Source: a virus. Taken from it: a stretch of DNA of 64,000 nt. The notes beneath the pieces are model-generated. The model did no database searches. It was given only the letters and a program-made list of their open reading frames with translations, and had not been told where the DNA came from. Shown here in pieces: positions 1 through 64,000 of the stretch (position 1 is its first letter; each line of letters opens with the position of its first letter). The translations under genes were made by a program, and so were the position numbers. The stretch spans positions 2,966 to 66,965 of IMG/VR virus record IMGVR_UViG_3300031215_000012. One strand, given 5' to 3'.

Positions 1-2227
1 CATCCCAAGAAATATTTTCTAATTCATCCCAAGTTACATCATGAAAATCCATTATTTTCCAAGCAGTAAAGTTTGGCATTTTTTGTTCAACTGTAATATA
101 ACTAACTTCTGTATTTCTACTAAATGATCCATACATATCATATAAAGTCAATTCAACTGTATATTCACCTTCGTGTGGTAAATTTACTGCCCATTCCTTT
201 AATAATCTTGGATTACCTTTTATAGATTTTTCCCAATAAGGTGTTTCGTCAGTTGCATCTTTGTAGATATACCATTCAATTTCATAAAAATTTGAATTTC
301 CTATATCATCCCAAGAAACACCACTAAATGGATCATTTGCTGTTGCACCCATGTTGTATGATGCAGTTGGGAATCCGGCATCTGAAGAAAGGTCAAAATC
401 ATTATAATTATGTTTTTCGTCAAGACTGTTCCAAGTTACTTCTGTATCTTGCCATGTAATATCAAAACTTGTGTTTTTTAATAATATAGGATAACCAACA
501 GGAATTTCTTCGTTGTTGTCTAATTCTAATACATTAAAATTTCTATCAAAGAAATATTGTAAATAAGCTTCTTTGTAATTATCCACAGGAAGATCACCAT
601 GTAAGAAATCTTGATATGATAAAACAGGAACTCCACCTGCATAAGAACCTTGTGTTACTACTGAATCTAAAATAGCACCTGTATCGAATCTTTCAACGAA
701 TAAAATTTGATTTCCATCTAAATTTATATAGAATTGGTCAAAGGGGGCTCCTAAAGTTAGAAGTCCTTCGTATAATGCTAACATGTTGTCATTATCAGTA
801 CTTTGATATGTTGCTGTTATTTCAAATCCTACGTTACTAACAGTATCGTATATTTTTAATGTGTTATCATAGAATGAATTTGTTAATGTAAATTCACGTA
901 CTTTTAATGTACTTGTACCATCTAAAATTAAATCAGGACCAATTTTAGCACCTACCCATTCTAAAGGTCTTAAATCTTGTATAAATCCATAAGATGATGG
1001 AAATACAGAAAATGTTGGGTTAATATTAATATCAATACTATCAACTCTATTAAATGAATTCCAATAATTTAATTCTATTTTTGTATAATATAATGCTTCA
1101 CCTACAATATCAACTATTCTACTGTTTAACGGTAAAAAGTATTTTTTTAATTTATCTTTAAGTGCGTATAGTTTTATTAAAATTTCATCAATTGTGAATT
1201 GAAAAGTTTCTTGTGTTATTGGTAAACCATCTTCATCAAATTCACCAGTTTCTTCCGTAATTTGATAGTACATTCCAAATTTATTCGTTTTAGAATAAAT
1301 TTTAGATGGGAATAAGTCGGATAATTCCTTTGTGTTATTAGAATTTAATAATACACTTTCAATATCAACAGGTCTTAATTTACCAAAGTTCTCTGAATCA
1401 ACTTTTACGTTTTTCCAGTATTCTTTTATTGCTAAAGATTCAAATCCAAAATATTTTACAATATTGATTAATGCTTTGTAACTACCAAGATACGGAAAAA
1501 TATTGTGAAATTCAAGTAAAAGTTCTTTTCTTTTCTTGTTTACTAAATTAAAATCAATTTCTTCCTCTTTTACATTCATTGAATCGAAGATTAAAAAATC
1601 TTTTGAATTCAATGTGTGACCCATTGTTTCTAATAATAATGGTAATCTTGTATCTTCGGCAACAGTATCAACAAAGAAAAATACTTCACCTATTTGTTCT
1701 TTAGACATATTATCTCTAAAGTACATATTCACTTTACCAACAAATGAATTTTCGTCACTTGCAGAAAATCCTATATTTGCTGTTTGATAATCTTGTCTTA
1801 AAATATTAATATCATAAGAATCTGGGATGTTTGTATATGTGATACCACCTTTAACTACATCTGAAAATGAGGCATCATACGTAGCTTCTATCGTCATTTC
1901 TGTTTTTTTATTAATATAGTATGCATCGTTATCTAAAGTGATGCTATACACAAAGAAATTATCTTCTGCTGTTTTATCAATTTCAAAAACTATTTCACAT
2001 TCATCATTAGTAATATTAGTAGGTTTTACATACAGGAATTTATTATATTCATCACTATAAACCTTTTCAAGTACAATTACTTGTTCTGATTCAATTAATT
2101 CAACAGAAACAGCCTGTTCTGCAAGGGTATAGTTTCCCCTGTACAATCCACTTGTTGAATCGTAAAATAAGTTAAGGTTATTACCTTTTTTATTGAAGAA
2201 ATGTAGATTTTCCTTTTTTATAGACAT
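1..2227 (-). CDS. large baseplate wedge-type structural protein (T4 gp7-like), runs off window start
   Basis: Not in ORF track; ATG at 2227 gives MSIKKENLHFFNKKG..., includes FPYLGSYKALINIVKYFGF wedge-like motif; next to gp6/gp25-like genes. Frame not checked codon by codon to position 1. Confidence 0.55.
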   Translation of the reverse strand, partial: MSIKKENLHFFNKKGNNLNLFYDSTSGLYRGNYTLAEQAVSVELIESEQVIVLEKVYSDEYNKFLYVKPTNITNDECEIVFEIDKTAEDNFFVYSITLDNDAYYINKKTEMTIEATYDASFSDVVKGGITYTNIPDSYDINILRQDYQTANIGFSASDENSFVGKVNMYFRDNMSKEQIGEVFFFVDTVAEDTRLPLLLETMGHTLNSKDFLIFDSMNVKEEEIDFNLVNKKRKELLLEFHNIFPYLGSYKALINIVKYFGFESLAIKEYWKNVKVDSENFGKLRPVDIESVLLNSNNTKELSDLFPSKIYSKTNKFGMYYQITEETGEFDEDGLPITQETFQFTIDEILIKLYALKDKLKKYFLPLNSRIVDIVGEALYYTKIELNYWNSFNRVDSIDININPTFSVFPSSYGFIQDLRPLEWVGAKIGPDLILDGTSTLKVREFTLTNSFYDNTLKIYDTVSNVGFEITATYQSTDNDNMLALYEGLLTLGAPFDQFYINLDGNQILFVERFDTGAILDSVVTQGSYAGGVPVLSYQDFLHGDLPVDNYKEAYLQYFFDRNFNVLELDNNEEIPVGYPILLKNTSFDITWQDTEVTWNSLDEKHNYNDFDLSSDAGFPTASYNMGATANDPFSGVSWDDIGNSNFYEIEWYIYKDATDETPYWEKSIKGNPRLLKEWAVNLPHEGEYTVELTLYDMYGSFSRNTEVSYITVEQKMPNFTAWKIMDFHDVTWDELENISWD

Positions 2228-2233
2228 TTATTG

Positions 2234-2455
2234 TTATTTATTTGGATTATCCTCTGTGTAATTATAAAGATTCTCAAGAAGTTTTACAGAATAATAGTTA
2301 TTCATTTTAATCATTTCTAATTTCTTTAAAAATCCGCTCATAATTTCATTTGGTGTACCTGTTAGGTATGGGGACATAGTTTTTTCAAATATGTCTAATT
2401 CCTCTTCTTTAACAGGTTCGTATGCTTGTTGTATTTGCGATTTACTCAGTCTCAT
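2234..2455 (-). CDS. small baseplate-region hypothetical protein
   Basis: 73-aa ORF tightly packed between baseplate genes. Confidence 0.5.
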   Translation of the reverse strand: MRLSKSQIQQAYEPVKEEELDIFEKTMSPYLTGTPNEIMSGFLKKLEMIKMNNYYSVKLLENLYNYTEDNPNK

Positions 2456-2463
2456 GATTTACC

Positions 2464-4272
2464 TTATTTTCTTGGTATTGATTCTCTAACTACGATATTT
2501 AGTGCTGATAAATTATCAGTATTTATACCGTCTATATATTCTATTCCATTTCTATCAAAGAATCCACCTCTAATAAGTGGTAATTCTTTATTTCCAATAA
2601 CAATATCCCCAAATTCGTCTAATCCTAAGTTTGGATTTTCTCCAGGTGTTAAAATTATTTTTTCTGTTGTTTCTATTACTGTACTATCATTCAAGTTAGG
2701 AACATCTACATTTTCTCTAACTTTGTTCAATAGGACATTTGTAGCTTCTGTGTTATTATAATTAATGTTTTTGAAATAATATCCATTAGCAATTGCCGTT
2801 TCATTTACTTCTGAAATAAAATCAACATAAACAGAATCTACTCCACTAACTTCTTCAATTATTTTAATAATATCAGAACGTGGAATTTTATCTCTTCTTT
2901 GTAAAGAAAGGAAATATTCACCTACTTTGTCTGTAATTTCTGCAGAAACAACATCTTGACTTACAATATCATCAAATACTCTAATAAAAACATTTAGTGA
3001 ATATCTTGTAATGATAGGGTCAATTATTTTTAATTCTGTTGAAATTAATTGTCTACCACTTTTGTTAATAACATCATATACAGCATCTTTATCTTGTTCT
3101 GTTAAGTAGAAATTATTTATATCTGTACTAAAGTAATCTGAATTACTTTGTACTTTTCTTGTAATGTCTGGTAATAAAAATAAATATACAATATTATCAT
3201 CATCTAAATATTGATCTCCAAATGTATTAAAGGCATCTATGTAACTGAATTGGTTGTACTTAGATAAGAAATAAGTATAATTAGTAGGATTAGCAAGTAC
3301 TAAACCTCTACTATTTTTATTCATTAAAAACCTTGTAAGTTCTTTATTCTCAGCGTCTGCACCCATAGTAATCTTTTTAGAAATACTAACATCAAACACT
3401 TCGTTTAGATCCAATTCGCCACCAATTCCATCAGAAACTTCATCAACAAACTCAAAAATAATAGAAGATGAGGATTCTCCGAGGTTTCCACCAGAACCAC
3501 TTGAAGCAATCCAGTCGATCTGTATATTTTCACCAACTTCTGGTATGTACCCATAATCCGGATTACCAAAATATATATCCACTCCACCATTTATTCCCGT
3601 TTTCACTAGAACCCCTTTTTCGTTCTTTTTCATGTCATAAAGGGATTCGAATTTTTTAAATTCTTGACCATTAACAGAAATAGTAACTGTATCGTTTTCA
3701 ATCTGTGCGAATCTTGTTGGAATGTTGAATGATTGTAAATCAACTCCATTACCTGTAAAGTTCGATGTATTTAATTCCCCTTCTATAACTTGAAAGGACA
3801 TTAAATTAGAACTTGACTTTGGAATATAGACTGAATCAGTGTCTAATAACACTAAATAATTTTTTTGATTGTTTTTACACAACATTTTTGTGTAATTTAC
3901 TATTTGAATATTAGAACCTGGAATATCATTTGCAACTCCTGGTTTAATTTTCATTGAAATTTCTCCTTTTGCACTTATTGGTCTACTAGGATTGTGACCT
4001 GTTAGTCTTGCAAGACCTAATATAGAATTTTCTTTATATGCTGTTAGTATGTTTCTTTCGTTTAAAGAATCTTCTAAATAGAAGTATTGTAATTTGTTTA
4101 ATTCGTTTAAAACATCAATAATTTGTCCATAAGGACTTGATGGTGAAAAGTTTAAATCTCTTTTGTCATATTCTTTAACTAGAAACGTTTCTAATTGTTG
4201 TTTTAGTTGGTCATCGAATAACCTACTCTTATCTATAATCTTATTAACTTGGTCTTTTGCTTTCTTTGACAT
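2464..4272 (-). CDS. baseplate wedge subunit (T4 gp6 / baseplate J-like)
   Basis: TA..ENSILGLARLTGHNPSRPISA, IYFGN...G.IP and GADAE motifs typical of gp6. Confidence 0.85.
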   Translation of the reverse strand: MSKKAKDQVNKIIDKSRLFDDQLKQQLETFLVKEYDKRDLNFSPSSPYGQIIDVLNELNKLQYFYLEDSLNERNILTAYKENSILGLARLTGHNPSRPISAKGEISMKIKPGVANDIPGSNIQIVNYTKMLCKNNQKNYLVLLDTDSVYIPKSSSNLMSFQVIEGELNTSNFTGNGVDLQSFNIPTRFAQIENDTVTISVNGQEFKKFESLYDMKKNEKGVLVKTGINGGVDIYFGNPDYGYIPEVGENIQIDWIASSGSGGNLGESSSSIIFEFVDEVSDGIGGELDLNEVFDVSISKKITMGADAENKELTRFLMNKNSRGLVLANPTNYTYFLSKYNQFSYIDAFNTFGDQYLDDDNIVYLFLLPDITRKVQSNSDYFSTDINNFYLTEQDKDAVYDVINKSGRQLISTELKIIDPIITRYSLNVFIRVFDDIVSQDVVSAEITDKVGEYFLSLQRRDKIPRSDIIKIIEEVSGVDSVYVDFISEVNETAIANGYYFKNINYNNTEATNVLLNKVRENVDVPNLNDSTVIETTEKIILTPGENPNLGLDEFGDIVIGNKELPLIRGGFFDRNGIEYIDGINTDNLSALNIVVRESIPRK

Positions 4273-4294
4273 TTAGGAACAATTGTTTTTATAT

Positions 4295-4657
4295 TTAATT
4301 GACAACCATTCTTACTAAGTTGTCATCTTCTACTAAAATCTCAATAATTGCAGCATCGCTAGTACCTACTTTGTAGAATTCTACCTTTATTTCGTATCTG
4401 AATTCTCCAGATAATGCACAATTTCTTGAAATTTGTTGACTTATTGCTTGTACTAATTCACTTTCACCAACATTAAAGTTATGTAAATAGGATTGTAACC
4501 CAACACCATAATTAGCTCTTCCTAAAACAGTCGTTGGTGGTGTACCTAAAACCATTTCAATTTCTTGTAAAAACCCTTCAAGTTTATCGTTATTTTCTAT
4601 ATTGTTTTTACTATAATTGGTTTTATTAGGTCTGCGGATGTAAATATCTGTTGCCAT
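4295..4657 (-). CDS. baseplate wedge/sheath initiator (gp25-like)
   Basis: 120 aa, LGTPP..VLG..NYGVGLQSYL motif, upstream of gp6. Confidence 0.7.
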   Translation of the reverse strand: MATDIYIRRPNKTNYSKNNIENNDKLEGFLQEIEMVLGTPPTTVLGRANYGVGLQSYLHNFNVGESELVQAISQQISRNCALSGEFRYEIKVEFYKVGTSDAAIIEILVEDDNLVRMVVN

Positions 4658-4660
4658 ATC

Positions 4661-4813
4661 CTATTTAATTATTCTTTTATAGAACTTTGATTTTTTTAAC
4701 TTATCTATCTTTTCTAATATTGAAGTATGTTCTTCTGAATCCATACCATCAAGTACAAATGCGGCAGCAGGGCTTTTTCCTTCGTTTAAATATTCGTTTA
4801 ATCCATCAGTGTG
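4661..4813 (-). pseudogene. start-less remnant of a capsid-targeted (xLNEYLNEG) protein
   Basis: In-frame after the TAG of the neck gene: HTDGLNEYLNEGKSPAAAFVLDGMDSEEH...RIIK*. Confidence 0.45.
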
Positions 4814-5584
4814 CTACATAGACCCCGTGTGGAGAAAGAAATCACTTCCACCTCTCATACTTTTAACTTCTTCTTTAACTTCATCAACTTGCTCTTTTCC
4901 TTGTTCGTAATACCTATCATAATTAATAGTTGCATTACCAGGTAAGTTCATAGTGAAAGTACCTAAGATGTTCGCTAATTGCATTTTAGAGTGTCCTAAA
5001 CAATAGTGAAAGAATAAATCTAATCCATAAAGTGCTTCTAAAGGTGCTCTAACTTCACAATCTAATAAAAAATCAGGTGAATTTTCTAAAGAACCTTTTA
5101 AGAAAAGTTTATTTGTACCTCTACTGTATGTATATGATATTGGAAAGTTCATAATGTGATACATTAAATCTCCCCAAGAAGATGCAATAACAAATCCTAA
5201 AACTGCATCAGATTGCATAGTATCTTCAGCACCTGAAAATCCACCATTTACACCCCAGTTTGATGCTAAGTATTTATCAAAAGAAAAATCAGGATAACCA
5301 TTCATTTTTCTTGATGAAACTGTATCTTTAGCAACCGCACTTACAGAATAAATACAACTTGGTAGTGTAATCTTTCTTGTTGCTTGAAATTCTTTGTTAT
5401 TTGCCCAAACTTCAGCAGGGATTGATAAGTAAATATTATCAACACCGTCATCCCAATTTCTATGAAACCATTGAGCAGCATATTTAACAATATTATCAAT
5501 TGCAGCTTCTGGAACACTGAAAGGTAGACTGCATCCAACCGTAATGGCAGTACTTAGTTCATCGTAAAATTCTCTTTTAGTCAT
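4814..5584 (-). CDS. neck protein / head-tail adaptor (T4 gp13-like)
   Basis: C-terminal LPGNATINYDRYYEQGKEQ...E motif of gp13 family. Confidence 0.8.
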   Translation of the reverse strand: MTKREFYDELSTAITVGCSLPFSVPEAAIDNIVKYAAQWFHRNWDDGVDNIYLSIPAEVWANNKEFQATRKITLPSCIYSVSAVAKDTVSSRKMNGYPDFSFDKYLASNWGVNGGFSGAEDTMQSDAVLGFVIASSWGDLMYHIMNFPISYTYSRGTNKLFLKGSLENSPDFLLDCEVRAPLEALYGLDLFFHYCLGHSKMQLANILGTFTMNLPGNATINYDRYYEQGKEQVDEVKEEVKSMRGGSDFFLHTGSM

Positions 5585-5601
5585 AATGTATTTACTTTGT
5601 T

Positions 5602-6942
5602 TTAAATTTCAGCTTCATCTAAATTTTCAACATCCTTTTCAATAATAGTTGTTGTATCTGTTATTTCACAATTAAAATGTGAACCTTTTCTGAAAATACC
5701 ACCATCAATATATGAATCTTTCATCTTTACTCCATCTAAATAACAATCTTTAAATTCCCCTCCATTGATTTCTTCGTTTTTAATTCTGCAATTTTTGAAA
5801 TTAGAATTATTTACTTTAGTCATGTCTAAATCTGAATTAGAAACAACACAATCATATAAACTTGTGTGAGTTAGTATAGTGTTTATTAATCTACAATCAT
5901 ATAATAATATTCCTGGGTCATCAATAGTTGTTCTTCTGATAATAAATCCTCCAATTTCAATAACAGAATTGTCAGTGTCGTAATTTATTACACCTTTCAT
6001 ATTAAATTTAACTTCTTTCATTCTAATTAGAATAGGATATATGTGTTTCCATACTATTGGAAAAAATAATTTTCTGGTTTCTTCGTCAACTTTTAAGTCA
6101 ACTTTAAATTCAATATTCTTGAATATATTACTAAAGTTAAAATAGTTTTGTCCAGCTAAGAAAACATTTTTCTTAGGTTCTAATAAATCAATAAGTTTTT
6201 GTTTAATTTCATTTTCTTCAGTATAATATGCATCTTTGATACTATTTAAAAAGAAATCTAATAAGAAAAGTATATCTGTTTGTTGTTCTTCATATTTTCT
6301 ACCTCCAATGTATCTAAATTCTAAATAATTACTTTTTAACTTTTCAAAGTTTATACCGTAGTATTTTGTCATTGGATATGTAAAACTTGTTCTATTTGTA
6401 GTTAAATTAACAAAATCAAAGTTACTATGTAGTGGTATAATATCTTTAATAGATTTTGTATATAAATTATCTTTTCTGTTTGGGAATCTTTTATATATTT
6501 CATCTTCTTCAAAATCTAATATAAATTTCAATATATCCATATCTTGAATATATCTTGTATCAGGATAATTCAAATTTAAGTGCAACCCACATCTTTCAGT
6601 TGTTTTTACTCCTTTAGATTCTCTTATCCATCTTAAAACTTTAATTAATATTATTCGAGCATGATTATAATCCATTGGACCTGTAACAAGTTCAACAGAA
6701 TGATCTCCCAATGAAAAATCTGGTTCTAATTTGAAATGGTTGTCAGTTGGTACGAATTCAGAATGGTGTTCCTTTTCGATGTTCATTTTAACCTTTAAAA
6801 GTTTTTGTAATTCATCTTTTATAGTTCCTAAATTAAAATTAGCATCTCGTACAAACTCTATTTCAAGTCCACATTTGGCGTTGTATATTTCTTTATTGTT
6901 TTCCATTGAAATAATTATCGTTTTCTTATTTAATGTAAACAA
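5602..6942 (-). CDS. putative amidoligase (COOH-NH2 ligase) with C-terminal beta-helix-like repeats
   Basis: GLEIEF, EPDFSL, ELVT, CGLHLN, KYYGINF, YLEFR motifs; start probably MENNKE. Confidence 0.75.
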   Translation of the reverse strand: MFTLNKKTIIISMENNKEIYNAKCGLEIEFVRDANFNLGTIKDELQKLLKVKMNIEKEHHSEFVPTDNHFKLEPDFSLGDHSVELVTGPMDYNHARIILIKVLRWIRESKGVKTTERCGLHLNLNYPDTRYIQDMDILKFILDFEEDEIYKRFPNRKDNLYTKSIKDIIPLHSNFDFVNLTTNRTSFTYPMTKYYGINFEKLKSNYLEFRYIGGRKYEEQQTDILFLLDFFLNSIKDAYYTEENEIKQKLIDLLEPKKNVFLAGQNYFNFSNIFKNIEFKVDLKVDEETRKLFFPIVWKHIYPILIRMKEVKFNMKGVINYDTDNSVIEIGGFIIRRTTIDDPGILLYDCRLINTILTHTSLYDCVVSNSDLDMTKVNNSNFKNCRIKNEEINGGEFKDCYLDGVKMKDSYIDGGIFRKGSHFNCEITDTTTIIEKDVENLDEAEI

Positions 6943-6992
6943 AAAAAGGCAACCACGAATGATTACCTTTTCTTCTTAAATTCATTATAAAA

Positions 6993-8111
6993 TTAAACTA
7001 ACTCTAAACCGTATTTGTTATCTTTATTGTCTAAAACTTTAACGTTAACTTTTTCACCACGTTTCAATTCTTGACCTTCTTCAAGTTTACTTATGTGTAT
7101 AAGTCCGGTTGCATTCTTTCCCAAAGAAATGAAACTACCATACTTTACAGTTTTTACAACTTTTCCTTCGATTACTTCACCTTTTATGAATTTAGGTTTT
7201 GCAACTTCGTTTGGATCAACTGATAATCTTGATAAAATTATTTTCCTATTTGTAACTATTTCTTTTAAGTAGAAATCAATTTCCCTTCCCGGAGTAACTT
7301 CTCCATTATTAAATAATTCAATTAAAGCCTCGTCAAAATCATCTTTGTGAATCATTCCAGTTAAAACATCGTTAAATTCAATAAATATCCCAAATGGTTT
7401 AGTACCTGTTACTTTACCTGTATAAACAGCACCAATTTCTAATTTTTCAATTTCTGTTGGGATTAATGTTTCAAGATATGCTCTATGTGAAACTATTAAT
7501 TGGTCTTTGAACTTAGAATATCTATTTTCGTTTTTAATAGGTATTACTTTAATAGTTTTACCTATTAATGTTTGAAAGTCTATTAATTTGTTAATTCCTC
7601 CTAAACTTCCAGGCATAAATACATTCACATTTTCAATACTAAGAACATATCCATTTTCTGTCAATGCAATAACGTTTGCATCATAGATAGAATCATTAGA
7701 TGGGTCTTTCATTTCAGTATAAAGTCTATTTTTTATAAACTCAACAACACTAGCTTTTAAATATCCTTTTGTATTTGTGATAAGTGCTTCAATTTCATCA
7801 CCAATTCTATAATCTTCAGGATTAATGTTATCCTTTTCAATAGAAATATAAGCAAATTCCTTTCCTCCAATATCTAAAAGAATATCATTTTGAGAAATTT
7901 GAGAAACAAATCCAGAAATTTCTTGTCCTAATTCATATCGAAGTGATTTTGGTAGTCTTTTGAACGTTTCATCGTAAAGTGAAAGTAGTTCTGCGGCATA
8001 AGATTCTTTAGATAAAAGTTTGCCATTTTGAAGAAATATAGTGTTTTCTTTTTCAGTTTCAAACATTTCGATGTTTGTTGGGTCACCATAAGTTACTTTT
8101 TCGTCATTCAT
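6993..8111 (-). CDS. rpsA: ribosomal protein S1 homologue (about 4 S1 domains)
   Basis: FMPGS, IVSHR, GKVTGTKPFGIFIEF..GMIH, GKVVKTVKYGSFI..GLIHISKL S1 repeats. Confidence 0.85.
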   Translation of the reverse strand: MNDEKVTYGDPTNIEMFETEKENTIFLQNGKLLSKESYAAELLSLYDETFKRLPKSLRYELGQEISGFVSQISQNDILLDIGGKEFAYISIEKDNINPEDYRIGDEIEALITNTKGYLKASVVEFIKNRLYTEMKDPSNDSIYDANVIALTENGYVLSIENVNVFMPGSLGGINKLIDFQTLIGKTIKVIPIKNENRYSKFKDQLIVSHRAYLETLIPTEIEKLEIGAVYTGKVTGTKPFGIFIEFNDVLTGMIHKDDFDEALIELFNNGEVTPGREIDFYLKEIVTNRKIILSRLSVDPNEVAKPKFIKGEVIEGKVVKTVKYGSFISLGKNATGLIHISKLEEGQELKRGEKVNVKVLDNKDNKYGLELV

Positions 8112-8149
8112 TATTATTTTGTTTTAAAATGTTATACTTTATATAATCG

Positions 8150-8695
8150 TTAAGTAATCGTGAATAATGGCACTGGTAATACCAATGGTGGTGGTGGTAC
8201 ACCAGCAATTGCGATTCCTGTATATAAGAAATTTAAGGTCTTTGCGTGTAGTGTAAACATATTGTAAAATGCGAGTACTATTGGCTCCATCGTTGAACTA
8301 TCACTTGCCGGTGGATATGGTGGTGTTGGTACCGGAACAGAACCAATTACATTTCCTAAGTTTACTAATGACATTCCAGGATGAGTTGCCGGCAATTTTA
8401 ATAATGCTGGTGCCCAACAAGCAACTAAAGATGCTTCAATTGGTGTAAATATCATTGCTGGTGCCTTTGTATTGAAACATAATTCAAGTGATGCTTCGAT
8501 TGCTGTTTCAACTAAAGGAAATAATTGACCTTGCCAAGCATTTCCTAAACTATCGGAACCTGCTTTACAAGCATCTTCGTATGCTGCGGCAAGTCCTACT
8601 GCCACTTCCTTTATTGTTCCTTCTTCACCTTTACTATCGAGTGCAAGTTCATACTGATTTGTAAAAACTGCTTCTATATCTGCTTTTAATCCCAT
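8150..8695 (-). CDS. baseplate spike-associated hypothetical protein
   Basis: Pro-rich 181 aa, translationally coupled to gp5-like gene. Confidence 0.4.
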   Translation of the reverse strand: MGLKADIEAVFTNQYELALDSKGEEGTIKEVAVGLAAAYEDACKAGSDSLGNAWQGQLFPLVETAIEASLELCFNTKAPAMIFTPIEASLVACWAPALLKLPATHPGMSLVNLGNVIGSVPVPTPPYPPASDSSTMEPIVLAFYNMFTLHAKTLNFLYTGIAIAGVPPPPLVLPVPLFTIT

Positions 8696-9447
8696 TATTC
8701 TAAGTCTTTATCTAAAGTTACTAATTCTGATTTGAAATCTACCCAACCAGCATCTGGGGCATCAAATGTTCCTGCTATTACACCTGCCCATCCAACACCT
8801 GCTGAAAGTGGTGTACATGGTCCAACTGGTGAATTTACAGTAACAGCACCTAATTTAGTAATAAAATCTGTAAGTAACGTTTCTAATGTGTCACCTAAAA
8901 CCGCTGGTTCTAAACTTCCACCTTGTGTACCTAAACTAATACCTTCATTTCCAATGTGTACAACTTTACCTGTTTCTCCATTCGAAAGTAATATACTTTC
9001 ATCTTCATTACTGAATTGAATAAATGTTTCGTTTTTTCTTACTATAAGTCCCTGTGTTTCAGTGTAAAATATTTCGAGGGTTCTTGGATCACTTTCTTCA
9101 CCAAGTCCATCTTCTCCCATTCTTTTATCATATACGATTGACCATACTTTAGGATAGTCTTCTGCATATTCACCTAATAAATCATCATTAGTTTTTGCAA
9201 TACCTGAGTAAAACGGAACATATTCATCACCGTTTTCAAAGAATACGTTACATATTTCACCTACTTTAGGAATGATAACAGTACCTGATGAAAGTTGATT
9301 GTATGGGATTGCCCAAGGAATTACTTCGTCATTCAATTTATCAAATTTTCCAAAAACTTTGATTTTAACTCGACCAAGATTCAACACATCATTTGTATCA
9401 ATAACTTCCCCTACCCAAATCGTACCTAAAGTTGTGTCTTTAAACAT
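8695..9447 (-). CDS. baseplate hub/spike protein (gp5 N-terminal OB fold)
   Basis: GEVIDTND..LGRVKIKVFG...IPWA...IPKVG..V.FENGD motif. Confidence 0.85.
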   Translation of the reverse strand: MFKDTTLGTIWVGEVIDTNDVLNLGRVKIKVFGKFDKLNDEVIPWAIPYNQLSSGTVIIPKVGEICNVFFENGDEYVPFYSGIAKTNDDLLGEYAEDYPKVWSIVYDKRMGEDGLGEESDPRTLEIFYTETQGLIVRKNETFIQFSNEDESILLSNGETGKVVHIGNEGISLGTQGGSLEPAVLGDTLETLLTDFITKLGAVTVNSPVGPCTPLSAGVGWAGVIAGTFDAPDAGWVDFKSELVTLDKDLE

Positions 9448-9474
9448 ATTATTCTATAATTTATACTGTTTTAT

Positions 9475-10719
9475 TTAATTACTTCCTTTACCGTAAACGT
9501 TTCCTAAATTACTTTTGTTGTTACTTTTGTTGTTACTTTTCATATTTATAACTGTATTTTGAGCACTATCAACTATTGTTGATGCGTTTATGTTTGCTAA
9601 AGAAGAAGGAGAAAATCCATAAACGTTACCTAAAAGTAAATTTGTTAGTTTATTTTTAACTAAATTTCCTGCTTTTGCTGAAACATTTGCACTTACATCG
9701 GTTGCAAGTGCAACAATAGAATCTTTAATAAAATTAGGTGATTTAGGACTATTTAAAACGTCGTCATTTATAAATAATAATTCTTTTCTCAAATAATCTT
9801 TAACATAATAGTGATTATCTTGATTACTTAATGAATGTAAAATTCTATAAATGTTATTTTCTTCTATGTTTTGATATGAAATTTTAATTTTTTGAGCAAC
9901 TTGTGTTGGTTGTGAATTTGAAATAGATGCGAATGCTTCACCAGAATCATCAGGTTGAAATTCACAATGTGTTAAATCAAAAGAAATTTGGGTTCTATCT
10001 GTCATAGAATTTACACCTAACAATTGTTCATTTATTTCAGCTTTTTTACTTAGTGGATTTTCACTTGTAGATGGTAAATCTATTTCGTTTGCTAAATTAC
10101 CTAATCTTTTTAAGTTAGTAGTTTTCAATCCAAAATCTCTAAAATCATAAAGTTTAATTGTCATATCAAACTTTCTAAGATTATCAGGTAAAATATATCT
10201 TCTATTTACAAAATCAACTGTTATTTTTTTATATAAATCCATCAATCCAGTCATTCTTAAATCAATTGATTCTAAACAAGTTATTGTTACTTCTTTATTG
10301 AATAATGGTTTTGATATATCTCTTTTCCAAGCATCATCTAATCCATCTATTGATTGAAAGTACCAAGGATATTCTGTATTCAATTTTATTAATAATGATT
10401 TGAAATCCAATAACATATTATATCTTGCTGTATCTCCTATTGAATCTAAGTAATAAAGGGCTGAATTAGAATTTTTCTCAGCACCTAAAAATCCAGATGC
10501 ATTCATTGAACCTGCTACTGAATCTGTTTGTCCTATACCTGTAAATAATAATTTGAATGATAAGTACGTAGGGTCTTGATACAAATGTAATTTATCTGTA
10601 CTGTGTGTACTTAGTGGTTTTCTAAAGTTTTTATTTTCATTAGATTCTCCAAATATGTCTTTACCCAAAGACGAACCTCTGGACATCGCATCATTTATAC
10701 CTTCATCTAATTTACCCAT
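9475..10719 (-). CDS. tail tube-like / baseplate-tube initiator protein
   Basis: Position in baseplate operon; ITCLESIDLRM, LPDNLRKFDM tube-like segments. Confidence 0.45.
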   Translation of the reverse strand: MGKLDEGINDAMSRGSSLGKDIFGESNENKNFRKPLSTHSTDKLHLYQDPTYLSFKLLFTGIGQTDSVAGSMNASGFLGAEKNSNSALYYLDSIGDTARYNMLLDFKSLLIKLNTEYPWYFQSIDGLDDAWKRDISKPLFNKEVTITCLESIDLRMTGLMDLYKKITVDFVNRRYILPDNLRKFDMTIKLYDFRDFGLKTTNLKRLGNLANEIDLPSTSENPLSKKAEINEQLLGVNSMTDRTQISFDLTHCEFQPDDSGEAFASISNSQPTQVAQKIKISYQNIEENNIYRILHSLSNQDNHYYVKDYLRKELLFINDDVLNSPKSPNFIKDSIVALATDVSANVSAKAGNLVKNKLTNLLLGNVYGFSPSSLANINASTIVDSAQNTVINMKSNNKSNNKSNLGNVYGKGSN

Positions 10720-10722
10720 TTA

Positions 10723-12192
10723 TCACTTTTTATTTTTTACAATATTAGAACTTGCTGGCATTGGCCATTCCCTTCTAATTAGGTTAACTGTTTGTGAAAA
10801 CCCAGAACCTCTGTTCCAATGAATAGCATAATCACGAATTACATAAAAACCACTAACAAAACTATTTGCTACATAATTTTCTGGTCTTTCGTACATATCA
10901 CCATCTTGCTCTGCTGTTGTTCCTCTTTCTTTATCTCCATTCTTCAAAGCAGCATTGTTTAATAGGTTACCATCTCTTTCGTAAATAGCAACTGGAATTC
11001 TTTTATATTTTGAAACACTACTCGATATATCTTGTAATGTTACAGTTAACCCCATCTTATTTAATTCTTCGTTGTTTTGATAATTCAAAATTTTAGAATA
11101 ATTATAATTTGGGTGTAAGTTACCCTCGTTCAATGTACTAAATTGCCTACCTTGATAAATATACTTATTTTGCATTTCATAAGTTTCATCTCCAGCTTTA
11201 CCTTTTAAGATAATCATATTTGATTCAGTTCCTTCTGTTGTTAATGGATCAATAAAGAATGATGTGAATTCATATAAATCCATATTCATTACTTGACTGT
11301 ACCTTTTATAACCATTCGTCATCCATATTTCACCTGCTTTGTTAAACAAATTATAATCTTTGATGAAATTAGTTGTATTGTCATAGTTTGGGTGATTAGA
11401 TAATAAAATTTTTGGATTTTCAGAAGTAGTACCTTCACTTTCATTACTTTTATCTTGTGTTATTGCAGAAATTAAATCAGCAATTCCATCTTCTAATGAT
11501 TCATCTGTTGAAAATAATGTATTAACATTAACAAGTGTTAAGTAATAATATAAATCAACAAATGTAGTATAAAAACTTTTATCATCTTTATAGATAGTTT
11601 CAGAAGTCTTATTAATGAAATCTTTTATTGTGTTGTTTGGATTGAATCTGGGCATAGTATCATCCGTAGATGTTTCATTTGTCGCAAAACCTAATTGAAC
11701 CTCATCACAGACCGCTAAAAGGTGATTGTACGAGGTGTCAGATGGATATGATAATTGTTGTTCACTAAACAAGTTAGGAACTTTCATTATTCCAGATAAT
11801 TTATAAACTGATTTACCTTTAGAAGTAAACCCTCTAATTGTAAGAATGTCAAAATTAACTCTGATTTTCTTTTTAGCGTTGTTATTTCTACTACGAATGT
11901 ATAATTCAATTAAATCTCCATCTTTAGGGAAATCATTTTGAAATTGTTTAGTAATATCTTCGAATGTTAAATCAATAGTAGGTATAAATCCAGCAGTATT
12001 CACTGTGAATTTTATAATTGATTTTGCATCAAGTTCATATCCATTAATTTTCATATATGGTGAGCTATTACCCATATATTTGGATTTGTCTGCAACCGAT
12101 TGATTTTCGTTTTCGTAATTACTTGTTTCGATTTGTTCTAAGACAACTGACGGTTCTTTGACCGTTAATATTTCCGCTTTGTTTGATGCCAT
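10723..12192 (-). CDS. baseplate hub protein (gp27/contractile hub-like)
   Basis: C-terminal SGFYVI...F.QTVNLIRRE motif; synteny with gp5 and gp53. Confidence 0.55.
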   Translation of the reverse strand: MASNKAEILTVKEPSVVLEQIETSNYENENQSVADKSKYMGNSSPYMKINGYELDAKSIIKFTVNTAGFIPTIDLTFEDITKQFQNDFPKDGDLIELYIRSRNNNAKKKIRVNFDILTIRGFTSKGKSVYKLSGIMKVPNLFSEQQLSYPSDTSYNHLLAVCDEVQLGFATNETSTDDTMPRFNPNNTIKDFINKTSETIYKDDKSFYTTFVDLYYYLTLVNVNTLFSTDESLEDGIADLISAITQDKSNESEGTTSENPKILLSNHPNYDNTTNFIKDYNLFNKAGEIWMTNGYKRYSQVMNMDLYEFTSFFIDPLTTEGTESNMIILKGKAGDETYEMQNKYIYQGRQFSTLNEGNLHPNYNYSKILNYQNNEELNKMGLTVTLQDISSSVSKYKRIPVAIYERDGNLLNNAALKNGDKERGTTAEQDGDMYERPENYVANSFVSGFYVIRDYAIHWNRGSGFSQTVNLIRREWPMPASSNIVKNKK

Positions 12193-12695
12193 TATACACT
12201 AATACTGTTAGTTTCTTTATTTACCTCAATATTAGATTCACCTGGTTTCAACTCATTTGGTTTAATGTTTACTTTAGAACCGTTTTTAATACTAGCACTA
12301 ATTTTAGCAAGAGTTTCTAATCTTGATTTATCAACTTTACTTTTCTTAGTAGAATCAATATATTTCTGTTTAGCTTCTTTTGATTCTTTATTTGGATTTT
12401 TATAGAATTTCTTTGCACCATTTAATTCTGGAATAACTAACACATCGCTAGTTCTAACTTGTAAAGGGTCACTAAGTTCATTACATTTCATTATAATATC
12501 AACATATTCATCTGACCCATAAACAGCAAGTGAAATTAAATCAACTCTCCTATCATATTCTGCAGTAACTTTAATTACTTTCATAACTAAAAAGTTTTCA
12601 CTATTATAGTCTGGTATATAGGTTGGTTCACAAAAATCCACTATTTCTGTTGTGTTGTCTTTACTAATCTTTATCTTTGCGTTTAGTGTGTCCAT
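12192..12695 (-). CDS. baseplate wedge protein gp53-like (LysM-like)
   Basis: RVDLISLAVYGSDEY.DII.K.N..SDPL...VLVIP. Confidence 0.75.
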   Translation of the reverse strand: MDTLNAKIKISKDNTTEIVDFCEPTYIPDYNSENFLVMKVIKVTAEYDRRVDLISLAVYGSDEYVDIIMKCNELSDPLQVRTSDVLVIPELNGAKKFYKNPNKESKEAKQKYIDSTKKSKVDKSRLETLAKISASIKNGSKVNIKPNELKPGESNIEVNKETNSISV

Positions 12696-12719
12696 AAAGT
12701 ATTTAATGTAACTAAGATA

Positions 12720-14288
12720 TTATGCAGTTGCTACGGCTGCTTGTGCAGATTGATACCTACCTTTTGCATACGCCACAGATGCATTTGCATTGTCAACGGA
12801 ATCGTTTACTATTTTTGCTGGTGGTGTTAACTTTGAGGTTCCAGAACCGTTTAAATCTTTATTTCTATAATATGATTTACTTTTGAAATCTACATCACTT
12901 CCGTAGAATCTACTTCCACCAAAGTTAAACATTCTTTGTAATCCATATTTATCTCTTGGCATTGCATGTTTTAATTTAATTTCAAGTAAAACATAACTTG
13001 GTACATCATCTGCAGTAAATGGTCCTTCCATTCCCCATGAAGCATCGTCCATAATTAAATTTCCATACATCATTGTTGGGTTAAAAGGATTTCCTACTGT
13101 TAAATGCCATTCTCCTGTTGGATTTGCTGTTAATAGTGAATGTAAAGAAAACATTTCAGGTCTTCCTAATTTATCTAAACTACCACCTAACATACTTGCA
13201 CCAACATTACCTGCTATTGTTTTTATTCCTTCGAAAATACCACCTTCAAAGGCACCCGAAAGTTTATCAGTAATATCTCCTATAAATGATTTTAAGAATC
13301 CACTAACATCACCATTAGCAAGTGCTTTTGAATCACCTAATGGACCTGAAAATCCTCCACCCCCTGTGAATCTTGTTGCTCCTCCCCAAAATGGTGCTTT
13401 GTTAGTAACCATGTTCATCATGTTACCTAAAATATCCAAGAATGCTACTTTTGTAGAAATTCCATCGTATGAACGAACGGCATATCTAAATTTAAGTGTT
13501 ATATCTTGGTCAAATTTAATTCCTTTATCTCTTGTCCAAATTTTATCAACCACATCAATTGGACCCCAAACATAATTGTTTTGGTGTGTAGAATATGGAT
13601 TAAAATCCGTTGCTGCTTTACCTTGTAATTTTTCTTTTGCAAATGACCCACTTGAATCAGCATTTCCTAAGAAATCTAATCCTCCCCATCCAGTTTTCGA
13701 TTTGTCCATAGTTTGAATTTCACTTTGAAATTCTTTCCAAGCAAACCCGGTACTAAATGAAAATATAGATTCGAATGTATTATTTTCACCATCAATATAT
13801 GATAATAAACGAGATACGTCTCTATTTGGATTATCTAAGTTATTAAGTAAATTATCATTACTTGGTTGTGGAAATCTTCTTAATGTAAGTAAGTGATTAT
13901 TAGGAACTTTACCATATTGGTCAACAAATAGGAAATCTCCCCATTTATATTGCATAGCGTGTTCAACTTCTTGTTCATTAAAAGCTGATGTTATTTGACT
14001 ACCGGTTGGATTTTTATATCCTGTTGGGTTTTCCTCATTATAATATCTACTTGGTGTGTTTAAATATGAACCTTCTTCGTGTCCAGATCCTTGTTTTAAA
14101 AAATCATTGTAGTGTAAAACTGATAATGAATGTAACATTGATTGCTTTCCCTCTAAAGGGTCTGCTTTATTACTAGTCTTACCATTTTTATCATATTTGT
14201 TACCTTCAGGAAGAGAAACAGTTCTACCTTTTATAGTATTATCAGTATAATTTGTAGAATTGTTGTTTGGATTTTCACTAAAGCTCAT
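12720..14288 (-). CDS. baseplate/tail tube cap-like structural protein
   Basis: 522 aa in tail operon with late-type TTAAATA upstream; gp48/gp54-like C-terminal segment. Confidence 0.4.
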   Translation of the reverse strand: MSFSENPNNNSTNYTDNTIKGRTVSLPEGNKYDKNGKTSNKADPLEGKQSMLHSLSVLHYNDFLKQGSGHEEGSYLNTPSRYYNEENPTGYKNPTGSQITSAFNEQEVEHAMQYKWGDFLFVDQYGKVPNNHLLTLRRFPQPSNDNLLNNLDNPNRDVSRLLSYIDGENNTFESIFSFSTGFAWKEFQSEIQTMDKSKTGWGGLDFLGNADSSGSFAKEKLQGKAATDFNPYSTHQNNYVWGPIDVVDKIWTRDKGIKFDQDITLKFRYAVRSYDGISTKVAFLDILGNMMNMVTNKAPFWGGATRFTGGGGFSGPLGDSKALANGDVSGFLKSFIGDITDKLSGAFEGGIFEGIKTIAGNVGASMLGGSLDKLGRPEMFSLHSLLTANPTGEWHLTVGNPFNPTMMYGNLIMDDASWGMEGPFTADDVPSYVLLEIKLKHAMPRDKYGLQRMFNFGGSRFYGSDVDFKSKSYYRNKDLNGSGTSKLTPPAKIVNDSVDNANASVAYAKGRYQSAQAAVATA

Positions 14289-14341
14289 AAGTATGAAGAT
14301 TTATATTATTTAATCTATCTCATTTTGATAGATATTAATAA

Positions 14342-15166
14342 TTATTCTCTACTTTCTCTCTCTCTCCAAAGGTCACGTTTGACAAAATATTGAACATGTT
14401 TTTGACGACTCTTACTAAATTCCTTTCTTCTAGCAGGTCTGTTAAGAATATAGTCATCGAAAAAGTCATACATTGCTTGTTTAGTTTTGGTATAGTGTTC
14501 GTAATCCGGTCCCATATCTTCAATGATTTTTAAAATCATTGGTTTGAAATCTTGAATAAATTGTTGTGTAGTTTTGACATATATTTTACTGGCGCTTTGT
14601 CTAAGATGTTTAGATAAAACTATATCATGTAGTTGTTTAAGATACTTACATGTTGCCATGAAATTCATTTTACTAAGATATGTCATTGATTCGTAATGAC
14701 TATCAAAGATAAATGCTTCATTTACCCAGAATAAAAATTTGTCTGATTGATTTTTAAAGAATATTTTGTATTTTCCGTAACTGAAATCTTTGTTTTCGAT
14801 TTGTTCAACTAATTCGGAATCTACAAACGAGAACATCTTTACACCTTCGTTTAACACTGACTTTTGAATGTCATGTGACTTGATTGCTGTTTTGAACCAA
14901 TTATTGTGAAAGAAATCTTTAAGTAATTCTCTTTTTTCGAATGCATTAGTAATCCTTACAACATAATCTAATGTGTGATCTGCATTTACCTTGTGTCTTA
15001 ATATTTCACCTGCAAATGCTTTAATTGTGTCTGAATTGTTGTATGAAAATAATAAAAAGTAAACTTTGTCACCTTTTTTGTAAACCTTTTCTCTTAGAAT
15101 ATCTGCTGAATAGATTCCTTGTTTACTTGGTTTATATTTTTGATCTCCACTATCTGATTTAAGCAT
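14342..15166 (-). CDS. hypothetical protein
   Basis: 274-aa ORF with phage-like codon usage; start uncertain. Confidence 0.5.
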   Translation of the reverse strand: MLKSDSGDQKYKPSKQGIYSADILREKVYKKGDKVYFLLFSYNNSDTIKAFAGEILRHKVNADHTLDYVVRITNAFEKRELLKDFFHNNWFKTAIKSHDIQKSVLNEGVKMFSFVDSELVEQIENKDFSYGKYKIFFKNQSDKFLFWVNEAFIFDSHYESMTYLSKMNFMATCKYLKQLHDIVLSKHLRQSASKIYVKTTQQFIQDFKPMILKIIEDMGPDYEHYTKTKQAMYDFFDDYILNRPARRKEFSKSRQKHVQYFVKRDLWRERESRE

Positions 15167-15528
15167 TCTGTGTCTAATGGTTTAGGTTCATCTAAGTTGC
15201 ATATTTGAATATCTAATGCAACTTCTAATTTATCTGTGTAATTTTCAATAGTACCAATAAAGTTTTCTAAAATTACATTATCCAAAGTATCTGTGTAATA
15301 AAAAATACTATGATACTTTGGATTATGTAAATTTGATATTGAATCGAATAATTTATTGAATAATTCACACTCCAGAACACTATTACTCTTAGATTCTCCG
15401 AAAAGAATATATTTTTCTTGTTGATTCAATAAATCAACATAAGATACAGATAGACTTCCAGGTTTCTTTTTAATAAAGTCCTTAAAAGTTGTGTGTTCCT
15501 TTGTGTGTATTATAAAAAAATTGTTCAT
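15094..15528 (-). CDS. hypothetical protein
   Basis: 144-aa ORF, coupled to neighbours. Confidence 0.5.
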   Translation of the reverse strand: MNNFFIIHTKEHTTFKDFIKKKPGSLSVSYVDLLNQQEKYILFGESKSNSVLECELFNKLFDSISNLHNPKYHSIFYYTDTLDNVILENFIGTIENYTDKLEVALDIQICNLDEPKPLDTECLNQIVEIKNINQVNKESIQQIF

Positions 15529-15779
15529 TATAAATCTTCTGGTGTAAATTCATCTTCGTTTTCAACTAATTCATTATCAAGTACTGCTGTTTCTGTATCA
15601 TGTACAGTTACACCATTATTTTCTAATAATTCTTTTTGTAAAGCTTCATTTTGTTCTTTACCCATGTTTGCAATAGAAGTTTTCACTTCTAAATATTCGG
15701 CTTTACTCATTAAACCTTTTTCCCATTCTCTTTTGGCATTGTTTACAAACATTCGCCTTTGTTGTCTTGTTGTGTTCAT
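15528..15779 (-). CDS. hypothetical protein
   Basis: 83-aa ORF, basic N-terminus and acidic tail. Confidence 0.5.
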   Translation of the reverse strand: MNTTRQQRRMFVNNAKREWEKGLMSKAEYLEVKTSIANMGKEQNEALQKELLENNGVTVHDTETAVLDNELVENEDEFTPEDL

Positions 15780-15790
15780 ATTTATTTGTT

Positions 15791-16366
15791 TTAATCTACG
15801 TTATTTACTTCTGTTAATTCTTCGGTCTCTAATATTGGTTGAGGGAATTTATGTAATAAATATTGCTCAATGCACCCTGTAATTACATCTTCTGTCAATT
15901 GTTGACGTACATAATCTTTTAGTGATTCAAATAGTTCATCACCATATAATTCTAAAAGCATTTTTATTTTTTTTTCTGAAATAAAATCGAAATCTATTTC
16001 AATGTTCAATTGCATTTTAGAATCTCTGTTTGCTTTGTCTAAAATATCAAACCCAAATGTATTTGTTGGTTTAGGTGTTTGAATAACCTCTGGTGTTAAA
16101 TGTGCAGATTGATTAAATTCGGGTGGAATTTCTTTACTTTCTTCTTTTTTTGATAAATGTTTAATAACATCTTCGGCTTGTGCAACTCCAATCAAAATCA
16201 TCATTTCGTTGATTACATGACCATTAATTCTTCCACCACCTTCAAAATTGACCCAAACAAATTCACCTTGAACATCAACATCTTTAATTATTTCTTGGGT
16301 TCCTTCCTTTTCACCTTTGATCCATTCAAGAATCATCAAAGGTACTAGTTCATCAGGTTTCATCAT
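15791..16366 (-). CDS. hypothetical protein
   Basis: 191-aa ORF. Confidence 0.5.
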   Translation of the reverse strand: MMKPDELVPLMILEWIKGEKEGTQEIIKDVDVQGEFVWVNFEGGGRINGHVINEMMILIGVAQAEDVIKHLSKKEESKEIPPEFNQSAHLTPEVIQTPKPTNTFGFDILDKANRDSKMQLNIEIDFDFISEKKIKMLLELYGDELFESLKDYVRQQLTEDVITGCIEQYLLHKFPQPILETEELTEVNNVD

Positions 16367-16455
16367 GTTACTATAAATTTAAATGTATATTAATTAAATG
16401 ATAAAAATATAAGAAATATTTTACTTATCATTATATAATATATAATAGTACTAAA

Positions 16456-17049
16456 TTAATAGTTATTTGATATGTAGTCGTTTATATCTACCATAAAATT
16501 ATCTTTCACTTGTTGTGTAAATGAACCAATAACTTCAATCGTTTCAAGATACCATTTAGCACTTTTCCAATCACCAGAAATTAAAGCCTGTTTCATATCT
16601 TTAGTTTTATAATCAATTTCAAATACTTCTTGTTCAGTTTTAGTACCTGATGATATATCATAAACTAATGATGCTCTTTTCAATCTATAATAGTTTGTAC
16701 CATCAATAATCTTTTGGTTATAACTATCGTCTATTCTTTCTAATGTTTCATTAGGGAAATTCATTTTTTCTAATCTAATCTTATTTGAATAATCTAAATT
16801 TAAAAATTTATCATTTCCTAATTCGTCACTTTCTATAATTGTAATTAATTTACTAATTACAGGTCCTCCTTTTACTATTTCACCATTCAATTCGATGGTT
16901 AATGTGTTATTTTTAACTAAATCAAATAAAGTAGTAAAATTATCTTCTTGTAAACAAGATATATTAACTAAATCTATTTTTTCATTATTAAAATCTTGGG
17001 TATCTATTGTTGTAACCCCTGGTTCTGTTTTATAAATCGTATAGTTCAT
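16456..17049 (-). CDS. tail-fibre-associated protein (possible assembly chaperone)
   Basis: Directly downstream of the collagen fibre gene. Confidence 0.4.
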   Translation of the reverse strand: MNYTIYKTEPGVTTIDTQDFNNEKIDLVNISCLQEDNFTTLFDLVKNNTLTIELNGEIVKGGPVISKLITIIESDELGNDKFLNLDYSNKIRLEKMNFPNETLERIDDSYNQKIIDGTNYYRLKRASLVYDISSGTKTEQEVFEIDYKTKDMKQALISGDWKSAKWYLETIEVIGSFTQQVKDNFMVDINDYISNNY

Positions 17050-17069
17050 AATTATAATTTATTATTTTA

Positions 17070-20000
17070 TTATTTTATTACTTTTACAGTAAAGGTAGAT
17101 GATGCTGCAATACTTATATATGATGTTACTCTATTAACAACTGTTACTGTATTATTAGATGCACAATATGCTATTGCATTATATTCAGACCCTGCAACAT
17201 CTAAATTACTACAAACATCTTCATCTGGTTGTACTATACAGAAATCTCCAACTACTGCTCCTGTTACAGTAACAGAATAAGCATAATCCGTGTTTCCAGA
17301 CCAAGAAACTTCTACAATTGTTTTGTCAGCAGATAATATTGTTGATCCACCAGATCCTGTAGCACCTTGTGGTCCTGTAGCGCCTTGTGGTCCTGTAGCA
17401 CCAACACCTAAATCAGTTCTATATTTTATTTCACCTGAAATTGCATCAATTACAGCAACTCTTGTATCACCTGTTGCACCTGCAACAGCTCCTTGTGTGA
17501 AGTATTTACCAGTAACTATCATATTAACATTATATGTTGCACCATATACATTTACGTATGGTATTCCATCAGCGGCAACATTTAAGTCTAATGTAAGTAT
17601 TTCTTCAAATGCACTACCATCTAATCTAGCAGAAACAAGACTAGTACTATTATCATACATATTAATTGAATTAATTTCTTGTGATGAACTATTTGTTCTT
17701 CTCAATTCAATTAATGGGTCTGCAATTGATAAATATCCAGACAATAAAGTATTGTTTGTAGGATCTGTGAAATACTTTCGTAATAGTACAGTACCAGGTG
17801 ATAATTGAACATCTGCAACTGTTGTTGCGGTTGTTCCACCTGTATCATGATATAATGATTTCATTGATAATGTTGCCCCTGACCCTGATAGTTCAGTACC
17901 AAAATTTATTGCCGGTTTTGACTGTAAATTAAATGCATTTGGTGATAATAGAAGGTTACTTAAAGTATTATCATCAATATAGTTTTCTAACTCAATTATA
18001 GAATTAGAAACTTGTATTTTTCTATAAGAATCATCAGAAATAGTAGTATTTGTCCATCTAGCATCATTTGTTGAATTAAACCATTCTGCTGTATTAGAAC
18101 TATCTTCATTTACTATTCTACTTCTATTATATGCAAAATTCCATAGTTGAATCACAGAACCAACTTTAGATTCACCTCTGTTGATGAAATATCCATTTCC
18201 ACCAGACCCTCCTATTTCATATCCTGATTTAAAAAATCCGTCTATTCCTGTTGCTCCACCTAAAAAATGAACATCGTTCACTCCAGTTACTCCATAATCT
18301 TGAACAACTATTTTAGAAATTCCAGAATCTTGAGAGGCACTAACATCTGCAACTTCTTGTAAATTTTGATTCCCTGATGCACCTATTTCACCTTGTGGTC
18401 CTGTTGCACCTTGTGGTCCTGTTGCACCTTGTGGTCCTGCAACGGTTGAATCTGCTCCTGTTACACCTTGTACTCCTTGAATACCTTGTGCTCCTGTTAC
18501 ACCTTGTGCTCCTGTTGGACCTTGTGCTCCTGTTGGACCTGTTACACCTTGAACACCTTGTACTCCTTGAATACCTTGTGCTCCTGTTACACCTTGTGCT
18601 CCTGTTGGACCTGTTACACCTTGTGCTCCTGTTACACCTTGAACACCTTGAATACCTTGTGCTCCTGTTGGACCTGTTACACCTTGTACTCCTTGAACAC
18701 CTTGTGCTCCTGTTACACCTTGTACTCCTTGAACACCTTGTGCTCCTGTTGGACCTGTTGCTCCTTTATCTCCTGTTAATCCAGTTGCCCCAATAGGCCC
18801 TTGTATATTTGAATCTGCTCCTGTTGCTCCTGTTGCCCCATCAGTTCCTGTTGGACCTGTTGCCCCTGTTGCCCCTGTTGCCCCTGTTGGACCTGTTGGA
18901 CCTGTTGCCCCTCTTTGTGCAATGGCAATTGGTGTTCCAAATTTTGCTGGAGTACCTGTACTATCATAAGAACATCTAAATGTTACGTTTGAAATATCAT
19001 CTGATATTGCATTAACTTCTATATAAATTCTATCACTATCAATAATATCAACATCGTTACCAATAATAATTTGAGCAGTTATTGTTTGTATAACTGTTGT
19101 ACTTGTAATGGTTATACTATCAGTATTTGCAACCGGTGTTTTTAATCCTGTTGCACCTAATATTCCAATTTCAACATTAAAAACTGCTCTATCATTGTTT
19201 ATATTAATTTTACCATATAATGTAACATCAATTACACCAGAAGGTAAAACTGTAAGGTTTAATTCTCCAAAATCAAAAACATTTGCCCATTCACCTACAA
19301 ATACTGGACTTGTTCCACTATTTGCAACTACATCAATTTCTGTTGCAACTCCAGATGTTGGGTAATCTCTATCTATATCTTCAAATCCAGTTGCACCAAC
19401 GACAGTTGTAGATTTTAAATAATTTAAACTTAATGCTGCAATCGGACCTGTTGCTCCTGTTGGACCTGTTGTCCCTGTTGGACCTGTAATACTTATACCA
19501 ATTGGTCCTTGTAATCCTGTTGCTCCTGTTGCTCCATCTGTTCCTGCTTGTCCAACTGGTCCTTGTGGTCCTTGTTGTCCTGTTGCTCCTGTTAATCCTG
19601 GCAATCCCTCAGCCCCTGTTGGTCCTGTTGGTCCCACTGGTCCTCCAGATGGTCCTGTAACACCAGATTCTCCTGTTGCTCCTGTAATCCCTGTTGCTCC
19701 AGATTCTCCTGTTGCTCCTGTAATCCCTGTTGCTCCTGTTTCTCCTGGGATAGTAGTTCCCATAATAATCCAATTATTGGCTGCTGATGTAGTTGCTGCT
19801 GAAGATTCATAAACCGGTGGTTTAATTGCAATAATTCCAGAATATTTAGTATAAGAAAGAACTTCTGAAATTTGATATTCAGAAGGATTTGAGGCTTTTG
19901 CGATATGGATATAAGAACCAACAACAAATGCTGTTGCATACCCATCTATTACCACATTTGGTCTTAAAGTAAAAGTAATATTACCTGTATTCTTTAGTGC

Positions 20001-20600
20001 AAATGCTGATGTGCTTGTTCCATATAAACCTTCTCCATCTCCTGTTGCCCCTTGTACACCTTGCACACCTTGTAACCCTTGTGGACCTGTTGCCCCTGTT
20101 GGTCCCACTACTGATGAATCTGCACCAGTAGCACCTGTAACACCAAATCCTGTTGCACCTGTAGCACCGATTGGTCCCGGAACAGTAGACGCTGGTCCTG
20201 AATTTCCTGTATCACCTTTTACTCCTGTTGGTCCTGTTATCCCTTGAATACCTTGAATACCTTGAATACCTTGAATACCTTGAATACCTTGAATACCTTG
20301 AATACCTGTTGGTCCTTGAATACCTGTTGGTCCTGTTGGGCCTTGAATTCCGGGTACACTTGAACCACCAGCTCCAATTTTTGTCCATTGGTTTGCATCA
20401 AAAGTTAATGATTGAACATCATTTTTTGCTTTATAGAAATATAGTCCGGCAGTTGCACCAAAACTTGTATCATTATACAATACAACCATATCTTGTTTGT
20501 ATTCATAATTCGCTCTCCATTCTTCTGCATATCTAAAGTTATCATCTAATTGATTGTGATTTAGTGGTGAATTTTGTTCTCCTCTATAATTTATGCTCAT
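17070..20600 (-). CDS. collagen-like (Gly-X-Y) fibre protein
   Basis: Several GATG/GPTG/GxQ triple-helix blocks separated by globular domains; N-terminal RG..NSPL.H.QLDDNF anchor motif. Confidence 0.85.
18391..18910. repeat. 9-bp-unit mosaic tandem repeats in the collagen region
   Basis: Recurring cctgttaca/ccttgtgct/cctgttgga units. Confidence 0.85.
20242..20304. repeat. perfect 9-bp tandem repeat (ccttgaata x7) encoding GIQ x7
   Basis: Counted directly in sequence. Confidence 0.9.
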
Positions 20601-20700
20601 TTTGGTTATTTATTTTTATACTTAAAAGTATATCCTTTGGATTTTTTTATTTTAGCGTTAAGACAAAATCCAATTGACGTTGTATTAATATTTAATTGTA

Positions 20701-21228
20701 TCAAAAATCGTTTTCGATTGAATCTTTTATTCTTGGAATGTTATCCACATAATTTGGGTCAACATAACAAGCGTCAACATACGAACTAAGTCTTGTGTTC
20801 GCTAAATCAATATTTCTTTCTAAATTTGATATTAGAGATTCCTTCAAGTACTCTTTGTATTTACTTTTATCAAATTCATAAAAATCATTTCTACTATAAT
20901 CGAAATTAGTTTTGTTTCTAATCTTTGGATTTTTACTTGTAATGTTATAGTAAAAAAATTCAGATGCATAGTTAACTACTGTGTTTTCGAACTTAATATT
21001 TTCAATAAAACAATAATCCCCAACCGCACAATATCGAGTTGGTCTGAAATCGTCCAGATTTACTTTATTTTGTTGGTAAAATTCATCTAATGTTTTGTAA
21101 CTTTTAAAGTATGATCCATTACGTTGTTTTTTAACCATTTTAAGGTTAATATTTTTTGCAATAAATCCATCGGTTTCTAAACCTTTAAGGAAATTGTAGA
21201 TATTCTCTACTAATGTTATATCTAGCAC
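20701..21228 (-). CDS. hypothetical protein
   Basis: 175-aa ORF (GTG start). Confidence 0.45.
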   Translation of the reverse strand: MLDITLVENIYNFLKGLETDGFIAKNINLKMVKKQRNGSYFKSYKTLDEFYQQNKVNLDDFRPTRYCAVGDYCFIENIKFENTVVNYASEFFYYNITSKNPKIRNKTNFDYSRNDFYEFDKSKYKEYLKESLISNLERNIDLANTRLSSYVDACYVDPNYVDNIPRIKDSIENDF

Positions 21229-21258
21229 ACGATTTCTTTTTTATTATTTAATCAAACG

Positions 21259-21290
21259 AAAAAACCCTATCAAATTAATGATAGGGTTTA
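21259..21290 (-). terminator. rho-independent terminator (family shared with 26551 and 58816)
   Basis: aaaaccctatca-loop-tgatagggtttt with U-tract on minus strand. Confidence 0.8.
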
Positions 21291-21313
21291 ATTGTGCATA
21301 CAAGGTGTGTAAT

Positions 21314-21520
21314 TTATTCTATTTGTTGTAAAAATAATATTTCTAATTCATTATGAGATTCTTCGTCTAACATTATATATGCGGATTCCTCAGATTTTAC
21401 CAACCAAGTATTTTTATCATTACCTTCAACATCTTTTTCATTTATTCTAAGAAATTCTTGTTCATCGTGAAACAATGTATATCTTGTTAAATGTTCTACT
21501 TTTTTTATTATCATAACCAA
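21314..21520 (-). CDS. hypothetical protein
   Basis: Small ORF ending just before terminator. Confidence 0.45.
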   Translation of the reverse strand: MVMIIKKVEHLTRYTLFHDEQEFLRINEKDVEGNDKNTWLVKSEESAYIMLDEESHNELEILFLQQIE

Positions 21521-22197
21521 TTTAGTTTTTGTTTAAGTTCTCTAATTTTTTTTATATCTAATTTATAAGAATTGTTTAATATATTTTGTTTGTGTCTATT
21601 TCCAGATATATTAGAATCGTGGAAAATATAAATATATAATTCTGGTTCAAATTGAGTTTTGTAATTATAATCTGATATTAATGTCAGCAAAACTGGAGTA
21701 TCTTCTCCTTTATTAAGGTTTTTATATCTTGGCATAATTTCCCTTTTTACAAATAGAGAACCTTCCCATCCTTCTAATCTTTCGTAAGATAATTTTATTT
21801 CTTGATATTTATCTGAAAATATAATTAAACTTCTTAATGCAGTTGCTTCGAGATCATATTCAAGACAATAGTTAAGTTGACTTTCAATTCTATTTTCTGC
21901 AAAATAATCATCGTCATCCCAAATACAAATCCAATCCCCTGTTGCGTTCATAATAGCATAGTTTCTAATCGCACCCAAATACATACCGTCATCTTCTATA
22001 AACTTAAAGATTTTAATATTATTTTCGTCTAATCTTTCTTTTTGTGCTTTTAAATACTTTTCTGTGTGAGTATCTGTATTATAATAAACAATGATTAGTT
22101 CTTTGTTTTCGTGTGTTTGTGCAATAAAGTAATTAATACATTTAACTAAATGTTCTACTCTATTCTTAGTTATTGTAATACATGATATTTTATTCAT
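21511..22197 (-). CDS. glycosyltransferase family 2
   Basis: ISCI.IT.NR, GAIRN.AI, WDDDD, GEDT motifs. Confidence 0.85.
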   Translation of the reverse strand: MNKISCITITKNRVEHLVKCINYFIAQTHENKELIIVYYNTDTHTEKYLKAQKERLDENNIKIFKFIEDDGMYLGAIRNYAIMNATGDWICIWDDDDYFAENRIESQLNYCLEYDLEATALRSLIIFSDKYQEIKLSYERLEGWEGSLFVKREIMPRYKNLNKGEDTPVLLTLISDYNYKTQFEPELYIYIFHDSNISGNRHKQNILNNSYKLDIKKIRELKQKLNWL

Positions 22198-22891
22198 TCT
22201 TAAAAAATTTACTGTTGTATGAATCTAATTCAATATTGTTTGTTTTTTTATAATTGTTCCAATAATGAATACCTATTGAATTTTTTGTTGATACTAATTG
22301 ATTTATTCTTTTTTTATCCCAAGGATAATATGGACACATTTCACTAAAGGATAATAATCGCAATCTATCACTACTTTTATATGAACCATCTGATATTTTT
22401 TGTATGGAGAATTTACCAAATATTTTTTCTGCTGTTTTACCCCACCATTGTGGTGGAACCCAACTATCAATATCTAAATCATCTTTCTTGTTGTAATTAT
22501 TATATACATCTAATAGACTTTTTATAAATCTACTTCGTGGTATAGTACCTATAAAAAAACTACTAATATAATAATCTGTTTCTTTAGGTAATATTAATTC
22601 AAACGAATTCCATTCTTTAGGAATTGGTTTAATTAGTTCAACATCTGTGTCTATATAAATCCCACCTTCTTTATAAAGAACACAAAGTCTAATATAATCA
22701 GCAACTGCCCAATATAACTTCTTTTCCATACAAACTTCTAAGAAATCATTAGTGGGTACATCCTTTTCTGACCAAAATTTAACTTTATAGTCTTTATTGT
22801 TTTTTTCGGTAGTTTCCTTCCATTGTTTTTCTATTTCTGGTATTGTGTCATATTCACCAACCCAAATATAATGTAATTTCTTTGGAATCAT
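22190..22891 (-). CDS. glycosyltransferase family 32 (DXD, OCH1-like)
   Basis: MIPKKLHYIWVG, ADYIRL..LY.EGGIYIDTDVE. Confidence 0.9.
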   Translation of the reverse strand: MIPKKLHYIWVGEYDTIPEIEKQWKETTEKNNKDYKVKFWSEKDVPTNDFLEVCMEKKLYWAVADYIRLCVLYKEGGIYIDTDVELIKPIPKEWNSFELILPKETDYYISSFFIGTIPRSRFIKSLLDVYNNYNKKDDLDIDSWVPPQWWGKTAEKIFGKFSIQKISDGSYKSSDRLRLLSFSEMCPYYPWDKKRINQLVSTKNSIGIHYWNNYKKTNNIELDSYNSKFFKNE

Positions 22892-22950
22892 TAAAATAAG
22901 TTTTTCGTAATGACTGTTTATTATTAAATGTAAAAAAATGTTGATATATT

Positions 22951-23262
22951 TTAAACGAATGGGTTATTGTGACTAACTAAAGTTTTAAACATAGTTTCAT
23001 ATACACCAATTTTATTATCTATTGCAGTATAAATATCATCTGGTAGTTCGAACCACTCACCATGTACTCTATAATCTTTATAATATTGATGTAAATTTCT
23101 TTCTACTTTAGATGCGTGTTCAACTTCCCTTTCATATAAAAGAGTGAGTTTAGAACTGGACCCAGTTTGTAATTGTTTAACCCTCTTTGTTGCATTTTTA
23201 CTGATGCCAATTTTAATATGGTCGTTGTCTTCGTTAAGTATCAAATAAATGCTTCGTGTCAT
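22951..23262 (-). CDS. GIY-YIG domain protein (T5orf172/MUG113-like)
   Basis: IYLI, IKIGIS, RVKQLQTG, E..LH, GEWF. Confidence 0.85.
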   Translation of the reverse strand: MTRSIYLILNEDNDHIKIGISKNATKRVKQLQTGSSSKLTLLYEREVEHASKVERNLHQYYKDYRVHGEWFELPDDIYTAIDNKIGVYETMFKTLVSHNNPFV

Positions 23263-23423
23263 GAATTTATTTAATGCCCTAAAAAAAGTCTATTCAGAAA
23301 CTAGTTTTTGTTTTCGCTTTTACTTCTTTTTGAGCAAAAAGTAAGGGGAAATAGTAGCGATACATTTCCCCTTTAAACATGGTCGAAACCACACCGGTCC
23401 TAAAAATCGGTTTGTATTAAATA

Positions 23424-24080
23424 TTATTTTACTTTTGTGAATTTTTCAGGTCTTCCTGCCCATGTCATTAGACCATTCTTTTTATCTTGCCATTCAATAT
23501 GGATCATATCAAATGATGGCCTTCTTTTACCACCAATAAACATTCCAGGAATGTCTTTATGTATTTCTGTAACTTTTGCTTCTTGTCTTTTAGTGACATC
23601 TGCAGTTACTTTATCACCAACTTTAAAATCATCAACTTTTGATTCGTTTAGGTTTTCTTTAAGTTTTGCTAATTTTTTCTTAGCTTCCTCTATATCACCT
23701 TGAATCAATTTCTTTCTTTTAGGGTTTTCTTCATGACTTAAATCATTATTAAGGTCAATAATATATTGTGACATATTATTCATATCTCTTTGTTTTCCTT
23801 CGTTTACGGATTCTTCTAAACCTGCAATTCTAACATTAACCTCGGAATCTTTCCAATATTTCCAATGTTTACCTTTAGGAGTTTTCTTATCGAACTTATC
23901 AACTAAGTCATCAATTCCAGTTGAATAAGAATTACCTACTATCATAAGTTTTTTCAATTCATCAACAGAAACCTCTTTAACTTCTTTTTTGTTCTTGTCT
24001 AAGATAGTAAATTTTTTACCATCAGAAGATTTGATATAATGATCCATACCTTCATTTAAAAATTCGTTTAGTCCTTTCAT
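23424..24080 (-). CDS. putative internal head protein with capsid-targeting N-terminus
   Basis: Starts MKGLNEFLNE; internal VNEG/LNES protease-like sites. Confidence 0.55.
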   Translation of the reverse strand: MKGLNEFLNEGMDHYIKSSDGKKFTILDKNKKEVKEVSVDELKKLMIVGNSYSTGIDDLVDKFDKKTPKGKHWKYWKDSEVNVRIAGLEESVNEGKQRDMNNMSQYIIDLNNDLSHEENPKRKKLIQGDIEEAKKKLAKLKENLNESKVDDFKVGDKVTADVTKRQEAKVTEIHKDIPGMFIGGKRRPSFDMIHIEWQDKKNGLMTWAGRPEKFTKVK

Positions 24081-24102
24081 TTGTATATATTTCTTTTCTT
24101 AT

Positions 24103-24381
24103 TTAACCTTCTAAATTGTGATATATTTCTTCTAATGATGTTTTTTCCGTGATTAAATCAGATGATTTATTCCATTTAATACCTCTTTCGTTGAGAACCC
24201 CAACAAATCCACTACAAACTTTATTTGGATTGCTATGACAAGCCCAAACTTTACCTGTTTCTTGTTGCCATTTCAACATATTACTATATGACGGTAAACA
24301 ACCATACGAATCTACCAGTTCTCCCTCTTCTGTGTGAGGATGAATGGGACAACTTTTGCATTGACCTTTGTAATTACACAT
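24103..24381 (-). CDS. Cys-rich hypothetical protein
   Basis: CKSCP, YGCLPS, WACHS..CSG. Confidence 0.55.
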   Translation of the reverse strand: MCNYKGQCKSCPIHPHTEEGELVDSYGCLPSYSNMLKWQQETGKVWACHSNPNKVCSGFVGVLNERGIKWNKSSDLITEKTSLEEIYHNLEG

Positions 24382-24382
24382 A

Positions 24383-24646
24383 TTATTTGATTATTTGGTT
24401 ATACATATCTGCTGCTATATTAGCAATTTCACTCTTAAATGCTACTTTTATATCTTTTGGTAGATGTCCAGCATATTTTTCAACAACTGAGTGTGCCCTT
24501 AATCCCATAATCATACCATTGGCATTTTCTTTGGAATCATGTAAACTTACAGCCACATAACCGGATTTTATCAGTTTATTGACATTAGATTTGACGACTT
24601 TTATTGCAGTGAACTCTCCGTTCTTTGATATTACACAATATTTCAT
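24383..24646 (-). CDS. hypothetical early protein
   Basis: Directly follows promoter/leader cassette. Confidence 0.55.
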   Translation of the reverse strand: MKYCVISKNGEFTAIKVVKSNVNKLIKSGYVAVSLHDSKENANGMIMGLRAHSVVEKYAGHLPKDIKVAFKSEIANIAADMYNQIIK

Positions 24647-24725
24647 AGTAGTAATTTAAGTTAAACGTGGTAAGGTTTATCCCCACCGACAACACTAAGA
24701 TAAACAATAAAACCGATAAATCAAA
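24647..24725 (-). promoter_or_regulatory. Bacteroidota-type early promoter plus hairpin leader
   Basis: TTTG-N19-TATCTTAG then GGTGGGG..CCTTACC hairpin. Confidence 0.75.
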
Positions 24726-24830
24726 GAAATATCGGTTTTATTTTCAAACTATTTTAAGTATTATGACTTTTTCAAGTTCTTGATACTTTGCTTTGTCCAC
24801 TTTTACACTTTCACTTGAACCATCATTCAA

Positions 24831-25076
24831 TTATAATCCTTCTTTTAGTCCGTCTATTTCTTTTTTAGTAGATGGTGCTATCTCAGCATCCTTGTGTTTC
24901 TTTGGATTGTATTTTACCAATTCATCAACATTAACGTTTCCATCAGCATCAGTTTTCACTTCACCCTTTTCTTCTCCTAATCTAACAATACCAACAGTAT
25001 TTGTTCTTGTGTTGTAAACAACGGCACCTACTTTGAAACCTTTACTCTCGTTTAAAAATTCACTTATTCCTTTCAT
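24831..25076 (-). CDS. putative internal head protein (capsid-targeting N-terminus)
   Basis: MKGISEFLNE start; SH3-like body. Confidence 0.55.
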   Translation of the reverse strand: MKGISEFLNESKGFKVGAVVYNTRTNTVGIVRLGEEKGEVKTDADGNVNVDELVKYNPKKHKDAEIAPSTKKEIDGLKEGL

Positions 25077-25130
25077 GTGTATAATTTATTTTTTTTATTT
25101 AATTTATTTAATCTATTTAATCCACAAGGA

Positions 25131-25676
25131 TTATTTTATTTTCCTGTATATGATGTCAAGTTCACCATATTTCGCTGCAAACTTCCCACCTTCATCATAT
25201 TGTGGATCAAATGCATCTCTATCATATTCTTTAAATCCTAAACTTGAATACAAGTCAGATAATTTAGGAATATCAAAATGGTCTAAGAATGTTCCACCAT
25301 TTGCAATGGCAGTTTTCATCAAATCAACACCGATTCCTCTTATACTTGGTTCGTTGTTGTGTACTGCAACAATATCAGCATATTTTCCATCTTTTTTCTT
25401 CAAAGCAAATCCAATGTTGTAACCTTTCAATTTGAAAAGTTTCATTTTCTTTAACTCACCAACACTATAATCTGTAAGCATTTCTTTGTGTTTTGATTTA
25501 CTCAATGAATCCTTGAATTCCTTTGCTCCTGTTTCAAATTCACCTTTCTTTAACATGTCTAATATCACTGGGTCTGCTTTACCTTCATCTAATGTAAGAA
25601 AATCTTCCATCATCATGTGTAATGCAACTCTATTCTGAAATTTATGTGTTTCTACTACTTGTTGTATGTTTTTCAT
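25131..25676 (-). CDS. GNAT-like protein, probably virion-packaged
   Basis: VHNNE..RGIG..LM..AI..GG..LD.FD..L..LYS.LGF; N-terminus MKNIQQVVE. Confidence 0.55.
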   Translation of the reverse strand: MKNIQQVVETHKFQNRVALHMMMEDFLTLDEGKADPVILDMLKKGEFETGAKEFKDSLSKSKHKEMLTDYSVGELKKMKLFKLKGYNIGFALKKKDGKYADIVAVHNNEPSIRGIGVDLMKTAIANGGTFLDHFDIPKLSDLYSSLGFKEYDRDAFDPQYDEGGKFAAKYGELDIIYRKIK

Positions 25677-26465
25677 CTATATAAATATATTTTTCATTAC
25701 TCTATTTAATTCAAGTAATTTGATATAATTCACATTGTCACCATCAATGAATAGTTTTCTATTCACTTCAATCATTATACTATTAATATTAACATTTTTC
25801 TTGTAATATTTCAATGGTACAATAGTTCCACCATAAGGATTATTAATCTTTACAGAATATCCTAATCCTTCGAAATATGTTTTTAATTTCGTTGTTAACC
25901 ATTCTGGTGTATGAAAATCATCAGTTCCTAAACAAATATCTGGTCTATTATGTTCTTTAATCAAATCTGTTTCAAATGGTGTATCACTAAAAGAATGACA
26001 ATCAATAATAGTTGCAACCCCTTGATTGTCTAATGCTTCTTCAACCGCATTGTTCAATTCAGTGTGGTGAGCGTTATAAACCACTTGTACGGCATTTTTG
26101 ATTGCTTCTGTACGCAAATCTCTTCCATCATCTGTTTTCGTGTAGAAGAACCCTCTACCACAATCAAACATCACTTCATCAGCATCTGGAAGTCTTTCGA
26201 CATCACAAAATATTCTATTGTATGGGAATTGTACCTTTTTTACATCTATTCCTATGTCAAAAATGACATCGGTACCAATATCTGTTAGTTTCACAATTTC
26301 TTTATTGATCTCTTCGTTTGAGATCAAATAATCGTGTCTTGTTGGAATATTCACACTTGCATGTGGAATATGGAATACTAAACTTTTCCTAAAATCATAA
26401 GAAAGGAAGTCATCATCCAATAGTGACAATCCGTGGATTGTTGTGTTTTTTATATCTTTATTCAT
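25677..26465 (-). CDS. N-formylglutamate amidohydrolase family protein
   Basis: HIPHAS, TD, R.FCDVER, DCHSF, RPDICLG, N.PYGG, MIEVNR. Confidence 0.85.
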   Translation of the reverse strand: MNKDIKNTTIHGLSLLDDDFLSYDFRKSLVFHIPHASVNIPTRHDYLISNEEINKEIVKLTDIGTDVIFDIGIDVKKVQFPYNRIFCDVERLPDADEVMFDCGRGFFYTKTDDGRDLRTEAIKNAVQVVYNAHHTELNNAVEEALDNQGVATIIDCHSFSDTPFETDLIKEHNRPDICLGTDDFHTPEWLTTKLKTYFEGLGYSVKINNPYGGTIVPLKYYKKNVNINSIMIEVNRKLFIDGDNVNYIKLLELNRVMKNIFI

Positions 26466-26531
26466 AGTTTCTCTCTTGTTTAAGTGTGAACATCACACCC
26501 TAATATACTAATTAAATTCGATAAAACCTAA
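26466..26531 (-). promoter_or_regulatory. Bacteroidota-type early promoter
   Basis: TTAG-N20-TATATTAG with GTGTG..CACAC leader hairpin. Confidence 0.6.
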
Positions 26532-26550
26532 TTTTATTTTAATTATTTTC

Positions 26551-26582
26551 AAAAAAACCCTATCAAGTTAATGATAGGGTTA
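26551..26582 (-). terminator. terminator after nrdA
   Basis: aaccctatca-loop-tgatagggtt plus U-tract; near copy of 21259. Confidence 0.8.
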
Positions 26583-26605
26583 AGTTATTTGTATTTAATT
26601 AGTTA

Positions 26606-27742
26606 CTAAGCACCACATCCACCACCACCAAGAGCACAACTATCACCAGAATTGTTACCACCATCAAAAATAGATGATGTATTAACAACTTTAGCTTCAC
26701 TAATATTATCTGACGCTGAAAGTTTCTTATTCCCAGTAATTTTAGATTTTGTTCTTGTGTAATATGCACCTGTTTTTAATCCTTGTTTCCAAGCATACAT
26801 TAACGCACTTGAAATCTTAGAGTATTTAGCATCTGGGTGATAAACATTCAATGATTGTGATTGGTCAACATATTTATTTCTAATAACAGACAAATCTAAT
26901 AATACTTTTTGAGATATTTCCCATACAGTTTTGTATCTAAATCTTACATCTTCTGGTATTTCAATAATATCTTGTACACTACCTTCTTTTGATATAATCT
27001 TATTTCTAATATCCTCAGACCATAAATCTAATTCGATTAGTTCCTTAACAAGGTATTTGTTTACTACTATAAATTCTCCATCTCCAACCATTCTTGTGAA
27101 TACATTAGATGTAATAGGTTCGAAACATTCGAATGCTCCCAATAATATAGCACTTGATGCTGTTGGCATTAATGCCAATAACAATGAATTTTTCATTGGT
27201 ATCGGTTTTCCTGGTTCTAATGGTGACCATCCTTCTATGTAAGTTTCACCTTTTGAATACTTAGAACCTTCCCAAGCAGGATAATTTTCGCCAGTTTCAA
27301 CAGCAAGATTCATACTTTCTGTAAGTGCCGCCTTGTACATTGCTTCAAATATCTGTTCATTCCATACTTTTGCTTCTTCTGATTCAAAAGATATTTTCTT
27401 TTTTGCAAAGAAATCTGCTAATCCGGCAACACCAATTGCAATTGCTCTTTGTTCTTCACCAGCTTTTTTACTCCAATCATCAGACCATTTGTTGTTATTG
27501 ATAACTTGGTTTAATGCTCTAACTAATACTTTAACAGATTTTGCAATTGACTTAATGTTATCGTGTTCTGCTAAGTTTACTGATGCAAGTGTACATTGTG
27601 GTGTATATTCTGGTTTTGATGCTTGCATAATCTCAATACAGTTATGTACTAATATATCATTAGCATAAAAGTTGTGATTACTCTGAACGGTTATATCATA
27701 AACTTGTTCAGTTTTTTTAAGTTTTTTTATTTTTAGTCCCAT
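26606..27742 (-). CDS. nrdA: class Ia ribonucleotide reductase alpha, C-terminal half fused to 34-aa C-intein
   Basis: VYDITVQSNHNFYANDILVHN|CIEI; CTLASVNL, MPTASS, DQSQSLN, GLKTGAYY, C-terminal Cys pair. Confidence 0.92.
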   Translation of the reverse strand: MGLKIKKLKKTEQVYDITVQSNHNFYANDILVHNCIEIMQASKPEYTPQCTLASVNLAEHDNIKSIAKSVKVLVRALNQVINNNKWSDDWSKKAGEEQRAIAIGVAGLADFFAKKKISFESEEAKVWNEQIFEAMYKAALTESMNLAVETGENYPAWEGSKYSKGETYIEGWSPLEPGKPIPMKNSLLLALMPTASSAILLGAFECFEPITSNVFTRMVGDGEFIVVNKYLVKELIELDLWSEDIRNKIISKEGSVQDIIEIPEDVRFRYKTVWEISQKVLLDLSVIRNKYVDQSQSLNVYHPDAKYSKISSALMYAWKQGLKTGAYYTRTKSKITGNKKLSASDNISEAKVVNTSSIFDGGNNSGDSCALGGGGCGA

Positions 27743-27974
27743 AATAATTTAAAATATTATATTTAATTTGTTTCACATCAGAAAGTATATCTTCTAAATA
27801 TACATATTTCCATTTTTTAATATTGCAGTATTTAATACCTGCTTCTTTTTTTAGTTGTTCGTTTTTATATCCATCTTCTCCATTAACAAACCCTTTAATG
27901 TCTAATAAGTATTTTTTGTCATCTATTATTAAAAGAAAATCTGGTAAATAATATATATTATCTTCTTTTTTCAA
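27717..27974 (-). pseudogene. truncated PD-(D/E)XK homing endonuclease remnant between nrdA halves
   Basis: YLPDF...LDIKG motif, TTG start, N-terminal part missing. Confidence 0.65.
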
Positions 27975-27990
27975 AACAGAACAAACAAAC

Positions 27991-29478
27991 TTATGAGTTG
28001 CTAACTATGTCTAAGACATCATATTCTAATAAGTCTTTTGCCATGACATATCCACGATTCTTTGTGAAAATTTTATGTTCTGGTGTACATCTTATCGTCT
28101 TACCCGTGTCCTCGTCCTCTATTTCCATAATTTTTGCATCTTCATTCATAAGAGCACCTGCAGTTATTAATTTATATTCTACTGTGTCTTTTTGAATGTC
28201 TTTTGATTTCACAAATATTTGTTCTCCTTGGTTGTATAATTCAACTATTTCAGAAATCTCCATTTTTTTGTAGATATTATTAATCTTTACCTCTAATATA
28301 GAATCACCTGACAAACAAAGATTACTTTGTGCAATAACACCAATGTTATCTTGCATGTTGATTTTATTTGCATTGTCCTTATAAAATACATAAGGTGTTC
28401 CTGATTCAACTTGTGAACGAATGATTGCATCCCATATTTTTCTTGGGTCAATTTGTGTTCCAATACCTAAATCAATTGCTTTTTGATAGTGTTCTTTGAA
28501 TTCAACACCGTGGATTTCGTGAAACGCTGTTAAACCGTTTTCTTTGATTTCATTAGGACAAAATAAGTAATAAGGTGTTCCATTACTTAATGCTTCCATA
28601 AAAACATCATCAATAGTAACTGCAGTAAACAAATCTCTTGCTCTGTTTAGTTCTTCTCCAATTGGCAATCTTAGTTCTAAGAATTCTAAAATATCTCTGT
28701 GCCAAGTTGATAAGTATAATGCACACGAACCAGAACGATTTCCTTGTTTATAGAATCTCATGTGAGATTGAACCATGTCAGCGAACCTTACAACACCACC
28801 AGCATATCCTTTGAATGATTTAACAAGACTTCTTGAACTTCTTATCCTGTCGATATTCAATCCAATTCCAGAACCCTCTTTTGACCCGTGTGAAATCTTA
28901 TCAAGTGTTTCATTAATACCTTCAATAGAATCATCTTTAAGTGTTGTAAGGTTACAAGAAATTAATCCATTTCTACCGTCAATACCCGCGTTTGATAAAA
29001 TAGGTGTTGCAAAGTTTATTTTCTTTTCATATAATTCATCTAACAACATTCTTCTTTCTTTGAATGAATTTGGCCATAAATGTGTTGCAACCCTGTTGTG
29101 CATCATTGATGGTATTTCTACTGGTGTTCCTTTGTCACCTTTTTTAGAATATTTTGTAAGAAATGTAGAAGCAGCAAACGAATCAAATTTATCATCTACT
29201 AATTTGTGTTCTACCTCTAACAATTTAGATTGTCTTGAAATAAGAATTCTCCCACCTAATAATGCATAATCAGGGTGTTCAATCTGCAAATCAGCAGCTT
29301 GGAAGGCAATGATTTCATCAATGTCTGTTGCTGTCATACCATCTGTAATGTGTGGTACAACTCTTTGAAATAACTTATCAGGGTTAACTTGCAATCCTTT
29401 AGATTGTTGTTTAAGTCTTGTTAAGATTTTATTTGGTTGAAACGATTGTCGTTTTCCAGACCTTTTTATGATTTTCAT
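27991..29478 (-). CDS. nrdA: class Ia ribonucleotide reductase alpha, N-terminal half fused to 108-aa N-intein
   Basis: ATP cone, ATPIL.NAG, LISC, GIG, ESGTPY, QSNL|CLSGD..., block B CTPEHKIFT, then TAA. Confidence 0.92.
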   Translation of the reverse strand: MKIIKRSGKRQSFQPNKILTRLKQQSKGLQVNPDKLFQRVVPHITDGMTATDIDEIIAFQAADLQIEHPDYALLGGRILISRQSKLLEVEHKLVDDKFDSFAASTFLTKYSKKGDKGTPVEIPSMMHNRVATHLWPNSFKERRMLLDELYEKKINFATPILSNAGIDGRNGLISCNLTTLKDDSIEGINETLDKISHGSKEGSGIGLNIDRIRSSRSLVKSFKGYAGGVVRFADMVQSHMRFYKQGNRSGSCALYLSTWHRDILEFLELRLPIGEELNRARDLFTAVTIDDVFMEALSNGTPYYLFCPNEIKENGLTAFHEIHGVEFKEHYQKAIDLGIGTQIDPRKIWDAIIRSQVESGTPYVFYKDNANKINMQDNIGVIAQSNLCLSGDSILEVKINNIYKKMEISEIVELYNQGEQIFVKSKDIQKDTVEYKLITAGALMNEDAKIMEIEDEDTGKTIRCTPEHKIFTKNRGYVMAKDLLEYDVLDIVSNS

Positions 29479-29547
29479 AATATTTTATATTAAATTTATT
29501 TTTTGGTTTTTTGATGTGGTTATAGAAAGTAGTAGTACCAATATTCA

Positions 29548-30504
29548 TTAGAATTCATCATCAAATATACCTTCGTTTGTAGTTGGTATATCAACTCTTG
29601 TGTAACCTCCACCTGTTCTTCTTTCAAAGAAATTGTTTTTGTTATCTAACCCTATTTTTTTCATATAATCTAATGGGTTTCTTGTTTTGAAATGTATATC
29701 ATCTGTGAAATCGTTCATAACAACATCAACAACAAATTCAACGTATTGTAACATCATTTCTTTTGTTAAACCGGGTAACCCATCAGGTAAACTTTCTTGT
29801 ACAAATCTTTTTTCTGTTTCATAACATGATAATATGATTTCAGTAATTCTTTCTTTAGATGGTTTGAATTCATCTTTAACATATTTCTTGAACATTTGTA
29901 GTGCGAATTCATAGTGGAAACTTTCATCTTTAAGAATCAATGTATTCATCTCAGCAAGTCCAGGCATCTTGTTTCTACTTCTGAAATAAAATACACCAGC
30001 GAATACAGATGAAAATGCAATACCTTCAACACAAGCGAACGCTATAAGTTTTTCAACAAATGTACCGTTGTTTAACCAACTTTCAGCCCATTCTGCTTTT
30101 TCTCTAACTGCCACATTAGTTTTCATTGAATCAAATAATTCAGCTTGTTCTGCTGGGTCTTTGATATACGTATCAATCAATAATGAATATCCATTTGCAT
30201 GAACTTGTTCCATAAATGCTTGATGTGTATAGTAATACTTTGCTTCTTCAATATCAACAGCATCTATTACATTAGAACAAAGGTTTTCTATTACCAATCC
30301 ATCTGAAATTGTGAAAAATGCTAAAATGTTTTTTAGATAAAATTTTTCGTCATTACTTAACTCATCGTATTTGTCTTGTGCAAGGTTAACTTCTTCAGCA
30401 ACCCATGTTTGTTTTTCAGCAGACTTATAAGCATCCCATAAGTCTTGATTTTTAATTGGGAAAATTGAATATCTCTTTTCCGTGTCTGAATTTTTTAAGT
30501 ACAT
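29548..30504 (-). CDS. nrdB: ribonucleotide reductase beta subunit
   Basis: W.AEEV, EQVHANGY, VEGI.FSS.F, DES.H, NFFERR. Confidence 0.95.
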   Translation of the reverse strand: MYLKNSDTEKRYSIFPIKNQDLWDAYKSAEKQTWVAEEVNLAQDKYDELSNDEKFYLKNILAFFTISDGLVIENLCSNVIDAVDIEEAKYYYTHQAFMEQVHANGYSLLIDTYIKDPAEQAELFDSMKTNVAVREKAEWAESWLNNGTFVEKLIAFACVEGIAFSSVFAGVFYFRSRNKMPGLAEMNTLILKDESFHYEFALQMFKKYVKDEFKPSKERITEIILSCYETEKRFVQESLPDGLPGLTKEMMLQYVEFVVDVVMNDFTDDIHFKTRNPLDYMKKIGLDNKNNFFERRTGGGYTRVDIPTTNEGIFDDEF

Positions 30505-30528
30505 ATTTTTTCTTTTTTTTTAATCGAA

Positions 30529-30798
30529 TTAATTCGACATTACAATTTTTTGAATTAGTTGAACAACTACATCTGGTGTTGAATCATACTTATCTCTAAG
30601 TTCATCAAGAAATTTCAATTCCGATTCTCTGGCGTTTTCAAGTTCTTTAAGTTCATAAGTAATTTTATTATTTAGTTCATATAATTCATCTTTATACTTT
30701 GATACTTTTTCTGCTCGGTTTCTATATTCCTGAGCAAATTTTAATACTCTTTGTTCGTCTTCTTTACTTATCATACTATTATTTGTTAAATGATGCAA
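30529..30798 (-). CDS. coiled-coil hypothetical protein
   Basis: 89-aa ORF; start likely MISKEDE. Confidence 0.5.
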   Translation of the reverse strand: MHHLTNNSMISKEDEQRVLKFAQEYRNRAEKVSKYKDELYELNNKITYELKELENARESELKFLDELRDKYDSTPDVVVQLIQKIVMSN

Positions 30799-31645
30799 AT
30801 GCTTCGTTTATTTCCCCACTCAGATCAGTACATTTTATGAACTCATCTGTTTTTCTTTTGTATTTTTCACTCGATGTGCTTATAATCCAACATTCACCTG
30901 GTTTTAATCCTGTTAATTCACAAGCCATTTTTTGATACCCATATAATTGTGCTGAATATTTTGAGTGATTACAATCTGGTTGGTTTTGAAATGGGTGATA
31001 CATTTTTTTACCCATGAATCCTGACATATCAATTTTTTTATTCGTTTTATAATCTAAAACATGAATAATTCCTTTATCAAAGATAGGTAAATCAATTAAT
31101 CCACAAAGTTCTTTTTCATGATTCCATACCATTATTTCTGGAACTACGCAAACATCGTCTTTTGTAATATCAAGGATTGTTTTATTCATATATGGATAGT
31201 ATTTACCATTCCAAGTAATTCCATTTTCAATTACGTCTTTTTCTCTCAAGTCGTGTTCAATGGACCCATCTGTACTGGACTTTTCCCATTGGTCAAGATA
31301 AATCTGTCTTTGTTCTGGAAGTTTCTTTGATAAAACATCATTGTGTTTACACAATTTATCATAGAATAAATGAATTTTTGTCCACGATGTTCTACTTGGT
31401 TCGTGTAATTTACTTGTAATCAATGCTTTAAGTTTTTTCAGATCATTTACAGGTAAATGGTCTTTTATTGCCTTGTATCTTGCAGTCTTTTCAGCATCAA
31501 ATTTTTCATAAAACCCCCCAAGAAACGTTGTCATCCCTGTGTATTTCACACCATCTGCATTATAATATGCGTGTTCTTTTTCATAGAATATTAATCCTCC
31601 CCTATCTCTAAGGTCAATGTCTCTGCTTGGTAAAATATTACTCAT
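30779..31645 (-). CDS. PD-(D/E)XK exonuclease (RecB/Cas4-like)
   Basis: GSIEH, E..V, GLID, LDYKTN, QLYGY. Confidence 0.75.
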   Translation of the reverse strand: MSNILPSRDIDLRDRGGLIFYEKEHAYYNADGVKYTGMTTFLGGFYEKFDAEKTARYKAIKDHLPVNDLKKLKALITSKLHEPSRTSWTKIHLFYDKLCKHNDVLSKKLPEQRQIYLDQWEKSSTDGSIEHDLREKDVIENGITWNGKYYPYMNKTILDITKDDVCVVPEIMVWNHEKELCGLIDLPIFDKGIIHVLDYKTNKKIDMSGFMGKKMYHPFQNQPDCNHSKYSAQLYGYQKMACELTGLKPGECWIISTSSEKYKRKTDEFIKCTDLSGEINEAFASFNK

Positions 31646-31872
31646 TTATTTATTTCTTTAGTGAAAAATGTACAAAACTTAAAGAATTGATTTGTTGATA
31701 AATTAGTGTCTAAGGATTCAAATACTTTTCTACTTTTCATTCGTTTCTTATCATCAGAAACTAATATATAGTATTTATTGTTCCTTTTAACCATCTTTAT
31801 ACCAACACCGTTGTTTGTTACAAATTCGATTAATGCGTCGTCTTTAATTTTGTTTTTTGATGAATTCTTCAT
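31642..31872 (-). CDS. hypothetical protein
   Basis: 76-aa coupled ORF. Confidence 0.45.
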   Translation of the reverse strand: MKNSSKNKIKDDALIEFVTNNGVGIKMVKRNNKYYILVSDDKKRMKSRKVFESLDTNLSTNQFFKFCTFFTKEINK

Positions 31873-32218
31873 TTGTCTTTTCTATTGATTTTGAAATAAC
31901 CTCTTGAAATCTATTTAACTCTTCTTTCATAGCGTCCATCATCACTAAATTGTCATCGAATTTTAGTACTTCAAACATTTCAATCATTGTTGATAGTTTA
32001 GTTACTAAGATTATAAAATCAATTTTATTCTTATCAATAACTTCAAGCATATCTGTGTCTCCATTTTCTTGAAATATTTGAAGTTTAAATGTTATTTTTT
32101 CTATTGATTCTTTAATTGGTGATGATTTGATAACTCCTTCTAAATATTTTGTTAAAATTGATCCAGTGAATGCTCCTTCTATGTCGCCATTTTCGGTTTT
32201 CATGTGTGTTTGTTTCAT
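31844..32218 (-). CDS. hypothetical protein
   Basis: 124-aa ORF. Confidence 0.5.
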   Translation of the reverse strand: MKQTHMKTENGDIEGAFTGSILTKYLEGVIKSSPIKESIEKITFKLQIFQENGDTDMLEVIDKNKIDFIILVTKLSTMIEMFEVLKFDDNLVMMDAMKEELNRFQEVISKSIEKTNEEFIKKQN

Positions 32219-32281
32219 ATAATATTAAAGTTTAAAAATGACTTTAATATTTTAATTTATAGTGTGAAATATTTAATAAAG

Positions 32282-32288
32282 TTAAATA
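32282..32288 (+). promoter_or_regulatory. putative late promoter TTAAATA
   Basis: 4 nt upstream of terL ATG; same motif before many structural genes. Confidence 0.55.
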
Positions 32289-32292
32289 TAAT

Positions 32293-32856
32293 ATGGCAAA
32301 AGAGAAAATAGCTTGGATGGATAAAGATTTCGTCCCAACATTCGGGGAGGAATTTAACAATGTAGTAGAACCAGAATTTGATGCTGATATTTGGACAACA
32401 GAACTCGTAGATAAACTACTTGATAAAGTAGAAAATTATGGGTTAGATTTGAATAAATCTAAAAATCCTTTCTTTGAGAAAAACCCTCAATTGAGAAAAG
32501 GTCGCGTTGCTTTTCAAATGACAAACATGGAACTTGATGAATTTAAAAAGTGTAGAAAAGATATTTTACATTTTGCGAATAATTACGTACAACTTATGAC
32601 ACCAAAGGGTATTGGACATATTAAGTTGTACCCATATCAAGAAGAAATGTTGTTAAACTATCAATCAGGTAAAAACAATATTGTAGTAGGGTCAAGACAA
32701 ATTGGAAAATGTTTTTTTTCTAATACTCAGATAGTTACGAAACAATTTGGTACTATTCCCATCTATAAATTATGGTGGAAAGTCATAAAGAAAAAAACGA
32801 TACTTGATTATTGTAAGTATCGTTTATATTGTCTTTATGACTGGTTAGAAAAATAA
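32293..32856 (+). CDS. terL: terminase large subunit N-terminal fragment fused to 48-aa N-intein
   Basis: EFKKC..DI.HFANNY, LYPYQ, SRQIGK|CFFSNTQI (Walker A interrupted by intein block A at 32710). Confidence 0.9.
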   Translation: MAKEKIAWMDKDFVPTFGEEFNNVVEPEFDADIWTTELVDKLLDKVENYGLDLNKSKNPFFEKNPQLRKGRVAFQMTNMELDEFKKCRKDILHFANNYVQLMTPKGIGHIKLYPYQEEMLLNYQSGKNNIVVGSRQIGKCFFSNTQIVTKQFGTIPIYKLWWKVIKKKTILDYCKYRLYCLYDWLEK

Positions 32857-32903
32857 ATGTCAATATCTATCACATCTGCGGAATTGTTGATTAAATATAG
32901 TAT

Positions 32904-34592
32904 ATGATAACAAATGAAGATATTGCTGGTTATATTCTTAAATATTCTATAACCGAACCCACATGTGTTAATTGTGGTTGCTCAACTATTAAAAGAAACA
33001 AAACAGGCAAATTACAACCTCCAAGTACATTAAAATCTACTTGTTCTAGACTATGTGCAAAAGAATATTCTATTACCAATAGAATTAAAGAAGATACTAA
33101 GTCCGCTATTGAATATTTAGAAAGTAACAAATTAGAATATATAAATGATGCTATTTCTATTTATATACACAAATCTAATATGTTATCATATCCAAAATGT
33201 ACATCTTGTGGTTCAGACAATATGTATATATATAAAGAATTGACAAATGGTGATAGAGTAGTCACTAGCATTAAAAAATATTGCTCTAATAGTTGTAGTT
33301 CTAAAAATACATCAGTCGACAGATTACAAAAAGCAAAAGTAACTAATTTATTAAAATATGGTGTTGATAACCCCATGAAATCTGAATTGATTAAAGAAAA
33401 GGTAAAACAATCTAATATTGAGAAATACGGGGTTGATAATCCTATGAAGAATCCAAACATCTCCAATAAAAGTTCTACTAGAAAAAGGGAATTGTTTAAT
33501 GTAGAAGAACATCGAGAAAAAATAAAAAATAGACTAGAACACCAAAGACTAGAACAAATAACAAATTGGGACAATATTTTAAAAGATAAAAACATATCAG
33601 TTTCTTCATATACAAACGCCAGTCACTCTATACAATTGCAATGCAACTCCTGTTCTACAGTGTCCGATTGGTCAGTTTCACATTTACACAAATTGAAACA
33701 TTTGGATTTTGCTCCTTGTAAAAAATGCAATTCTAATAAATTAGGTGGCGGTAAATATTCAAAAATACACTTGAAAGTAGTTGATTTTTTAAAAGAACAC
33801 AATATAGATTTCGTTGAAAATACTTTTATACTAGGCAATAGAGAAATTGACATTTATATACCAAATATGAATATTGGGTTTGAAATTAATGGGTTATATT
33901 GGCACTCATCAGAAAGATTAGGTAAAGAGTATCACAAAATGAAAACTTTACTAGCAAAAGATATAGGTATAAAATTGATTCATTTATGGGAGGATGATAT
34001 AAACTATAAATTCGAGATAGTTAAATCTATGATACTAAATACTATTGGTAAATCTAAAAGGATATTTGCTAGAAATACTACAGTAGTAGAATTATCCAAT
34101 AACATTACTACTAGTTTTCTAAAAGAAAATCATATACAAGGTACTTGTAATAGTAAGACTAGATTAGGTCTTATATATGATAAGAAAATAGTTGCTATTA
34201 TGACTTTTGGTAAAAATAGATTTGAAAATGGTAGTACAGAACTTATCCGATTTTGTAATATTCTAAACACTACTGTAGTAGGTGGAGCTAGCAAGTTACT
34301 TAAATATTATACCAGAAACTTTAAATACGAAAGAATAATAAGTTTTTCTAATTCTGACTTCTCTGATGGTAATCTTTATAATAAACTTGGATTCGATTTC
34401 ATCAAAGATACTCCACCAACTTTGTATTGGACGAAACACGGAATACGAGAAAATAGAATGAAATACCAAAAGCACAAGTTAGATATACAACCACATGAAG
34501 AAAATTTAACAGCATCTGAAATAATGAAAAGTAGAGGATTTTTTACTATACATGGAGTAGGTAATAAAAAATATGAATATAATGAGAAATAA
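32904..34592 (+). CDS. free-standing homing endonuclease (Zn-ribbon repeats, Vsr/PD-(D/E)XK-like) between terL halves
   Basis: Several CxxC motifs, KYGVDNPMK x2, EIDIYIP..GFEINGLYWHS, C-terminal GGASKLL domain; own TTAAATA at 32891. Confidence 0.8.
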   Translation: MITNEDIAGYILKYSITEPTCVNCGCSTIKRNKTGKLQPPSTLKSTCSRLCAKEYSITNRIKEDTKSAIEYLESNKLEYINDAISIYIHKSNMLSYPKCTSCGSDNMYIYKELTNGDRVVTSIKKYCSNSCSSKNTSVDRLQKAKVTNLLKYGVDNPMKSELIKEKVKQSNIEKYGVDNPMKNPNISNKSSTRKRELFNVEEHREKIKNRLEHQRLEQITNWDNILKDKNISVSSYTNASHSIQLQCNSCSTVSDWSVSHLHKLKHLDFAPCKKCNSNKLGGGKYSKIHLKVVDFLKEHNIDFVENTFILGNREIDIYIPNMNIGFEINGLYWHSSERLGKEYHKMKTLLAKDIGIKLIHLWEDDINYKFEIVKSMILNTIGKSKRIFARNTTVVELSNNITTSFLKENHIQGTCNSKTRLGLIYDKKIVAIMTFGKNRFENGSTELIRFCNILNTTVVGGASKLLKYYTRNFKYERIISFSNSDFSDGNLYNKLGFDFIKDTPPTLYWTKHGIRENRMKYQKHKLDIQPHEENLTASEIMKSRGFFTIHGVGNKKYEYNEK

Positions 34593-36519
34593 ATTACAAT
34601 TACTGGTTATATTTTTAATCTCCAAAATAGAGAAGTACCAATATAGAAATTTGGAATTGGACGAAAACCATATAAACAAGAAAATAATAGATTCATTTGA
34701 ATTAGATGATATTCAAGTAGAATCTGATGCTGGTTGGGTTCCCGCATCTCACTTACATTGTACACAACCATATAAGGTTTACAAAGTAGAATTAGAAAAC
34801 GGGTTATTCTTAGAATGTGCTGATAATCACATTGTATTTACAAGTACGTTAGAAGAAAAATTTGTAAAGGATTTAACAACTAAAGATATTCTTTTTACTA
34901 AAGATGGTCCCGCTAAAGTTAAATCAATATCAAGTTTACCTATTAGTGTTGGTATGTTTGATTTAACTATTGATACTCCAGAACACCGATACTATACGAA
35001 TGGTATATTAAGTCACAATACCGTTGTTGCTGGTATTTTCTTAACTTGGTTCTTAATTTTTCACAAGGATAAAAATATAATGTTAGCAGCAAATAAAGGT
35101 GATACAGCAAAAGAAATATTAGACAAAGTAAAGAGTATTATTGCATACCTACCATTCTGGTTAAAACCTGGACTATTCACATGGAACATGTTCAGTATTA
35201 TGACTGATGCAGGGTCAAGAATACTAGCAACAACGACAACTGCTAAGGCAGCGATTGGTTATTCTATTCACTTATTATTTTTAGATGAGTTTGCCCACGT
35301 TAACGAGAACATTCAAAGAAGTTTCTGGGATAACATTTATCCGGTAATGGCGGCTGATCCAAACGCAAAACTTATAATAACAAGTACCCCAAATGGTTAC
35401 GAATTATTCCAAGAATTGTATCAATTTGCTGTTGATGGTAGAAATGGATTTAATCACATGTTAATTCCTTGGACTGATGTTCCGGGAAGAGATGAAAGTT
35501 GGGCAGATCAACAAATTGCGGTTATGGGTGAAGATGCCTTTAATGAACAATTTGCTTGTGCATTCCAAAGAAGTGATTTATTGTTACTTTCTGCAAATGA
35601 ATTAAAAGCATTAAGAGGTAACAGAAAAGAATTTATATCTCACGAATTTGAAATATTTGAAAAATACAATATATCTTACGATAATTTATTATTTCGTGAA
35701 GATTACAACATAGAAAATTTAAAACGAGATAAAATAATAGTAAGTGTTGATTTAGCTGAGGGTCTTGGTAAAGATTATATTGTAATGCAAATATTCAAAT
35801 TAACACCAAAGAGAGAACTTGATATTTTTATTCATGATAGTGAAATATTTCAATTAGACAAACACTTTGTACTTGACCAAATTGGTTTATATCGAGATAA
35901 TCTAACAAGTATTGAAGATTTTGCTAAACTTTTCTATAATATGTTTTTCACAGGAAAAATTATAAACATTGATAATGTTAAAGCGGTTGTCGAATGGAAT
36001 ACTTATGGTAGTTATTTTGACCAATTACTTAAAACAATGTACGGAGGTGATTTATATGAAGATGCTGTATATCTTAAAACCTTTCATAGAAAAGGTGCCA
36101 AGTCAAAAAGAAATGGTATTAGACAAGGTTTAGACAAAGGTAAAAACTGTGCGGAGGTTAAGAACCTGATTAAACAAGGTATAATTCAAATCTATGATAA
36201 ATGGTCAAGTGATGAATTTAGTCACTTTACAAGAAACAAAAGAGGGTCTTATGAAGCTAGTACAGGACATGATGATATGGTTATGGCTTGTGTTAACGTT
36301 GTTGAGATGTATAGAGATACATATTACCTTGATATGGTTGCGGAAGCATACGAACTCCTTGAAGAGGTTGTAAAAAATGAGATTATGAGTTTAATTAATA
36401 ATGGAAGTGCTCCAGATGATTCAACAGACTTTTTAGCAGAAGGTATGGGTGAAAATGAATTTGGTCAAGGTAGTGGCTTATTTGATGCTATGAATGACAA
36501 AATGGACGGATGGTTATAA
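34573..36519 (+). CDS. terL: terminase large subunit C-terminal fragment fused to ~146-149-aa C-intein
   Basis: Block B ECADNH, F/G MFDLTI..HRYYTNGILSHN|TVVAG; Walker B LFLDEFAH, ITSTPNG, VDLAEG.GKDY, HDDMVMA. Confidence 0.92.
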   Translation: MNIMRNKLQLLVIFLISKIEKYQYRNLELDENHINKKIIDSFELDDIQVESDAGWVPASHLHCTQPYKVYKVELENGLFLECADNHIVFTSTLEEKFVKDLTTKDILFTKDGPAKVKSISSLPISVGMFDLTIDTPEHRYYTNGILSHNTVVAGIFLTWFLIFHKDKNIMLAANKGDTAKEILDKVKSIIAYLPFWLKPGLFTWNMFSIMTDAGSRILATTTTAKAAIGYSIHLLFLDEFAHVNENIQRSFWDNIYPVMAADPNAKLIITSTPNGYELFQELYQFAVDGRNGFNHMLIPWTDVPGRDESWADQQIAVMGEDAFNEQFACAFQRSDLLLLSANELKALRGNRKEFISHEFEIFEKYNISYDNLLFREDYNIENLKRDKIIVSVDLAEGLGKDYIVMQIFKLTPKRELDIFIHDSEIFQLDKHFVLDQIGLYRDNLTSIEDFAKLFYNMFFTGKIINIDNVKAVVEWNTYGSYFDQLLKTMYGGDLYEDAVYLKTFHRKGAKSKRNGIRQGLDKGKNCAEVKNLIKQGIIQIYDKWSSDEFSHFTRNKRGSYEASTGHDDMVMACVNVVEMYRDTYYLDMVAEAYELLEEVVKNEIMSLINNGSAPDDSTDFLAEGMGENEFGQGSGLFDAMNDKMDGWL

Positions 36520-36522
36520 AAC

Positions 36523-36553
36523 AAAAAAGGGGAAAATTAATTCCCCTTTTTTT
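36523..36553. terminator. bidirectional terminator
   Basis: aaaaaaggggaa-aattaa-ttccccttttttt between convergent genes. Confidence 0.85.
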
Positions 36554-37940
36554 ATTTCTTGAATAAATTCTTAAAATTAGGTGTTGCCACTGCTTGAAAT
36601 TGTGGATTTGCTGTATAACTTCCTTTATATCGAATTTCAATATTAATAATTGGTTTGTTATCTGAGGTTATTGTAAAGAATACTTTTGCTGCATTAGTTC
36701 CATCTTCCCATGCATTCTTTTTACCTTTAGTTTTGACCATTTTTAAATCAGAATTGAATAATGTTGTCAATACTTCAATGATTGAATTCAAATCTTTAGT
36801 TTCAGACTTTTCAACTTGAATAGTTTTACCATTAAATCTTCCAATACCTGTTGATAGATAAAATACAAATTCATCGGCATTTACCATATCACTTAGATCT
36901 GTTCGAAATAACAATTCTAAAAATTGTTTTGTGAATTTATCTGTATAATTTGGTAAATTTTCACCAATAAACTTAAAGAAATTATTATCTGTTGATTTAA
37001 GATACATTCCCATTTGTTTTTGAGAAATATCAGAAATTAATTTTTTCTTTTCAGATTCAGATTTTTTATTTATTTCTAAATCTTTTAGTTTATAGTGTTT
37101 TTTTAATGTGTTATCAAAAAATATTTCCTTTTGATTTTCTACATTTTCTATAAAAGAGTCCTCTAATACATTTTTAAGTACAGACTTACTACCAGTAATA
37201 GGTTTATTAATCAATGTTGGATCAACATCTTTACTTTTTGCTTTCTTTTTTAATGATATACCTAAAAATTTACCATCTGAACCTTCAACAACAATATCAG
37301 AAGAATTATAATCTCTAATATTAGAAACAGGAGGATTAAACTTTTCTATTCGTTTATCCCATTTTTGACCAGTCCAAAACACATTCTTAGGAGTTGTAAG
37401 GTCTAAAATACTATTTGATGAGCTTATTGCTGTTGCAAGGTCATTATAGTTTTTATCATATTGTTCTAATAGTTTACCTTGTCCTGAAACTCCTATAATA
37501 GAACCAAAACTTTCTTTTGCTTGTTTAATAATTTCATTTGCTTCTTCAATTGTCAATTCACTTTTATACTGTTTACCAATAAGTACTAAAGACGCAACCA
37601 TTAATTCTTGGGTAGATGTACTTATTTTATCTCCTTGACTACCAATAGAACCCATACCAAATGTGATATTAGTTTTACTATATTCATTATCAGCAAACCA
37701 TTTAGATATTTCTTCTTCTAAATCTTTTGCTCTTATTTTCAATTGTCCTGATGCATTTGAAACTAATGGAATATCCTTAAACCCATATCCTTTTATCAAT
37801 GCAAGTAATCCTCTAATTATTTCAACATCTGGTTTTAATTTAACCTTATTGAGATCAGATTCATCATTAATTGCAATATTATAAGCATTTGATTCATTGA
37901 GAGTTAAATTCTCATTTAAAAAATGTCTAAAGTCTTTCAT
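36552..37940 (-). CDS. putative virion-packaged PD-(D/E)XK nuclease-like protein
   Basis: MKDFRHFLNE start; QE...SDIVV...GISLKK restriction-fold motif. Confidence 0.5.
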   Translation of the reverse strand: MKDFRHFLNENLTLNESNAYNIAINDESDLNKVKLKPDVEIIRGLLALIKGYGFKDIPLVSNASGQLKIRAKDLEEEISKWFADNEYSKTNITFGMGSIGSQGDKISTSTQELMVASLVLIGKQYKSELTIEEANEIIKQAKESFGSIIGVSGQGKLLEQYDKNYNDLATAISSSNSILDLTTPKNVFWTGQKWDKRIEKFNPPVSNIRDYNSSDIVVEGSDGKFLGISLKKKAKSKDVDPTLINKPITGSKSVLKNVLEDSFIENVENQKEIFFDNTLKKHYKLKDLEINKKSESEKKKLISDISQKQMGMYLKSTDNNFFKFIGENLPNYTDKFTKQFLELLFRTDLSDMVNADEFVFYLSTGIGRFNGKTIQVEKSETKDLNSIIEVLTTLFNSDLKMVKTKGKKNAWEDGTNAAKVFFTITSDNKPIINIEIRYKGSYTANPQFQAVATPNFKNLFKK

Positions 37941-37948
37941 TTATCTTG

Positions 37949-38446
37949 TTATTTTTTAATTTCATTTAGTGCTTCCATTGTGAATAAAGAAACCATTTCT
38001 GTTGCACTTTTATCTTCTAATAATACTAAATTATCCATTGTAGGTGTTTTATACTTAAAAGTATCAACATCTGTTAAATTCTTTTCAATGATTTTATCAT
38101 TTTCATCAACGTTTATAGTAACAGCAGTTTCAAATTCAACACTAAATCCATAAGATTCATCTTTATATTCAACTTCAAAGAATGGTAATACTGTAAATGA
38201 ATTATATTCATCATATAATAAATTTTCAGAAACATATTGTTTTAAAGTTGTTTTATAACTTGTAACAAAATCAACATCATCAAGCATCTTAGTAAATTGC
38301 TCTTCGTTATTAGTTTCATCATCCTCTGGTGTGGTAGGTTTATCGTCTGCGGTTGCACCAGTTTCTTCAGTAGGACTATCTGATGCAAATGTATCATCTT
38401 CCTTTTCTGCTTCTAATATGCGTTTAAAATATTTTAGTTCTTTCAT
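37949..38446 (-). CDS. acidic putative internal head protein
   Basis: MKELKYFKRILE start. Confidence 0.45.
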   Translation of the reverse strand: MKELKYFKRILEAEKEDDTFASDSPTEETGATADDKPTTPEDDETNNEEQFTKMLDDVDFVTSYKTTLKQYVSENLLYDEYNSFTVLPFFEVEYKDESYGFSVEFETAVTINVDENDKIIEKNLTDVDTFKYKTPTMDNLVLLEDKSATEMVSLFTMEALNEIKK

Positions 38447-38469
38447 GTTTAATCTATATTAATTTTTAA

Positions 38470-38736
38470 TTACATTTTTGCATTTCTATCATTTTGTGCT
38501 TTAATTTCATCAGGGTCTTCGTTTTCTGCCCACACATAACTTCTTGCGGTAGATTGTTCTTCAAACGAACAATTTAAAAACCTATTACTGAATTGTGCCA
38601 TACAATAATCATCAAGTGCTTTTCTATCTGCTGGTTTCATATCATTATAAACAGCTCTTTTGTCAGCATCTTGTGTATAAGATTTTCCAACCATCATAGT
38701 TGAACCTTCGGTCATAAATGATTTATACTTTTTCAT
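38470..38736 (-). CDS. putative internal head protein
   Basis: MKKYKSFMTE start, close to T4 CTS MKTYQEFIAE. Confidence 0.5.
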   Translation of the reverse strand: MKKYKSFMTEGSTMMVGKSYTQDADKRAVYNDMKPADRKALDDYCMAQFSNRFLNCSFEEQSTARSYVWAENEDPDEIKAQNDRNAKM

Positions 38737-39028
38737 TTGTAATTTCTTTATTTTCTATAATCTTATTAACTTTAGATTCGTTTGCTTTATAAATACCTAA
38801 TAATGTAAGTTGATGTGCTAACCACATTCCTAATATTGTAATGTGTTCCCAAGGTATAATATGAACATTTCCTTGATTCCATTGAACAATGGAATTAACA
38901 ACTTCAATTAATATTGCAATTACACCAAAAAGGAAAATAATCATTTGCATATTCAAGGCAAGGATTCTTGATGAAGATGGTTTACCTTCTTTGTAAATTG
39001 ATTCCTTTATTAATTCTTTGATGTTCAT
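38723..39028 (-). CDS. two-TM membrane protein (holin-like)
   Basis: GKPSSSRI followed by two hydrophobic segments. Confidence 0.45.
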   Translation of the reverse strand: MNIKELIKESIYKEGKPSSSRILALNMQMIIFLFGVIAILIEVVNSIVQWNQGNVHIIPWEHITILGMWLAHQLTLLGIYKANESKVNKIIENKEITNEKV

Positions 39029-39039
39029 TACATAATCTA

Positions 39040-39267
39040 TTATTTTTTAGGTTCTATCCAGTCTAACTTTACAACTTCAACTGGAGATATGCTCAATTTA
39101 GAATCAATTGCTCTAATTTTAACTCTACCACCATCTGGATTTTCAATTAGTTCATAAGTGAAATCGTTTTTTGGGTCATCAGAAAATTCTACTTTGATAG
39201 TAACCTTGTCACCTTTTTTAAAGTTAGGTGTCTTTGCTTCGTTTAATATGTCGTTTAGTGATTTCAT
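39040..39267 (-). CDS. putative internal head protein
   Basis: MKSLNDILNE start; SH3-like body. Confidence 0.5.
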   Translation of the reverse strand: MKSLNDILNEAKTPNFKKGDKVTIKVEFSDDPKNDFTYELIENPDGGRVKIRAIDSKLSISPVEVVKLDWIEPKK

Positions 39268-39272
39268 AATAT

Positions 39273-39875
39273 TTATTTTTTTTTCCCTGCTATTGTTGTT
39301 CCTTCCCGAGGACTATCATAATCTCTTAGAGTAATCTTCCATTGTCTTACTTGACCTAAATTTACTCCTAAATCTTTAGATTTAATTCTCAATTCTCTTT
39401 TAAAAATCTTAAAAATTTTGTCAGCAAGAGGTCTTGATGACCCTTCTTTTCCAAATAGTGATTCAGTTGTTTCTCTAACAACCTTTGCACTATTTTTCAT
39501 TTTCTTAGTTTGTCTAATTTTTCTTTCGTTTAATTGAGATTCATCTAAATCATCGTCTTCAATATCTTCTTCGTCAGGAATATCAAGGACAACTTCAATT
39601 TCAATGTTGTTTTCATCATCTTCTGCATCCTTTTCCATATCTATCAATCTTGTATAATAATCTGGAATTTCTGCAAGATGGTCTTTTGTAATTTCTTCTG
39701 CTTTGTTTTCATCATCAGTGTGTTCCATTTCAACTTCAATACCCATATTAAATTCTTTTTGTAAGTCTTTAATATCGACATTATGTTTCTTAGCAATATC
39801 TGATAATGACATATCATCTGATTCTCCACCTTTTAATTGGTCTTTTTCATTTAAGAAATGTTTAACACTTTTCAT
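39273..39875 (-). CDS. putative internal head protein with DUF5661-like domain
   Basis: MKSVKHFLNE; MGIEVEMEHT....AEEITKDHLAEIPDYYTRL. Confidence 0.6.
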   Translation of the reverse strand: MKSVKHFLNEKDQLKGGESDDMSLSDIAKKHNVDIKDLQKEFNMGIEVEMEHTDDENKAEEITKDHLAEIPDYYTRLIDMEKDAEDDENNIEIEVVLDIPDEEDIEDDDLDESQLNERKIRQTKKMKNSAKVVRETTESLFGKEGSSRPLADKIFKIFKRELRIKSKDLGVNLGQVRQWKITLRDYDSPREGTTIAGKKK

Positions 39876-39900
39876 TTAACCTTTTTATTTTGTATTATAT

Positions 39901-40488
39901 TTACTCGCCTTCTTTCTCCTCTTCAATATCCTCACAATGTTCTTCAGCGTCTAAATCATTCAATAAAGATTTTGCGTTTGTGTAAACTTTATTTTCACCT
40001 GCTTTAACTTCAATTGTCCTATCAACAACCATTGCTGCTGGTAATTCACCTTGCATTCTTCTAAATTCTTCTTGCATTGATATAACATGTAGTTGAACAT
40101 TCTTTAACATGTCAATGATGTTACTTTGTAATTGTCCAGCAACTTCAAATAAACGTGGATTCATATCCCCACCATCAATACCATTTACAATGACATCAAT
40201 CATGTGTTCTGCAATTCTAATCTGTCTAAACAAAGATTTGATGTTACCTGTTGTAACTGCTGCCTTTGCTGCCATAAACTCATTCTTGGAAAGTATCTTG
40301 GCATCAAAATATAATTTCATACAAGATAATACGATTTTTTGTGCTTTTGTTTTTGTTTGCTCATTGACTTGATGCATATCAATAGGGTCAATCCTATCAA
40401 TAACTAATTCTGGAAATCCCTCTGTTGGATCAGAATCATTGATTAGTCCATCAATCTCGTTTCTTAAATAGTCTTTATCTGATTTCAT
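39901..40488 (-). CDS. terminase small subunit (T4 gp16-like)
   Basis: NPRLFEVAGQL motif resembling gp16 PRAYEVAGQL; late TTAAATA upstream. Confidence 0.65.
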   Translation of the reverse strand: MKSDKDYLRNEIDGLINDSDPTEGFPELVIDRIDPIDMHQVNEQTKTKAQKIVLSCMKLYFDAKILSKNEFMAAKAAVTTGNIKSLFRQIRIAEHMIDVIVNGIDGGDMNPRLFEVAGQLQSNIIDMLKNVQLHVISMQEEFRRMQGELPAAMVVDRTIEVKAGENKVYTNAKSLLNDLDAEEHCEDIEEEKEGE

Positions 40489-40762
40489 ATTATAGTTTTT
40501 ATTATAAACTATTTAATGTTCTACAAACAACAGTATTAGGGTCTTAGTAACTTTGGTCACAAGGTCTACTGTCACATGTTTCACATTCACAAGGTGAATA
40601 ACTACAACAATCAAAGGCATTTCCATTCCGCTGGAATTTCTTTGAACATCATATTACCATCATCGTAATAACCTAACAATATGTCAAGAAGTCTTGCTTT
40701 CCTTTTTAAGGAATCAATATCTGATAATACTTTGTCTAAACTCGGTGTTACTTCTAAATCCA

Positions 40763-40990
40763 TTATGCTTTATATCTTTTATAATAGTTTCCTGTTTGTT
40801 TCTTTTCTATTTTATTAACATCTTCATAAGACAGTAATAATCCAAATACACACATTGAAAACAATACCGTACAAGAAACAAAATTCAATGCTGGAATATC
40901 AGCAAAATACAATTCCATTAGTTTGATTGTTGCAAACAAAGAAATTAACAATTGTACGATTCTTCTTAATCCTAATTTTAACTTTTCCAT
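40763..40990 (-). CDS. small membrane protein
   Basis: Two hydrophobic segments; follows promoter cassette. Confidence 0.55.
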   Translation of the reverse strand: MEKLKLGLRRIVQLLISLFATIKLMELYFADIPALNFVSCTVLFSMCVFGLLLSYEDVNKIEKKQTGNYYKRYKA

Positions 40991-41065
40991 AGTAGTTGAT
41001 TTAGTTATATTGATGACTCCTTCACCAACAAATACAAGATACGAAATTAATTTGACATAAACTAA
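40991..41065 (-). promoter_or_regulatory. early promoter plus hairpin leader
   Basis: TTAG-N20-TATCTTGT; TTGGTGA..TCATCAA hairpin. Confidence 0.65.
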
Positions 41066-41116
41066 TTTTTGCCAGTATTTATTTTTACTGGCGTTTATTA
41101 GATTGTTAAATACTTT

Positions 41117-41305
41117 ATGAAAAACTTACAATATTTCCTTAATGAAGAACAAGAAGAACAAGAAGAACCAACAACTGCTGAAAAGATAGTTGATGATGGT
41201 ATCGACAAAGACGAAAAGAAACAAATAGAAGAAGATGCTGAAGAAGCAAAAAGAATTGCTGCAGACATTATCAAATCTAAAGAAAAAAACGGTAAAGAAG
41301 ACTAA
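41117..41305 (+). CDS. small acidic putative internal head peptide
   Basis: MKNLQYFLNE start, TTAAATA at 41106; paralogue of 51388..51600. Confidence 0.6.
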   Translation: MKNLQYFLNEEQEEQEEPTTAEKIVDDGIDKDEKKQIEEDAEEAKRIAADIIKSKEKNGKED

Positions 41306-42033
41306 CCAATTTCATCTACAATTGCTTTAATAGTTTTTAATGATAAAGTTTCTTTACTAATCTTTAAAATATCTACAACTTTGTTAATCTTTAGTTGTCT
41401 TTTACTATCTTTTGGACACAATTCAACAAATTGACTTCTTAAATTGTTATAAACACTTCTGTATTTTGTGTCGATTGCGTTCCACAATTCTTCACGTTCT
41501 AATTCTTCACCCAATTTATATAAATCTTTCAATATCCAATTCATTGCAGCGTAATCTACAATTTTACCTTCCAAGGCAACTTGAGTTCCAATATCTCTGA
41601 TCCGTAATGAATGAAAAATAGACTTCAATGCTAATTTTTTGTCATAATCAGCTGCAACTATCAATTTCTTCTTACCTTTAACGAAACTATTGTCTGATAC
41701 GGTGCTTATAGACTTACGTAATCGAACTTTATCAAGGATATGTGTAAAGTGTACACTTTCTTTTAAAATGTGCTTAGATGGCAAGAAAACACATTCTAAT
41801 GCTTGTATGTCTTGATTTAACAACAATTGTTCAAATTGTGCAACTGTAACATGATGAATATCTATACTTTCAGATTCAGTAAATGTCTTTTGAATCACAT
41901 AATAATCTTCATCACTATCTTTATTATTAGTTCCATATACATGTGAACCAAATCTATACATATTTAAGGTGTTTTCTGATTTTAATATTTTATCTATCAT
42001 TTTCAATTTATTTGTTAGGTAAATTAATTTCAT
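41302..42033 (-). CDS. nucleotidyltransferase (Pol-beta superfamily)
   Basis: FGSHVYGT...SDEDY; start likely MIDKIL. Confidence 0.75.
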   Translation of the reverse strand: MKLIYLTNKLKMIDKILKSENTLNMYRFGSHVYGTNNKDSDEDYYVIQKTFTESESIDIHHVTVAQFEQLLLNQDIQALECVFLPSKHILKESVHFTHILDKVRLRKSISTVSDNSFVKGKKKLIVAADYDKKLALKSIFHSLRIRDIGTQVALEGKIVDYAAMNWILKDLYKLGEELEREELWNAIDTKYRSVYNNLRSQFVELCPKDSKRQLKINKVVDILKISKETLSLKTIKAIVDEIG

Positions 42034-42274
42034 CTGTTGGACACCAATGTGTTGGAACTAAATCAAAATATCTAGTACCACTACAACACTGATTATCTTC
42101 TCCGGTGTTTTCATCACCAATCCATCCTTGAAATTTGAATGATTTTGATTCACCTTTAAAAGTGGTTATTCCTGTTACACTAGTGGTTGCAATTTCAGTA
42201 CCATCAGTAACTAAATATGTTTTAAATCCTTCTGTTGGAAATCCAACATCTTTTATACTTCTCCAATTTATCAT
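42008..42274 (-). CDS. DUF551-like hypothetical protein
   Basis: W.S.....P..YLV...PTHW.P pattern. Confidence 0.5.
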   Translation of the reverse strand: MINWRSIKDVGFPTEGFKTYLVTDGTEIATTSVTGITTFKGESKSFKFQGWIGDENTGEDNQCCSGTRYFDLVPTHWCPTDEINLPNK

Positions 42275-42278
42275 AATT

Positions 42279-42416
42279 TTAGTCTAAATATGTTATTTCT
42301 TCTTCTAATTTATCAACAACTTATCCAATCTATTTGATTTGATAAAGTGATGTGTTACTATTTTCAACCATATACATGATTTCTGCAACTAATTCTAATG
42401 CTCTCGATTCTGACAT
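42279..42416 (-). pseudogene. small gene with two internal stops
   Basis: MSESRALELVAEIMYMVENSNTSLYQIK*IG*VVDKLEEEITYLD* directly behind a promoter cassette. Confidence 0.45.
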
Positions 42417-42494
42417 AATTTATTTTTAAGTTACATTGGTAATAACTCCCTCACCAACAATACTAAGATACTAAAAAACCCCCAATAAAACAAA
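42417..42494 (-). promoter_or_regulatory. early promoter plus hairpin leader
   Basis: TTTG-N20-TATCTTAG; TTGGTGA..TTACCAA hairpin. Confidence 0.75.
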
Positions 42495-42527
42495 TTATTA
42501 GGGGTTTATTTTCAATTTATTTTAATA

Positions 42528-42980
42528 TTATATATCAAATGAATAAACTTGTTCTTCTTGGTCAATATCTGCCATAATATCAAGGTGTACCCAACTAATA
42601 GGTTTACCATTAATATTTCTTTCTAATCTTATCTTACAAGGAAATAGATTAGTATTGTTATTAATCCATTCTCTAACTTCTACTGCTGTCATTCCTTCAA
42701 CATCAAAATCTAATGCTTTACCAAACATGTGTGCTGAAAGATAAACTCGTGTTTTCTTTTTAACTAAAGAACTCATATTGTGTCGTAACCCTCTTTGTGA
42801 CAAAGTTCCACCAAATATCCAAGTGTTTACAGTAATAGGTTTACCTATTCCTTCTCTAATCACAAGTAAACAAGATAATATATCTTTATCTATAAATTTC
42901 CAAGAATTTTCTTTGTGTATATCATATACAGCTTTATCTACTAATTCTTCTATTCTAAAATAATCTTTTATTGTTTTCAT
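42528..42980 (-). CDS. peptidase M15 family endolysin
   Basis: SAH..GKALDF and WVHLD zinc ligands; start re-assigned to MKTIKDYF. Confidence 0.8.
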   Translation of the reverse strand: MKTIKDYFRIEELVDKAVYDIHKENSWKFIDKDILSCLLVIREGIGKPITVNTWIFGGTLSQRGLRHNMSSLVKKKTRVYLSAHMFGKALDFDVEGMTAVEVREWINNNTNLFPCKIRLERNINGKPISWVHLDIMADIDQEEQVYSFDI

Positions 42981-43005
42981 AACATTTTTTATTTTTATAA
43001 TCAAT

Positions 43006-44700
43006 TTAACGCGAAGGAAGTCTATCCATATATAATAATGGAAAACACGAATCAATAATATAAGCATTACCATCATCTGGAAAGACTATTTTTGTAAACA
43101 ACACTGACTGATTTTCTAAGGTTACTGGTCTTTTCAAGAATCTTATACTTGCAATTCTATCTCCACTATTCATTAATACTGGTTTCCAATCTCCATTAAG
43201 AGATTCTGGTATTGCAACTTTACAATCAAACAATATACTCATTTTAGTTGTTTTTTTGCTAATATCAGCACGTTCCCAAACTCTTAACGTCAAAGTATTG
43301 TCTATATTATTTCTACCAATATAATAAGCGTACCAATCATTCAATGGAACATTAACACCAAATTCTTTATTTGCAATTCTTATCTTTGTTATCAATGCAC
43401 CTGATACTAATATTTCTATTTTAACGCCACCTCTAAACAACTCTCTCCAAGTGGCTTCTTGATTAGTTGGTCTTATCATTGCATTATACCAAAACATTAT
43501 ACTAAGGTTCTCACTTGTATCAATAGTGTCTTGATATGTTATTAATTCCGTTGCCGTTGGACCGTATGCAGTTCCACCATTAGCTGATGTTGCACCGGCA
43601 ATTACTACTGAACCATCATTGAATTTTAAATCATAGTGAAATTTACTAAAAACGGTGAAATAATTATCAATATTTTCTTCTTTAATCCCATTAATTTCCC
43701 ATTCAAGGTTTACTGATTCTCTCACTTTATCACTTAAATTAACATTTCTCGTTGCATATTGTTGTTCTTTAACAATATCTGCTTCTTCTATTTCTCTTTC
43801 TTTTTCAAACCCAGCACTTTCAAAGTTCAATGTTAATTCATTAATGGTTGCTTGTAAATCATCATCTTTAATAATACTATCAGATTCATTCCACTTTGTA
43901 AGTGTTCCTTTCCACCATATTGATTGACGCATAAATTCCTTTGCTTCTTGTACAGAATTAATTCTATACATTCTACCCTCCAAAGGAAAATACAAGAAAT
44001 CCTTTTCTGCAGGTTGTTCGTATGTACCGAATGCAGTCCAAAATCCTTCTTTAGATATTTGAAATTCTAATTCATCAGCAAAATCAATATCAAATTCAGT
44101 AAATTGAAAGTCACCAGTACCAAAGTCATTGTCCGGGACAGCAACTTTGATTTGTTTACATTCTCTTACTTCTAATAGTGAATATTCTTTGAATACAACA
44201 TCTCTACTTTGTTCAATTGGGTCACACTTGAAATATATTACTGGCCAACCATATCTATTAAACACTGCCTTTGACATCTTTTCCCAGATACCAACACTCG
44301 CTAATGCATTTGCATACTCATATTGTCCACCTAGTCCACATTCAACAAGAAATGAATCTTCACTGTACTTAATTATTGAACATTTACAATCTCCTAATAA
44401 TTCTCCACCTTCCCATTCAACATCTAATCCTTTAAAATTCCAACTTGTATCTGATTTAACCCTGAATCCAAACCATATCAACTCATCTGGGTTTACGTTC
44501 CAATCTGGCCACGATACCCATTCACTCCATATATTACCATCGTTTGAATATCTATATTCAATTACAATGTTCTTTGCACTATCACCTAATGCAACTATAC
44601 TTGTTAATCTGTCTAAGTCTTTAATTGGCGTATCAAGTTCTAGTAATACGAACTCTTCACATTTAACGGATTTATTTGTTTCTATTTTATATGTTGACAT
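43006..44700 (-). CDS. neck/head-closure protein (T4 gp14-like) with extra C-terminal beta-sandwich domain
   Basis: YG.PV.YF, VFKEY, P.EKDFLYFPL..RMY.I. Confidence 0.7.
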   Translation of the reverse strand: MSTYKIETNKSVKCEEFVLLELDTPIKDLDRLTSIVALGDSAKNIVIEYRYSNDGNIWSEWVSWPDWNVNPDELIWFGFRVKSDTSWNFKGLDVEWEGGELLGDCKCSIIKYSEDSFLVECGLGGQYEYANALASVGIWEKMSKAVFNRYGWPVIYFKCDPIEQSRDVVFKEYSLLEVRECKQIKVAVPDNDFGTGDFQFTEFDIDFADELEFQISKEGFWTAFGTYEQPAEKDFLYFPLEGRMYRINSVQEAKEFMRQSIWWKGTLTKWNESDSIIKDDDLQATINELTLNFESAGFEKEREIEEADIVKEQQYATRNVNLSDKVRESVNLEWEINGIKEENIDNYFTVFSKFHYDLKFNDGSVVIAGATSANGGTAYGPTATELITYQDTIDTSENLSIMFWYNAMIRPTNQEATWRELFRGGVKIEILVSGALITKIRIANKEFGVNVPLNDWYAYYIGRNNIDNTLTLRVWERADISKKTTKMSILFDCKVAIPESLNGDWKPVLMNSGDRIASIRFLKRPVTLENQSVLFTKIVFPDDGNAYIIDSCFPLLYMDRLPSR

Positions 44701-44732
44701 TTAAGAATATTTCTTTTCTTATTTAATTAGAA

Positions 44733-45186
44733 CTATAATTGATTCTTTTTGTATATTCTTACTTTACCTGTAATGTTCTTACAATTATCATTACTGATTA
44801 ATTTGAAATCTGACATTTCTTCTATTGTTGGTATCTTAGAATCTGTTCTAATTACTACATATTCAGTAGAACGTTTAAAACATTCCTTTAGAACGTTAAT
44901 AGTAGAATCTGGTAATAAACACTTAAAAACTCTTTTTTGCTGTTTCCACAGATATGTCTTGCATTTCAAAACCATGTACTAACGATGCACCTTGTTTAGC
45001 AAATTCTAATGATACAAGTCCTTCTGCACAACCTAAATCAAGAACGGATTTCCCTTTAACTTCATCCAGAAGAAACTCAAACCCTGTAATACGTTCTTTA
45101 ATATCCGTACCTTTCCTGCGCCCTTTTATTCCAAATTCATCTGAGGAATAATATGTTTGTTTACTGTCTTTACTATAAATATACAT
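44733..45186 (-). pseudogene. class I SAM methyltransferase, frameshifted and internally shortened
   Basis: VLDLGCAEG motif; removing one A from GCAAAAAAG (~44935) joins the two ORFs; central motifs missing. Confidence 0.6.
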
Positions 45187-45790
45187 CTTTCAATTTATTT
45201 TTTATGTTTGTTATTGCGTGTGGTTTATCCTTACAAAGATACATCACATCAATGTTATTAGCTTTTAATTTAGATAAGAATGTTTCTTTTTGTGTTTCAG
45301 ATATACCTATTTTGTGTATGTCCGCTAATGATCCACTAAAAATATCAACCTGTTTGTCGATTCCAGAATCTATAAGTGAATTGAATACCTTTATTTCTGC
45401 ACCTTCGATATTCATACGAATAATATTAATAGTGTCTTTAAAATCAGGTATATTAGATTCAATCCATTTAGATATGTCTACCATTTCAACAACTACATTG
45501 TTATCTGATAAATTTACTTTAGTATCTATAATTGAATGTCCTTCTGGACCCTTTCTACTTAAATGTAACTTAATGCTTCCATCTTCATCAGAAACAGCAG
45601 TGTTCATAATTTTAACCTTGTTGTTATCTTTAAATTTGTTTTTGATATTTTCAAAGTACGGTGGATATGCTTCAAACCCATATACATTATAATTTTCAAT
45701 ACCCAATTCATCGAATGCGTTTATCATCCAATTCATTTCTGTTGCTTCGTATAATCCAAAGTCTAGGTAATTTATTTTCTTATTTTTCAT
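45173..45790 (-). CDS. FkbM family methyltransferase
   Basis: LDFG, YGFEA, NTAVS, MNIEGAE. Confidence 0.8.
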   Translation of the reverse strand: MKNKKINYLDFGLYEATEMNWMINAFDELGIENYNVYGFEAYPPYFENIKNKFKDNNKVKIMNTAVSDEDGSIKLHLSRKGPEGHSIIDTKVNLSDNNVVVEMVDISKWIESNIPDFKDTINIIRMNIEGAEIKVFNSLIDSGIDKQVDIFSGSLADIHKIGISETQKETFLSKLKANNIDVMYLCKDKPHAITNIKNKLKDVYL

Positions 45791-46643
45791 AACTTATTAA
45801 TTTGTCTAATATTTCGTTTATCTTATCTGTTGATTTGTGGTGTGCCATTGTAAATTCCAAACAGTTATATGCTATTTTATTTAGTTCATCTTCATTATTC
45901 AGATAGTGTTGTATTTGTTGTTTCAAGTAGTCAAGGTTGTTCATGTCGTAATAAACGATATGTTCACAATCAATGAACTTATTTTTGAATGATGTTTGCA
46001 TTTCATCACAAAAAACTAATGCCTTAGATGAACAAGCCTCAAATAATCTATAATCACCTTCCCAATCATCTGGGTTACATGTAACTATTATCTTTGACCT
46101 TCTCATCATATTGTAGTATTTGGATTGAATTGTATTTCTACCGATTCTCCCCATATCACCAACAGTACCTACAAATATTTCATTGTCATTGAAATTGTTC
46201 TTGATGAAATTTGCAATCGTTTTTCTGTTTCTAAACCCACTATTGGTTTTAAAAAATACTGAAATATCAATATCCTTAACGAAATTTGCAGTTTTAACCT
46301 CTTGTACTATGTCATCTTTTACACAATACGAAATTGAATATACATTATCTTCTTTATAAGCATCTTTCAAATTTCGTTTAAAATACATCAAGCATTTTTT
46401 ACCTTCCTTGTTCAAATGTTGAACATCACTATAATCAACATAAACCGTCTTGTTAGGATATTTTATGTTATATTCAGAATTGATATTACCTTCGCCTATG
46501 ATGATGTATTCAGATTCTTCCTCAGAAACAACCTGGATTCTGTCGTTATTGACAATACCAGGGTGAATTATGTTTTTCATCTCACTTCCAAATCTGTGGT
46601 CATCTACTTTAGGTAAGTGTATCTTAACCTTTCTCAAACTCAT
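45780..46643 (-). CDS. GT-B glycosyltransferase (CgeB/Glyco_trans_1_2-like)
   Basis: Y..MM.RSKI, EGDYRLFEA, L..IA......HH. Confidence 0.7.
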   Translation of the reverse strand: MSLRKVKIHLPKVDDHRFGSEMKNIIHPGIVNNDRIQVVSEEESEYIIIGEGNINSEYNIKYPNKTVYVDYSDVQHLNKEGKKCLMYFKRNLKDAYKEDNVYSISYCVKDDIVQEVKTANFVKDIDISVFFKTNSGFRNRKTIANFIKNNFNDNEIFVGTVGDMGRIGRNTIQSKYYNMMRRSKIIVTCNPDDWEGDYRLFEACSSKALVFCDEMQTSFKNKFIDCEHIVYYDMNNLDYLKQQIQHYLNNEDELNKIAYNCLEFTMAHHKSTDKINEILDKLISYEK

Positions 46644-47196
46644 AATCGAAAGTTTTAATGTATTTTGCGTAATATTGTTGTACTATTTCTATTGATTCTG
46701 CATTGTAGTATTCACTATAATGTTTGTGCTTAGTAGAATATAAGTATTCTAATTCTTCATCTACTCCTATGCGTTTACTAACATTTTCCCAGTCTTCTTG
46801 TAAATTTTCAAATCTACCGACAAAATCCATAACATTATTCCCATCTAATTTCATCAAATCAATTTGATTAGGCCAAATGTTAAACAATTTATCATTAATG
46901 AATGTTGTTTTGATCCATTCATCGAAACTCTTGTCTTTCCAATTTGCTTGAACACCTCTACCTGGTCTTATTTGAACACCACAAAAATACAATGATAGAA
47001 TCCTATCCCATGGATTTCTTATAATAGTAAACTTGAAATAATCATCAAATTTATCACCTAATTCTGATTTCATTTCTTGTATATTAGAGTGCTTTTTTGA
47101 ATTACTATTCATATATGCACTAAGTGTTGAATTAATACTGGTTCCTCCTGTTTTTGGTAAGTGTAGGAATAAAAACTTTTTTGTGTGTGAAATCAT
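46624..47196 (-). CDS. sulfotransferase family 2
   Basis: FLHLPKTGGTS, RNPWDR.LS.Y, GRFENLQED. Confidence 0.9.
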   Translation of the reverse strand: MISHTKKFLFLHLPKTGGTSINSTLSAYMNSNSKKHSNIQEMKSELGDKFDDYFKFTIIRNPWDRILSLYFCGVQIRPGRGVQANWKDKSFDEWIKTTFINDKLFNIWPNQIDLMKLDGNNVMDFVGRFENLQEDWENVSKRIGVDEELEYLYSTKHKHYSEYYNAESIEIVQQYYAKYIKTFDYEFEKG

Positions 47197-47855
47197 CCGT
47201 GTTTTATGTGTGTCGTTAATATAAAATATTTAGTGTATATAGTATTCCAATCTAATGTTGATATGTTCAATGGGTTTTTCCAAAGAACATAAGGAAAACT
47301 AACTTGGTCTCTAATTGAATGTTTAAGAATCTCATTAACCCATTGTTCTGAAAAGGATTCCAGTTTTTTAGATTTTAAGTTTCGATATTGAAATCCACAT
47401 GAATATAATCCAAAATGTTTTGGCATACCCTCTTTCTCATAAGATATAACTTGATTAGTAATTTCATCTTTGTTTCCCCTGTTGAATGATATACAGGCAC
47501 CAGCTTCTTGAAACAAACAGTCTCTTACTCTATGTAACGCTAAGTTAATATCAGCATCTTTGTCAATAAATTCATCTTCTAATTTATTCAAATCGTAAAT
47601 GATATGTGCATTTGCATCAATATGAATAGAAATGTCATATTCACCTAAGAATTTGTGTGGATTTAACTTATATGTTCTTGCTAATTTATATGGACTTAGA
47701 TTTTCTTTGTTTTCAACTAATCTAATTTTCCATGTGCTCGATACCAGCGTAGTGTCATCTGTGAAACACACATAATCCCAACCTTCTGTTATTACTGCAG
47801 GTTCTATAAGATTATCATATCCACCTGTTAGTACTGTAAATATTACTTTTTTCAT
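47193..47855 (-). CDS. glycosyltransferase (DUF616-like)
   Basis: TGGYD.L, CFTD, K..PH, IDAN, H..RDC...EA, RDQ.SF.Y. Confidence 0.8.
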   Translation of the reverse strand: MKKVIFTVLTGGYDNLIEPAVITEGWDYVCFTDDTTLVSSTWKIRLVENKENLSPYKLARTYKLNPHKFLGEYDISIHIDANAHIIYDLNKLEDEFIDKDADINLALHRVRDCLFQEAGACISFNRGNKDEITNQVISYEKEGMPKHFGLYSCGFQYRNLKSKKLESFSEQWVNEILKHSIRDQVSFPYVLWKNPLNISTLDWNTIYTKYFILTTHIKHG

Positions 47856-48379
47856 TAATATATTTTGTTGATGAATTTCTTAACCTCGTTGTTGTAAAAT
47901 CGGGTTATTTCAATACCCTTTTCAATTTTCATCCCACTTCTTGTGTGCAATGACTTTGCAATACCCTCTTCATCTCTAAATGAACAAACTATTTGTGGAT
48001 TCTCTAAAAGTGGCCACCAAAAATCAATTAATAAACACATTCTTGGGTCTTTGATTCCCAATGTCTTATCTCCTGCTTCTTTGTACATATCAGATAAAAT
48101 ACCCTTTGCATATTCTACTAATGATTGACCATTATCTAACTGTGTTTTGTTAAGTCTGTCAATATCCATAACTATTGGATTATCCCAAGATGCACCTTGA
48201 CTTGATAACATCAAATCATTAAACAAAACTATTCGTCTATCTTCAAAGAATCCTTTTGGATTGTCATGTGCTGGTGGTATAAACCACTTGTCAGACCCTA
48301 AGTAACATTCACCATGTAAAGTTCTGGCAAGTAAAGAAGTGGCGCTTCTATGCATCCCTAATATAACTATTGTTTTCAT
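47855..48379 (-). CDS. sulfotransferase-family (P-loop) protein
   Basis: LGMHRSATS, DNPKGFFED, KDPR, SL..R. Confidence 0.8.
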   Translation of the reverse strand: MKTIVILGMHRSATSLLARTLHGECYLGSDKWFIPPAHDNPKGFFEDRRIVLFNDLMLSSQGASWDNPIVMDIDRLNKTQLDNGQSLVEYAKGILSDMYKEAGDKTLGIKDPRMCLLIDFWWPLLENPQIVCSFRDEEGIAKSLHTRSGMKIEKGIEITRFYNNEVKKFINKIY

Positions 48380-48439
48380 TCTGTGGGGTTATAGGTTATT
48401 TACTACTCTTAAAATGAGTAGATTATACTATTTAAAAAC

Positions 48440-48475
48440 AAAAAAGAGGACAATATTTTATTATTGTCCTCTTTT
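48440..48475 (-). terminator. terminator
   Basis: aaaagaggacaata-loop-tattgtcctctttt. Confidence 0.75.
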
Positions 48476-48523
48476 AAATAGCGTTCTGGTCTATTATATT
48501 GATTTTCTAAGTCTATTCAAAAT

Positions 48524-49099
48524 CTATTGTTGATTATCAGAACCCTTACTTGACATAATTGCATCTGCTAACCATTCTTTAGCTTCTTTTTTGTCTTTTA
48601 CGTCTTTATTGAACTTAATAATAGCTTTGACTAAATAATCATCTCCATCTGTTACTACCTCTGCTTCAATTTCAACATCATCAACATCTGGTTTTCCTGC
48701 CATTCATTTTTCATCTTTAAAAGTTTTAACAAAATCAGATAATTGTTTCTTATTATATTCAAACCTACTATCTTCATTTACATCAGACTTTAATGAAATT
48801 AATGATGTTGCCATATCACCAATAGCTAATGTAATTGATGATCTGTAATATAAGTAATATTTTACACCTTTTGGATTTTCTGAATCCTGTAAAATAATTC
48901 TCTCAACTTTTGCCTTACCTACTTTAGTTCTCCCTTTACTAACCTTAAAGGTTTTTGTAGTTAATCCACTCCAAGGAGAATCAAAGGTTGCTGTTACATT
49001 GTCGCCTTTTTCTAAATTATTATAAATAGCAATTAATTCATCCTTCGCCATTTTGTCTTTATGACTACTCTCGTTTAATATTTCTTGATATGATTTCAT
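48524..49099 (-). CDS. putative internal head protein, split by an in-frame TGA at 48704-48706
   Basis: MKSYQEILNE start; ...FKDEK-TGA-ATG-AGKPDVDD... continues 59 codons in the same frame. Confidence 0.5.
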
Positions 49100-49110
49100 A
49101 TTATTTTATT

Positions 49111-49416
49111 TTATTTTTTTCCTTTACCAACTTCCCATCCAGATTTAATTGCATTGAAAAATTCAATTTTCTTTTCAGCACTTAACTTTGCTGGAGAATC
49201 TGTATCAAATTCTTTCAATGTATCTTCAAAGTACACTTTGTATTCTTTTTGTAATGGACTTAACTCTTTTTCAAGTAATCCATAAGACATCTCTAAATCA
49301 AAAGATTCTTTAAGTTCTGCAACTTCTTTTTCATCATGATTTTCTATTTCTTTAATTATTAAATTAAGTCCTTCATTAAGTCTTCCTTCTTTTATAAAAT
49401 CTTTTAATTTGCTCAT
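49111..49416 (-). CDS. putative prohead core/internal protein
   Basis: MSKLKDFIKE..LNE; QKEY..YF...LK.F...SPA.LS.EKK.EFFN.I..W motif. Confidence 0.5.
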   Translation of the reverse strand: MSKLKDFIKEGRLNEGLNLIIKEIENHDEKEVAELKESFDLEMSYGLLEKELSPLQKEYKVYFEDTLKEFDTDSPAKLSAEKKIEFFNAIKSGWEVGKGKK

Positions 49417-49422
49417 TATTTC

Positions 49423-49630
49423 TTATTTATTTTTCAAACCAGATAAAAATCTAGTAAGTATTTGTTGATATTCTTTTTTATCCTTAGTTAAGGTACTATC
49501 TTTAAGTTTAAAAATCTCTATTTTTCAATGATTTAGAATCTTCTTTAGGTACGAAAAAATCTATACCACCTTTTGTAAGGAATCCAGTATCTAATTTTCC
49601 TTCGTTTAAATATTCATTTAATGATTTCCT
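49423..49630 (-). pseudogene. decayed capsid-targeted gene
   Basis: AGG (ex-ATG) KSLNEYLNEGKLD..., one extra A in TTGAAAAATAG, then IEIFKLKD...LKNK*. Confidence 0.6.
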
Positions 49631-49632
49631 GT

Positions 49633-50016
49633 TTATATCTTTATAATTTTTTGATTAGCACCAACTCGAAAATCACCTCTGTATAATGTTATAACAACAA
49701 ACTTTAATTCATCCTTAACAACATTCATAACACCAACAACTGTTAACCCATCAGATTCTCTTTGTAATATAAATCTATCCTTTTCGATGTCCATTTCATC
49801 CTTAACCAATTCGTCAATAATTTCCTCTGTTGCTTTACTAATAACACCATTGACCTCTTTAAAATTAATAGGTTCGTAAGCTGCATTTCCATCCTTGTCT
49901 TTTCTGTTAAGTCTTTCAATAGCATGAGTTGTTGATAATATATCAATATCAAATTTAATCTTTCTAACAATTTTTCCTTCTGACTTTTCGTTTAATATAT
50001 CTTGATAACTTTTCAT
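49633..50016 (-). CDS. putative virion-packaged RelE/BECR-like protein
   Basis: MKSYQDILNE start; THAIERL..R and VVITLY motifs. Confidence 0.45.
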   Translation of the reverse strand: MKSYQDILNEKSEGKIVRKIKFDIDILSTTHAIERLNRKDKDGNAAYEPINFKEVNGVISKATEEIIDELVKDEMDIEKDRFILQRESDGLTVVGVMNVVKDELKFVVITLYRGDFRVGANQKIIKI

Positions 50017-50079
50017 CTAATAAATTTCTTTCCTTATTTAATACTAAAAAAGACAACCATTTCTGATTGTCTTTATTCA

Positions 50080-50272
50080 TTAGTTTAATATCTTTTGCCA
50101 AAATTTACTTGGTAAATGTATATTCTTTATTTTCTCTGCATCCTTAAACAAAGGTGCAACTTGTTTAGGTTTTAGCTGCTCCTAATCCATGTCTGCCACT
50201 TTCATTACTACCAAATACAAATATGTGATTTGGAGGTAATATGTGGTTCATATCATCTGTTACTCGTTTCAT
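50080..50272 (-). pseudogene. internally deleted IFVFGSN-family (macro-like) gene
   Basis: N-term IFVFGSNESGRHGLGAAKT fused out of frame to C-term VAPLF...NIHLP..FW; middle absent. Confidence 0.65.
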
Positions 50273-51105
50273 GATTGTCTTTTTATATATTCGTTAAGAC
50301 TTTCGCTATTTCTTCCTCTTTCATCAGGGTACAACATATAAACAAATTGACTTTGATAAATCTCCTTTGTATCTATATCCATAATACTTACTTTACCATC
50401 ATAAGCAGCATTTGTGTCCATTGCAAAAACATTAGTAATCTTTTGTGGTTTAAATTGATGTTCCTTTTCTGACATCAAATACCCAACACCACTATGACCC
50501 AAATAAATCTCCTTATATCTATTATCAACCCATTTTCTATCGTTTCTGTGTCTTGCAGCTTCACTAATCAAATTCCTATCCCATATAAATAACTCAGTGT
50601 TATTATTTTCAACTAACTTATCCATGTGATACAATTTATTAGGAATTCCAGCATGTGCAAATATTATAGGTAATTCTTCGTTTTCGTCTTGTAAAGAATA
50701 ATATAACAATCCACTTTTCAAGAATTCTAAGTACTTAGAATTTTGATTCTCATAAGTTCCTAATGATTTAATAGTAGACTCTCCACCTTGAGTAATCCAC
50801 ATTGGAATTTGATATGCCTCATTACCTCTCATAGTTTCGCCATTATAATACTCCATGCTCCATTCGTCATGATTTCCAAGTAGATAGATTAAATTTTTAA
50901 TCTTTAATAATTCATCTATCACTTCTTTAGATTGGGACCAACCATCCAGAACATCACCTAAACAAAATAATACATCGTTATTGTAGTCAAAGTTAGCTTT
51001 TTCTAATGCTTGTTTCATAGCGATAAATCCACCATGTACATCTCCCATTACAAATCTTCTACCTTTGAAGTTTGGTTTAGTGTAATCGTTCTTATTTGTC
51101 TTCAT
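50269..51105 (-). CDS. metallophosphoesterase (Ser/Thr protein phosphatase, NinI-like)
   Basis: GDVHG, GD.LD, GNHD, HAG, GH. Confidence 0.9.
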   Translation of the reverse strand: MKTNKNDYTKPNFKGRRFVMGDVHGGFIAMKQALEKANFDYNNDVLFCLGDVLDGWSQSKEVIDELLKIKNLIYLLGNHDEWSMEYYNGETMRGNEAYQIPMWITQGGESTIKSLGTYENQNSKYLEFLKSGLLYYSLQDENEELPIIFAHAGIPNKLYHMDKLVENNNTELFIWDRNLISEAARHRNDRKWVDNRYKEIYLGHSGVGYLMSEKEHQFKPQKITNVFAMDTNAAYDGKVSIMDIDTKEIYQSQFVYMLYPDERGRNSESLNEYIKRQS

Positions 51106-51387
51106 ATATATATATATTTTTAAATTGTTCTTGATTAATAAAATTAAATCCTATTTGTACATTTTATAAAAACATTTTGTTCTTATATTTTAATTCAAAG
51201 TTCTTTTCTCCTAATTAACGTTTCAATTCATTTTCCTTTTCTGTTGCTAATATTATCTTTAATGCCATATCATTTCTGTTTTACCTGTTCTCTATATATT
51301 ACCCTTGGAGTATTTATACATTTATTAAATGCCCTATTGACCATTTTTATTTTATTAACTCTATTTATTTTCAAGATTAAATAATAT

Positions 51388-51600
51388 ATGAAAAATTTAC
51401 AATACTTCCTTAATGAAGATGCTGATTCAAATTTAGCTTCTCTTAAGCAACTTACAATTTCAAAGACTAACGAAAAAGGTCAAACGAAAAAAACTGTGCA
51501 TAAAGCTGGTAACGATAAAACTGTTGAAGATGCAGAAGAAGCTGGAGAATCTGGAGAACATGAAGAAGATGAAAAATCTGACACAAAAAAAGAGGATTAA
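51388..51600 (+). CDS. small acidic putative internal head peptide
   Basis: MKNLQYFLNE start, TTAAATA at 51377; paralogue of 41117..41305. Confidence 0.6.
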   Translation: MKNLQYFLNEDADSNLASLKQLTISKTNEKGQTKKTVHKAGNDKTVEDAEEAGESGEHEEDEKSDTKKED

Positions 51601-51632
51601 AAAATCCTCTTAAATTAATTAAACCCAATTCC

Positions 51633-52163
51633 TTATTTGGCTTTAAAACTATTTTTTGTTCCAACTAATTGTCTAGCTATCTCTTTCTCTGTGTTTGTTA
51701 TCTTTAAATTGTTTTTGTTACTACTGAACATTATGTATAAATAACATTCCTGTGTAGTTGTTGCGATATGATGTATCGCATTCTTTGGAATTATAAAGGT
51801 ATCTCCTTTAGATAATTTAGTATCTGTCGTCTTATCATAACATTCTCCATCTAAAATCATCATAACTTCCCATTCTGTACTATGATAATGTGGAGACAAG
51901 TAACTATGTTGACCGTAATGCACTAATAAGGACTTGTAATCGTCTCCAGTGTGTAAACCCATTGTATGTACACCATTTGCTATTGGGTCACTTAATTCAA
52001 CCCATTTGTTCTTAATAGTTTCAATTTTATGAGAACTAATATCAGGACATTGAATTGTAATATTTGTTATAATATCTCGCACTCTTGATAGGGATTCTTT
52101 TGCTTCCTCGTATGTATTGTGTTTTTTGTTTGTGAACAATACCTCAAATATAGTTGATTCCAT
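51633..52163 (-). CDS. cupin domain protein
   Basis: HYH..E.....G and GD..IIP.N..H. Confidence 0.8.
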   Translation of the reverse strand: MESTIFEVLFTNKKHNTYEEAKESLSRVRDIITNITIQCPDISSHKIETIKNKWVELSDPIANGVHTMGLHTGDDYKSLLVHYGQHSYLSPHYHSTEWEVMMILDGECYDKTTDTKLSKGDTFIIPKNAIHHIATTTQECYLYIMFSSNKNNLKITNTEKEIARQLVGTKNSFKAK

Positions 52164-52244
52164 TTAGTTCATTCTTTTTTTATTTAATCTACTAAAAAAC
52201 AACACGTTAAAATATTATTTTTATTCGATTAGTGGTATTGTTTA

Positions 52245-52487
52245 TTATTTAATTTTACCTTTTATTTCGTTAAGTAAATTTAAACACTTTTCTTTAAATT
52301 CTCTATCCCCTTCTCCCAATTCTTTTGCTTTATTTTCCCATAATGTTGTCAATTTGATAACATCTTGAGCTAATCCAGATTTTTCATCTTCTGATTTTAC
52401 TAATCTACGTTGTAACCAGAAAATTACCACTCCCATGATAATAACCATACCAAGTTGTTCGAATAACCATCTTGTTATTTCATCCAT
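52245..52487 (-). CDS. single-TM holin-like protein
   Basis: N-terminal TM plus coiled-coil tail. Confidence 0.45.
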   Translation of the reverse strand: MDEITRWLFEQLGMVIIMGVVIFWLQRRLVKSEDEKSGLAQDVIKLTTLWENKAKELGEGDREFKEKCLNLLNEIKGKIK

Positions 52488-52584
52488 TAGTCTGTTTGAT
52501 TTTTTTTATTAACTTATTTAATCAACATAAATATCAATACTACGTTACTTATAAAGAAATTATATAAAAAATGGAAACGAATTA

Positions 52585-52740
52585 TTATACAACATATAAA
52601 TCATATAAATTTTTTATACTAACAAGAATTAATAATGCAGCAAGAATATGTGTCAAAATTGTTGCTTCGTTTCCTTTTTTTGCAACTATAATTCCAGTGT
52701 ATAATACTAATAAAAAATAAAGGGTGTCAATAACTATCAT
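52585..52740 (-). CDS. small membrane protein (below ORF-track cutoff)
   Basis: MIVIDTLYFLLVLYTGIIVAKKGNEATILTHILAALLILV... Confidence 0.4.
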   Translation of the reverse strand: MIVIDTLYFLLVLYTGIIVAKKGNEATILTHILAALLILVSIKNLYDLYVV

Positions 52741-53069
52741 ATTCTTTTAAATTTTAACTCAAATGTTACTTTACTTACATCTTCTACACTAAAAACACCA
52801 ATCACCTCTGTGTTCTTGTATTTCTCCAAGTCAACCCAAATCTGATCCATAAATAATATAGCATCTTTATATATAAACTGCAAGTTACTTACCTCTATTT
52901 GCTTTGAACCTAAATTAGTAATAGTCCTATTGTACTTAACGCCATCTCTATTATATTCATTACCATAAACCAATTCGTCAGAATTCTTAATGTCCTTAGT
53001 TAATAATTCCATCTTATTCTCTTCACCTGGAATATAAATCCTATGTATCTCAAAATAAATATACCTCAT
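52737..53069 (-). CDS. hypothetical protein
   Basis: 110-aa ORF. Confidence 0.5.
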   Translation of the reverse strand: MRYIYFEIHRIYIPGEENKMELLTKDIKNSDELVYGNEYNRDGVKYNRTITNLGSKQIEVSNLQFIYKDAILFMDQIWVDLEKYKNTEVIGVFSVEDVSKVTFELKFKRI

Positions 53070-53109
53070 AATTAATTGTTTTTAAACTCACTAAATTAAT
53101 CTTCTTAAT

Positions 53110-53343
53110 TTATAACATTTTTTGTACTAAACTACTAGCACTTTTAATTAATTTATTAACATCACCACCAACATTATATGCAAATCTATAATAATAACTA
53201 TTATACATATAGGTCGCTGTTCTACATCTCCTATTACGCATCATAATAGTGTTAAAATCATCTTCTGTGTGCTTAAACATAGGTTCATCCTTTACTAAGG
53301 TCAATACAACACCATGACATTTGATCTCTTTAGGTATCTCCAT
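53110..53343 (-). CDS. hypothetical protein
   Basis: 77-aa ORF. Confidence 0.45.
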   Translation of the reverse strand: MEIPKEIKCHGVVLTLVKDEPMFKHTEDDFNTIMMRNRRCRTATYMYNSYYYRFAYNVGGDVNKLIKSASSLVQKML

Positions 53344-53350
53344 TTATTAA

Positions 53351-53734
53351 CTATCCTTTGTAATTAGTAATTATAACTCTTGGTACTCTATTCTTAGACG
53401 ATTCTAACTTCTGCTCTAATAATGCAATAGTTACCTTCTGCTCCAATAATATAACCTGTAAATCATATATATCATCATTACTCTCATTGATAACAGTTGT
53501 TGCCGATTTTGTCCATTCAACTAATCCCACAATATCATTAAGCATTTTCTCCTTATTCCTATTGTAAACTTCAGATATATCTGTCGTCCATTTACTTAAC
53601 TCATTCACTTTATCTCGCAATGTATTATGTTCAACCAATGTACTTTGGTTTACCTTCTTATTTGTACTTATCACATACATTGTTATAAAAAATAATACTG
53701 CTAATACTGCTATTCCTACTAATGTTGCTCCCAT
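53351..53734 (-). CDS. membrane-anchored coiled-coil protein
   Basis: N-terminal TM, heptad tail. Confidence 0.5.
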   Translation of the reverse strand: MGATLVGIAVLAVLFFITMYVISTNKKVNQSTLVEHNTLRDKVNELSKWTTDISEVYNRNKEKMLNDIVGLVEWTKSATTVINESNDDIYDLQVILLEQKVTIALLEQKLESSKNRVPRVIITNYKG

Positions 53735-53768
53735 AATTTTAAATTTTAATTGTTTTTAATTGTGTTTA

Positions 53769-54198
53769 TTACTTCGCAGATTCTTTTAAAAATAAATACG
53801 ATTTATTGTACTTCTGTATTCGCAATATATCCTTATCACGTACTCCCTTCAATCTGGTAATCTTTGAATTTATGCTCCAAATCTCGCAACTTTACTTCTC
53901 TAGATAAAACATTCTGTGAAATCTTCTTAATATATTCATCATAAGAATCTTCTTCTATATGAGTAAGAACACCTATTGCTTTTACAATTAATACAGAAAA
54001 TCCTTCTTCTAATAACATATCCAACGTCCAATCCGTATCTTCAACCAAATCATGTAAAACCGCCACAATCATTGCATCTTCTCCTAAATGTCGTACCCTA
54101 TCCATTACCCATAAACAATGTAGAATATAAGGACTCCCAGACTTATCTTGTACCCTACTAAAAGCTACACTCGCAATCTCAATTGCTCTTCCTAACAT
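53769..54198 (-). pseudogene. HD-domain (RelA/SpoT hydrolase-like) protein with +1 frameshift
   Basis: PYILH, LHDLVEDT, VKL.DLEH; removing one A at ~53870 restores NSKITRLKGVRDKD..RIQKY. Confidence 0.75.
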
Positions 54199-54231
54199 AT
54201 TTCTCTTTTTTTAAATTTTAAATTTCCGCAC

Positions 54232-54546
54232 TTAATCTCTTTTTTTAAATAACCACTTAATCCAATACCATAAGTCAAACTCCTTCTCTATAATCTTAAT
54301 GAACATTATACAGGGATAGAAAACCATCCATAGTATATCAATTAGTAAATCAAACATTGAATAAAACAAATTAATACCAAACTTCTTACGATGCCTAAAT
54401 AACCAATCAGATACTTTATCTTTCCATGATGGATATTCTATACGCATATCTATTATAAAATATATTATAGTACTAAGAATCCATAACCAAACTATAATTA
54501 TCCAGTCATTAACTATAAAATCATATAAAATCTTTAATATCTCCAT
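54232..54546 (-). CDS. membrane protein
   Basis: Two Trp/Ile-rich hydrophobic segments. Confidence 0.5.
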   Translation of the reverse strand: MEILKILYDFIVNDWIIIVWLWILSTIIYFIIDMRIEYPSWKDKVSDWLFRHRKKFGINLFYSMFDLLIDILWMVFYPCIMFIKIIEKEFDLWYWIKWLFKKRD

Positions 54547-54683
54547 AACTTCTTTTTAATGTATTACTCCTCTATTAATTCCTTCTGTTACTTCATCTTC
54601 TAATTCTCTATGTAAATCACTTTCTCTTATCAATTTAGATGATATATCATTCAATTTATAATTCATATCTTATTTTTTAGTTT

Positions 54684-55034
54684 CTATTTACACTCATTTC
54701 TATTAAACATACTTTTCAATTTATCACGTTTTTCATCATATATAAGAGAATTGTTATAATCCTCTAAGGTTCTTGTCGCATAAGTCTTTATAAAGTCACA
54801 ATCAATATCTTTGTCTAAACTTACACTGTATATATCCTGCATTACTTTAACTAATTTATTCTTAGTCCAAAATATAAAGTATTTTACTTCCTTTTGAACG
54901 AATATATCTACTTCTATACTATCCATCCAAGAGTGTTTATCATATTCAACAGTAATAACTAATGGAGTTCCATCTTTATCTTTAAATTCAGTATATGAAA
55001 TCATATCTATTTTGTTTAGATTACTAATATACAA
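54684..55034 (-). CDS. hypothetical protein
   Basis: True start probably MISYTEF; annotated start overlaps a TATATTAG promoter box. Confidence 0.5.
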   Translation of the reverse strand: MYISNLNKIDMISYTEFKDKDGTPLVITVEYDKHSWMDSIEVDIFVQKEVKYFIFWTKNKLVKVMQDIYSVSLDKDIDCDFIKTYATRTLEDYNNSLIYDEKRDKLKSMFNRNECK

Positions 55035-55226
55035 CTTTATTTTTGATTATACAAGTAAGTACTTGAATATCTTTTCTCTTGTTCTCTTGTATATTCCTAT
55101 GAAGGAGTTTTTAGAGTACAGTAAGTACATCTATTAAATGTTAATTTACAATGGTTTATTTGCTTTAATGTAATAAATATTATATCTATTCACTGTAAAC
55201 ATTACAAAATTCTTGTATATAATATA

Positions 55227-55496
55227 CTAAATGTGAATGTCATCTCTAATAATCATATAATCAAAGTAACTAAACTTATTAACTAATATATTCTTATAAT
55301 TTAATACAGAACTATGTAAATCTAATCCACAATTTGTAAATAATTTTATATTTGTAGAACCTAAAAAGCTAATAATCTGTTCTAAATTGTCTTTAGTAAT
55401 GACTTCAATATCTTCTGTGTAATATAAAATATTAAACCCGGATTCTACTTCATAAATCTCTAATGGGCCTTTAAGTCCTAAGTATAATTTTTTCAT
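55227..55496 (-). CDS. hypothetical protein
   Basis: 89-aa ORF. Confidence 0.45.
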   Translation of the reverse strand: MKKLYLGLKGPLEIYEVESGFNILYYTEDIEVITKDNLEQIISFLGSTNIKLFTNCGLDLHSSVLNYKNILVNKFSYFDYMIIRDDIHI

Positions 55497-55507
55497 AACT
55501 ATTTATT

Positions 55508-55747
55508 TTAAAATGGTAAATCTAATGCAACTAACATGATGTGGTTTACAGGCAATTGAAATTGTTCCATGAGATCAATCATTCTACCTTTAGTCATTTT
55601 AGTTAAGAAAGTACATTCATCAACTTCGAGAGTTTCAAATCCATTCTCATCAAGACCATTAAACACTTGGAAGAAGTATCCAGTAACCTCATCGTAACCG
55701 TATGCTATATCTTTTTCTTTTGTAATTTGTATAGTGTATCTGCTCAT
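55508..55747 (-). CDS. hypothetical early protein
   Basis: YGYD...GYFFQV motif; follows promoter cassette. Confidence 0.55.
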   Translation of the reverse strand: MSRYTIQITKEKDIAYGYDEVTGYFFQVFNGLDENGFETLEVDECTFLTKMTKGRMIDLMEQFQLPVNHIMLVALDLPF

Positions 55748-55820
55748 AAATTTATTTTAATATTAATTACCTCACCTCATCAACAATACTAAGATACGAA
55801 TAATAAATGACAATAACAAA
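55748..55820 (-). promoter_or_regulatory. early promoter
   Basis: TTTG-N20-TATCTTAG followed by TATTGTTGATGAGG leader. Confidence 0.75.
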
Positions 55821-55989
55821 TAATTAGGTGTTTATTTTGAGAATATAAATCTCATGATAGCGAAGAATTGGTTCTCAAATTTTCGTAATTCTCATCTGGT
55901 TTTGCGTCCTTTATATCCATTTGGTTTTATCCTGTTTAAGTCTTTGGTGTGTAGTATCAGAATTAGATGTATTCCATTTCCTATTCATC

Positions 55990-58548
55990 TCAAGAGAACT
56001 CACCTAAATAAGCTGGCGAGTAGGTTCTAGTCTTCTTTGGGTTATCTTTGATGTAATCTTTTACTAATTGGTAGTATTCTTTTTCTGAGTTGACTCCTTC
56101 GTGTTTTCTATGTGGATTCGAAAATAATTTTAATTCTGAGTTAACCTTTCTATATTTTACAAATTTACCTTGACTTATTAATTCGTTGTTTATACATATC
56201 TGAAAGGTTTCTTCAGGTGTTGGTTGGTTAATACCTAATTCATTTTTAACCAATTTCCAGTATTCAGCGTCAGTGTTAACGCTATCGTACTTTTGATATG
56301 GGGCGATATGTAAATTTAGTTTTGGGTTATCTTTCCTATACTTAATATAGTTATCTCTACTAATTAATTCGTTATTGATACATATTTTAAATGTTTCTTC
56401 AGGTGATAATAAATCATTATTAATACCTAAAGTATCTTTGACCAATTTCCAATAATCTTTACTAGTATTCACGTTACCATATTTTTTATATGGGTTAGCG
56501 TGTAAATTTAATTTTGGATTACGTTCTCTATATTTATTATATAACGTAATTGTCGTCAATCGGTTCTCGACACATATTTTGAAGGTTTCTTCGGGTGGAA
56601 TGAATTTATAGTTAACGTCCAATACTTCTTTAATTAATTCCCAATATTCTTTACTAGTCTTTAACCCCTCATGCTTAGTGTGTGGTACTGAGGGTAAATT
56701 CAAATCACTACCTTTTCTATGTTTAGTGTATTTAGGTTCACTAGTTAATTCATTATCAAGACATATCTGGAAGGTTTCTTCAGGTGATAAAATATTAACA
56801 CTCAATTTATATTTTACTAGTTCCCAATATTCATGACTTGTATTAACACCGTTATGTCTCAGGTAAGGGTTTGATGATATATTTAAATTAGGGTTAGTTT
56901 TTCTATGTTTAGTGTATTTAGGTTCACTAATTAATACATTATCTACACATATCTGAAATGTTTCTTCAGGTGACATAAGTTCACTATTCACATCCCTCAA
57001 AACATCACGAAGATTACTAGTTGCGTATCTAGTAATAAGTCCATATAATTCATCCTTAGTATTAAAGAAAGCTCCTGAATATAACATTGTTTCCATTAAT
57101 AAACAATCATCAACCTTATCATTACTCTTCTCTATACTAATAACATAATCATTACCAACCAATTTATCAACCCATTCATCATAACTATCACTAGTTATCT
57201 CATATACATTTTCATCTACCTTAACACTAACATTGAAATCATCATTATTAACTAAGTCAGAAACACTAACAGGTTTATCTTCTGATTTAATAATAATAGT
57301 ATTATCACATATATCATTAGTCACATGAGACTTTTTAGCACAATACGATTTAACGCTACCAACACCACTTACTGGTTTCTTAATAACATCAGGTTTGAAT
57401 GTTGGTACTGAGAAGTTATTACCGTTGAAATTCTCATAATGTTCCTGCTTTAATAACATCAATACCGCAGTCATCACATGAACATATACATCGGCTGAAT
57501 TCCCATTGTTAGGAACTACTTTAATATACCTCTTATCAATAGCATCAGTTCTCTTTCTAATTGCTCTAGAATATCTTTGATAAAGTGTATCAATGTTCTT
57601 AGTATATGTCAAATCAATAATAGAAACATTCGGGTCATCAAAACCTTCAGTTGCTCTAGCAACTACAATTAATACTACGTTATCAATTCCCGTATATCCA
57701 TCCTTAAACTTAACTATGTTAGATGAATCTTTATCCGTTTGAGAATGTGATGTATAATTAATAACACCCCTAGCGTTTAGATATGTTTCAATCTCATCAG
57801 CTTGGTTAATTCTTTTAACATAGATAATAACCTTTCCAAAATCTCCTACTAATACAGATTCTAATACTACTATATTATTAGTTAATTTATTTTGAGATTT
57901 CTCTATTACTTCTCCGTTCTGATTATAATCTTCCAATGTTAAATGGACATCATTCGATACAATATCTAATTCAATATCCGTATCATATTGACCACTATGA
58001 ACCGATTCTATTAGTGAAGCTGAAATATATGTACCTCTAATCTCACCATCGTCAACTCTCTGCTTAAATATTGCTGGTGACCCAGTTAATAATAGATGGT
58101 TACCATCAATATAGTTATAAGATATTTCATCCATACTATCAGTACCCTCATAGAATTTATGTGCTTCATCAACCACCAAGTAATCGAACTTACCATATAA
58201 ATCAACACACTCGCCCATTTGCTTTGTGTTTTGGTAAATCATTATTTGTACTGACTTACTTGGTTCATATAACGATAAGTTTGATGTGTCATATACTGAT
58301 ACCTCATCAATACCTACTATATCACATACCGAATCATAGAATTGTCTTTTAAGTACATTAGTCCCATGAACCGAACACAATATTCGCTTACCTCTAGATA
58401 TTAACTCTTTGATTATGAACGCCGTCATGAAGGTTTTACCTGCGTTAGGTGCTGCTGCTAAGAGTACGTGCGTTTTATCAATATTGTCTAATACGAAGGT
58501 TGTAGCTTCTTCTTGATACCCATATAATTTAATAGTTTCTTTAGTCAT
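55990..58548 (-). CDS. SF2 (ResIII-like) helicase with five C-terminal ~62-aa repeats
   Basis: YQ, APNAGKT, DEAH, LTGSP, EGFD, QR..RA.R; PEETF.IC..N.L repeats. Confidence 0.8.
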   Translation of the reverse strand: MTKETIKLYGYQEEATTFVLDNIDKTHVLLAAAPNAGKTFMTAFIIKELISRGKRILCSVHGTNVLKRQFYDSVCDIVGIDEVSVYDTSNLSLYEPSKSVQIMIYQNTKQMGECVDLYGKFDYLVVDEAHKFYEGTDSMDEISYNYIDGNHLLLTGSPAIFKQRVDDGEIRGTYISASLIESVHSGQYDTDIELDIVSNDVHLTLEDYNQNGEVIEKSQNKLTNNIVVLESVLVGDFGKVIIYVKRINQADEIETYLNARGVINYTSHSQTDKDSSNIVKFKDGYTGIDNVVLIVVARATEGFDDPNVSIIDLTYTKNIDTLYQRYSRAIRKRTDAIDKRYIKVVPNNGNSADVYVHVMTAVLMLLKQEHYENFNGNNFSVPTFKPDVIKKPVSGVGSVKSYCAKKSHVTNDICDNTIIIKSEDKPVSVSDLVNNDDFNVSVKVDENVYEITSDSYDEWVDKLVGNDYVISIEKSNDKVDDCLLMETMLYSGAFFNTKDELYGLITRYATSNLRDVLRDVNSELMSPEETFQICVDNVLISEPKYTKHRKTNPNLNISSNPYLRHNGVNTSHEYWELVKYKLSVNILSPEETFQICLDNELTSEPKYTKHRKGSDLNLPSVPHTKHEGLKTSKEYWELIKEVLDVNYKFIPPEETFKICVENRLTTITLYNKYRERNPKLNLHANPYKKYGNVNTSKDYWKLVKDTLGINNDLLSPEETFKICINNELISRDNYIKYRKDNPKLNLHIAPYQKYDSVNTDAEYWKLVKNELGINQPTPEETFQICINNELISQGKFVKYRKVNSELKLFSNPHRKHEGVNSEKEYYQLVKDYIKDNPKKTRTYSPAYLGEFS

Positions 58549-58622
58549 AATGTAAATGTACGTATTATTTCTTTAATATCAAAATTTTTCTTTGATTAAT
58601 TATAAACTATTATCTTTAATGA

Positions 58623-58697
58623 ACGTCTTAATATTCATATTAAGTCCATGTATAGCATCTTCAAATCCAAATCTTTTATTATTCATATAAATATTTA
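58623..58697. repeat. 75-bp direct repeat block A (copy at 60183..60257)
   Basis: One mismatch by eye alignment. Confidence 0.85.
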
Positions 58698-58730
58698 GAA
58701 ATAGTGTAAAAGGTGATATTTATCCTACTT

Positions 58731-58789
58731 TTATAATTTACTCTTTTATTTAAAAAATCTAATATTTGATTGCATCAACATAAATAAAC
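58731..58789. repeat. 59-bp direct repeat block B (copy at 60061..60119)
   Basis: Two mismatches by eye alignment. Confidence 0.85.
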
Positions 58790-58864
58790 CTACTAGTGTG
58801 TTTAAAATAATAAACAAAAAATCTCCTACCAAATTAATGATAAGAGATTTAATATTTAATTTTA

Positions 58865-59140
58865 TTACAAACCTAACATTGCAATATCTTTATGGTTTAA
58901 TCCAATTTCAAAAGCAATCTTTTTATTATATTCTTTCATTTTACCATTTAATGTAAATAAACGATATATTGTCCATAAACTTGCACCACCAAGTGTGCAA
59001 TAGAATAATATTTGTTTCCCCATTGCACCCATAGAACCGTATGACCAACCGAAGAATAAAAATAATATCCATATTTTTCCTGTGTCTAATTTTCTACCAT
59101 TAAATATTGCTATTTTATCACTACTACTGTATTCACTCAT
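58865..59140 (-). CDS. TM2-domain membrane protein
   Basis: ILFLFFG...G..GKQILFY.TLGG..LW. Confidence 0.7.
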   Translation of the reverse strand: MSEYSSSDKIAIFNGRKLDTGKIWILFLFFGWSYGSMGAMGKQILFYCTLGGASLWTIYRLFTLNGKMKEYNKKIAFEIGLNHKDIAMLGL

Positions 59141-59172
59141 TTTTTTATATTTTATGTTTAACTCTTAATAAT

Positions 59173-59979
59173 TTACTTACTTAACTTAACTAACGCATTA
59201 TCTAATTTATTGGGGTCTAATTTAAATAGATATGTACTACCACTGTACTTTGATAACTCTTTAATATAAACTTTAACCTCTTTATTTTTTTTAAGGATAT
59301 TAAAAAATTCTTTATCTTCAAAAATAAATCTATCACTGTATAATAATATAGTCTCATCATACACAATACTATCAGTAGAACTATCTTTCACCTTTATTGA
59401 ATATCGCCCCATATCATTCACAGTCGCTTTCACTTTTGAACTACCATATTCAAATAAAAATAATTGAAGTACCTCTTTATCAGTTACTAACACATTTACT
59501 GATAATTTGTTATTATCCGTAGCTGAATTACTAAAAGAACCTTTAGTCTCCTGTGATACATAACCCGATTTTGTTTCTTCTTTAAACTCATCAACGAAAT
59601 AATTAACCTTCCAATTCCCCATTTTTTCATATTCTAAGGCTTTTGCGATTGAATCCGTTATATGAAGTTTATTTAAAGAATCTAATTTATTCTTTTCTTC
59701 AATTTCATTTCGTTCAATTATAATATTAGCTTCATCGAAAATATTAGAAGCACTCATACCATTAAGTCTATTTAAGACCATAGGTATGTTTAGAAACCCC
59801 CCATCTTCTTCAATTACCACTGAAATTGAACGCTGAAGTGAATCTGATTTAGATTTAGAAAATCCACTCTTAATTTCTTCTAGTGATGATTTATATGTTA
59901 TCATATTCGTTCCATCAATTTTTTGACTACAGCTAAATAATGCAACCATTAATCCTAATCCTAATAATACCTTTTTCAT
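59173..59979 (-). CDS. lipoprotein
   Basis: Re-assigned start MKKVLLGLGLMVALFSC (lipobox). Confidence 0.7.
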   Translation of the reverse strand: MKKVLLGLGLMVALFSCSQKIDGTNMITYKSSLEEIKSGFSKSKSDSLQRSISVVIEEDGGFLNIPMVLNRLNGMSASNIFDEANIIIERNEIEEKNKLDSLNKLHITDSIAKALEYEKMGNWKVNYFVDEFKEETKSGYVSQETKGSFSNSATDNNKLSVNVLVTDKEVLQLFLFEYGSSKVKATVNDMGRYSIKVKDSSTDSIVYDETILLYSDRFIFEDKEFFNILKKNKEVKVYIKELSKYSGSTYLFKLDPNKLDNALVKLSK

Positions 59980-60020
59980 AATTTTAATTTGTTTTTTGTT
60001 TTTAATTGTTTTTATTTTAA

Positions 60021-60052
60021 CAAAGATACAACATTTATTCTGTTCTACCAAA
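60021..60052 (-). promoter_or_regulatory. consensus Bacteroidota housekeeping-sigma promoter
   Basis: TTTG-N20-TATCTTTG. Confidence 0.85.
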
Positions 60053-60238
60053 TTTATTTCTTATAATTTAATCTTTTATTTAAAAAATCTAATATTTGAT
60101 TGCATCAATATAAATAAACTTATCGGTATGCTTAATGTCACCACTAATGTTAAACCCAGCTTTCTCTAGTAATTCTTGTAACACGTCTTAATATTCATAT
60201 TAAGTCCATGTATAGCGTCTTCAAATCCAAATCTTTTA

Positions 60239-60544
60239 TTATTCATATAAATATTTATATGAATAATGTGTTTCTTTTTCAGCAGTTTCTAAATCAGTAA
60301 AGAAGTTGTTAAGTATTCTTACTGGTTTACCTCCATATTCTACGAGAACGAATTCAAAATCTTTTGAATCAATGAAAACGTTAGTGATAGTATCAATAAA
60401 AGGAACAGAAAGTATTTTCACAGGACTAGGTGTAACTCCTCTGTTGTTAGCAGGAGCGGCTCTTTCGTTAGTATTAATAAATATACCAAAACTGTTATCT
60501 TTAGGGTAAAGTGTTTTACCTATGTGTGAAATATTTGCTTTCAT
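60239..60544 (-). CDS. hypothetical protein, tandem paralogue 1
   Basis: Highly similar to 60544..60858. Confidence 0.7.
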   Translation of the reverse strand: MKANISHIGKTLYPKDNSFGIFINTNERAAPANNRGVTPSPVKILSVPFIDTITNVFIDSKDFEFVLVEYGGKPVRILNNFFTDLETAEKETHYSYKYLYE

Positions 60545-60858
60545 TAGAATGTCTTAATAGGTTTCATTTTTTCTTTGTCAATTTCAGTACTCTTTTCTGC
60601 GTGTTCTAAATTATCAAAGAAGGAATTAATAATTCTTACTTCTGAACCTTGATATTCTACAAGAACAAATTCATGTTTACCAGTAAATTCAAATGATTCT
60701 ATTACAGTAGTAAAAGGAACAGATAGTATTTTAACTGGACTTGGTATTTCTCCTCTGTTGTTAGCAGGAGTGGCTCTTTCGTTAGTATGAATGAATATAC
60801 AATAGCTGTTATCTTTAGGGTAAAGTGTTTTACCTATGTGTGAAATGTTTACTTTCAT
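60544..60858 (-). CDS. hypothetical protein, tandem paralogue 2
   Basis: NISHIGKTLYPKDNS shared with 60239..60544. Confidence 0.7.
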   Translation of the reverse strand: MKVNISHIGKTLYPKDNSYCIFIHTNERATPANNRGEIPSPVKILSVPFTTVIESFEFTGKHEFVLVEYQGSEVRIINSFFDNLEHAEKSTEIDKEKMKPIKTF

Positions 60859-60903
60859 TAGTTACAGTTATTAAGGTTATTGTTAATAAATTTTATTTTT
60901 TCT

Positions 60904-61140
60904 TTATTTGTTTTCATTATTATTAGATTTTAGTAATAATAGTTTAGTGTATAATTTCAAAGGAACATTTAATTGGATACCTCCTGTGTTCTGTACGTTG
61001 AAATTTATATTACTTTTAACTGTTTGTATTTCTGTTAATCTTAAAGTATCTAAAAGACTAAGTGTTCTAAAGTCTTCTATGATGTCATTAGATGTTAACC
61101 AGATGGTAACAGTTGCGAGATCTATTTCTCTTATATCCAT
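60904..61140 (-). CDS. hypothetical protein
   Basis: 78-aa ORF. Confidence 0.45.
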   Translation of the reverse strand: MDIREIDLATVTIWLTSNDIIEDFRTLSLLDTLRLTEIQTVKSNINFNVQNTGGIQLNVPLKLYTKLLLLKSNNNENK

Positions 61141-61376
61141 TGTTTTCCTTGTCTTTTAAATTCTAAGATATATTTATTTTGATTGGTTGTTCTCATTGCG
61201 GATTTACCGAAAGATTCTTCGATACCTTCTAAAGCGAACTTGGAAGCTGCGAAGTGTATATGTCTAAAAGTACCTTCTCGGTCTCTTATTGTGTTAAACT
61301 TTAAGAATGCTGCGTTGTTAAAAGATTCGATTTCTTTTTTGATTTGAGATTTTTCAGAGATGTTTACAGTTTTCAT
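61131..61376 (-). CDS. hypothetical early protein
   Basis: Follows promoter cassette. Confidence 0.55.
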   Translation of the reverse strand: MKTVNISEKSQIKKEIESFNNAAFLKFNTIRDREGTFRHIHFAASKFALEGIEESFGKSAMRTTNQNKYILEFKRQGKQWI

Positions 61377-61463
61377 ATAGTAGTATTAAAGTTAAACGTT
61401 ATGTGAAGGTTAGTCCCTCACACCAACAAAGTAAAGATAAGCATAATAAATGATATAACCTAA
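61377..61463 (-). promoter_or_regulatory. early promoter plus hairpin leader
   Basis: TTAG-N20-TATCTTTA; TGTGAGGG..CCTTCACA hairpin. Confidence 0.7.
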
Positions 61464-61658
61464 TTTTGGAGAGATTTTATTTCGCACAATAATTTGCACC
61501 TATCAAAGATTTTATTACTTTGGAAGTGTTTTCTATACTAAATCGTGTTTTATGAATTTCAACATTAGATTCATCAACCTCAGATTGTTGTAAAATCACA
61601 ACAGGACCACTTGCGTTAACTGTTTTTAATAGTGATAATAGATTGTCAATATTCATAA

Positions 61659-61949
61659 TTATTTAAGTTTAGTTAATTTTTGAATATATTCTGCAACAAC
61701 ATTTGTTTCTTCTTTAAGGATTGATGTAAATTGTTTATAATGGTTAGCGACATCATTCCATTCCCAGAATGTTTTACCAATAGGACTAGCAAGAGCGCTA
61801 CGTTTTCCGTTAACGGTTCTTTGTACATCGAATGATGATCCAAAGAACAAGATGTTTAATTGTGCGTTACCTTGATTAGTAACGATATTAACATAAGGTC
61901 TAGACCCTTTAATTGTTTTAACTTTTTTAATTTCGATTTCAAATGACAT
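61659..61949 (-). CDS. hypothetical early protein
   Basis: Follows promoter cassette. Confidence 0.55.
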   Translation of the reverse strand: MSFEIEIKKVKTIKGSRPYVNIVTNQGNAQLNILFFGSSFDVQRTVNGKRSALASPIGKTFWEWNDVANHYKQFTSILKEETNVVAEYIQKLTKLK

Positions 61950-62032
61950 AGTACAAGATTTAGAGTTAAACTGTTCAGGGTCTATCCCTCACCAGCAATA
62001 CTAAGATACTAAAAATATTTAAATTAAACAAG
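61950..62032 (-). promoter_or_regulatory. early promoter plus hairpin leader (near-duplicate of 63391..63474)
   Basis: CTTG-N20-TATCTTAG; AGGG..CCCT hairpin. Confidence 0.75.
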
Positions 62033-62034
62033 GA

Positions 62035-62083
62035 TATAGATTAGGAGTTCATATTGTGTATTACATTAACATCTGTGTTAGGG
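62035..62083 (+). other. attI-like recombination site, copy 1
   Basis: 38 bp identical to 63523..63560; TAAC-N6-GTTAGGG core. Confidence 0.5.
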
Positions 62084-62317
62084 TCAACCAATTTCTAGGT
62101 AGTCTTTGTATTTTAAAGGTTTCATTCCTTTGCGATCACATTCAATACAAAATTCAGAGTATCTCTCAAATTGGCAATCGCTAACACTAGGTATAATTAA
62201 TGCCTCACATTCGTCACTTTTAAGCCACATATCAATTCGTTTTTCTGTATTGTCAATGTCTTTGCTCCAAAATAATTGGTCTTGGTAATCAAAGAACTTT
62301 CGTAAATATTCTCTCAT
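62084..62317 (-). CDS. cassette gene 1 (hypothetical), overlaps attC-like site
   Basis: Stop codon abuts GTTAGGG. Confidence 0.55.
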   Translation of the reverse strand: MREYLRKFFDYQDQLFWSKDIDNTEKRIDMWLKSDECEALIIPSVSDCQFERYSEFCIECDRKGMKPLKYKDYLEIG

Positions 62318-62372
62318 TTTATAAAGTTTTTAGTTTAATAAATCGGCACTAACCATACCCTTTTCATTAGGG
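62179..62372 (+). mobile_element. attC-like site 1 (degenerate R')
   Basis: CGCTAAC..GGTATAATTAATGCC / GGCACTAACCATACC..ATTAGGG. Confidence 0.5.
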
Positions 62373-62376
62373 TGCA

Positions 62377-62598
62377 TTAACCCGCTCGAAAATCAGATAG
62401 TAATTTAAACGGTTCGCCTTTTATACCAGAGTAATCCCCTTCTTCCGTAATTGTCGCTTTATCCCAAATATCTTTACCTTCATCAAGAGAGCCTTTTTTA
62501 GCAAGTTCAACAACTTCTGTTTCGTTATTAGCTACTATTACGTGACCCATATAAGCATCGTAATTAAATTCCGTGTGTTCTATTAAGTATATTTTCAT
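62377..62598 (-). CDS. cassette gene 2 (hypothetical)
   Basis: Start re-assigned to MKIYLIEH; ends in FRAG. Confidence 0.6.
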   Translation of the reverse strand: MKIYLIEHTEFNYDAYMGHVIVANNETEVVELAKKGSLDEGKDIWDKATITEEGDYSGIKGEPFKLLSDFRAG

Positions 62599-62610
62599 AA
62601 ATATAACTGT

Positions 62611-62701
62611 TGCTAACAAGCAATATATGTAATTGCCTATTAAGGTTTTACTAAATTTCAAGTTTCTACAAGGCAACTACATATATTGCCAGCCGTTGTG
62701 T
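62611..62701 (+). mobile_element. attC-like site 2
   Basis: TGCTAAC-aa-19-bp arm...arm (18/19 paired)-cagcc-GTTGTGT. Confidence 0.7.
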
Positions 62702-62707
62702 GTAATA

Positions 62708-62902
62708 CTAAACTAGTAACTTTTTAAGATTTTGAGAAACCATTTTTAATTGTCGCCATTTAATATCACATTTCATAGCATTTTCAAAGTCGTTATCTTC
62801 TTTGTACTCTGTGCAATAGTCATTTAACTGCTTACATCTTGCATCAATTTTACTTATTTCACTTACTAATTTTTCGTATAAAGATTTTTTCATTTTAATC
62901 AA
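62708..62902 (-). CDS. cassette gene 3 (hypothetical)
   Basis: Bounded by complementary GTTGTGT/ACACAAC. Confidence 0.55.
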   Translation of the reverse strand: MIKMKKSLYEKLVSEISKIDARCKQLNDYCTEYKEDNDFENAMKCDIKWRQLKMVSQNLKKLLV

Positions 62903-62924
62903 TTTTATGCGAAACCATCGTACT

Positions 62925-63056
62925 ACACAACACCATATATAAAAAATAGCTTTTAAAGCGTTTAATTCGTTGGTCTTTGCTTGTTTATATTTTTAGTTTT
63001 TTAATTGGTTGTTACTGCTTTTCTACACGCTACATTTCATATACAACACGTTATGT
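62925..63056 (+). mobile_element. attC-like site 3
   Basis: ACACAAC..tatataaaaaatagc / gctacatttcatatac..GTTATGT. Confidence 0.6.
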
Positions 63057-63075
63057 GTAATGCTACTCAATCTAC

Positions 63076-63390
63076 TTACCAATCTTTTTTCATTTCTTCA
63101 TTCCAGCAAGTTGCACAGCATATATTATCTCCCATTAAATCCTCAAAAGTGCCACAATAATAACAACTGAAAGTAACTATCTCGTTTATTTTTCCATTTA
63201 GTAAAATAAATTGGTCGAAGTCCCTGCCTTCAATTCTGAATCTGATTACAAGTTCATTTTTTTTACAAAGATTTTCATTAAATTCAACGATACCTATTTG
63301 TGCAGGTGCAGGGTTTGGAAATCCACCAAGGGGTTGTAATGTTTTTACTTGTTGACCTGCCCATATTTCAAAACCATTAATATCTTTCAT
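63076..63390 (-). CDS. hypothetical early protein (YopX-like start, C-terminal Cys cluster)
   Basis: Start re-assigned to MKDINGFEI; the track's start lies inside the promoter. Confidence 0.6.
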   Translation of the reverse strand: MKDINGFEIWAGQQVKTLQPLGGFPNPAPAQIGIVEFNENLCKKNELVIRFRIEGRDFDQFILLNGKINEIVTFSCYYCGTFEDLMGDNICCATCWNEEMKKDW

Positions 63391-63474
63391 AGTACAAGAT
63401 TTAGAGTTAAACTGTTCGAGGACTATCCCCTCACCAGCAATACTAAGATACACATTTATTATGACAATAACAAA
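63391..63474 (-). promoter_or_regulatory. early promoter plus hairpin leader
   Basis: TTTG-N20-TATCTTAG; GAGG..CCTC hairpin. Confidence 0.75.
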
Positions 63475-63522
63475 TTTATAGAGAAATAGTTTTATTATTT
63501 TTATTTATAAGAATAGAAATCT

Positions 63523-63571
63523 TATAGATTAGGAGTTCATATTGTGTATTACATTAACATATATGTTATAA
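63523..63571 (+). other. attI-like recombination site, copy 2
   Basis: 38 bp identical to 62035..62072; TAAC-N6-GTTATAA core. Confidence 0.5.
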
Positions 63572-63584
63572 ACAATAAAAATTA

Positions 63585-63806
63585 TTACTTAGGTATTTTT
63601 GGTAAAGGCATCCAGTATTTTACATTACTTGGTTTTCCAGTCCAATCTTTTTGCCACCCCGTTATATTTTGTTCTTTAAAGTAAAATATTATTTCAATTT
63701 CATCTTTATACACTTCATTGTGGTTTTCGTCTGTGTGGCTTTGTAGTACATTTTTAGCTACCAAGTAAAAACCCGCTTTGTTTGGTAATTCTGTTTTCCA
63801 TTCCAT
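63585..63806 (-). CDS. cassette gene 4 (DUF551-like)
   Basis: W...LP...G.YLV...VKYWMPLP; bounded by GTTATAAA/TTTATAAC. Confidence 0.65.
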   Translation of the reverse strand: MEWKTELPNKAGFYLVAKNVLQSHTDENHNEVYKDEIEIIFYFKEQNITGWQKDWTGKPSNVKYWMPLPKIPK

Positions 63807-63823
63807 AATTTTAATTAAAATAT

Positions 63824-63881
63824 TTATAACACTGCATTAATAACAATTCGTTCCTCACGGTTATTACACTGTTCGTTAGGG
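63824..63881 (+). mobile_element. attC-like site 4 (58 bp)
   Basis: TTATAAC..taataac / gttatta..GTTAGGG. Confidence 0.55.
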
Positions 63882-63887
63882 CAAATA

Positions 63888-64000
63888 CTAATTTTCGTCT
63901 ATAAATACAGTTTTAGTCATGTCTAACCAAACAGGCGGTTGCGTTTTCCCACTTAATACACCTATCCATAATTTACCGTGAAAAAGAAACTTTAACCTTT
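63888..64000 (-). CDS. cassette gene 5, partial
   Basis: ...RLKFLFHGKLWIGVLSGKTQPPVWLD...EN*; stop 6 nt from GTTAGGG. Confidence 0.55.
   Translation of the reverse strand, partial: RLKFLFHGKLWIGVLSGKTQPPVWLDMTKTVFIDEN

Follow-up and report, generated by a model that had tools for sequence, protein, structure and literature searches.

The window, i.e. the whole stretch of DNA analyzed here (64,000 nt), is the terminal 64 kb of a 66,965-bp phage record from IMG/VR. Genes for a T4-type terminase, a baseplate, and RNR are present on this fragment, and no terminal repeat was found in the contig. CheckV estimated the completeness of the whole record at 25% (i.e. 67 kb were taken as a quarter of the genome); given this estimate, the label 'jumbo phage' is no more than plausible. 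Seven small ORFan genes (gA to gG) occupy the region from 61.6 to 64.0 kb, all on the minus strand. The features considered, including one repeat-bounded segment to the left of this region, are:

58623..60257, no strand assigned: two-gene segment between direct intergenic repeats
61659..61949, minus strand: gA, ORFan of 96 aa taken from the ORF list
61950..62083, minus strand: putative promoter/leader module 5′ of gA, defined by direct repeats and the alignment of five window copies
62084..62317, minus strand: gB, ORFan of 77 aa
62377..62598, minus strand: gC, ORFan of 73 aa with a weak match to PHROG 5444
62611..62701, no strand assigned: hp2, the only strong hairpin, with the flanks TGCTAAC and GTTGTGT
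62708..62893, minus strand: gD, 61 aa, with a homolog in the related locus L089 (70% aa)
62929..63053, minus strand: el3, conserved intergenic module without a hairpin
63076..63390, minus strand: gE, Cys-rich ORFan of 104 aa taken from the ORF list
63391..63584, minus strand: putative promoter/leader module 5′ of gE, in which both the core and the repeat D3 occur again
63585..63806, minus strand: gF, 73 aa, weakly matching DUF551
63827..63878, minus strand: el4, conserved 52-nt module, TAAC...GTTA
63888..64000, minus strand: gG, 3′ end of a gene truncated by the contig end

The ten small proteins encoded between 60.2 and 63.8 kb gave only weak best matches to Pfam and PHROG, the DUF551 match (E = 9 × 10−4) falling under its cut-off. 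For gA, neither a Pfam or PHROG family nor a relative among viral contigs was found, and an 852-aa helicase likewise had no relative among viral contigs. No Rfam family reached its gathering score in the whole window; at E ≤ 10, positions 61400–64000 yielded only two matches, both at chance level. We know of no attC family in Rfam. A tRNA scan found none. The sole match in a phage collection was a stretch of 140 nt at 73% to Danklef phages.

The modules 5′ of gA and gE are copies of each other: positions 61947–62009 correspond to 63388–63451 (94%), and the 46-nt direct repeat D3 at 62035–62080 recurs at 63523–63568 (96%). Besides D3, the gA-upstream module holds the core GTATCTTAGTATTGCTGGTGAGGG (62009→61986), and the module 5′ of gE includes the palindrome TAACATATATGTTA at 63555–63568. 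Additional copies of the core lie near 42447, 55775, and 24655, as well as in nine related loci (L001, L017, L019, L053, L056, L073, L094, L100, and L111); no Rfam family was found in three loci in which the core stands 5′ of conserved bacterial sequence. The shared layout is TTTG or CTTG, N20, TATCTTAG, and TATTGYTGGTGAGGG, with the CTTG form in the gA-upstream module; CTTG-N20-TATCTTAG resembles the flavobacterial −33/−7 promoter. A small hairpin of the GGG-loop-CCC type follows straight after the core, its variation apparently compensating as judged by eye. TATCTTAG agrees at seven of eight positions with the flavobacterial −7 box, given as TAnnTTTG in PMC9723704. From their sequence, these modules are predicted to contain a promoter of the host type. 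A sigma-70 scan returned 26 promoter-like sites (39 expected) and a terminator scan of 61–64 kb none; both scans are unsuited to Bacteroidota.

The intergenic modules are conserved around unrelated genes. In L100, positions 6951–7138 match 63573–63386 (94% over 188 nt) and positions 6263–6314 match el4 (63878–63827, 96%), in both cases flanked by unrelated genes. Within el4, TAATAAC and GTTATTA form an inner 7-bp stem, and the motif GAGGAACGAATT is present as well. On the minus strand, el3 begins with AACGTGTTGTATATGAAATGTAGCG and ends with GCTATTTTTTATATATGGTGTT, and both its start and its end have homologs in the isolate phage P12002L (39100–39252) and, weakly, in L100 (8530–8625). Both el3 and el4 are found with unrelated sequence on either side, and they detach from genes to their left and right alike. 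Searches of viral contigs with exact patterns, a 24-mer from el4 and a 28-mer from el3, gave no match.

When 15 window proteins were compared by tblastn with 14 loci sharing modules, homologs were found only for gD (in L089) and gE (in L003). The gE homolog (84% aa) has unrelated flanks, DNA homology being limited to 63065–63393. Gene order differs between contigs: in L089, the gD homolog comes before the promoter module found 5′ of gE in the window. Directly after its TATTACACACAAC, which is identical to that of gD, L089 carries a hairpin different from hp2. L089 also retains stubs of 10–11 codons from gE and from a gene of L100, joined at ATTAAAATG. For gE and the gD homolog, homology breaks at the start codon instead of GTT. 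Homology blocks repeatedly end immediately after AAC or immediately before GTT(A), e.g. el4 with TAAC...GTTA; the AAC of D3 is preceded by five different sequences, and ACACAAC has three different continuations. We read these ends as probable edges of conserved modules; a site-specific process would look alike. P12002L and Danklef_1 have one gene unit in common, and one gene plus its arms is common to two unrelated Polaribacter phages. A candidate two-gene cassette in L079, suggested by GTTGGCAA, was discarded; this match falls within coding sequence and probably arose by chance.

Population variants were taken from Logan contigs of four salt-lake runs, i.e. from assembled contigs in which repeat-induced assembly joints are possible. 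They comprise deletions between repeated modules. One contig joint (62041→63505) deletes gB to gE between the two promoter copies. The segment at 58623–60257 is bounded by two pairs of repeats (58623–58697 = 60183–60257, 98.7%; 58731–58789 = 60061–60119, 96.6%), and a joint in run X2 (58657→60218, 40 nt shared) skips 58658–60217. Contigs from runs X2 and X3 'go back' by 1489 nt. Loose ends were observed for el3 at 62925, 62929, and 63053, together with a depth of 93–107x vs about 5x; depth peaks were located over el3 and rightward of 63874.

A further regularity concerns the genes themselves: an inverted repeat pairs a GTT at the upstream edge of the gene module with an AAC just past the stop codon. 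In the window, complementarity reached 8/8 for gF, 7/7 for gD, and 6/7 for gB, as the first-pass annotation had stated, and the heptamers were confirmed in the sequence (GTTAGGG at 62077, CGCTAAC at 62179, GTTGTGT at 62695, ACACAAC at 62925, GTTATGT at 63050, GTTATAAA at 63565, TTTATAAC at 63823, and GTTAGGG at 63875). Its observation that stops lie within 0–19 nt of a GTT heptamer also held for five of six genes, the sixth heptamer starting with ATT as described. The genes gC, gE, and gA fail, and a search for a convincing bracket around gC found none. Read on the minus strand, with plus-strand positions in brackets, the arms are (i) GTTATAAA (63823–63830) and TTTATAAC (63565–63572) for gF, with a score of 6 in the family test; (ii) GTTGTGT-AGTAC (62919–62931) and GTATTACACACAAC (62695–62708) for gD, extending to 12–13 of 14 positions; and (iii) GTTAGTG (62347–62353) and CCCTAAC (62077–62083) for gB, with a family-test score of 3. 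For gB, CGCTAAC at 62179 had originally been chosen as the partner; it lies within the coding region, because 139 of the 194 nt of 62179–62372 are inside gB, and CACTAAC at 62347–62353 is better placed with an equal 6/7. The two ends of the gD bracket are paired in both the MFE and the centroid structure predicted for its RNA, and the gD arms recur in L100 around an unrelated ORF. Neither are ACACAAC and GTTGTGT recurrent intergenic words in the window, nor is AACGAAT, a candidate general motif, general in the contig.

Across the phage family, gene-flanking complementarity exceeds chance. With genes called by our own simple ORF caller in the contig and 16 related loci, 13 of 130 genes reached a bracket score of at least 5 (3.07 expected) and nine a score of at least 6 (1.08 expected), and GTT was the sole outlier among 64 anchors. 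The excess arose only with GTT on the upstream and AAC on the downstream side (13 cases vs 3.24 expected; three vs 2.43 for the reverse). Arms in L100 and in L001 match at 13 of 14 positions, and arms are frequently GTTAG.. or GTTAT... The pair GTTATAA.../...TTATAAC is common to six of the 13 top cases; with this class removed, seven genes (2.95 expected) scored at least 5 and five (1.18 expected) at least 6. One top case (L058 2860–3066), located within the promoter core, is probably spurious. When the ends of a single intergenic region were scored against each other, three cases in 113 reached at least 5, whereas about 2.7 would be expected at the control rate of the main test; by this control rate only, their pairing is not beyond chance. 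It had been claimed that the ends of one intergenic element pair less well than those flanking a gene, and this is borne out. In P12002L, 8 of 28 genes carry brackets (1.14 expected), an approximately sevenfold enrichment compared with about fourfold in the contig and its related loci; Danklef_1 is not enriched. The methyltransferase gene of P12002L sits between GTTAGGCAC and GTGCCTAAC, which match at nine of nine positions. In the listed cases, A/T-rich TATA-like boxes lie 3–5 nt upstream of GTT, and the GTT at the upstream edge of a gene module is probably the end of the promoter −7 region, following the TATA-like box as ...(G/T)TGTT.

The first-pass annotation had described four imperfect palindromes in the region as attC sites of gene-cassette arrays. 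DNA folds of these stretches, scored against 200 shuffles, gave a convincing structure for one of the four: 62611–62701 (hp2) forms a 19-bp stem (62620–62638/62671–62689; 18 of 19 positions paired, 32-nt loop) with z = −3.1 on the plus and −3.9 on the minus strand. It is not accompanied by a T run, and none of the loci retrieved contains a related sequence. The hairpin of el4 (63824–63881) is weak (z = −0.9 on the plus and −3.2 on the minus strand, −7.2 kcal/mol), 62925–63056 (el3) folds more poorly than its shuffles (z = +1.3 and +2.2), and 62179–62372 does not differ from them (z = 0.03). GTTAGGG at 62077 and GTTATAAA at 63565 are not ends of any of these four palindromes; they are the ends of the direct repeat D3. 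Since the bracket is identical on both strands, it cannot tell canonical from opposite gene orientation.

The R″ box of attC sites has the consensus RYYYAAC. For the R′ box, GTTRRRY is given by Qi et al. 2023 (PMC9892861). None of the eight boxes proposed earlier fits fully; four have one mismatch and four have two. A covariance model (R1) built from nine class-1 attC sites, with the structure written by hand, recovered all nine training sites and five of five held-out class-1 sites (15.5–72.7 bits). Neither the window nor four related loci yielded a match at E ≤ 10, and P12002L, for which sites have been published, also gave only ≤12.1 bits; with filters off, the top match, again to be read against the ≤12.1 bits in P12002L, was the inner stem of el4 alone (10 bits). 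Matches to tyrosine recombinases (PF00589) were found neither in the entire 66,965-bp record (25% complete) nor in two related fragments of 46–48 kb (G001 and G002) nor in the complete P12002L genome. Serine recombinases and Y1 transposases likewise had no match in the record and both fragments.

Taken together, attC hairpins are absent at most sites, and the interpretation as integron cassettes stands in one part: the gene-specific GTT...AAC brackets are real, whereas an array of attC hairpins is not supported by the folds, and neither the linkage of attC to its gene nor boundaries exclusively at G|TT are supported in view of the hairpin next to the gD homolog in L089, the behavior of el3 and el4, and the breaks at start codons. 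The region is not a canonical integron. We favor, with a probability of about 0.5, a reading as regulatory cassettes similar to PeSLs that are shuffled by homologous recombination. The region would represent the plastic portion, rich in small genes, of a large T4-like phage infecting Flavobacteriia, and two kinds of modules would alternate in it: (i) conserved intergenic regulators, i.e. the promoter/leader modules, the promoter-like el3 and el4, and the terminator-like hp2; and (ii) swappable gene units, each consisting of a 5′UTR, a small ORF, and a short tail. Homologous recombination among the repeated intergenic modules would account for most gain, loss, and replacement of genes, with occasional exchange through microhomology at start codons. 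Homologous recombination is what we infer from the modules and variants; for the bracket, paired ends of transcription units or relics of recombination sites are candidate roles.

The parallel is with T4-type phages, in which PeSLs act as 'mobile regulatory cassettes'. PeSLs are described as repeated cassettes of a promoter and a stem-loop 5′ of ORFans in hyperplastic regions that give rise to indels and mini-circles there (Arbiol et al. 2010, PMC2839356; Comeau et al. 2014, PMC4122927). Similarly, the region studied here is hyperplastic and has repeated intergenic motifs with a putative promoter upstream of ORFans; related phages share these motifs but differ in the intervening genes, and indels and replacements occur between repeats, with possible circle or duplication joints (here in contigs only). 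In contrast to PeSLs, the predicted promoter is of the Bacteroidota and not of the sigma-70 style, and the stem-loop, where there is one, is a small hairpin that follows the core. Brackets of the gene-specific GTT...AAC kind do not appear in the consulted parts of the PeSL descriptions (PMC2839356, PMC4122927), and their enrichment, with GTT alone among the 64 anchors, is not predicted by a PeSL-like model.

That enrichment is the signature expected of integron cassettes and the main argument for a rather unlikely alternative, namely an array resembling integron cassettes without an integrase (CALIN), whose ends would be R′ and R″ boxes used by an integrase of the host or an unseen one of the phage. 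Its orientation fits this alternative as well, as do arms that resemble GTTRRRY. Qi et al. 2023 reported a CALIN, i.e. an attC cluster without integrase, in Polaribacter phage P12002L, with one site recombined by IntI1 (PMC9892861); the first-pass remark that integrons are rarely reported in phages is thereby outdated. P12002L, also a phage of Flavobacteriia, resembles the window in its small or accessory genes flanked by GTTxxxx...xxxxAAC, in lacking an integrase, in an el3 homolog, and in an intergenic hairpin (GCCTAAC...GTTAGCA) with the architecture of hp2 (xxCTAAC-spacer-stem...stem-spacer-GTTxxxx). Its strong brackets, including that of the methyltransferase gene, and the gene shared with its arms between unrelated Polaribacter phages add to this side. 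Against it, most intergenic elements of the window form no hairpins, only one of four claimed sites folds well, and none reaches the score of a real attC site in R1, which is weak negative evidence in view of the P12002L scores. Spacers between AAC and GTT vary from 6 nt (ATATAT) to the approximately 120 nt of the non-palindromic el3, and the hp2 stem has no bulged base, hence no extrahelical bases. The gD hairpin is not carried along with its gene, el3 and el4 part from genes at both ends, gE and the gD homolog break at the start codon, and no PF00589 match was found in the contig, its related fragments, or P12002L. Compared with classical integrons, the likeness lies in the first bases of a cassette being complementary to a box just 3′ of the gene, in the GTT and AAC triplets, and in units of one small gene whose 3′ box often overlaps the stop codon. 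Unlike in classical integrons, there are no IntI, L boxes, or extrahelical bases, each unit brings its own promoter-like elements, genes move without the element that follows AAC, and boundaries occur at both ends of an intergenic element.

An unlikely, more speculative possibility is that phages of Flavobacteriia have a cassette system of their own, in which small transcription units with GTT...AAC terminal inverted repeats are exchanged between conserved promoter-bearing slots by a structure-specific process, involving either a host enzyme acting on folded single strands or paired ends on RNA. In that case, the phage CALINs published so far would be no strays from bacterial integrons but the visible tip of such a system. 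As the complete P12002L genome has no tyrosine recombinase match, such a process would need no phage integrase.

Very unlikely is a third alternative, in which the gene modules are mini mobile elements with GTT...AAC terminal inverted repeats, cut and pasted from one fixed intergenic slot to another by a structure-specific enzyme (e.g. HUH or another ssDNA transposase). Consistent with this, edges are sharp at both AAC and GTT, arms are gene-specific with only the terminal triplets in common, and mismatches in the arms, read manually (six G.T on the sense strand, one A.C, four others), hint at single-strand folding. No Y1 transposase and no serine or tyrosine recombinase was found in 160 kb of the phage group, however, and no target-site signature was seen; moreover, identical arms surround unrelated ORFs in the window and L100, so that arms appear to belong to the slot and not to the cargo. 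About as improbable are functionless chance matches in AT-rich DNA combined with a common TATAAA-type motif: the GTTATAA class, the probably spurious case in L058, and the simple ORF caller point in this direction, but the excess persists without that class, arms of 13/14 occur in both L100 and L001, one anchor of 64 is enriched, and P12002L is enriched independently while Danklef_1 is not.

Beyond T4-type coliphages, the turnover of small ORFans in large phages is poorly understood. On the PeSL-like reading, the region would be a Bacteroidota-phage counterpart to the shuffling of regulatory cassettes, and the gene-specific brackets add a measurable signature that connects it with integron sites as recently claimed for virulent phages. 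Should the brackets be sites of recombination, cassette-type gene exchange would have a reservoir and vehicle in phages that encode no integrase themselves. Should they instead be parts of promoters or ends of transcripts, AT-rich phage genomes would be misleading attC predictors, and published phage CALINs would need to be re-read.

Morons are autonomous promoter-gene-terminator units inserted between phage genes. The units described here resemble them as small accessory genes with their own putative promoter that are exchanged between otherwise unrelated phages, as in the unit of P12002L and Danklef_1. Unlike morons, most of them have no local terminator hairpin, and their inverted repeat spans the entire gene.

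The window forms the last 64 kb of a linear 66,965-bp IMG/VR virus record that has no terminal repeat, and the finding is therefore located at a contig end. The completeness of the record was estimated at 25% (CheckV), which makes the jumbo phage proposed in the first-pass annotation plausible. G+C content is near 29%, and the minus strand carries almost all genes. The larger genes matched phage families (baseplate wedge, collagen-like tail fibre, T4-type large terminase, helicase, a split class I ribonucleotide reductase large subunit and its small subunit). In the phage collection, only the Polaribacter phages Danklef gave a DNA match (140 nt, 73%), and the promoter-like motifs are of the Bacteroidota type. 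Near the contig end, seven small genes are transcribed from right to left:

gG: >64000-63888, minus strand
gF: 63806-63585, minus strand, DUF551 match at E 9e-4, below the cut-off
gE: 63390-63076, minus strand
gD: 62893-62708, minus strand
gC: 62598-62377, minus strand
gB: 62317-62084, minus strand
gA: 61949-61659, minus strand

A family search with the 10 small proteins of 60.2-63.8 kb returned nothing above the cut-off, the match of gF being the best. Here, the first-pass annotation had described an integron-like array with four attC-like palindromes and complementary GTT/AAC heptamers; its observation was confirmed in part, and its interpretation is supported in part. The heptamers and their complementarities are present as given, and two of them (62077 and 63565) terminate a 46-nt direct repeat. 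For five of six genes, the distance between the stop and a GTT heptamer is 0-19 nt. When folds were compared with those of shuffled sequences, the palindromes fared unequally:

62611-62701 (hp2): strong hairpin (z -3.1/-3.9) in which a 19-bp stem containing one mismatch closes a 32-nt loop
63824-63881: weak, with z -3.2 confined to the minus strand
62925-63056: unsupported, folding worse than shuffled sequence
62179-62372: unsupported, no better than shuffles, mostly within gB

The upstream regions of gA and gE have 64 nt (94%) and 46 nt (96%) in common, and their core GTATCTTAGTATTGYTGGTGAGGG is also present at three other intergenic sites of the window. CTTG or TTTG stands some 20 nt ahead of TATCTTAG; TTTG is the sequence of the -33 element in flavobacterial promoters. 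TATCTTAG agrees at 7 of 8 positions with the flavobacterial sigma-A -7 box TAnnTTTG, as given in PMC9723704. Scanning metagenome contigs with the core pattern yielded 116 stretches, many of them chance matches; the extended context of the core was found in a subset (L001, L017, L019, L053, L056, L073, L094, and L111), and locus L100 carries eight copies with this context. In BLAST comparisons of all loci with the window, intergenic elements of 61.9-63.9 kb were common to L100, L089, and L029, e.g. L100 6951-7138 (window 63573-63386, 94% over 188 nt) and L100 6263-6314 (window 63878-63827, 96%). Among 15 window proteins searched, only gD (L089, 70% aa) and gE (L003, 84% aa) had homologues in 14 related loci. 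Modules are therefore conserved, and the intervening genes are not. Element el3 (62929-63053) has homologous ends at 39100-39252 of the Polaribacter isolate phage P12002L, a much smaller phage unrelated to that of the window, and both el3 and el4 (63827-63878) are flanked by unrelated sequence on both sides.

Further promoter-like arrangements were noted in metagenome loci. In L100, the promoter module is repeated three times in tandem with a 121-nt period (10985-11292). L089 carries a second repeated promoter class (1020-1090 and 1350-1435), which agrees closely with the canonical Bacteroidota form (TTTG-N19-TATATTTG) and precedes two small genes. In seven loci (L011, L044, L069, L078, L103, L117, and L119), the 19-nt core pattern stands directly before a conserved sequence ...CGAAACGGGTCTGAC...GTCGAAAGAGTAGACTCCAAC..., which looks like a bacterial non-coding RNA gene; an Rfam search of three of these loci returned no family.

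Gene content between modules differs among loci and apparently within the population. The promoter module that stands before gE in the window comes after the gD homologue in L089. L089 also has stubs of gE and of an L100 gene, each made up of the first 10-11 codons, and one stub is joined to the gD homologue at ATTAAAATG. Homology to L003 is limited to gE, beginning 3 nt ahead of the ATG and ending 11 nt past the stop. Population variants were compared over 58-64 kb in Logan contigs from four salt-lake metagenome runs. At a joint from 62041 to 63505, gB-gE were lost between two promoter copies; at another (58657 to 60218, 40 shared nt), located between 75-nt direct repeats, 1560 nt are missing in one contig. 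Joints going back 1489 nt in contigs of two runs suggest a circle or a tandem duplication, as read from contigs only. Depth reached 55-107x on el3 and right of 63874 vs about 5x elsewhere, values which, like the joints, rest on contigs and may include assembly effects at repeats. This picture of modules and turnover agrees with the promoter-early stem-loop (PeSL) regulatory cassettes of T4-type phages, as described in PMC2839356 and PMC4122927. Our main reading, to which we assign a probability of about 0.5, is that the region consists of PeSL-like regulatory cassettes shuffled by homologous recombination.

Two repeat arrangements were seen alongside. L003 is an unrelated viral contig in which the gE homologue lies between copies of the 21-nt direct repeat GTAATACAACGAATTAATAAC (9901-9925 and 10332-10356); this repeat includes the word AACGAAT, found in el3 and el4 too. 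In the window (58623-60257), direct intergenic repeats with identities of 98.7% and 96.6% flank a pair of genes (58865-59140 and 59173-59979); the 1560-nt and 1489-nt joints described above belong to this segment.

Of the complementarity reported to flank the genes, one part holds: several genes are bracketed by gene-specific inverted repeats, and such brackets are enriched relative to mismatched-pair controls. In the direction of transcription, a word beginning with GTT is found 8-46 nt ahead of the ATG, and its reverse complement, with AAC as the last triplet, 1-20 nt past the stop:

gF: GTTATAAA / TTTATAAC, 8/8
gD: GTTGTGT-AGTAC / GTATTACACACAAC, 12-13 of 14
gB: GTTAGTG / CCCTAAC, 6/7
L100 g8664: gene unrelated to gD with the same arms, 13/14
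L001 g4362: 13/14
L100 g6725: 9/10
L089 g633: 9/10

All same-strand genes from a simple ORF caller on the window contig and 16 related loci were scored for brackets; of 288 called genes, 130 were usable after exclusion of those with less than 25 nt upstream or less than 20 nt downstream. As controls, upstream and downstream regions of different genes were combined. Among the 130 genes, 13 scored at least 5 (3.07 expected), nine at least 6 (1.08 expected), and three at least 8 (0.13 expected). With the GTTATAA class removed, seven scored at least 5 (2.95 expected) and five at least 6 (1.18 expected). GTT alone of 64 anchors stood out (13 vs 3.24 expected), and the reverse orientation (AAC upstream, GTT downstream) was observed three times vs 2.43 expected. 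The two ends of one intergenic region reached at least 5 in 3/113 cases, compared with about 2.7 at the control rate of the main test. In the isolate phages, at least 5 was scored by 8/28 genes of P12002L (1.14 expected) and 1/25 of Danklef_1 (1.04 expected). A P12002L methyltransferase gene is flanked by GTTAGGCAC and GTGCCTAAC, and one gene with its arms is common to both phages, homology extending from TTATATACnTT-GTT... to ...AAC-GT.

An integron-like origin would make the brackets traces of a CALIN, an attC-site cluster lacking integrase. CALINs in virulent phages including P12002L, and recombination of one P12002L site by IntI1, are reported by Qi et al. (2023, PMC9892861); the P12002L site 30005-30059 (GCCTAAC-stem-loop-stem-GTTAGCA) is similar to hp2. 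Neither tyrosine or serine recombinases nor Y1 transposases were matched in the 66,965-bp contig and two related fragments, nor PF00589 in the complete P12002L genome. A covariance model built from nine class-1 attC sites of plasmid records recovered 9/9 training and 5/5 held-out sites (aadA16, arr-3, IMP-1, dfrA27, and dfrA14; 15.5-72.7 bits). At E<=10, it found nothing in the window, L100, L089, L029, and L003; without filters, the top-scoring hit in 61400-64000 (10 bits) covered just the inner 7-bp stem of el4. This negative is of little weight for AT-rich phage sites because the model scored at most 12.1 bits in P12002L, a phage with published attC sites. An attC is expected to remain with its gene, with breaks at G|TT only. 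Against this expectation, the sequence that follows the identical tail TATTACACACAAC differs in three places (in the window hp2, in L089 an unrelated hairpin, in L100 ATATATGTTAATG), and unrelated sequence adjoins el3 and el4 at both ends. We regard a CALIN origin as possible but rather unlikely. With the bracket statistic, the question of 'attC' sites in phages becomes open to direct testing. In Danklef_1 (L133), a tyrosine recombinase match (92.8 bits) runs across one in-frame TGA at 41006-41455, where the record annotates an 'integrase' of 43 aa only.

In the listed cases, an A/T-rich TATA-like box lies 3-5 nt ahead of the GTT, which is itself part of ...(G/T)TGTT, and PMC9723704 places the Flavobacterium -7 box at -12 to -5 and gives the variant TAnnTTGY. 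For these reasons, the conserved GTT may be the end of a promoter box, which would account for conservation stopping there; this reading leaves the complementary ...AAC past the stop unexplained. The ends of the gD, gF, L100 g8664, and L001 g4362 units were paired in minimum-energy and centroid folds, as RNA or as one DNA strand, predictions that speak for feasibility only. Our reading of the arm mismatches (6 G.T on the sense strand, 1 A.C, and 4 other) gives a weak hint that this strand or the mRNA is the pairing molecule. Candidate explanations of the brackets are that transcript ends pair, that folded strands recombine or once recombined there, and that mobile units move by an as yet uncharacterised mechanism. 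That the inverted arms reflect TIR-type mobility of an as yet uncharacterised kind appears quite improbable. One of the 13 cases scoring at least 5 is probably spurious; for the brackets as a whole, set against their excess over controls, a chance origin is likewise quite improbable.

Elsewhere in the window, the ribonucleotide reductase large subunit is encoded by two minus-strand ORFs (26606-29478) with a gap of 248 nt (27743-27990), 27991-29478 matching the N-terminal and 26606-27742 the C-terminal part of PHROG 84. Either an intron or a split gene may account for this; Rfam returned no family for the region at the gathering score. The collagen-like tail fibre gene (17070-20600, minus strand, 1176 aa) contains many internal repeats at 18.3-20.3 kb, and local G+C is 0.40 vs 0.29 elsewhere. 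Tandem paralogues of 101 and 104 aa (60239-60858, minus strand) share 79% nt identity over 278 nt, and a perfect 30-nt palindrome (60238-60267) lies just downstream of them.
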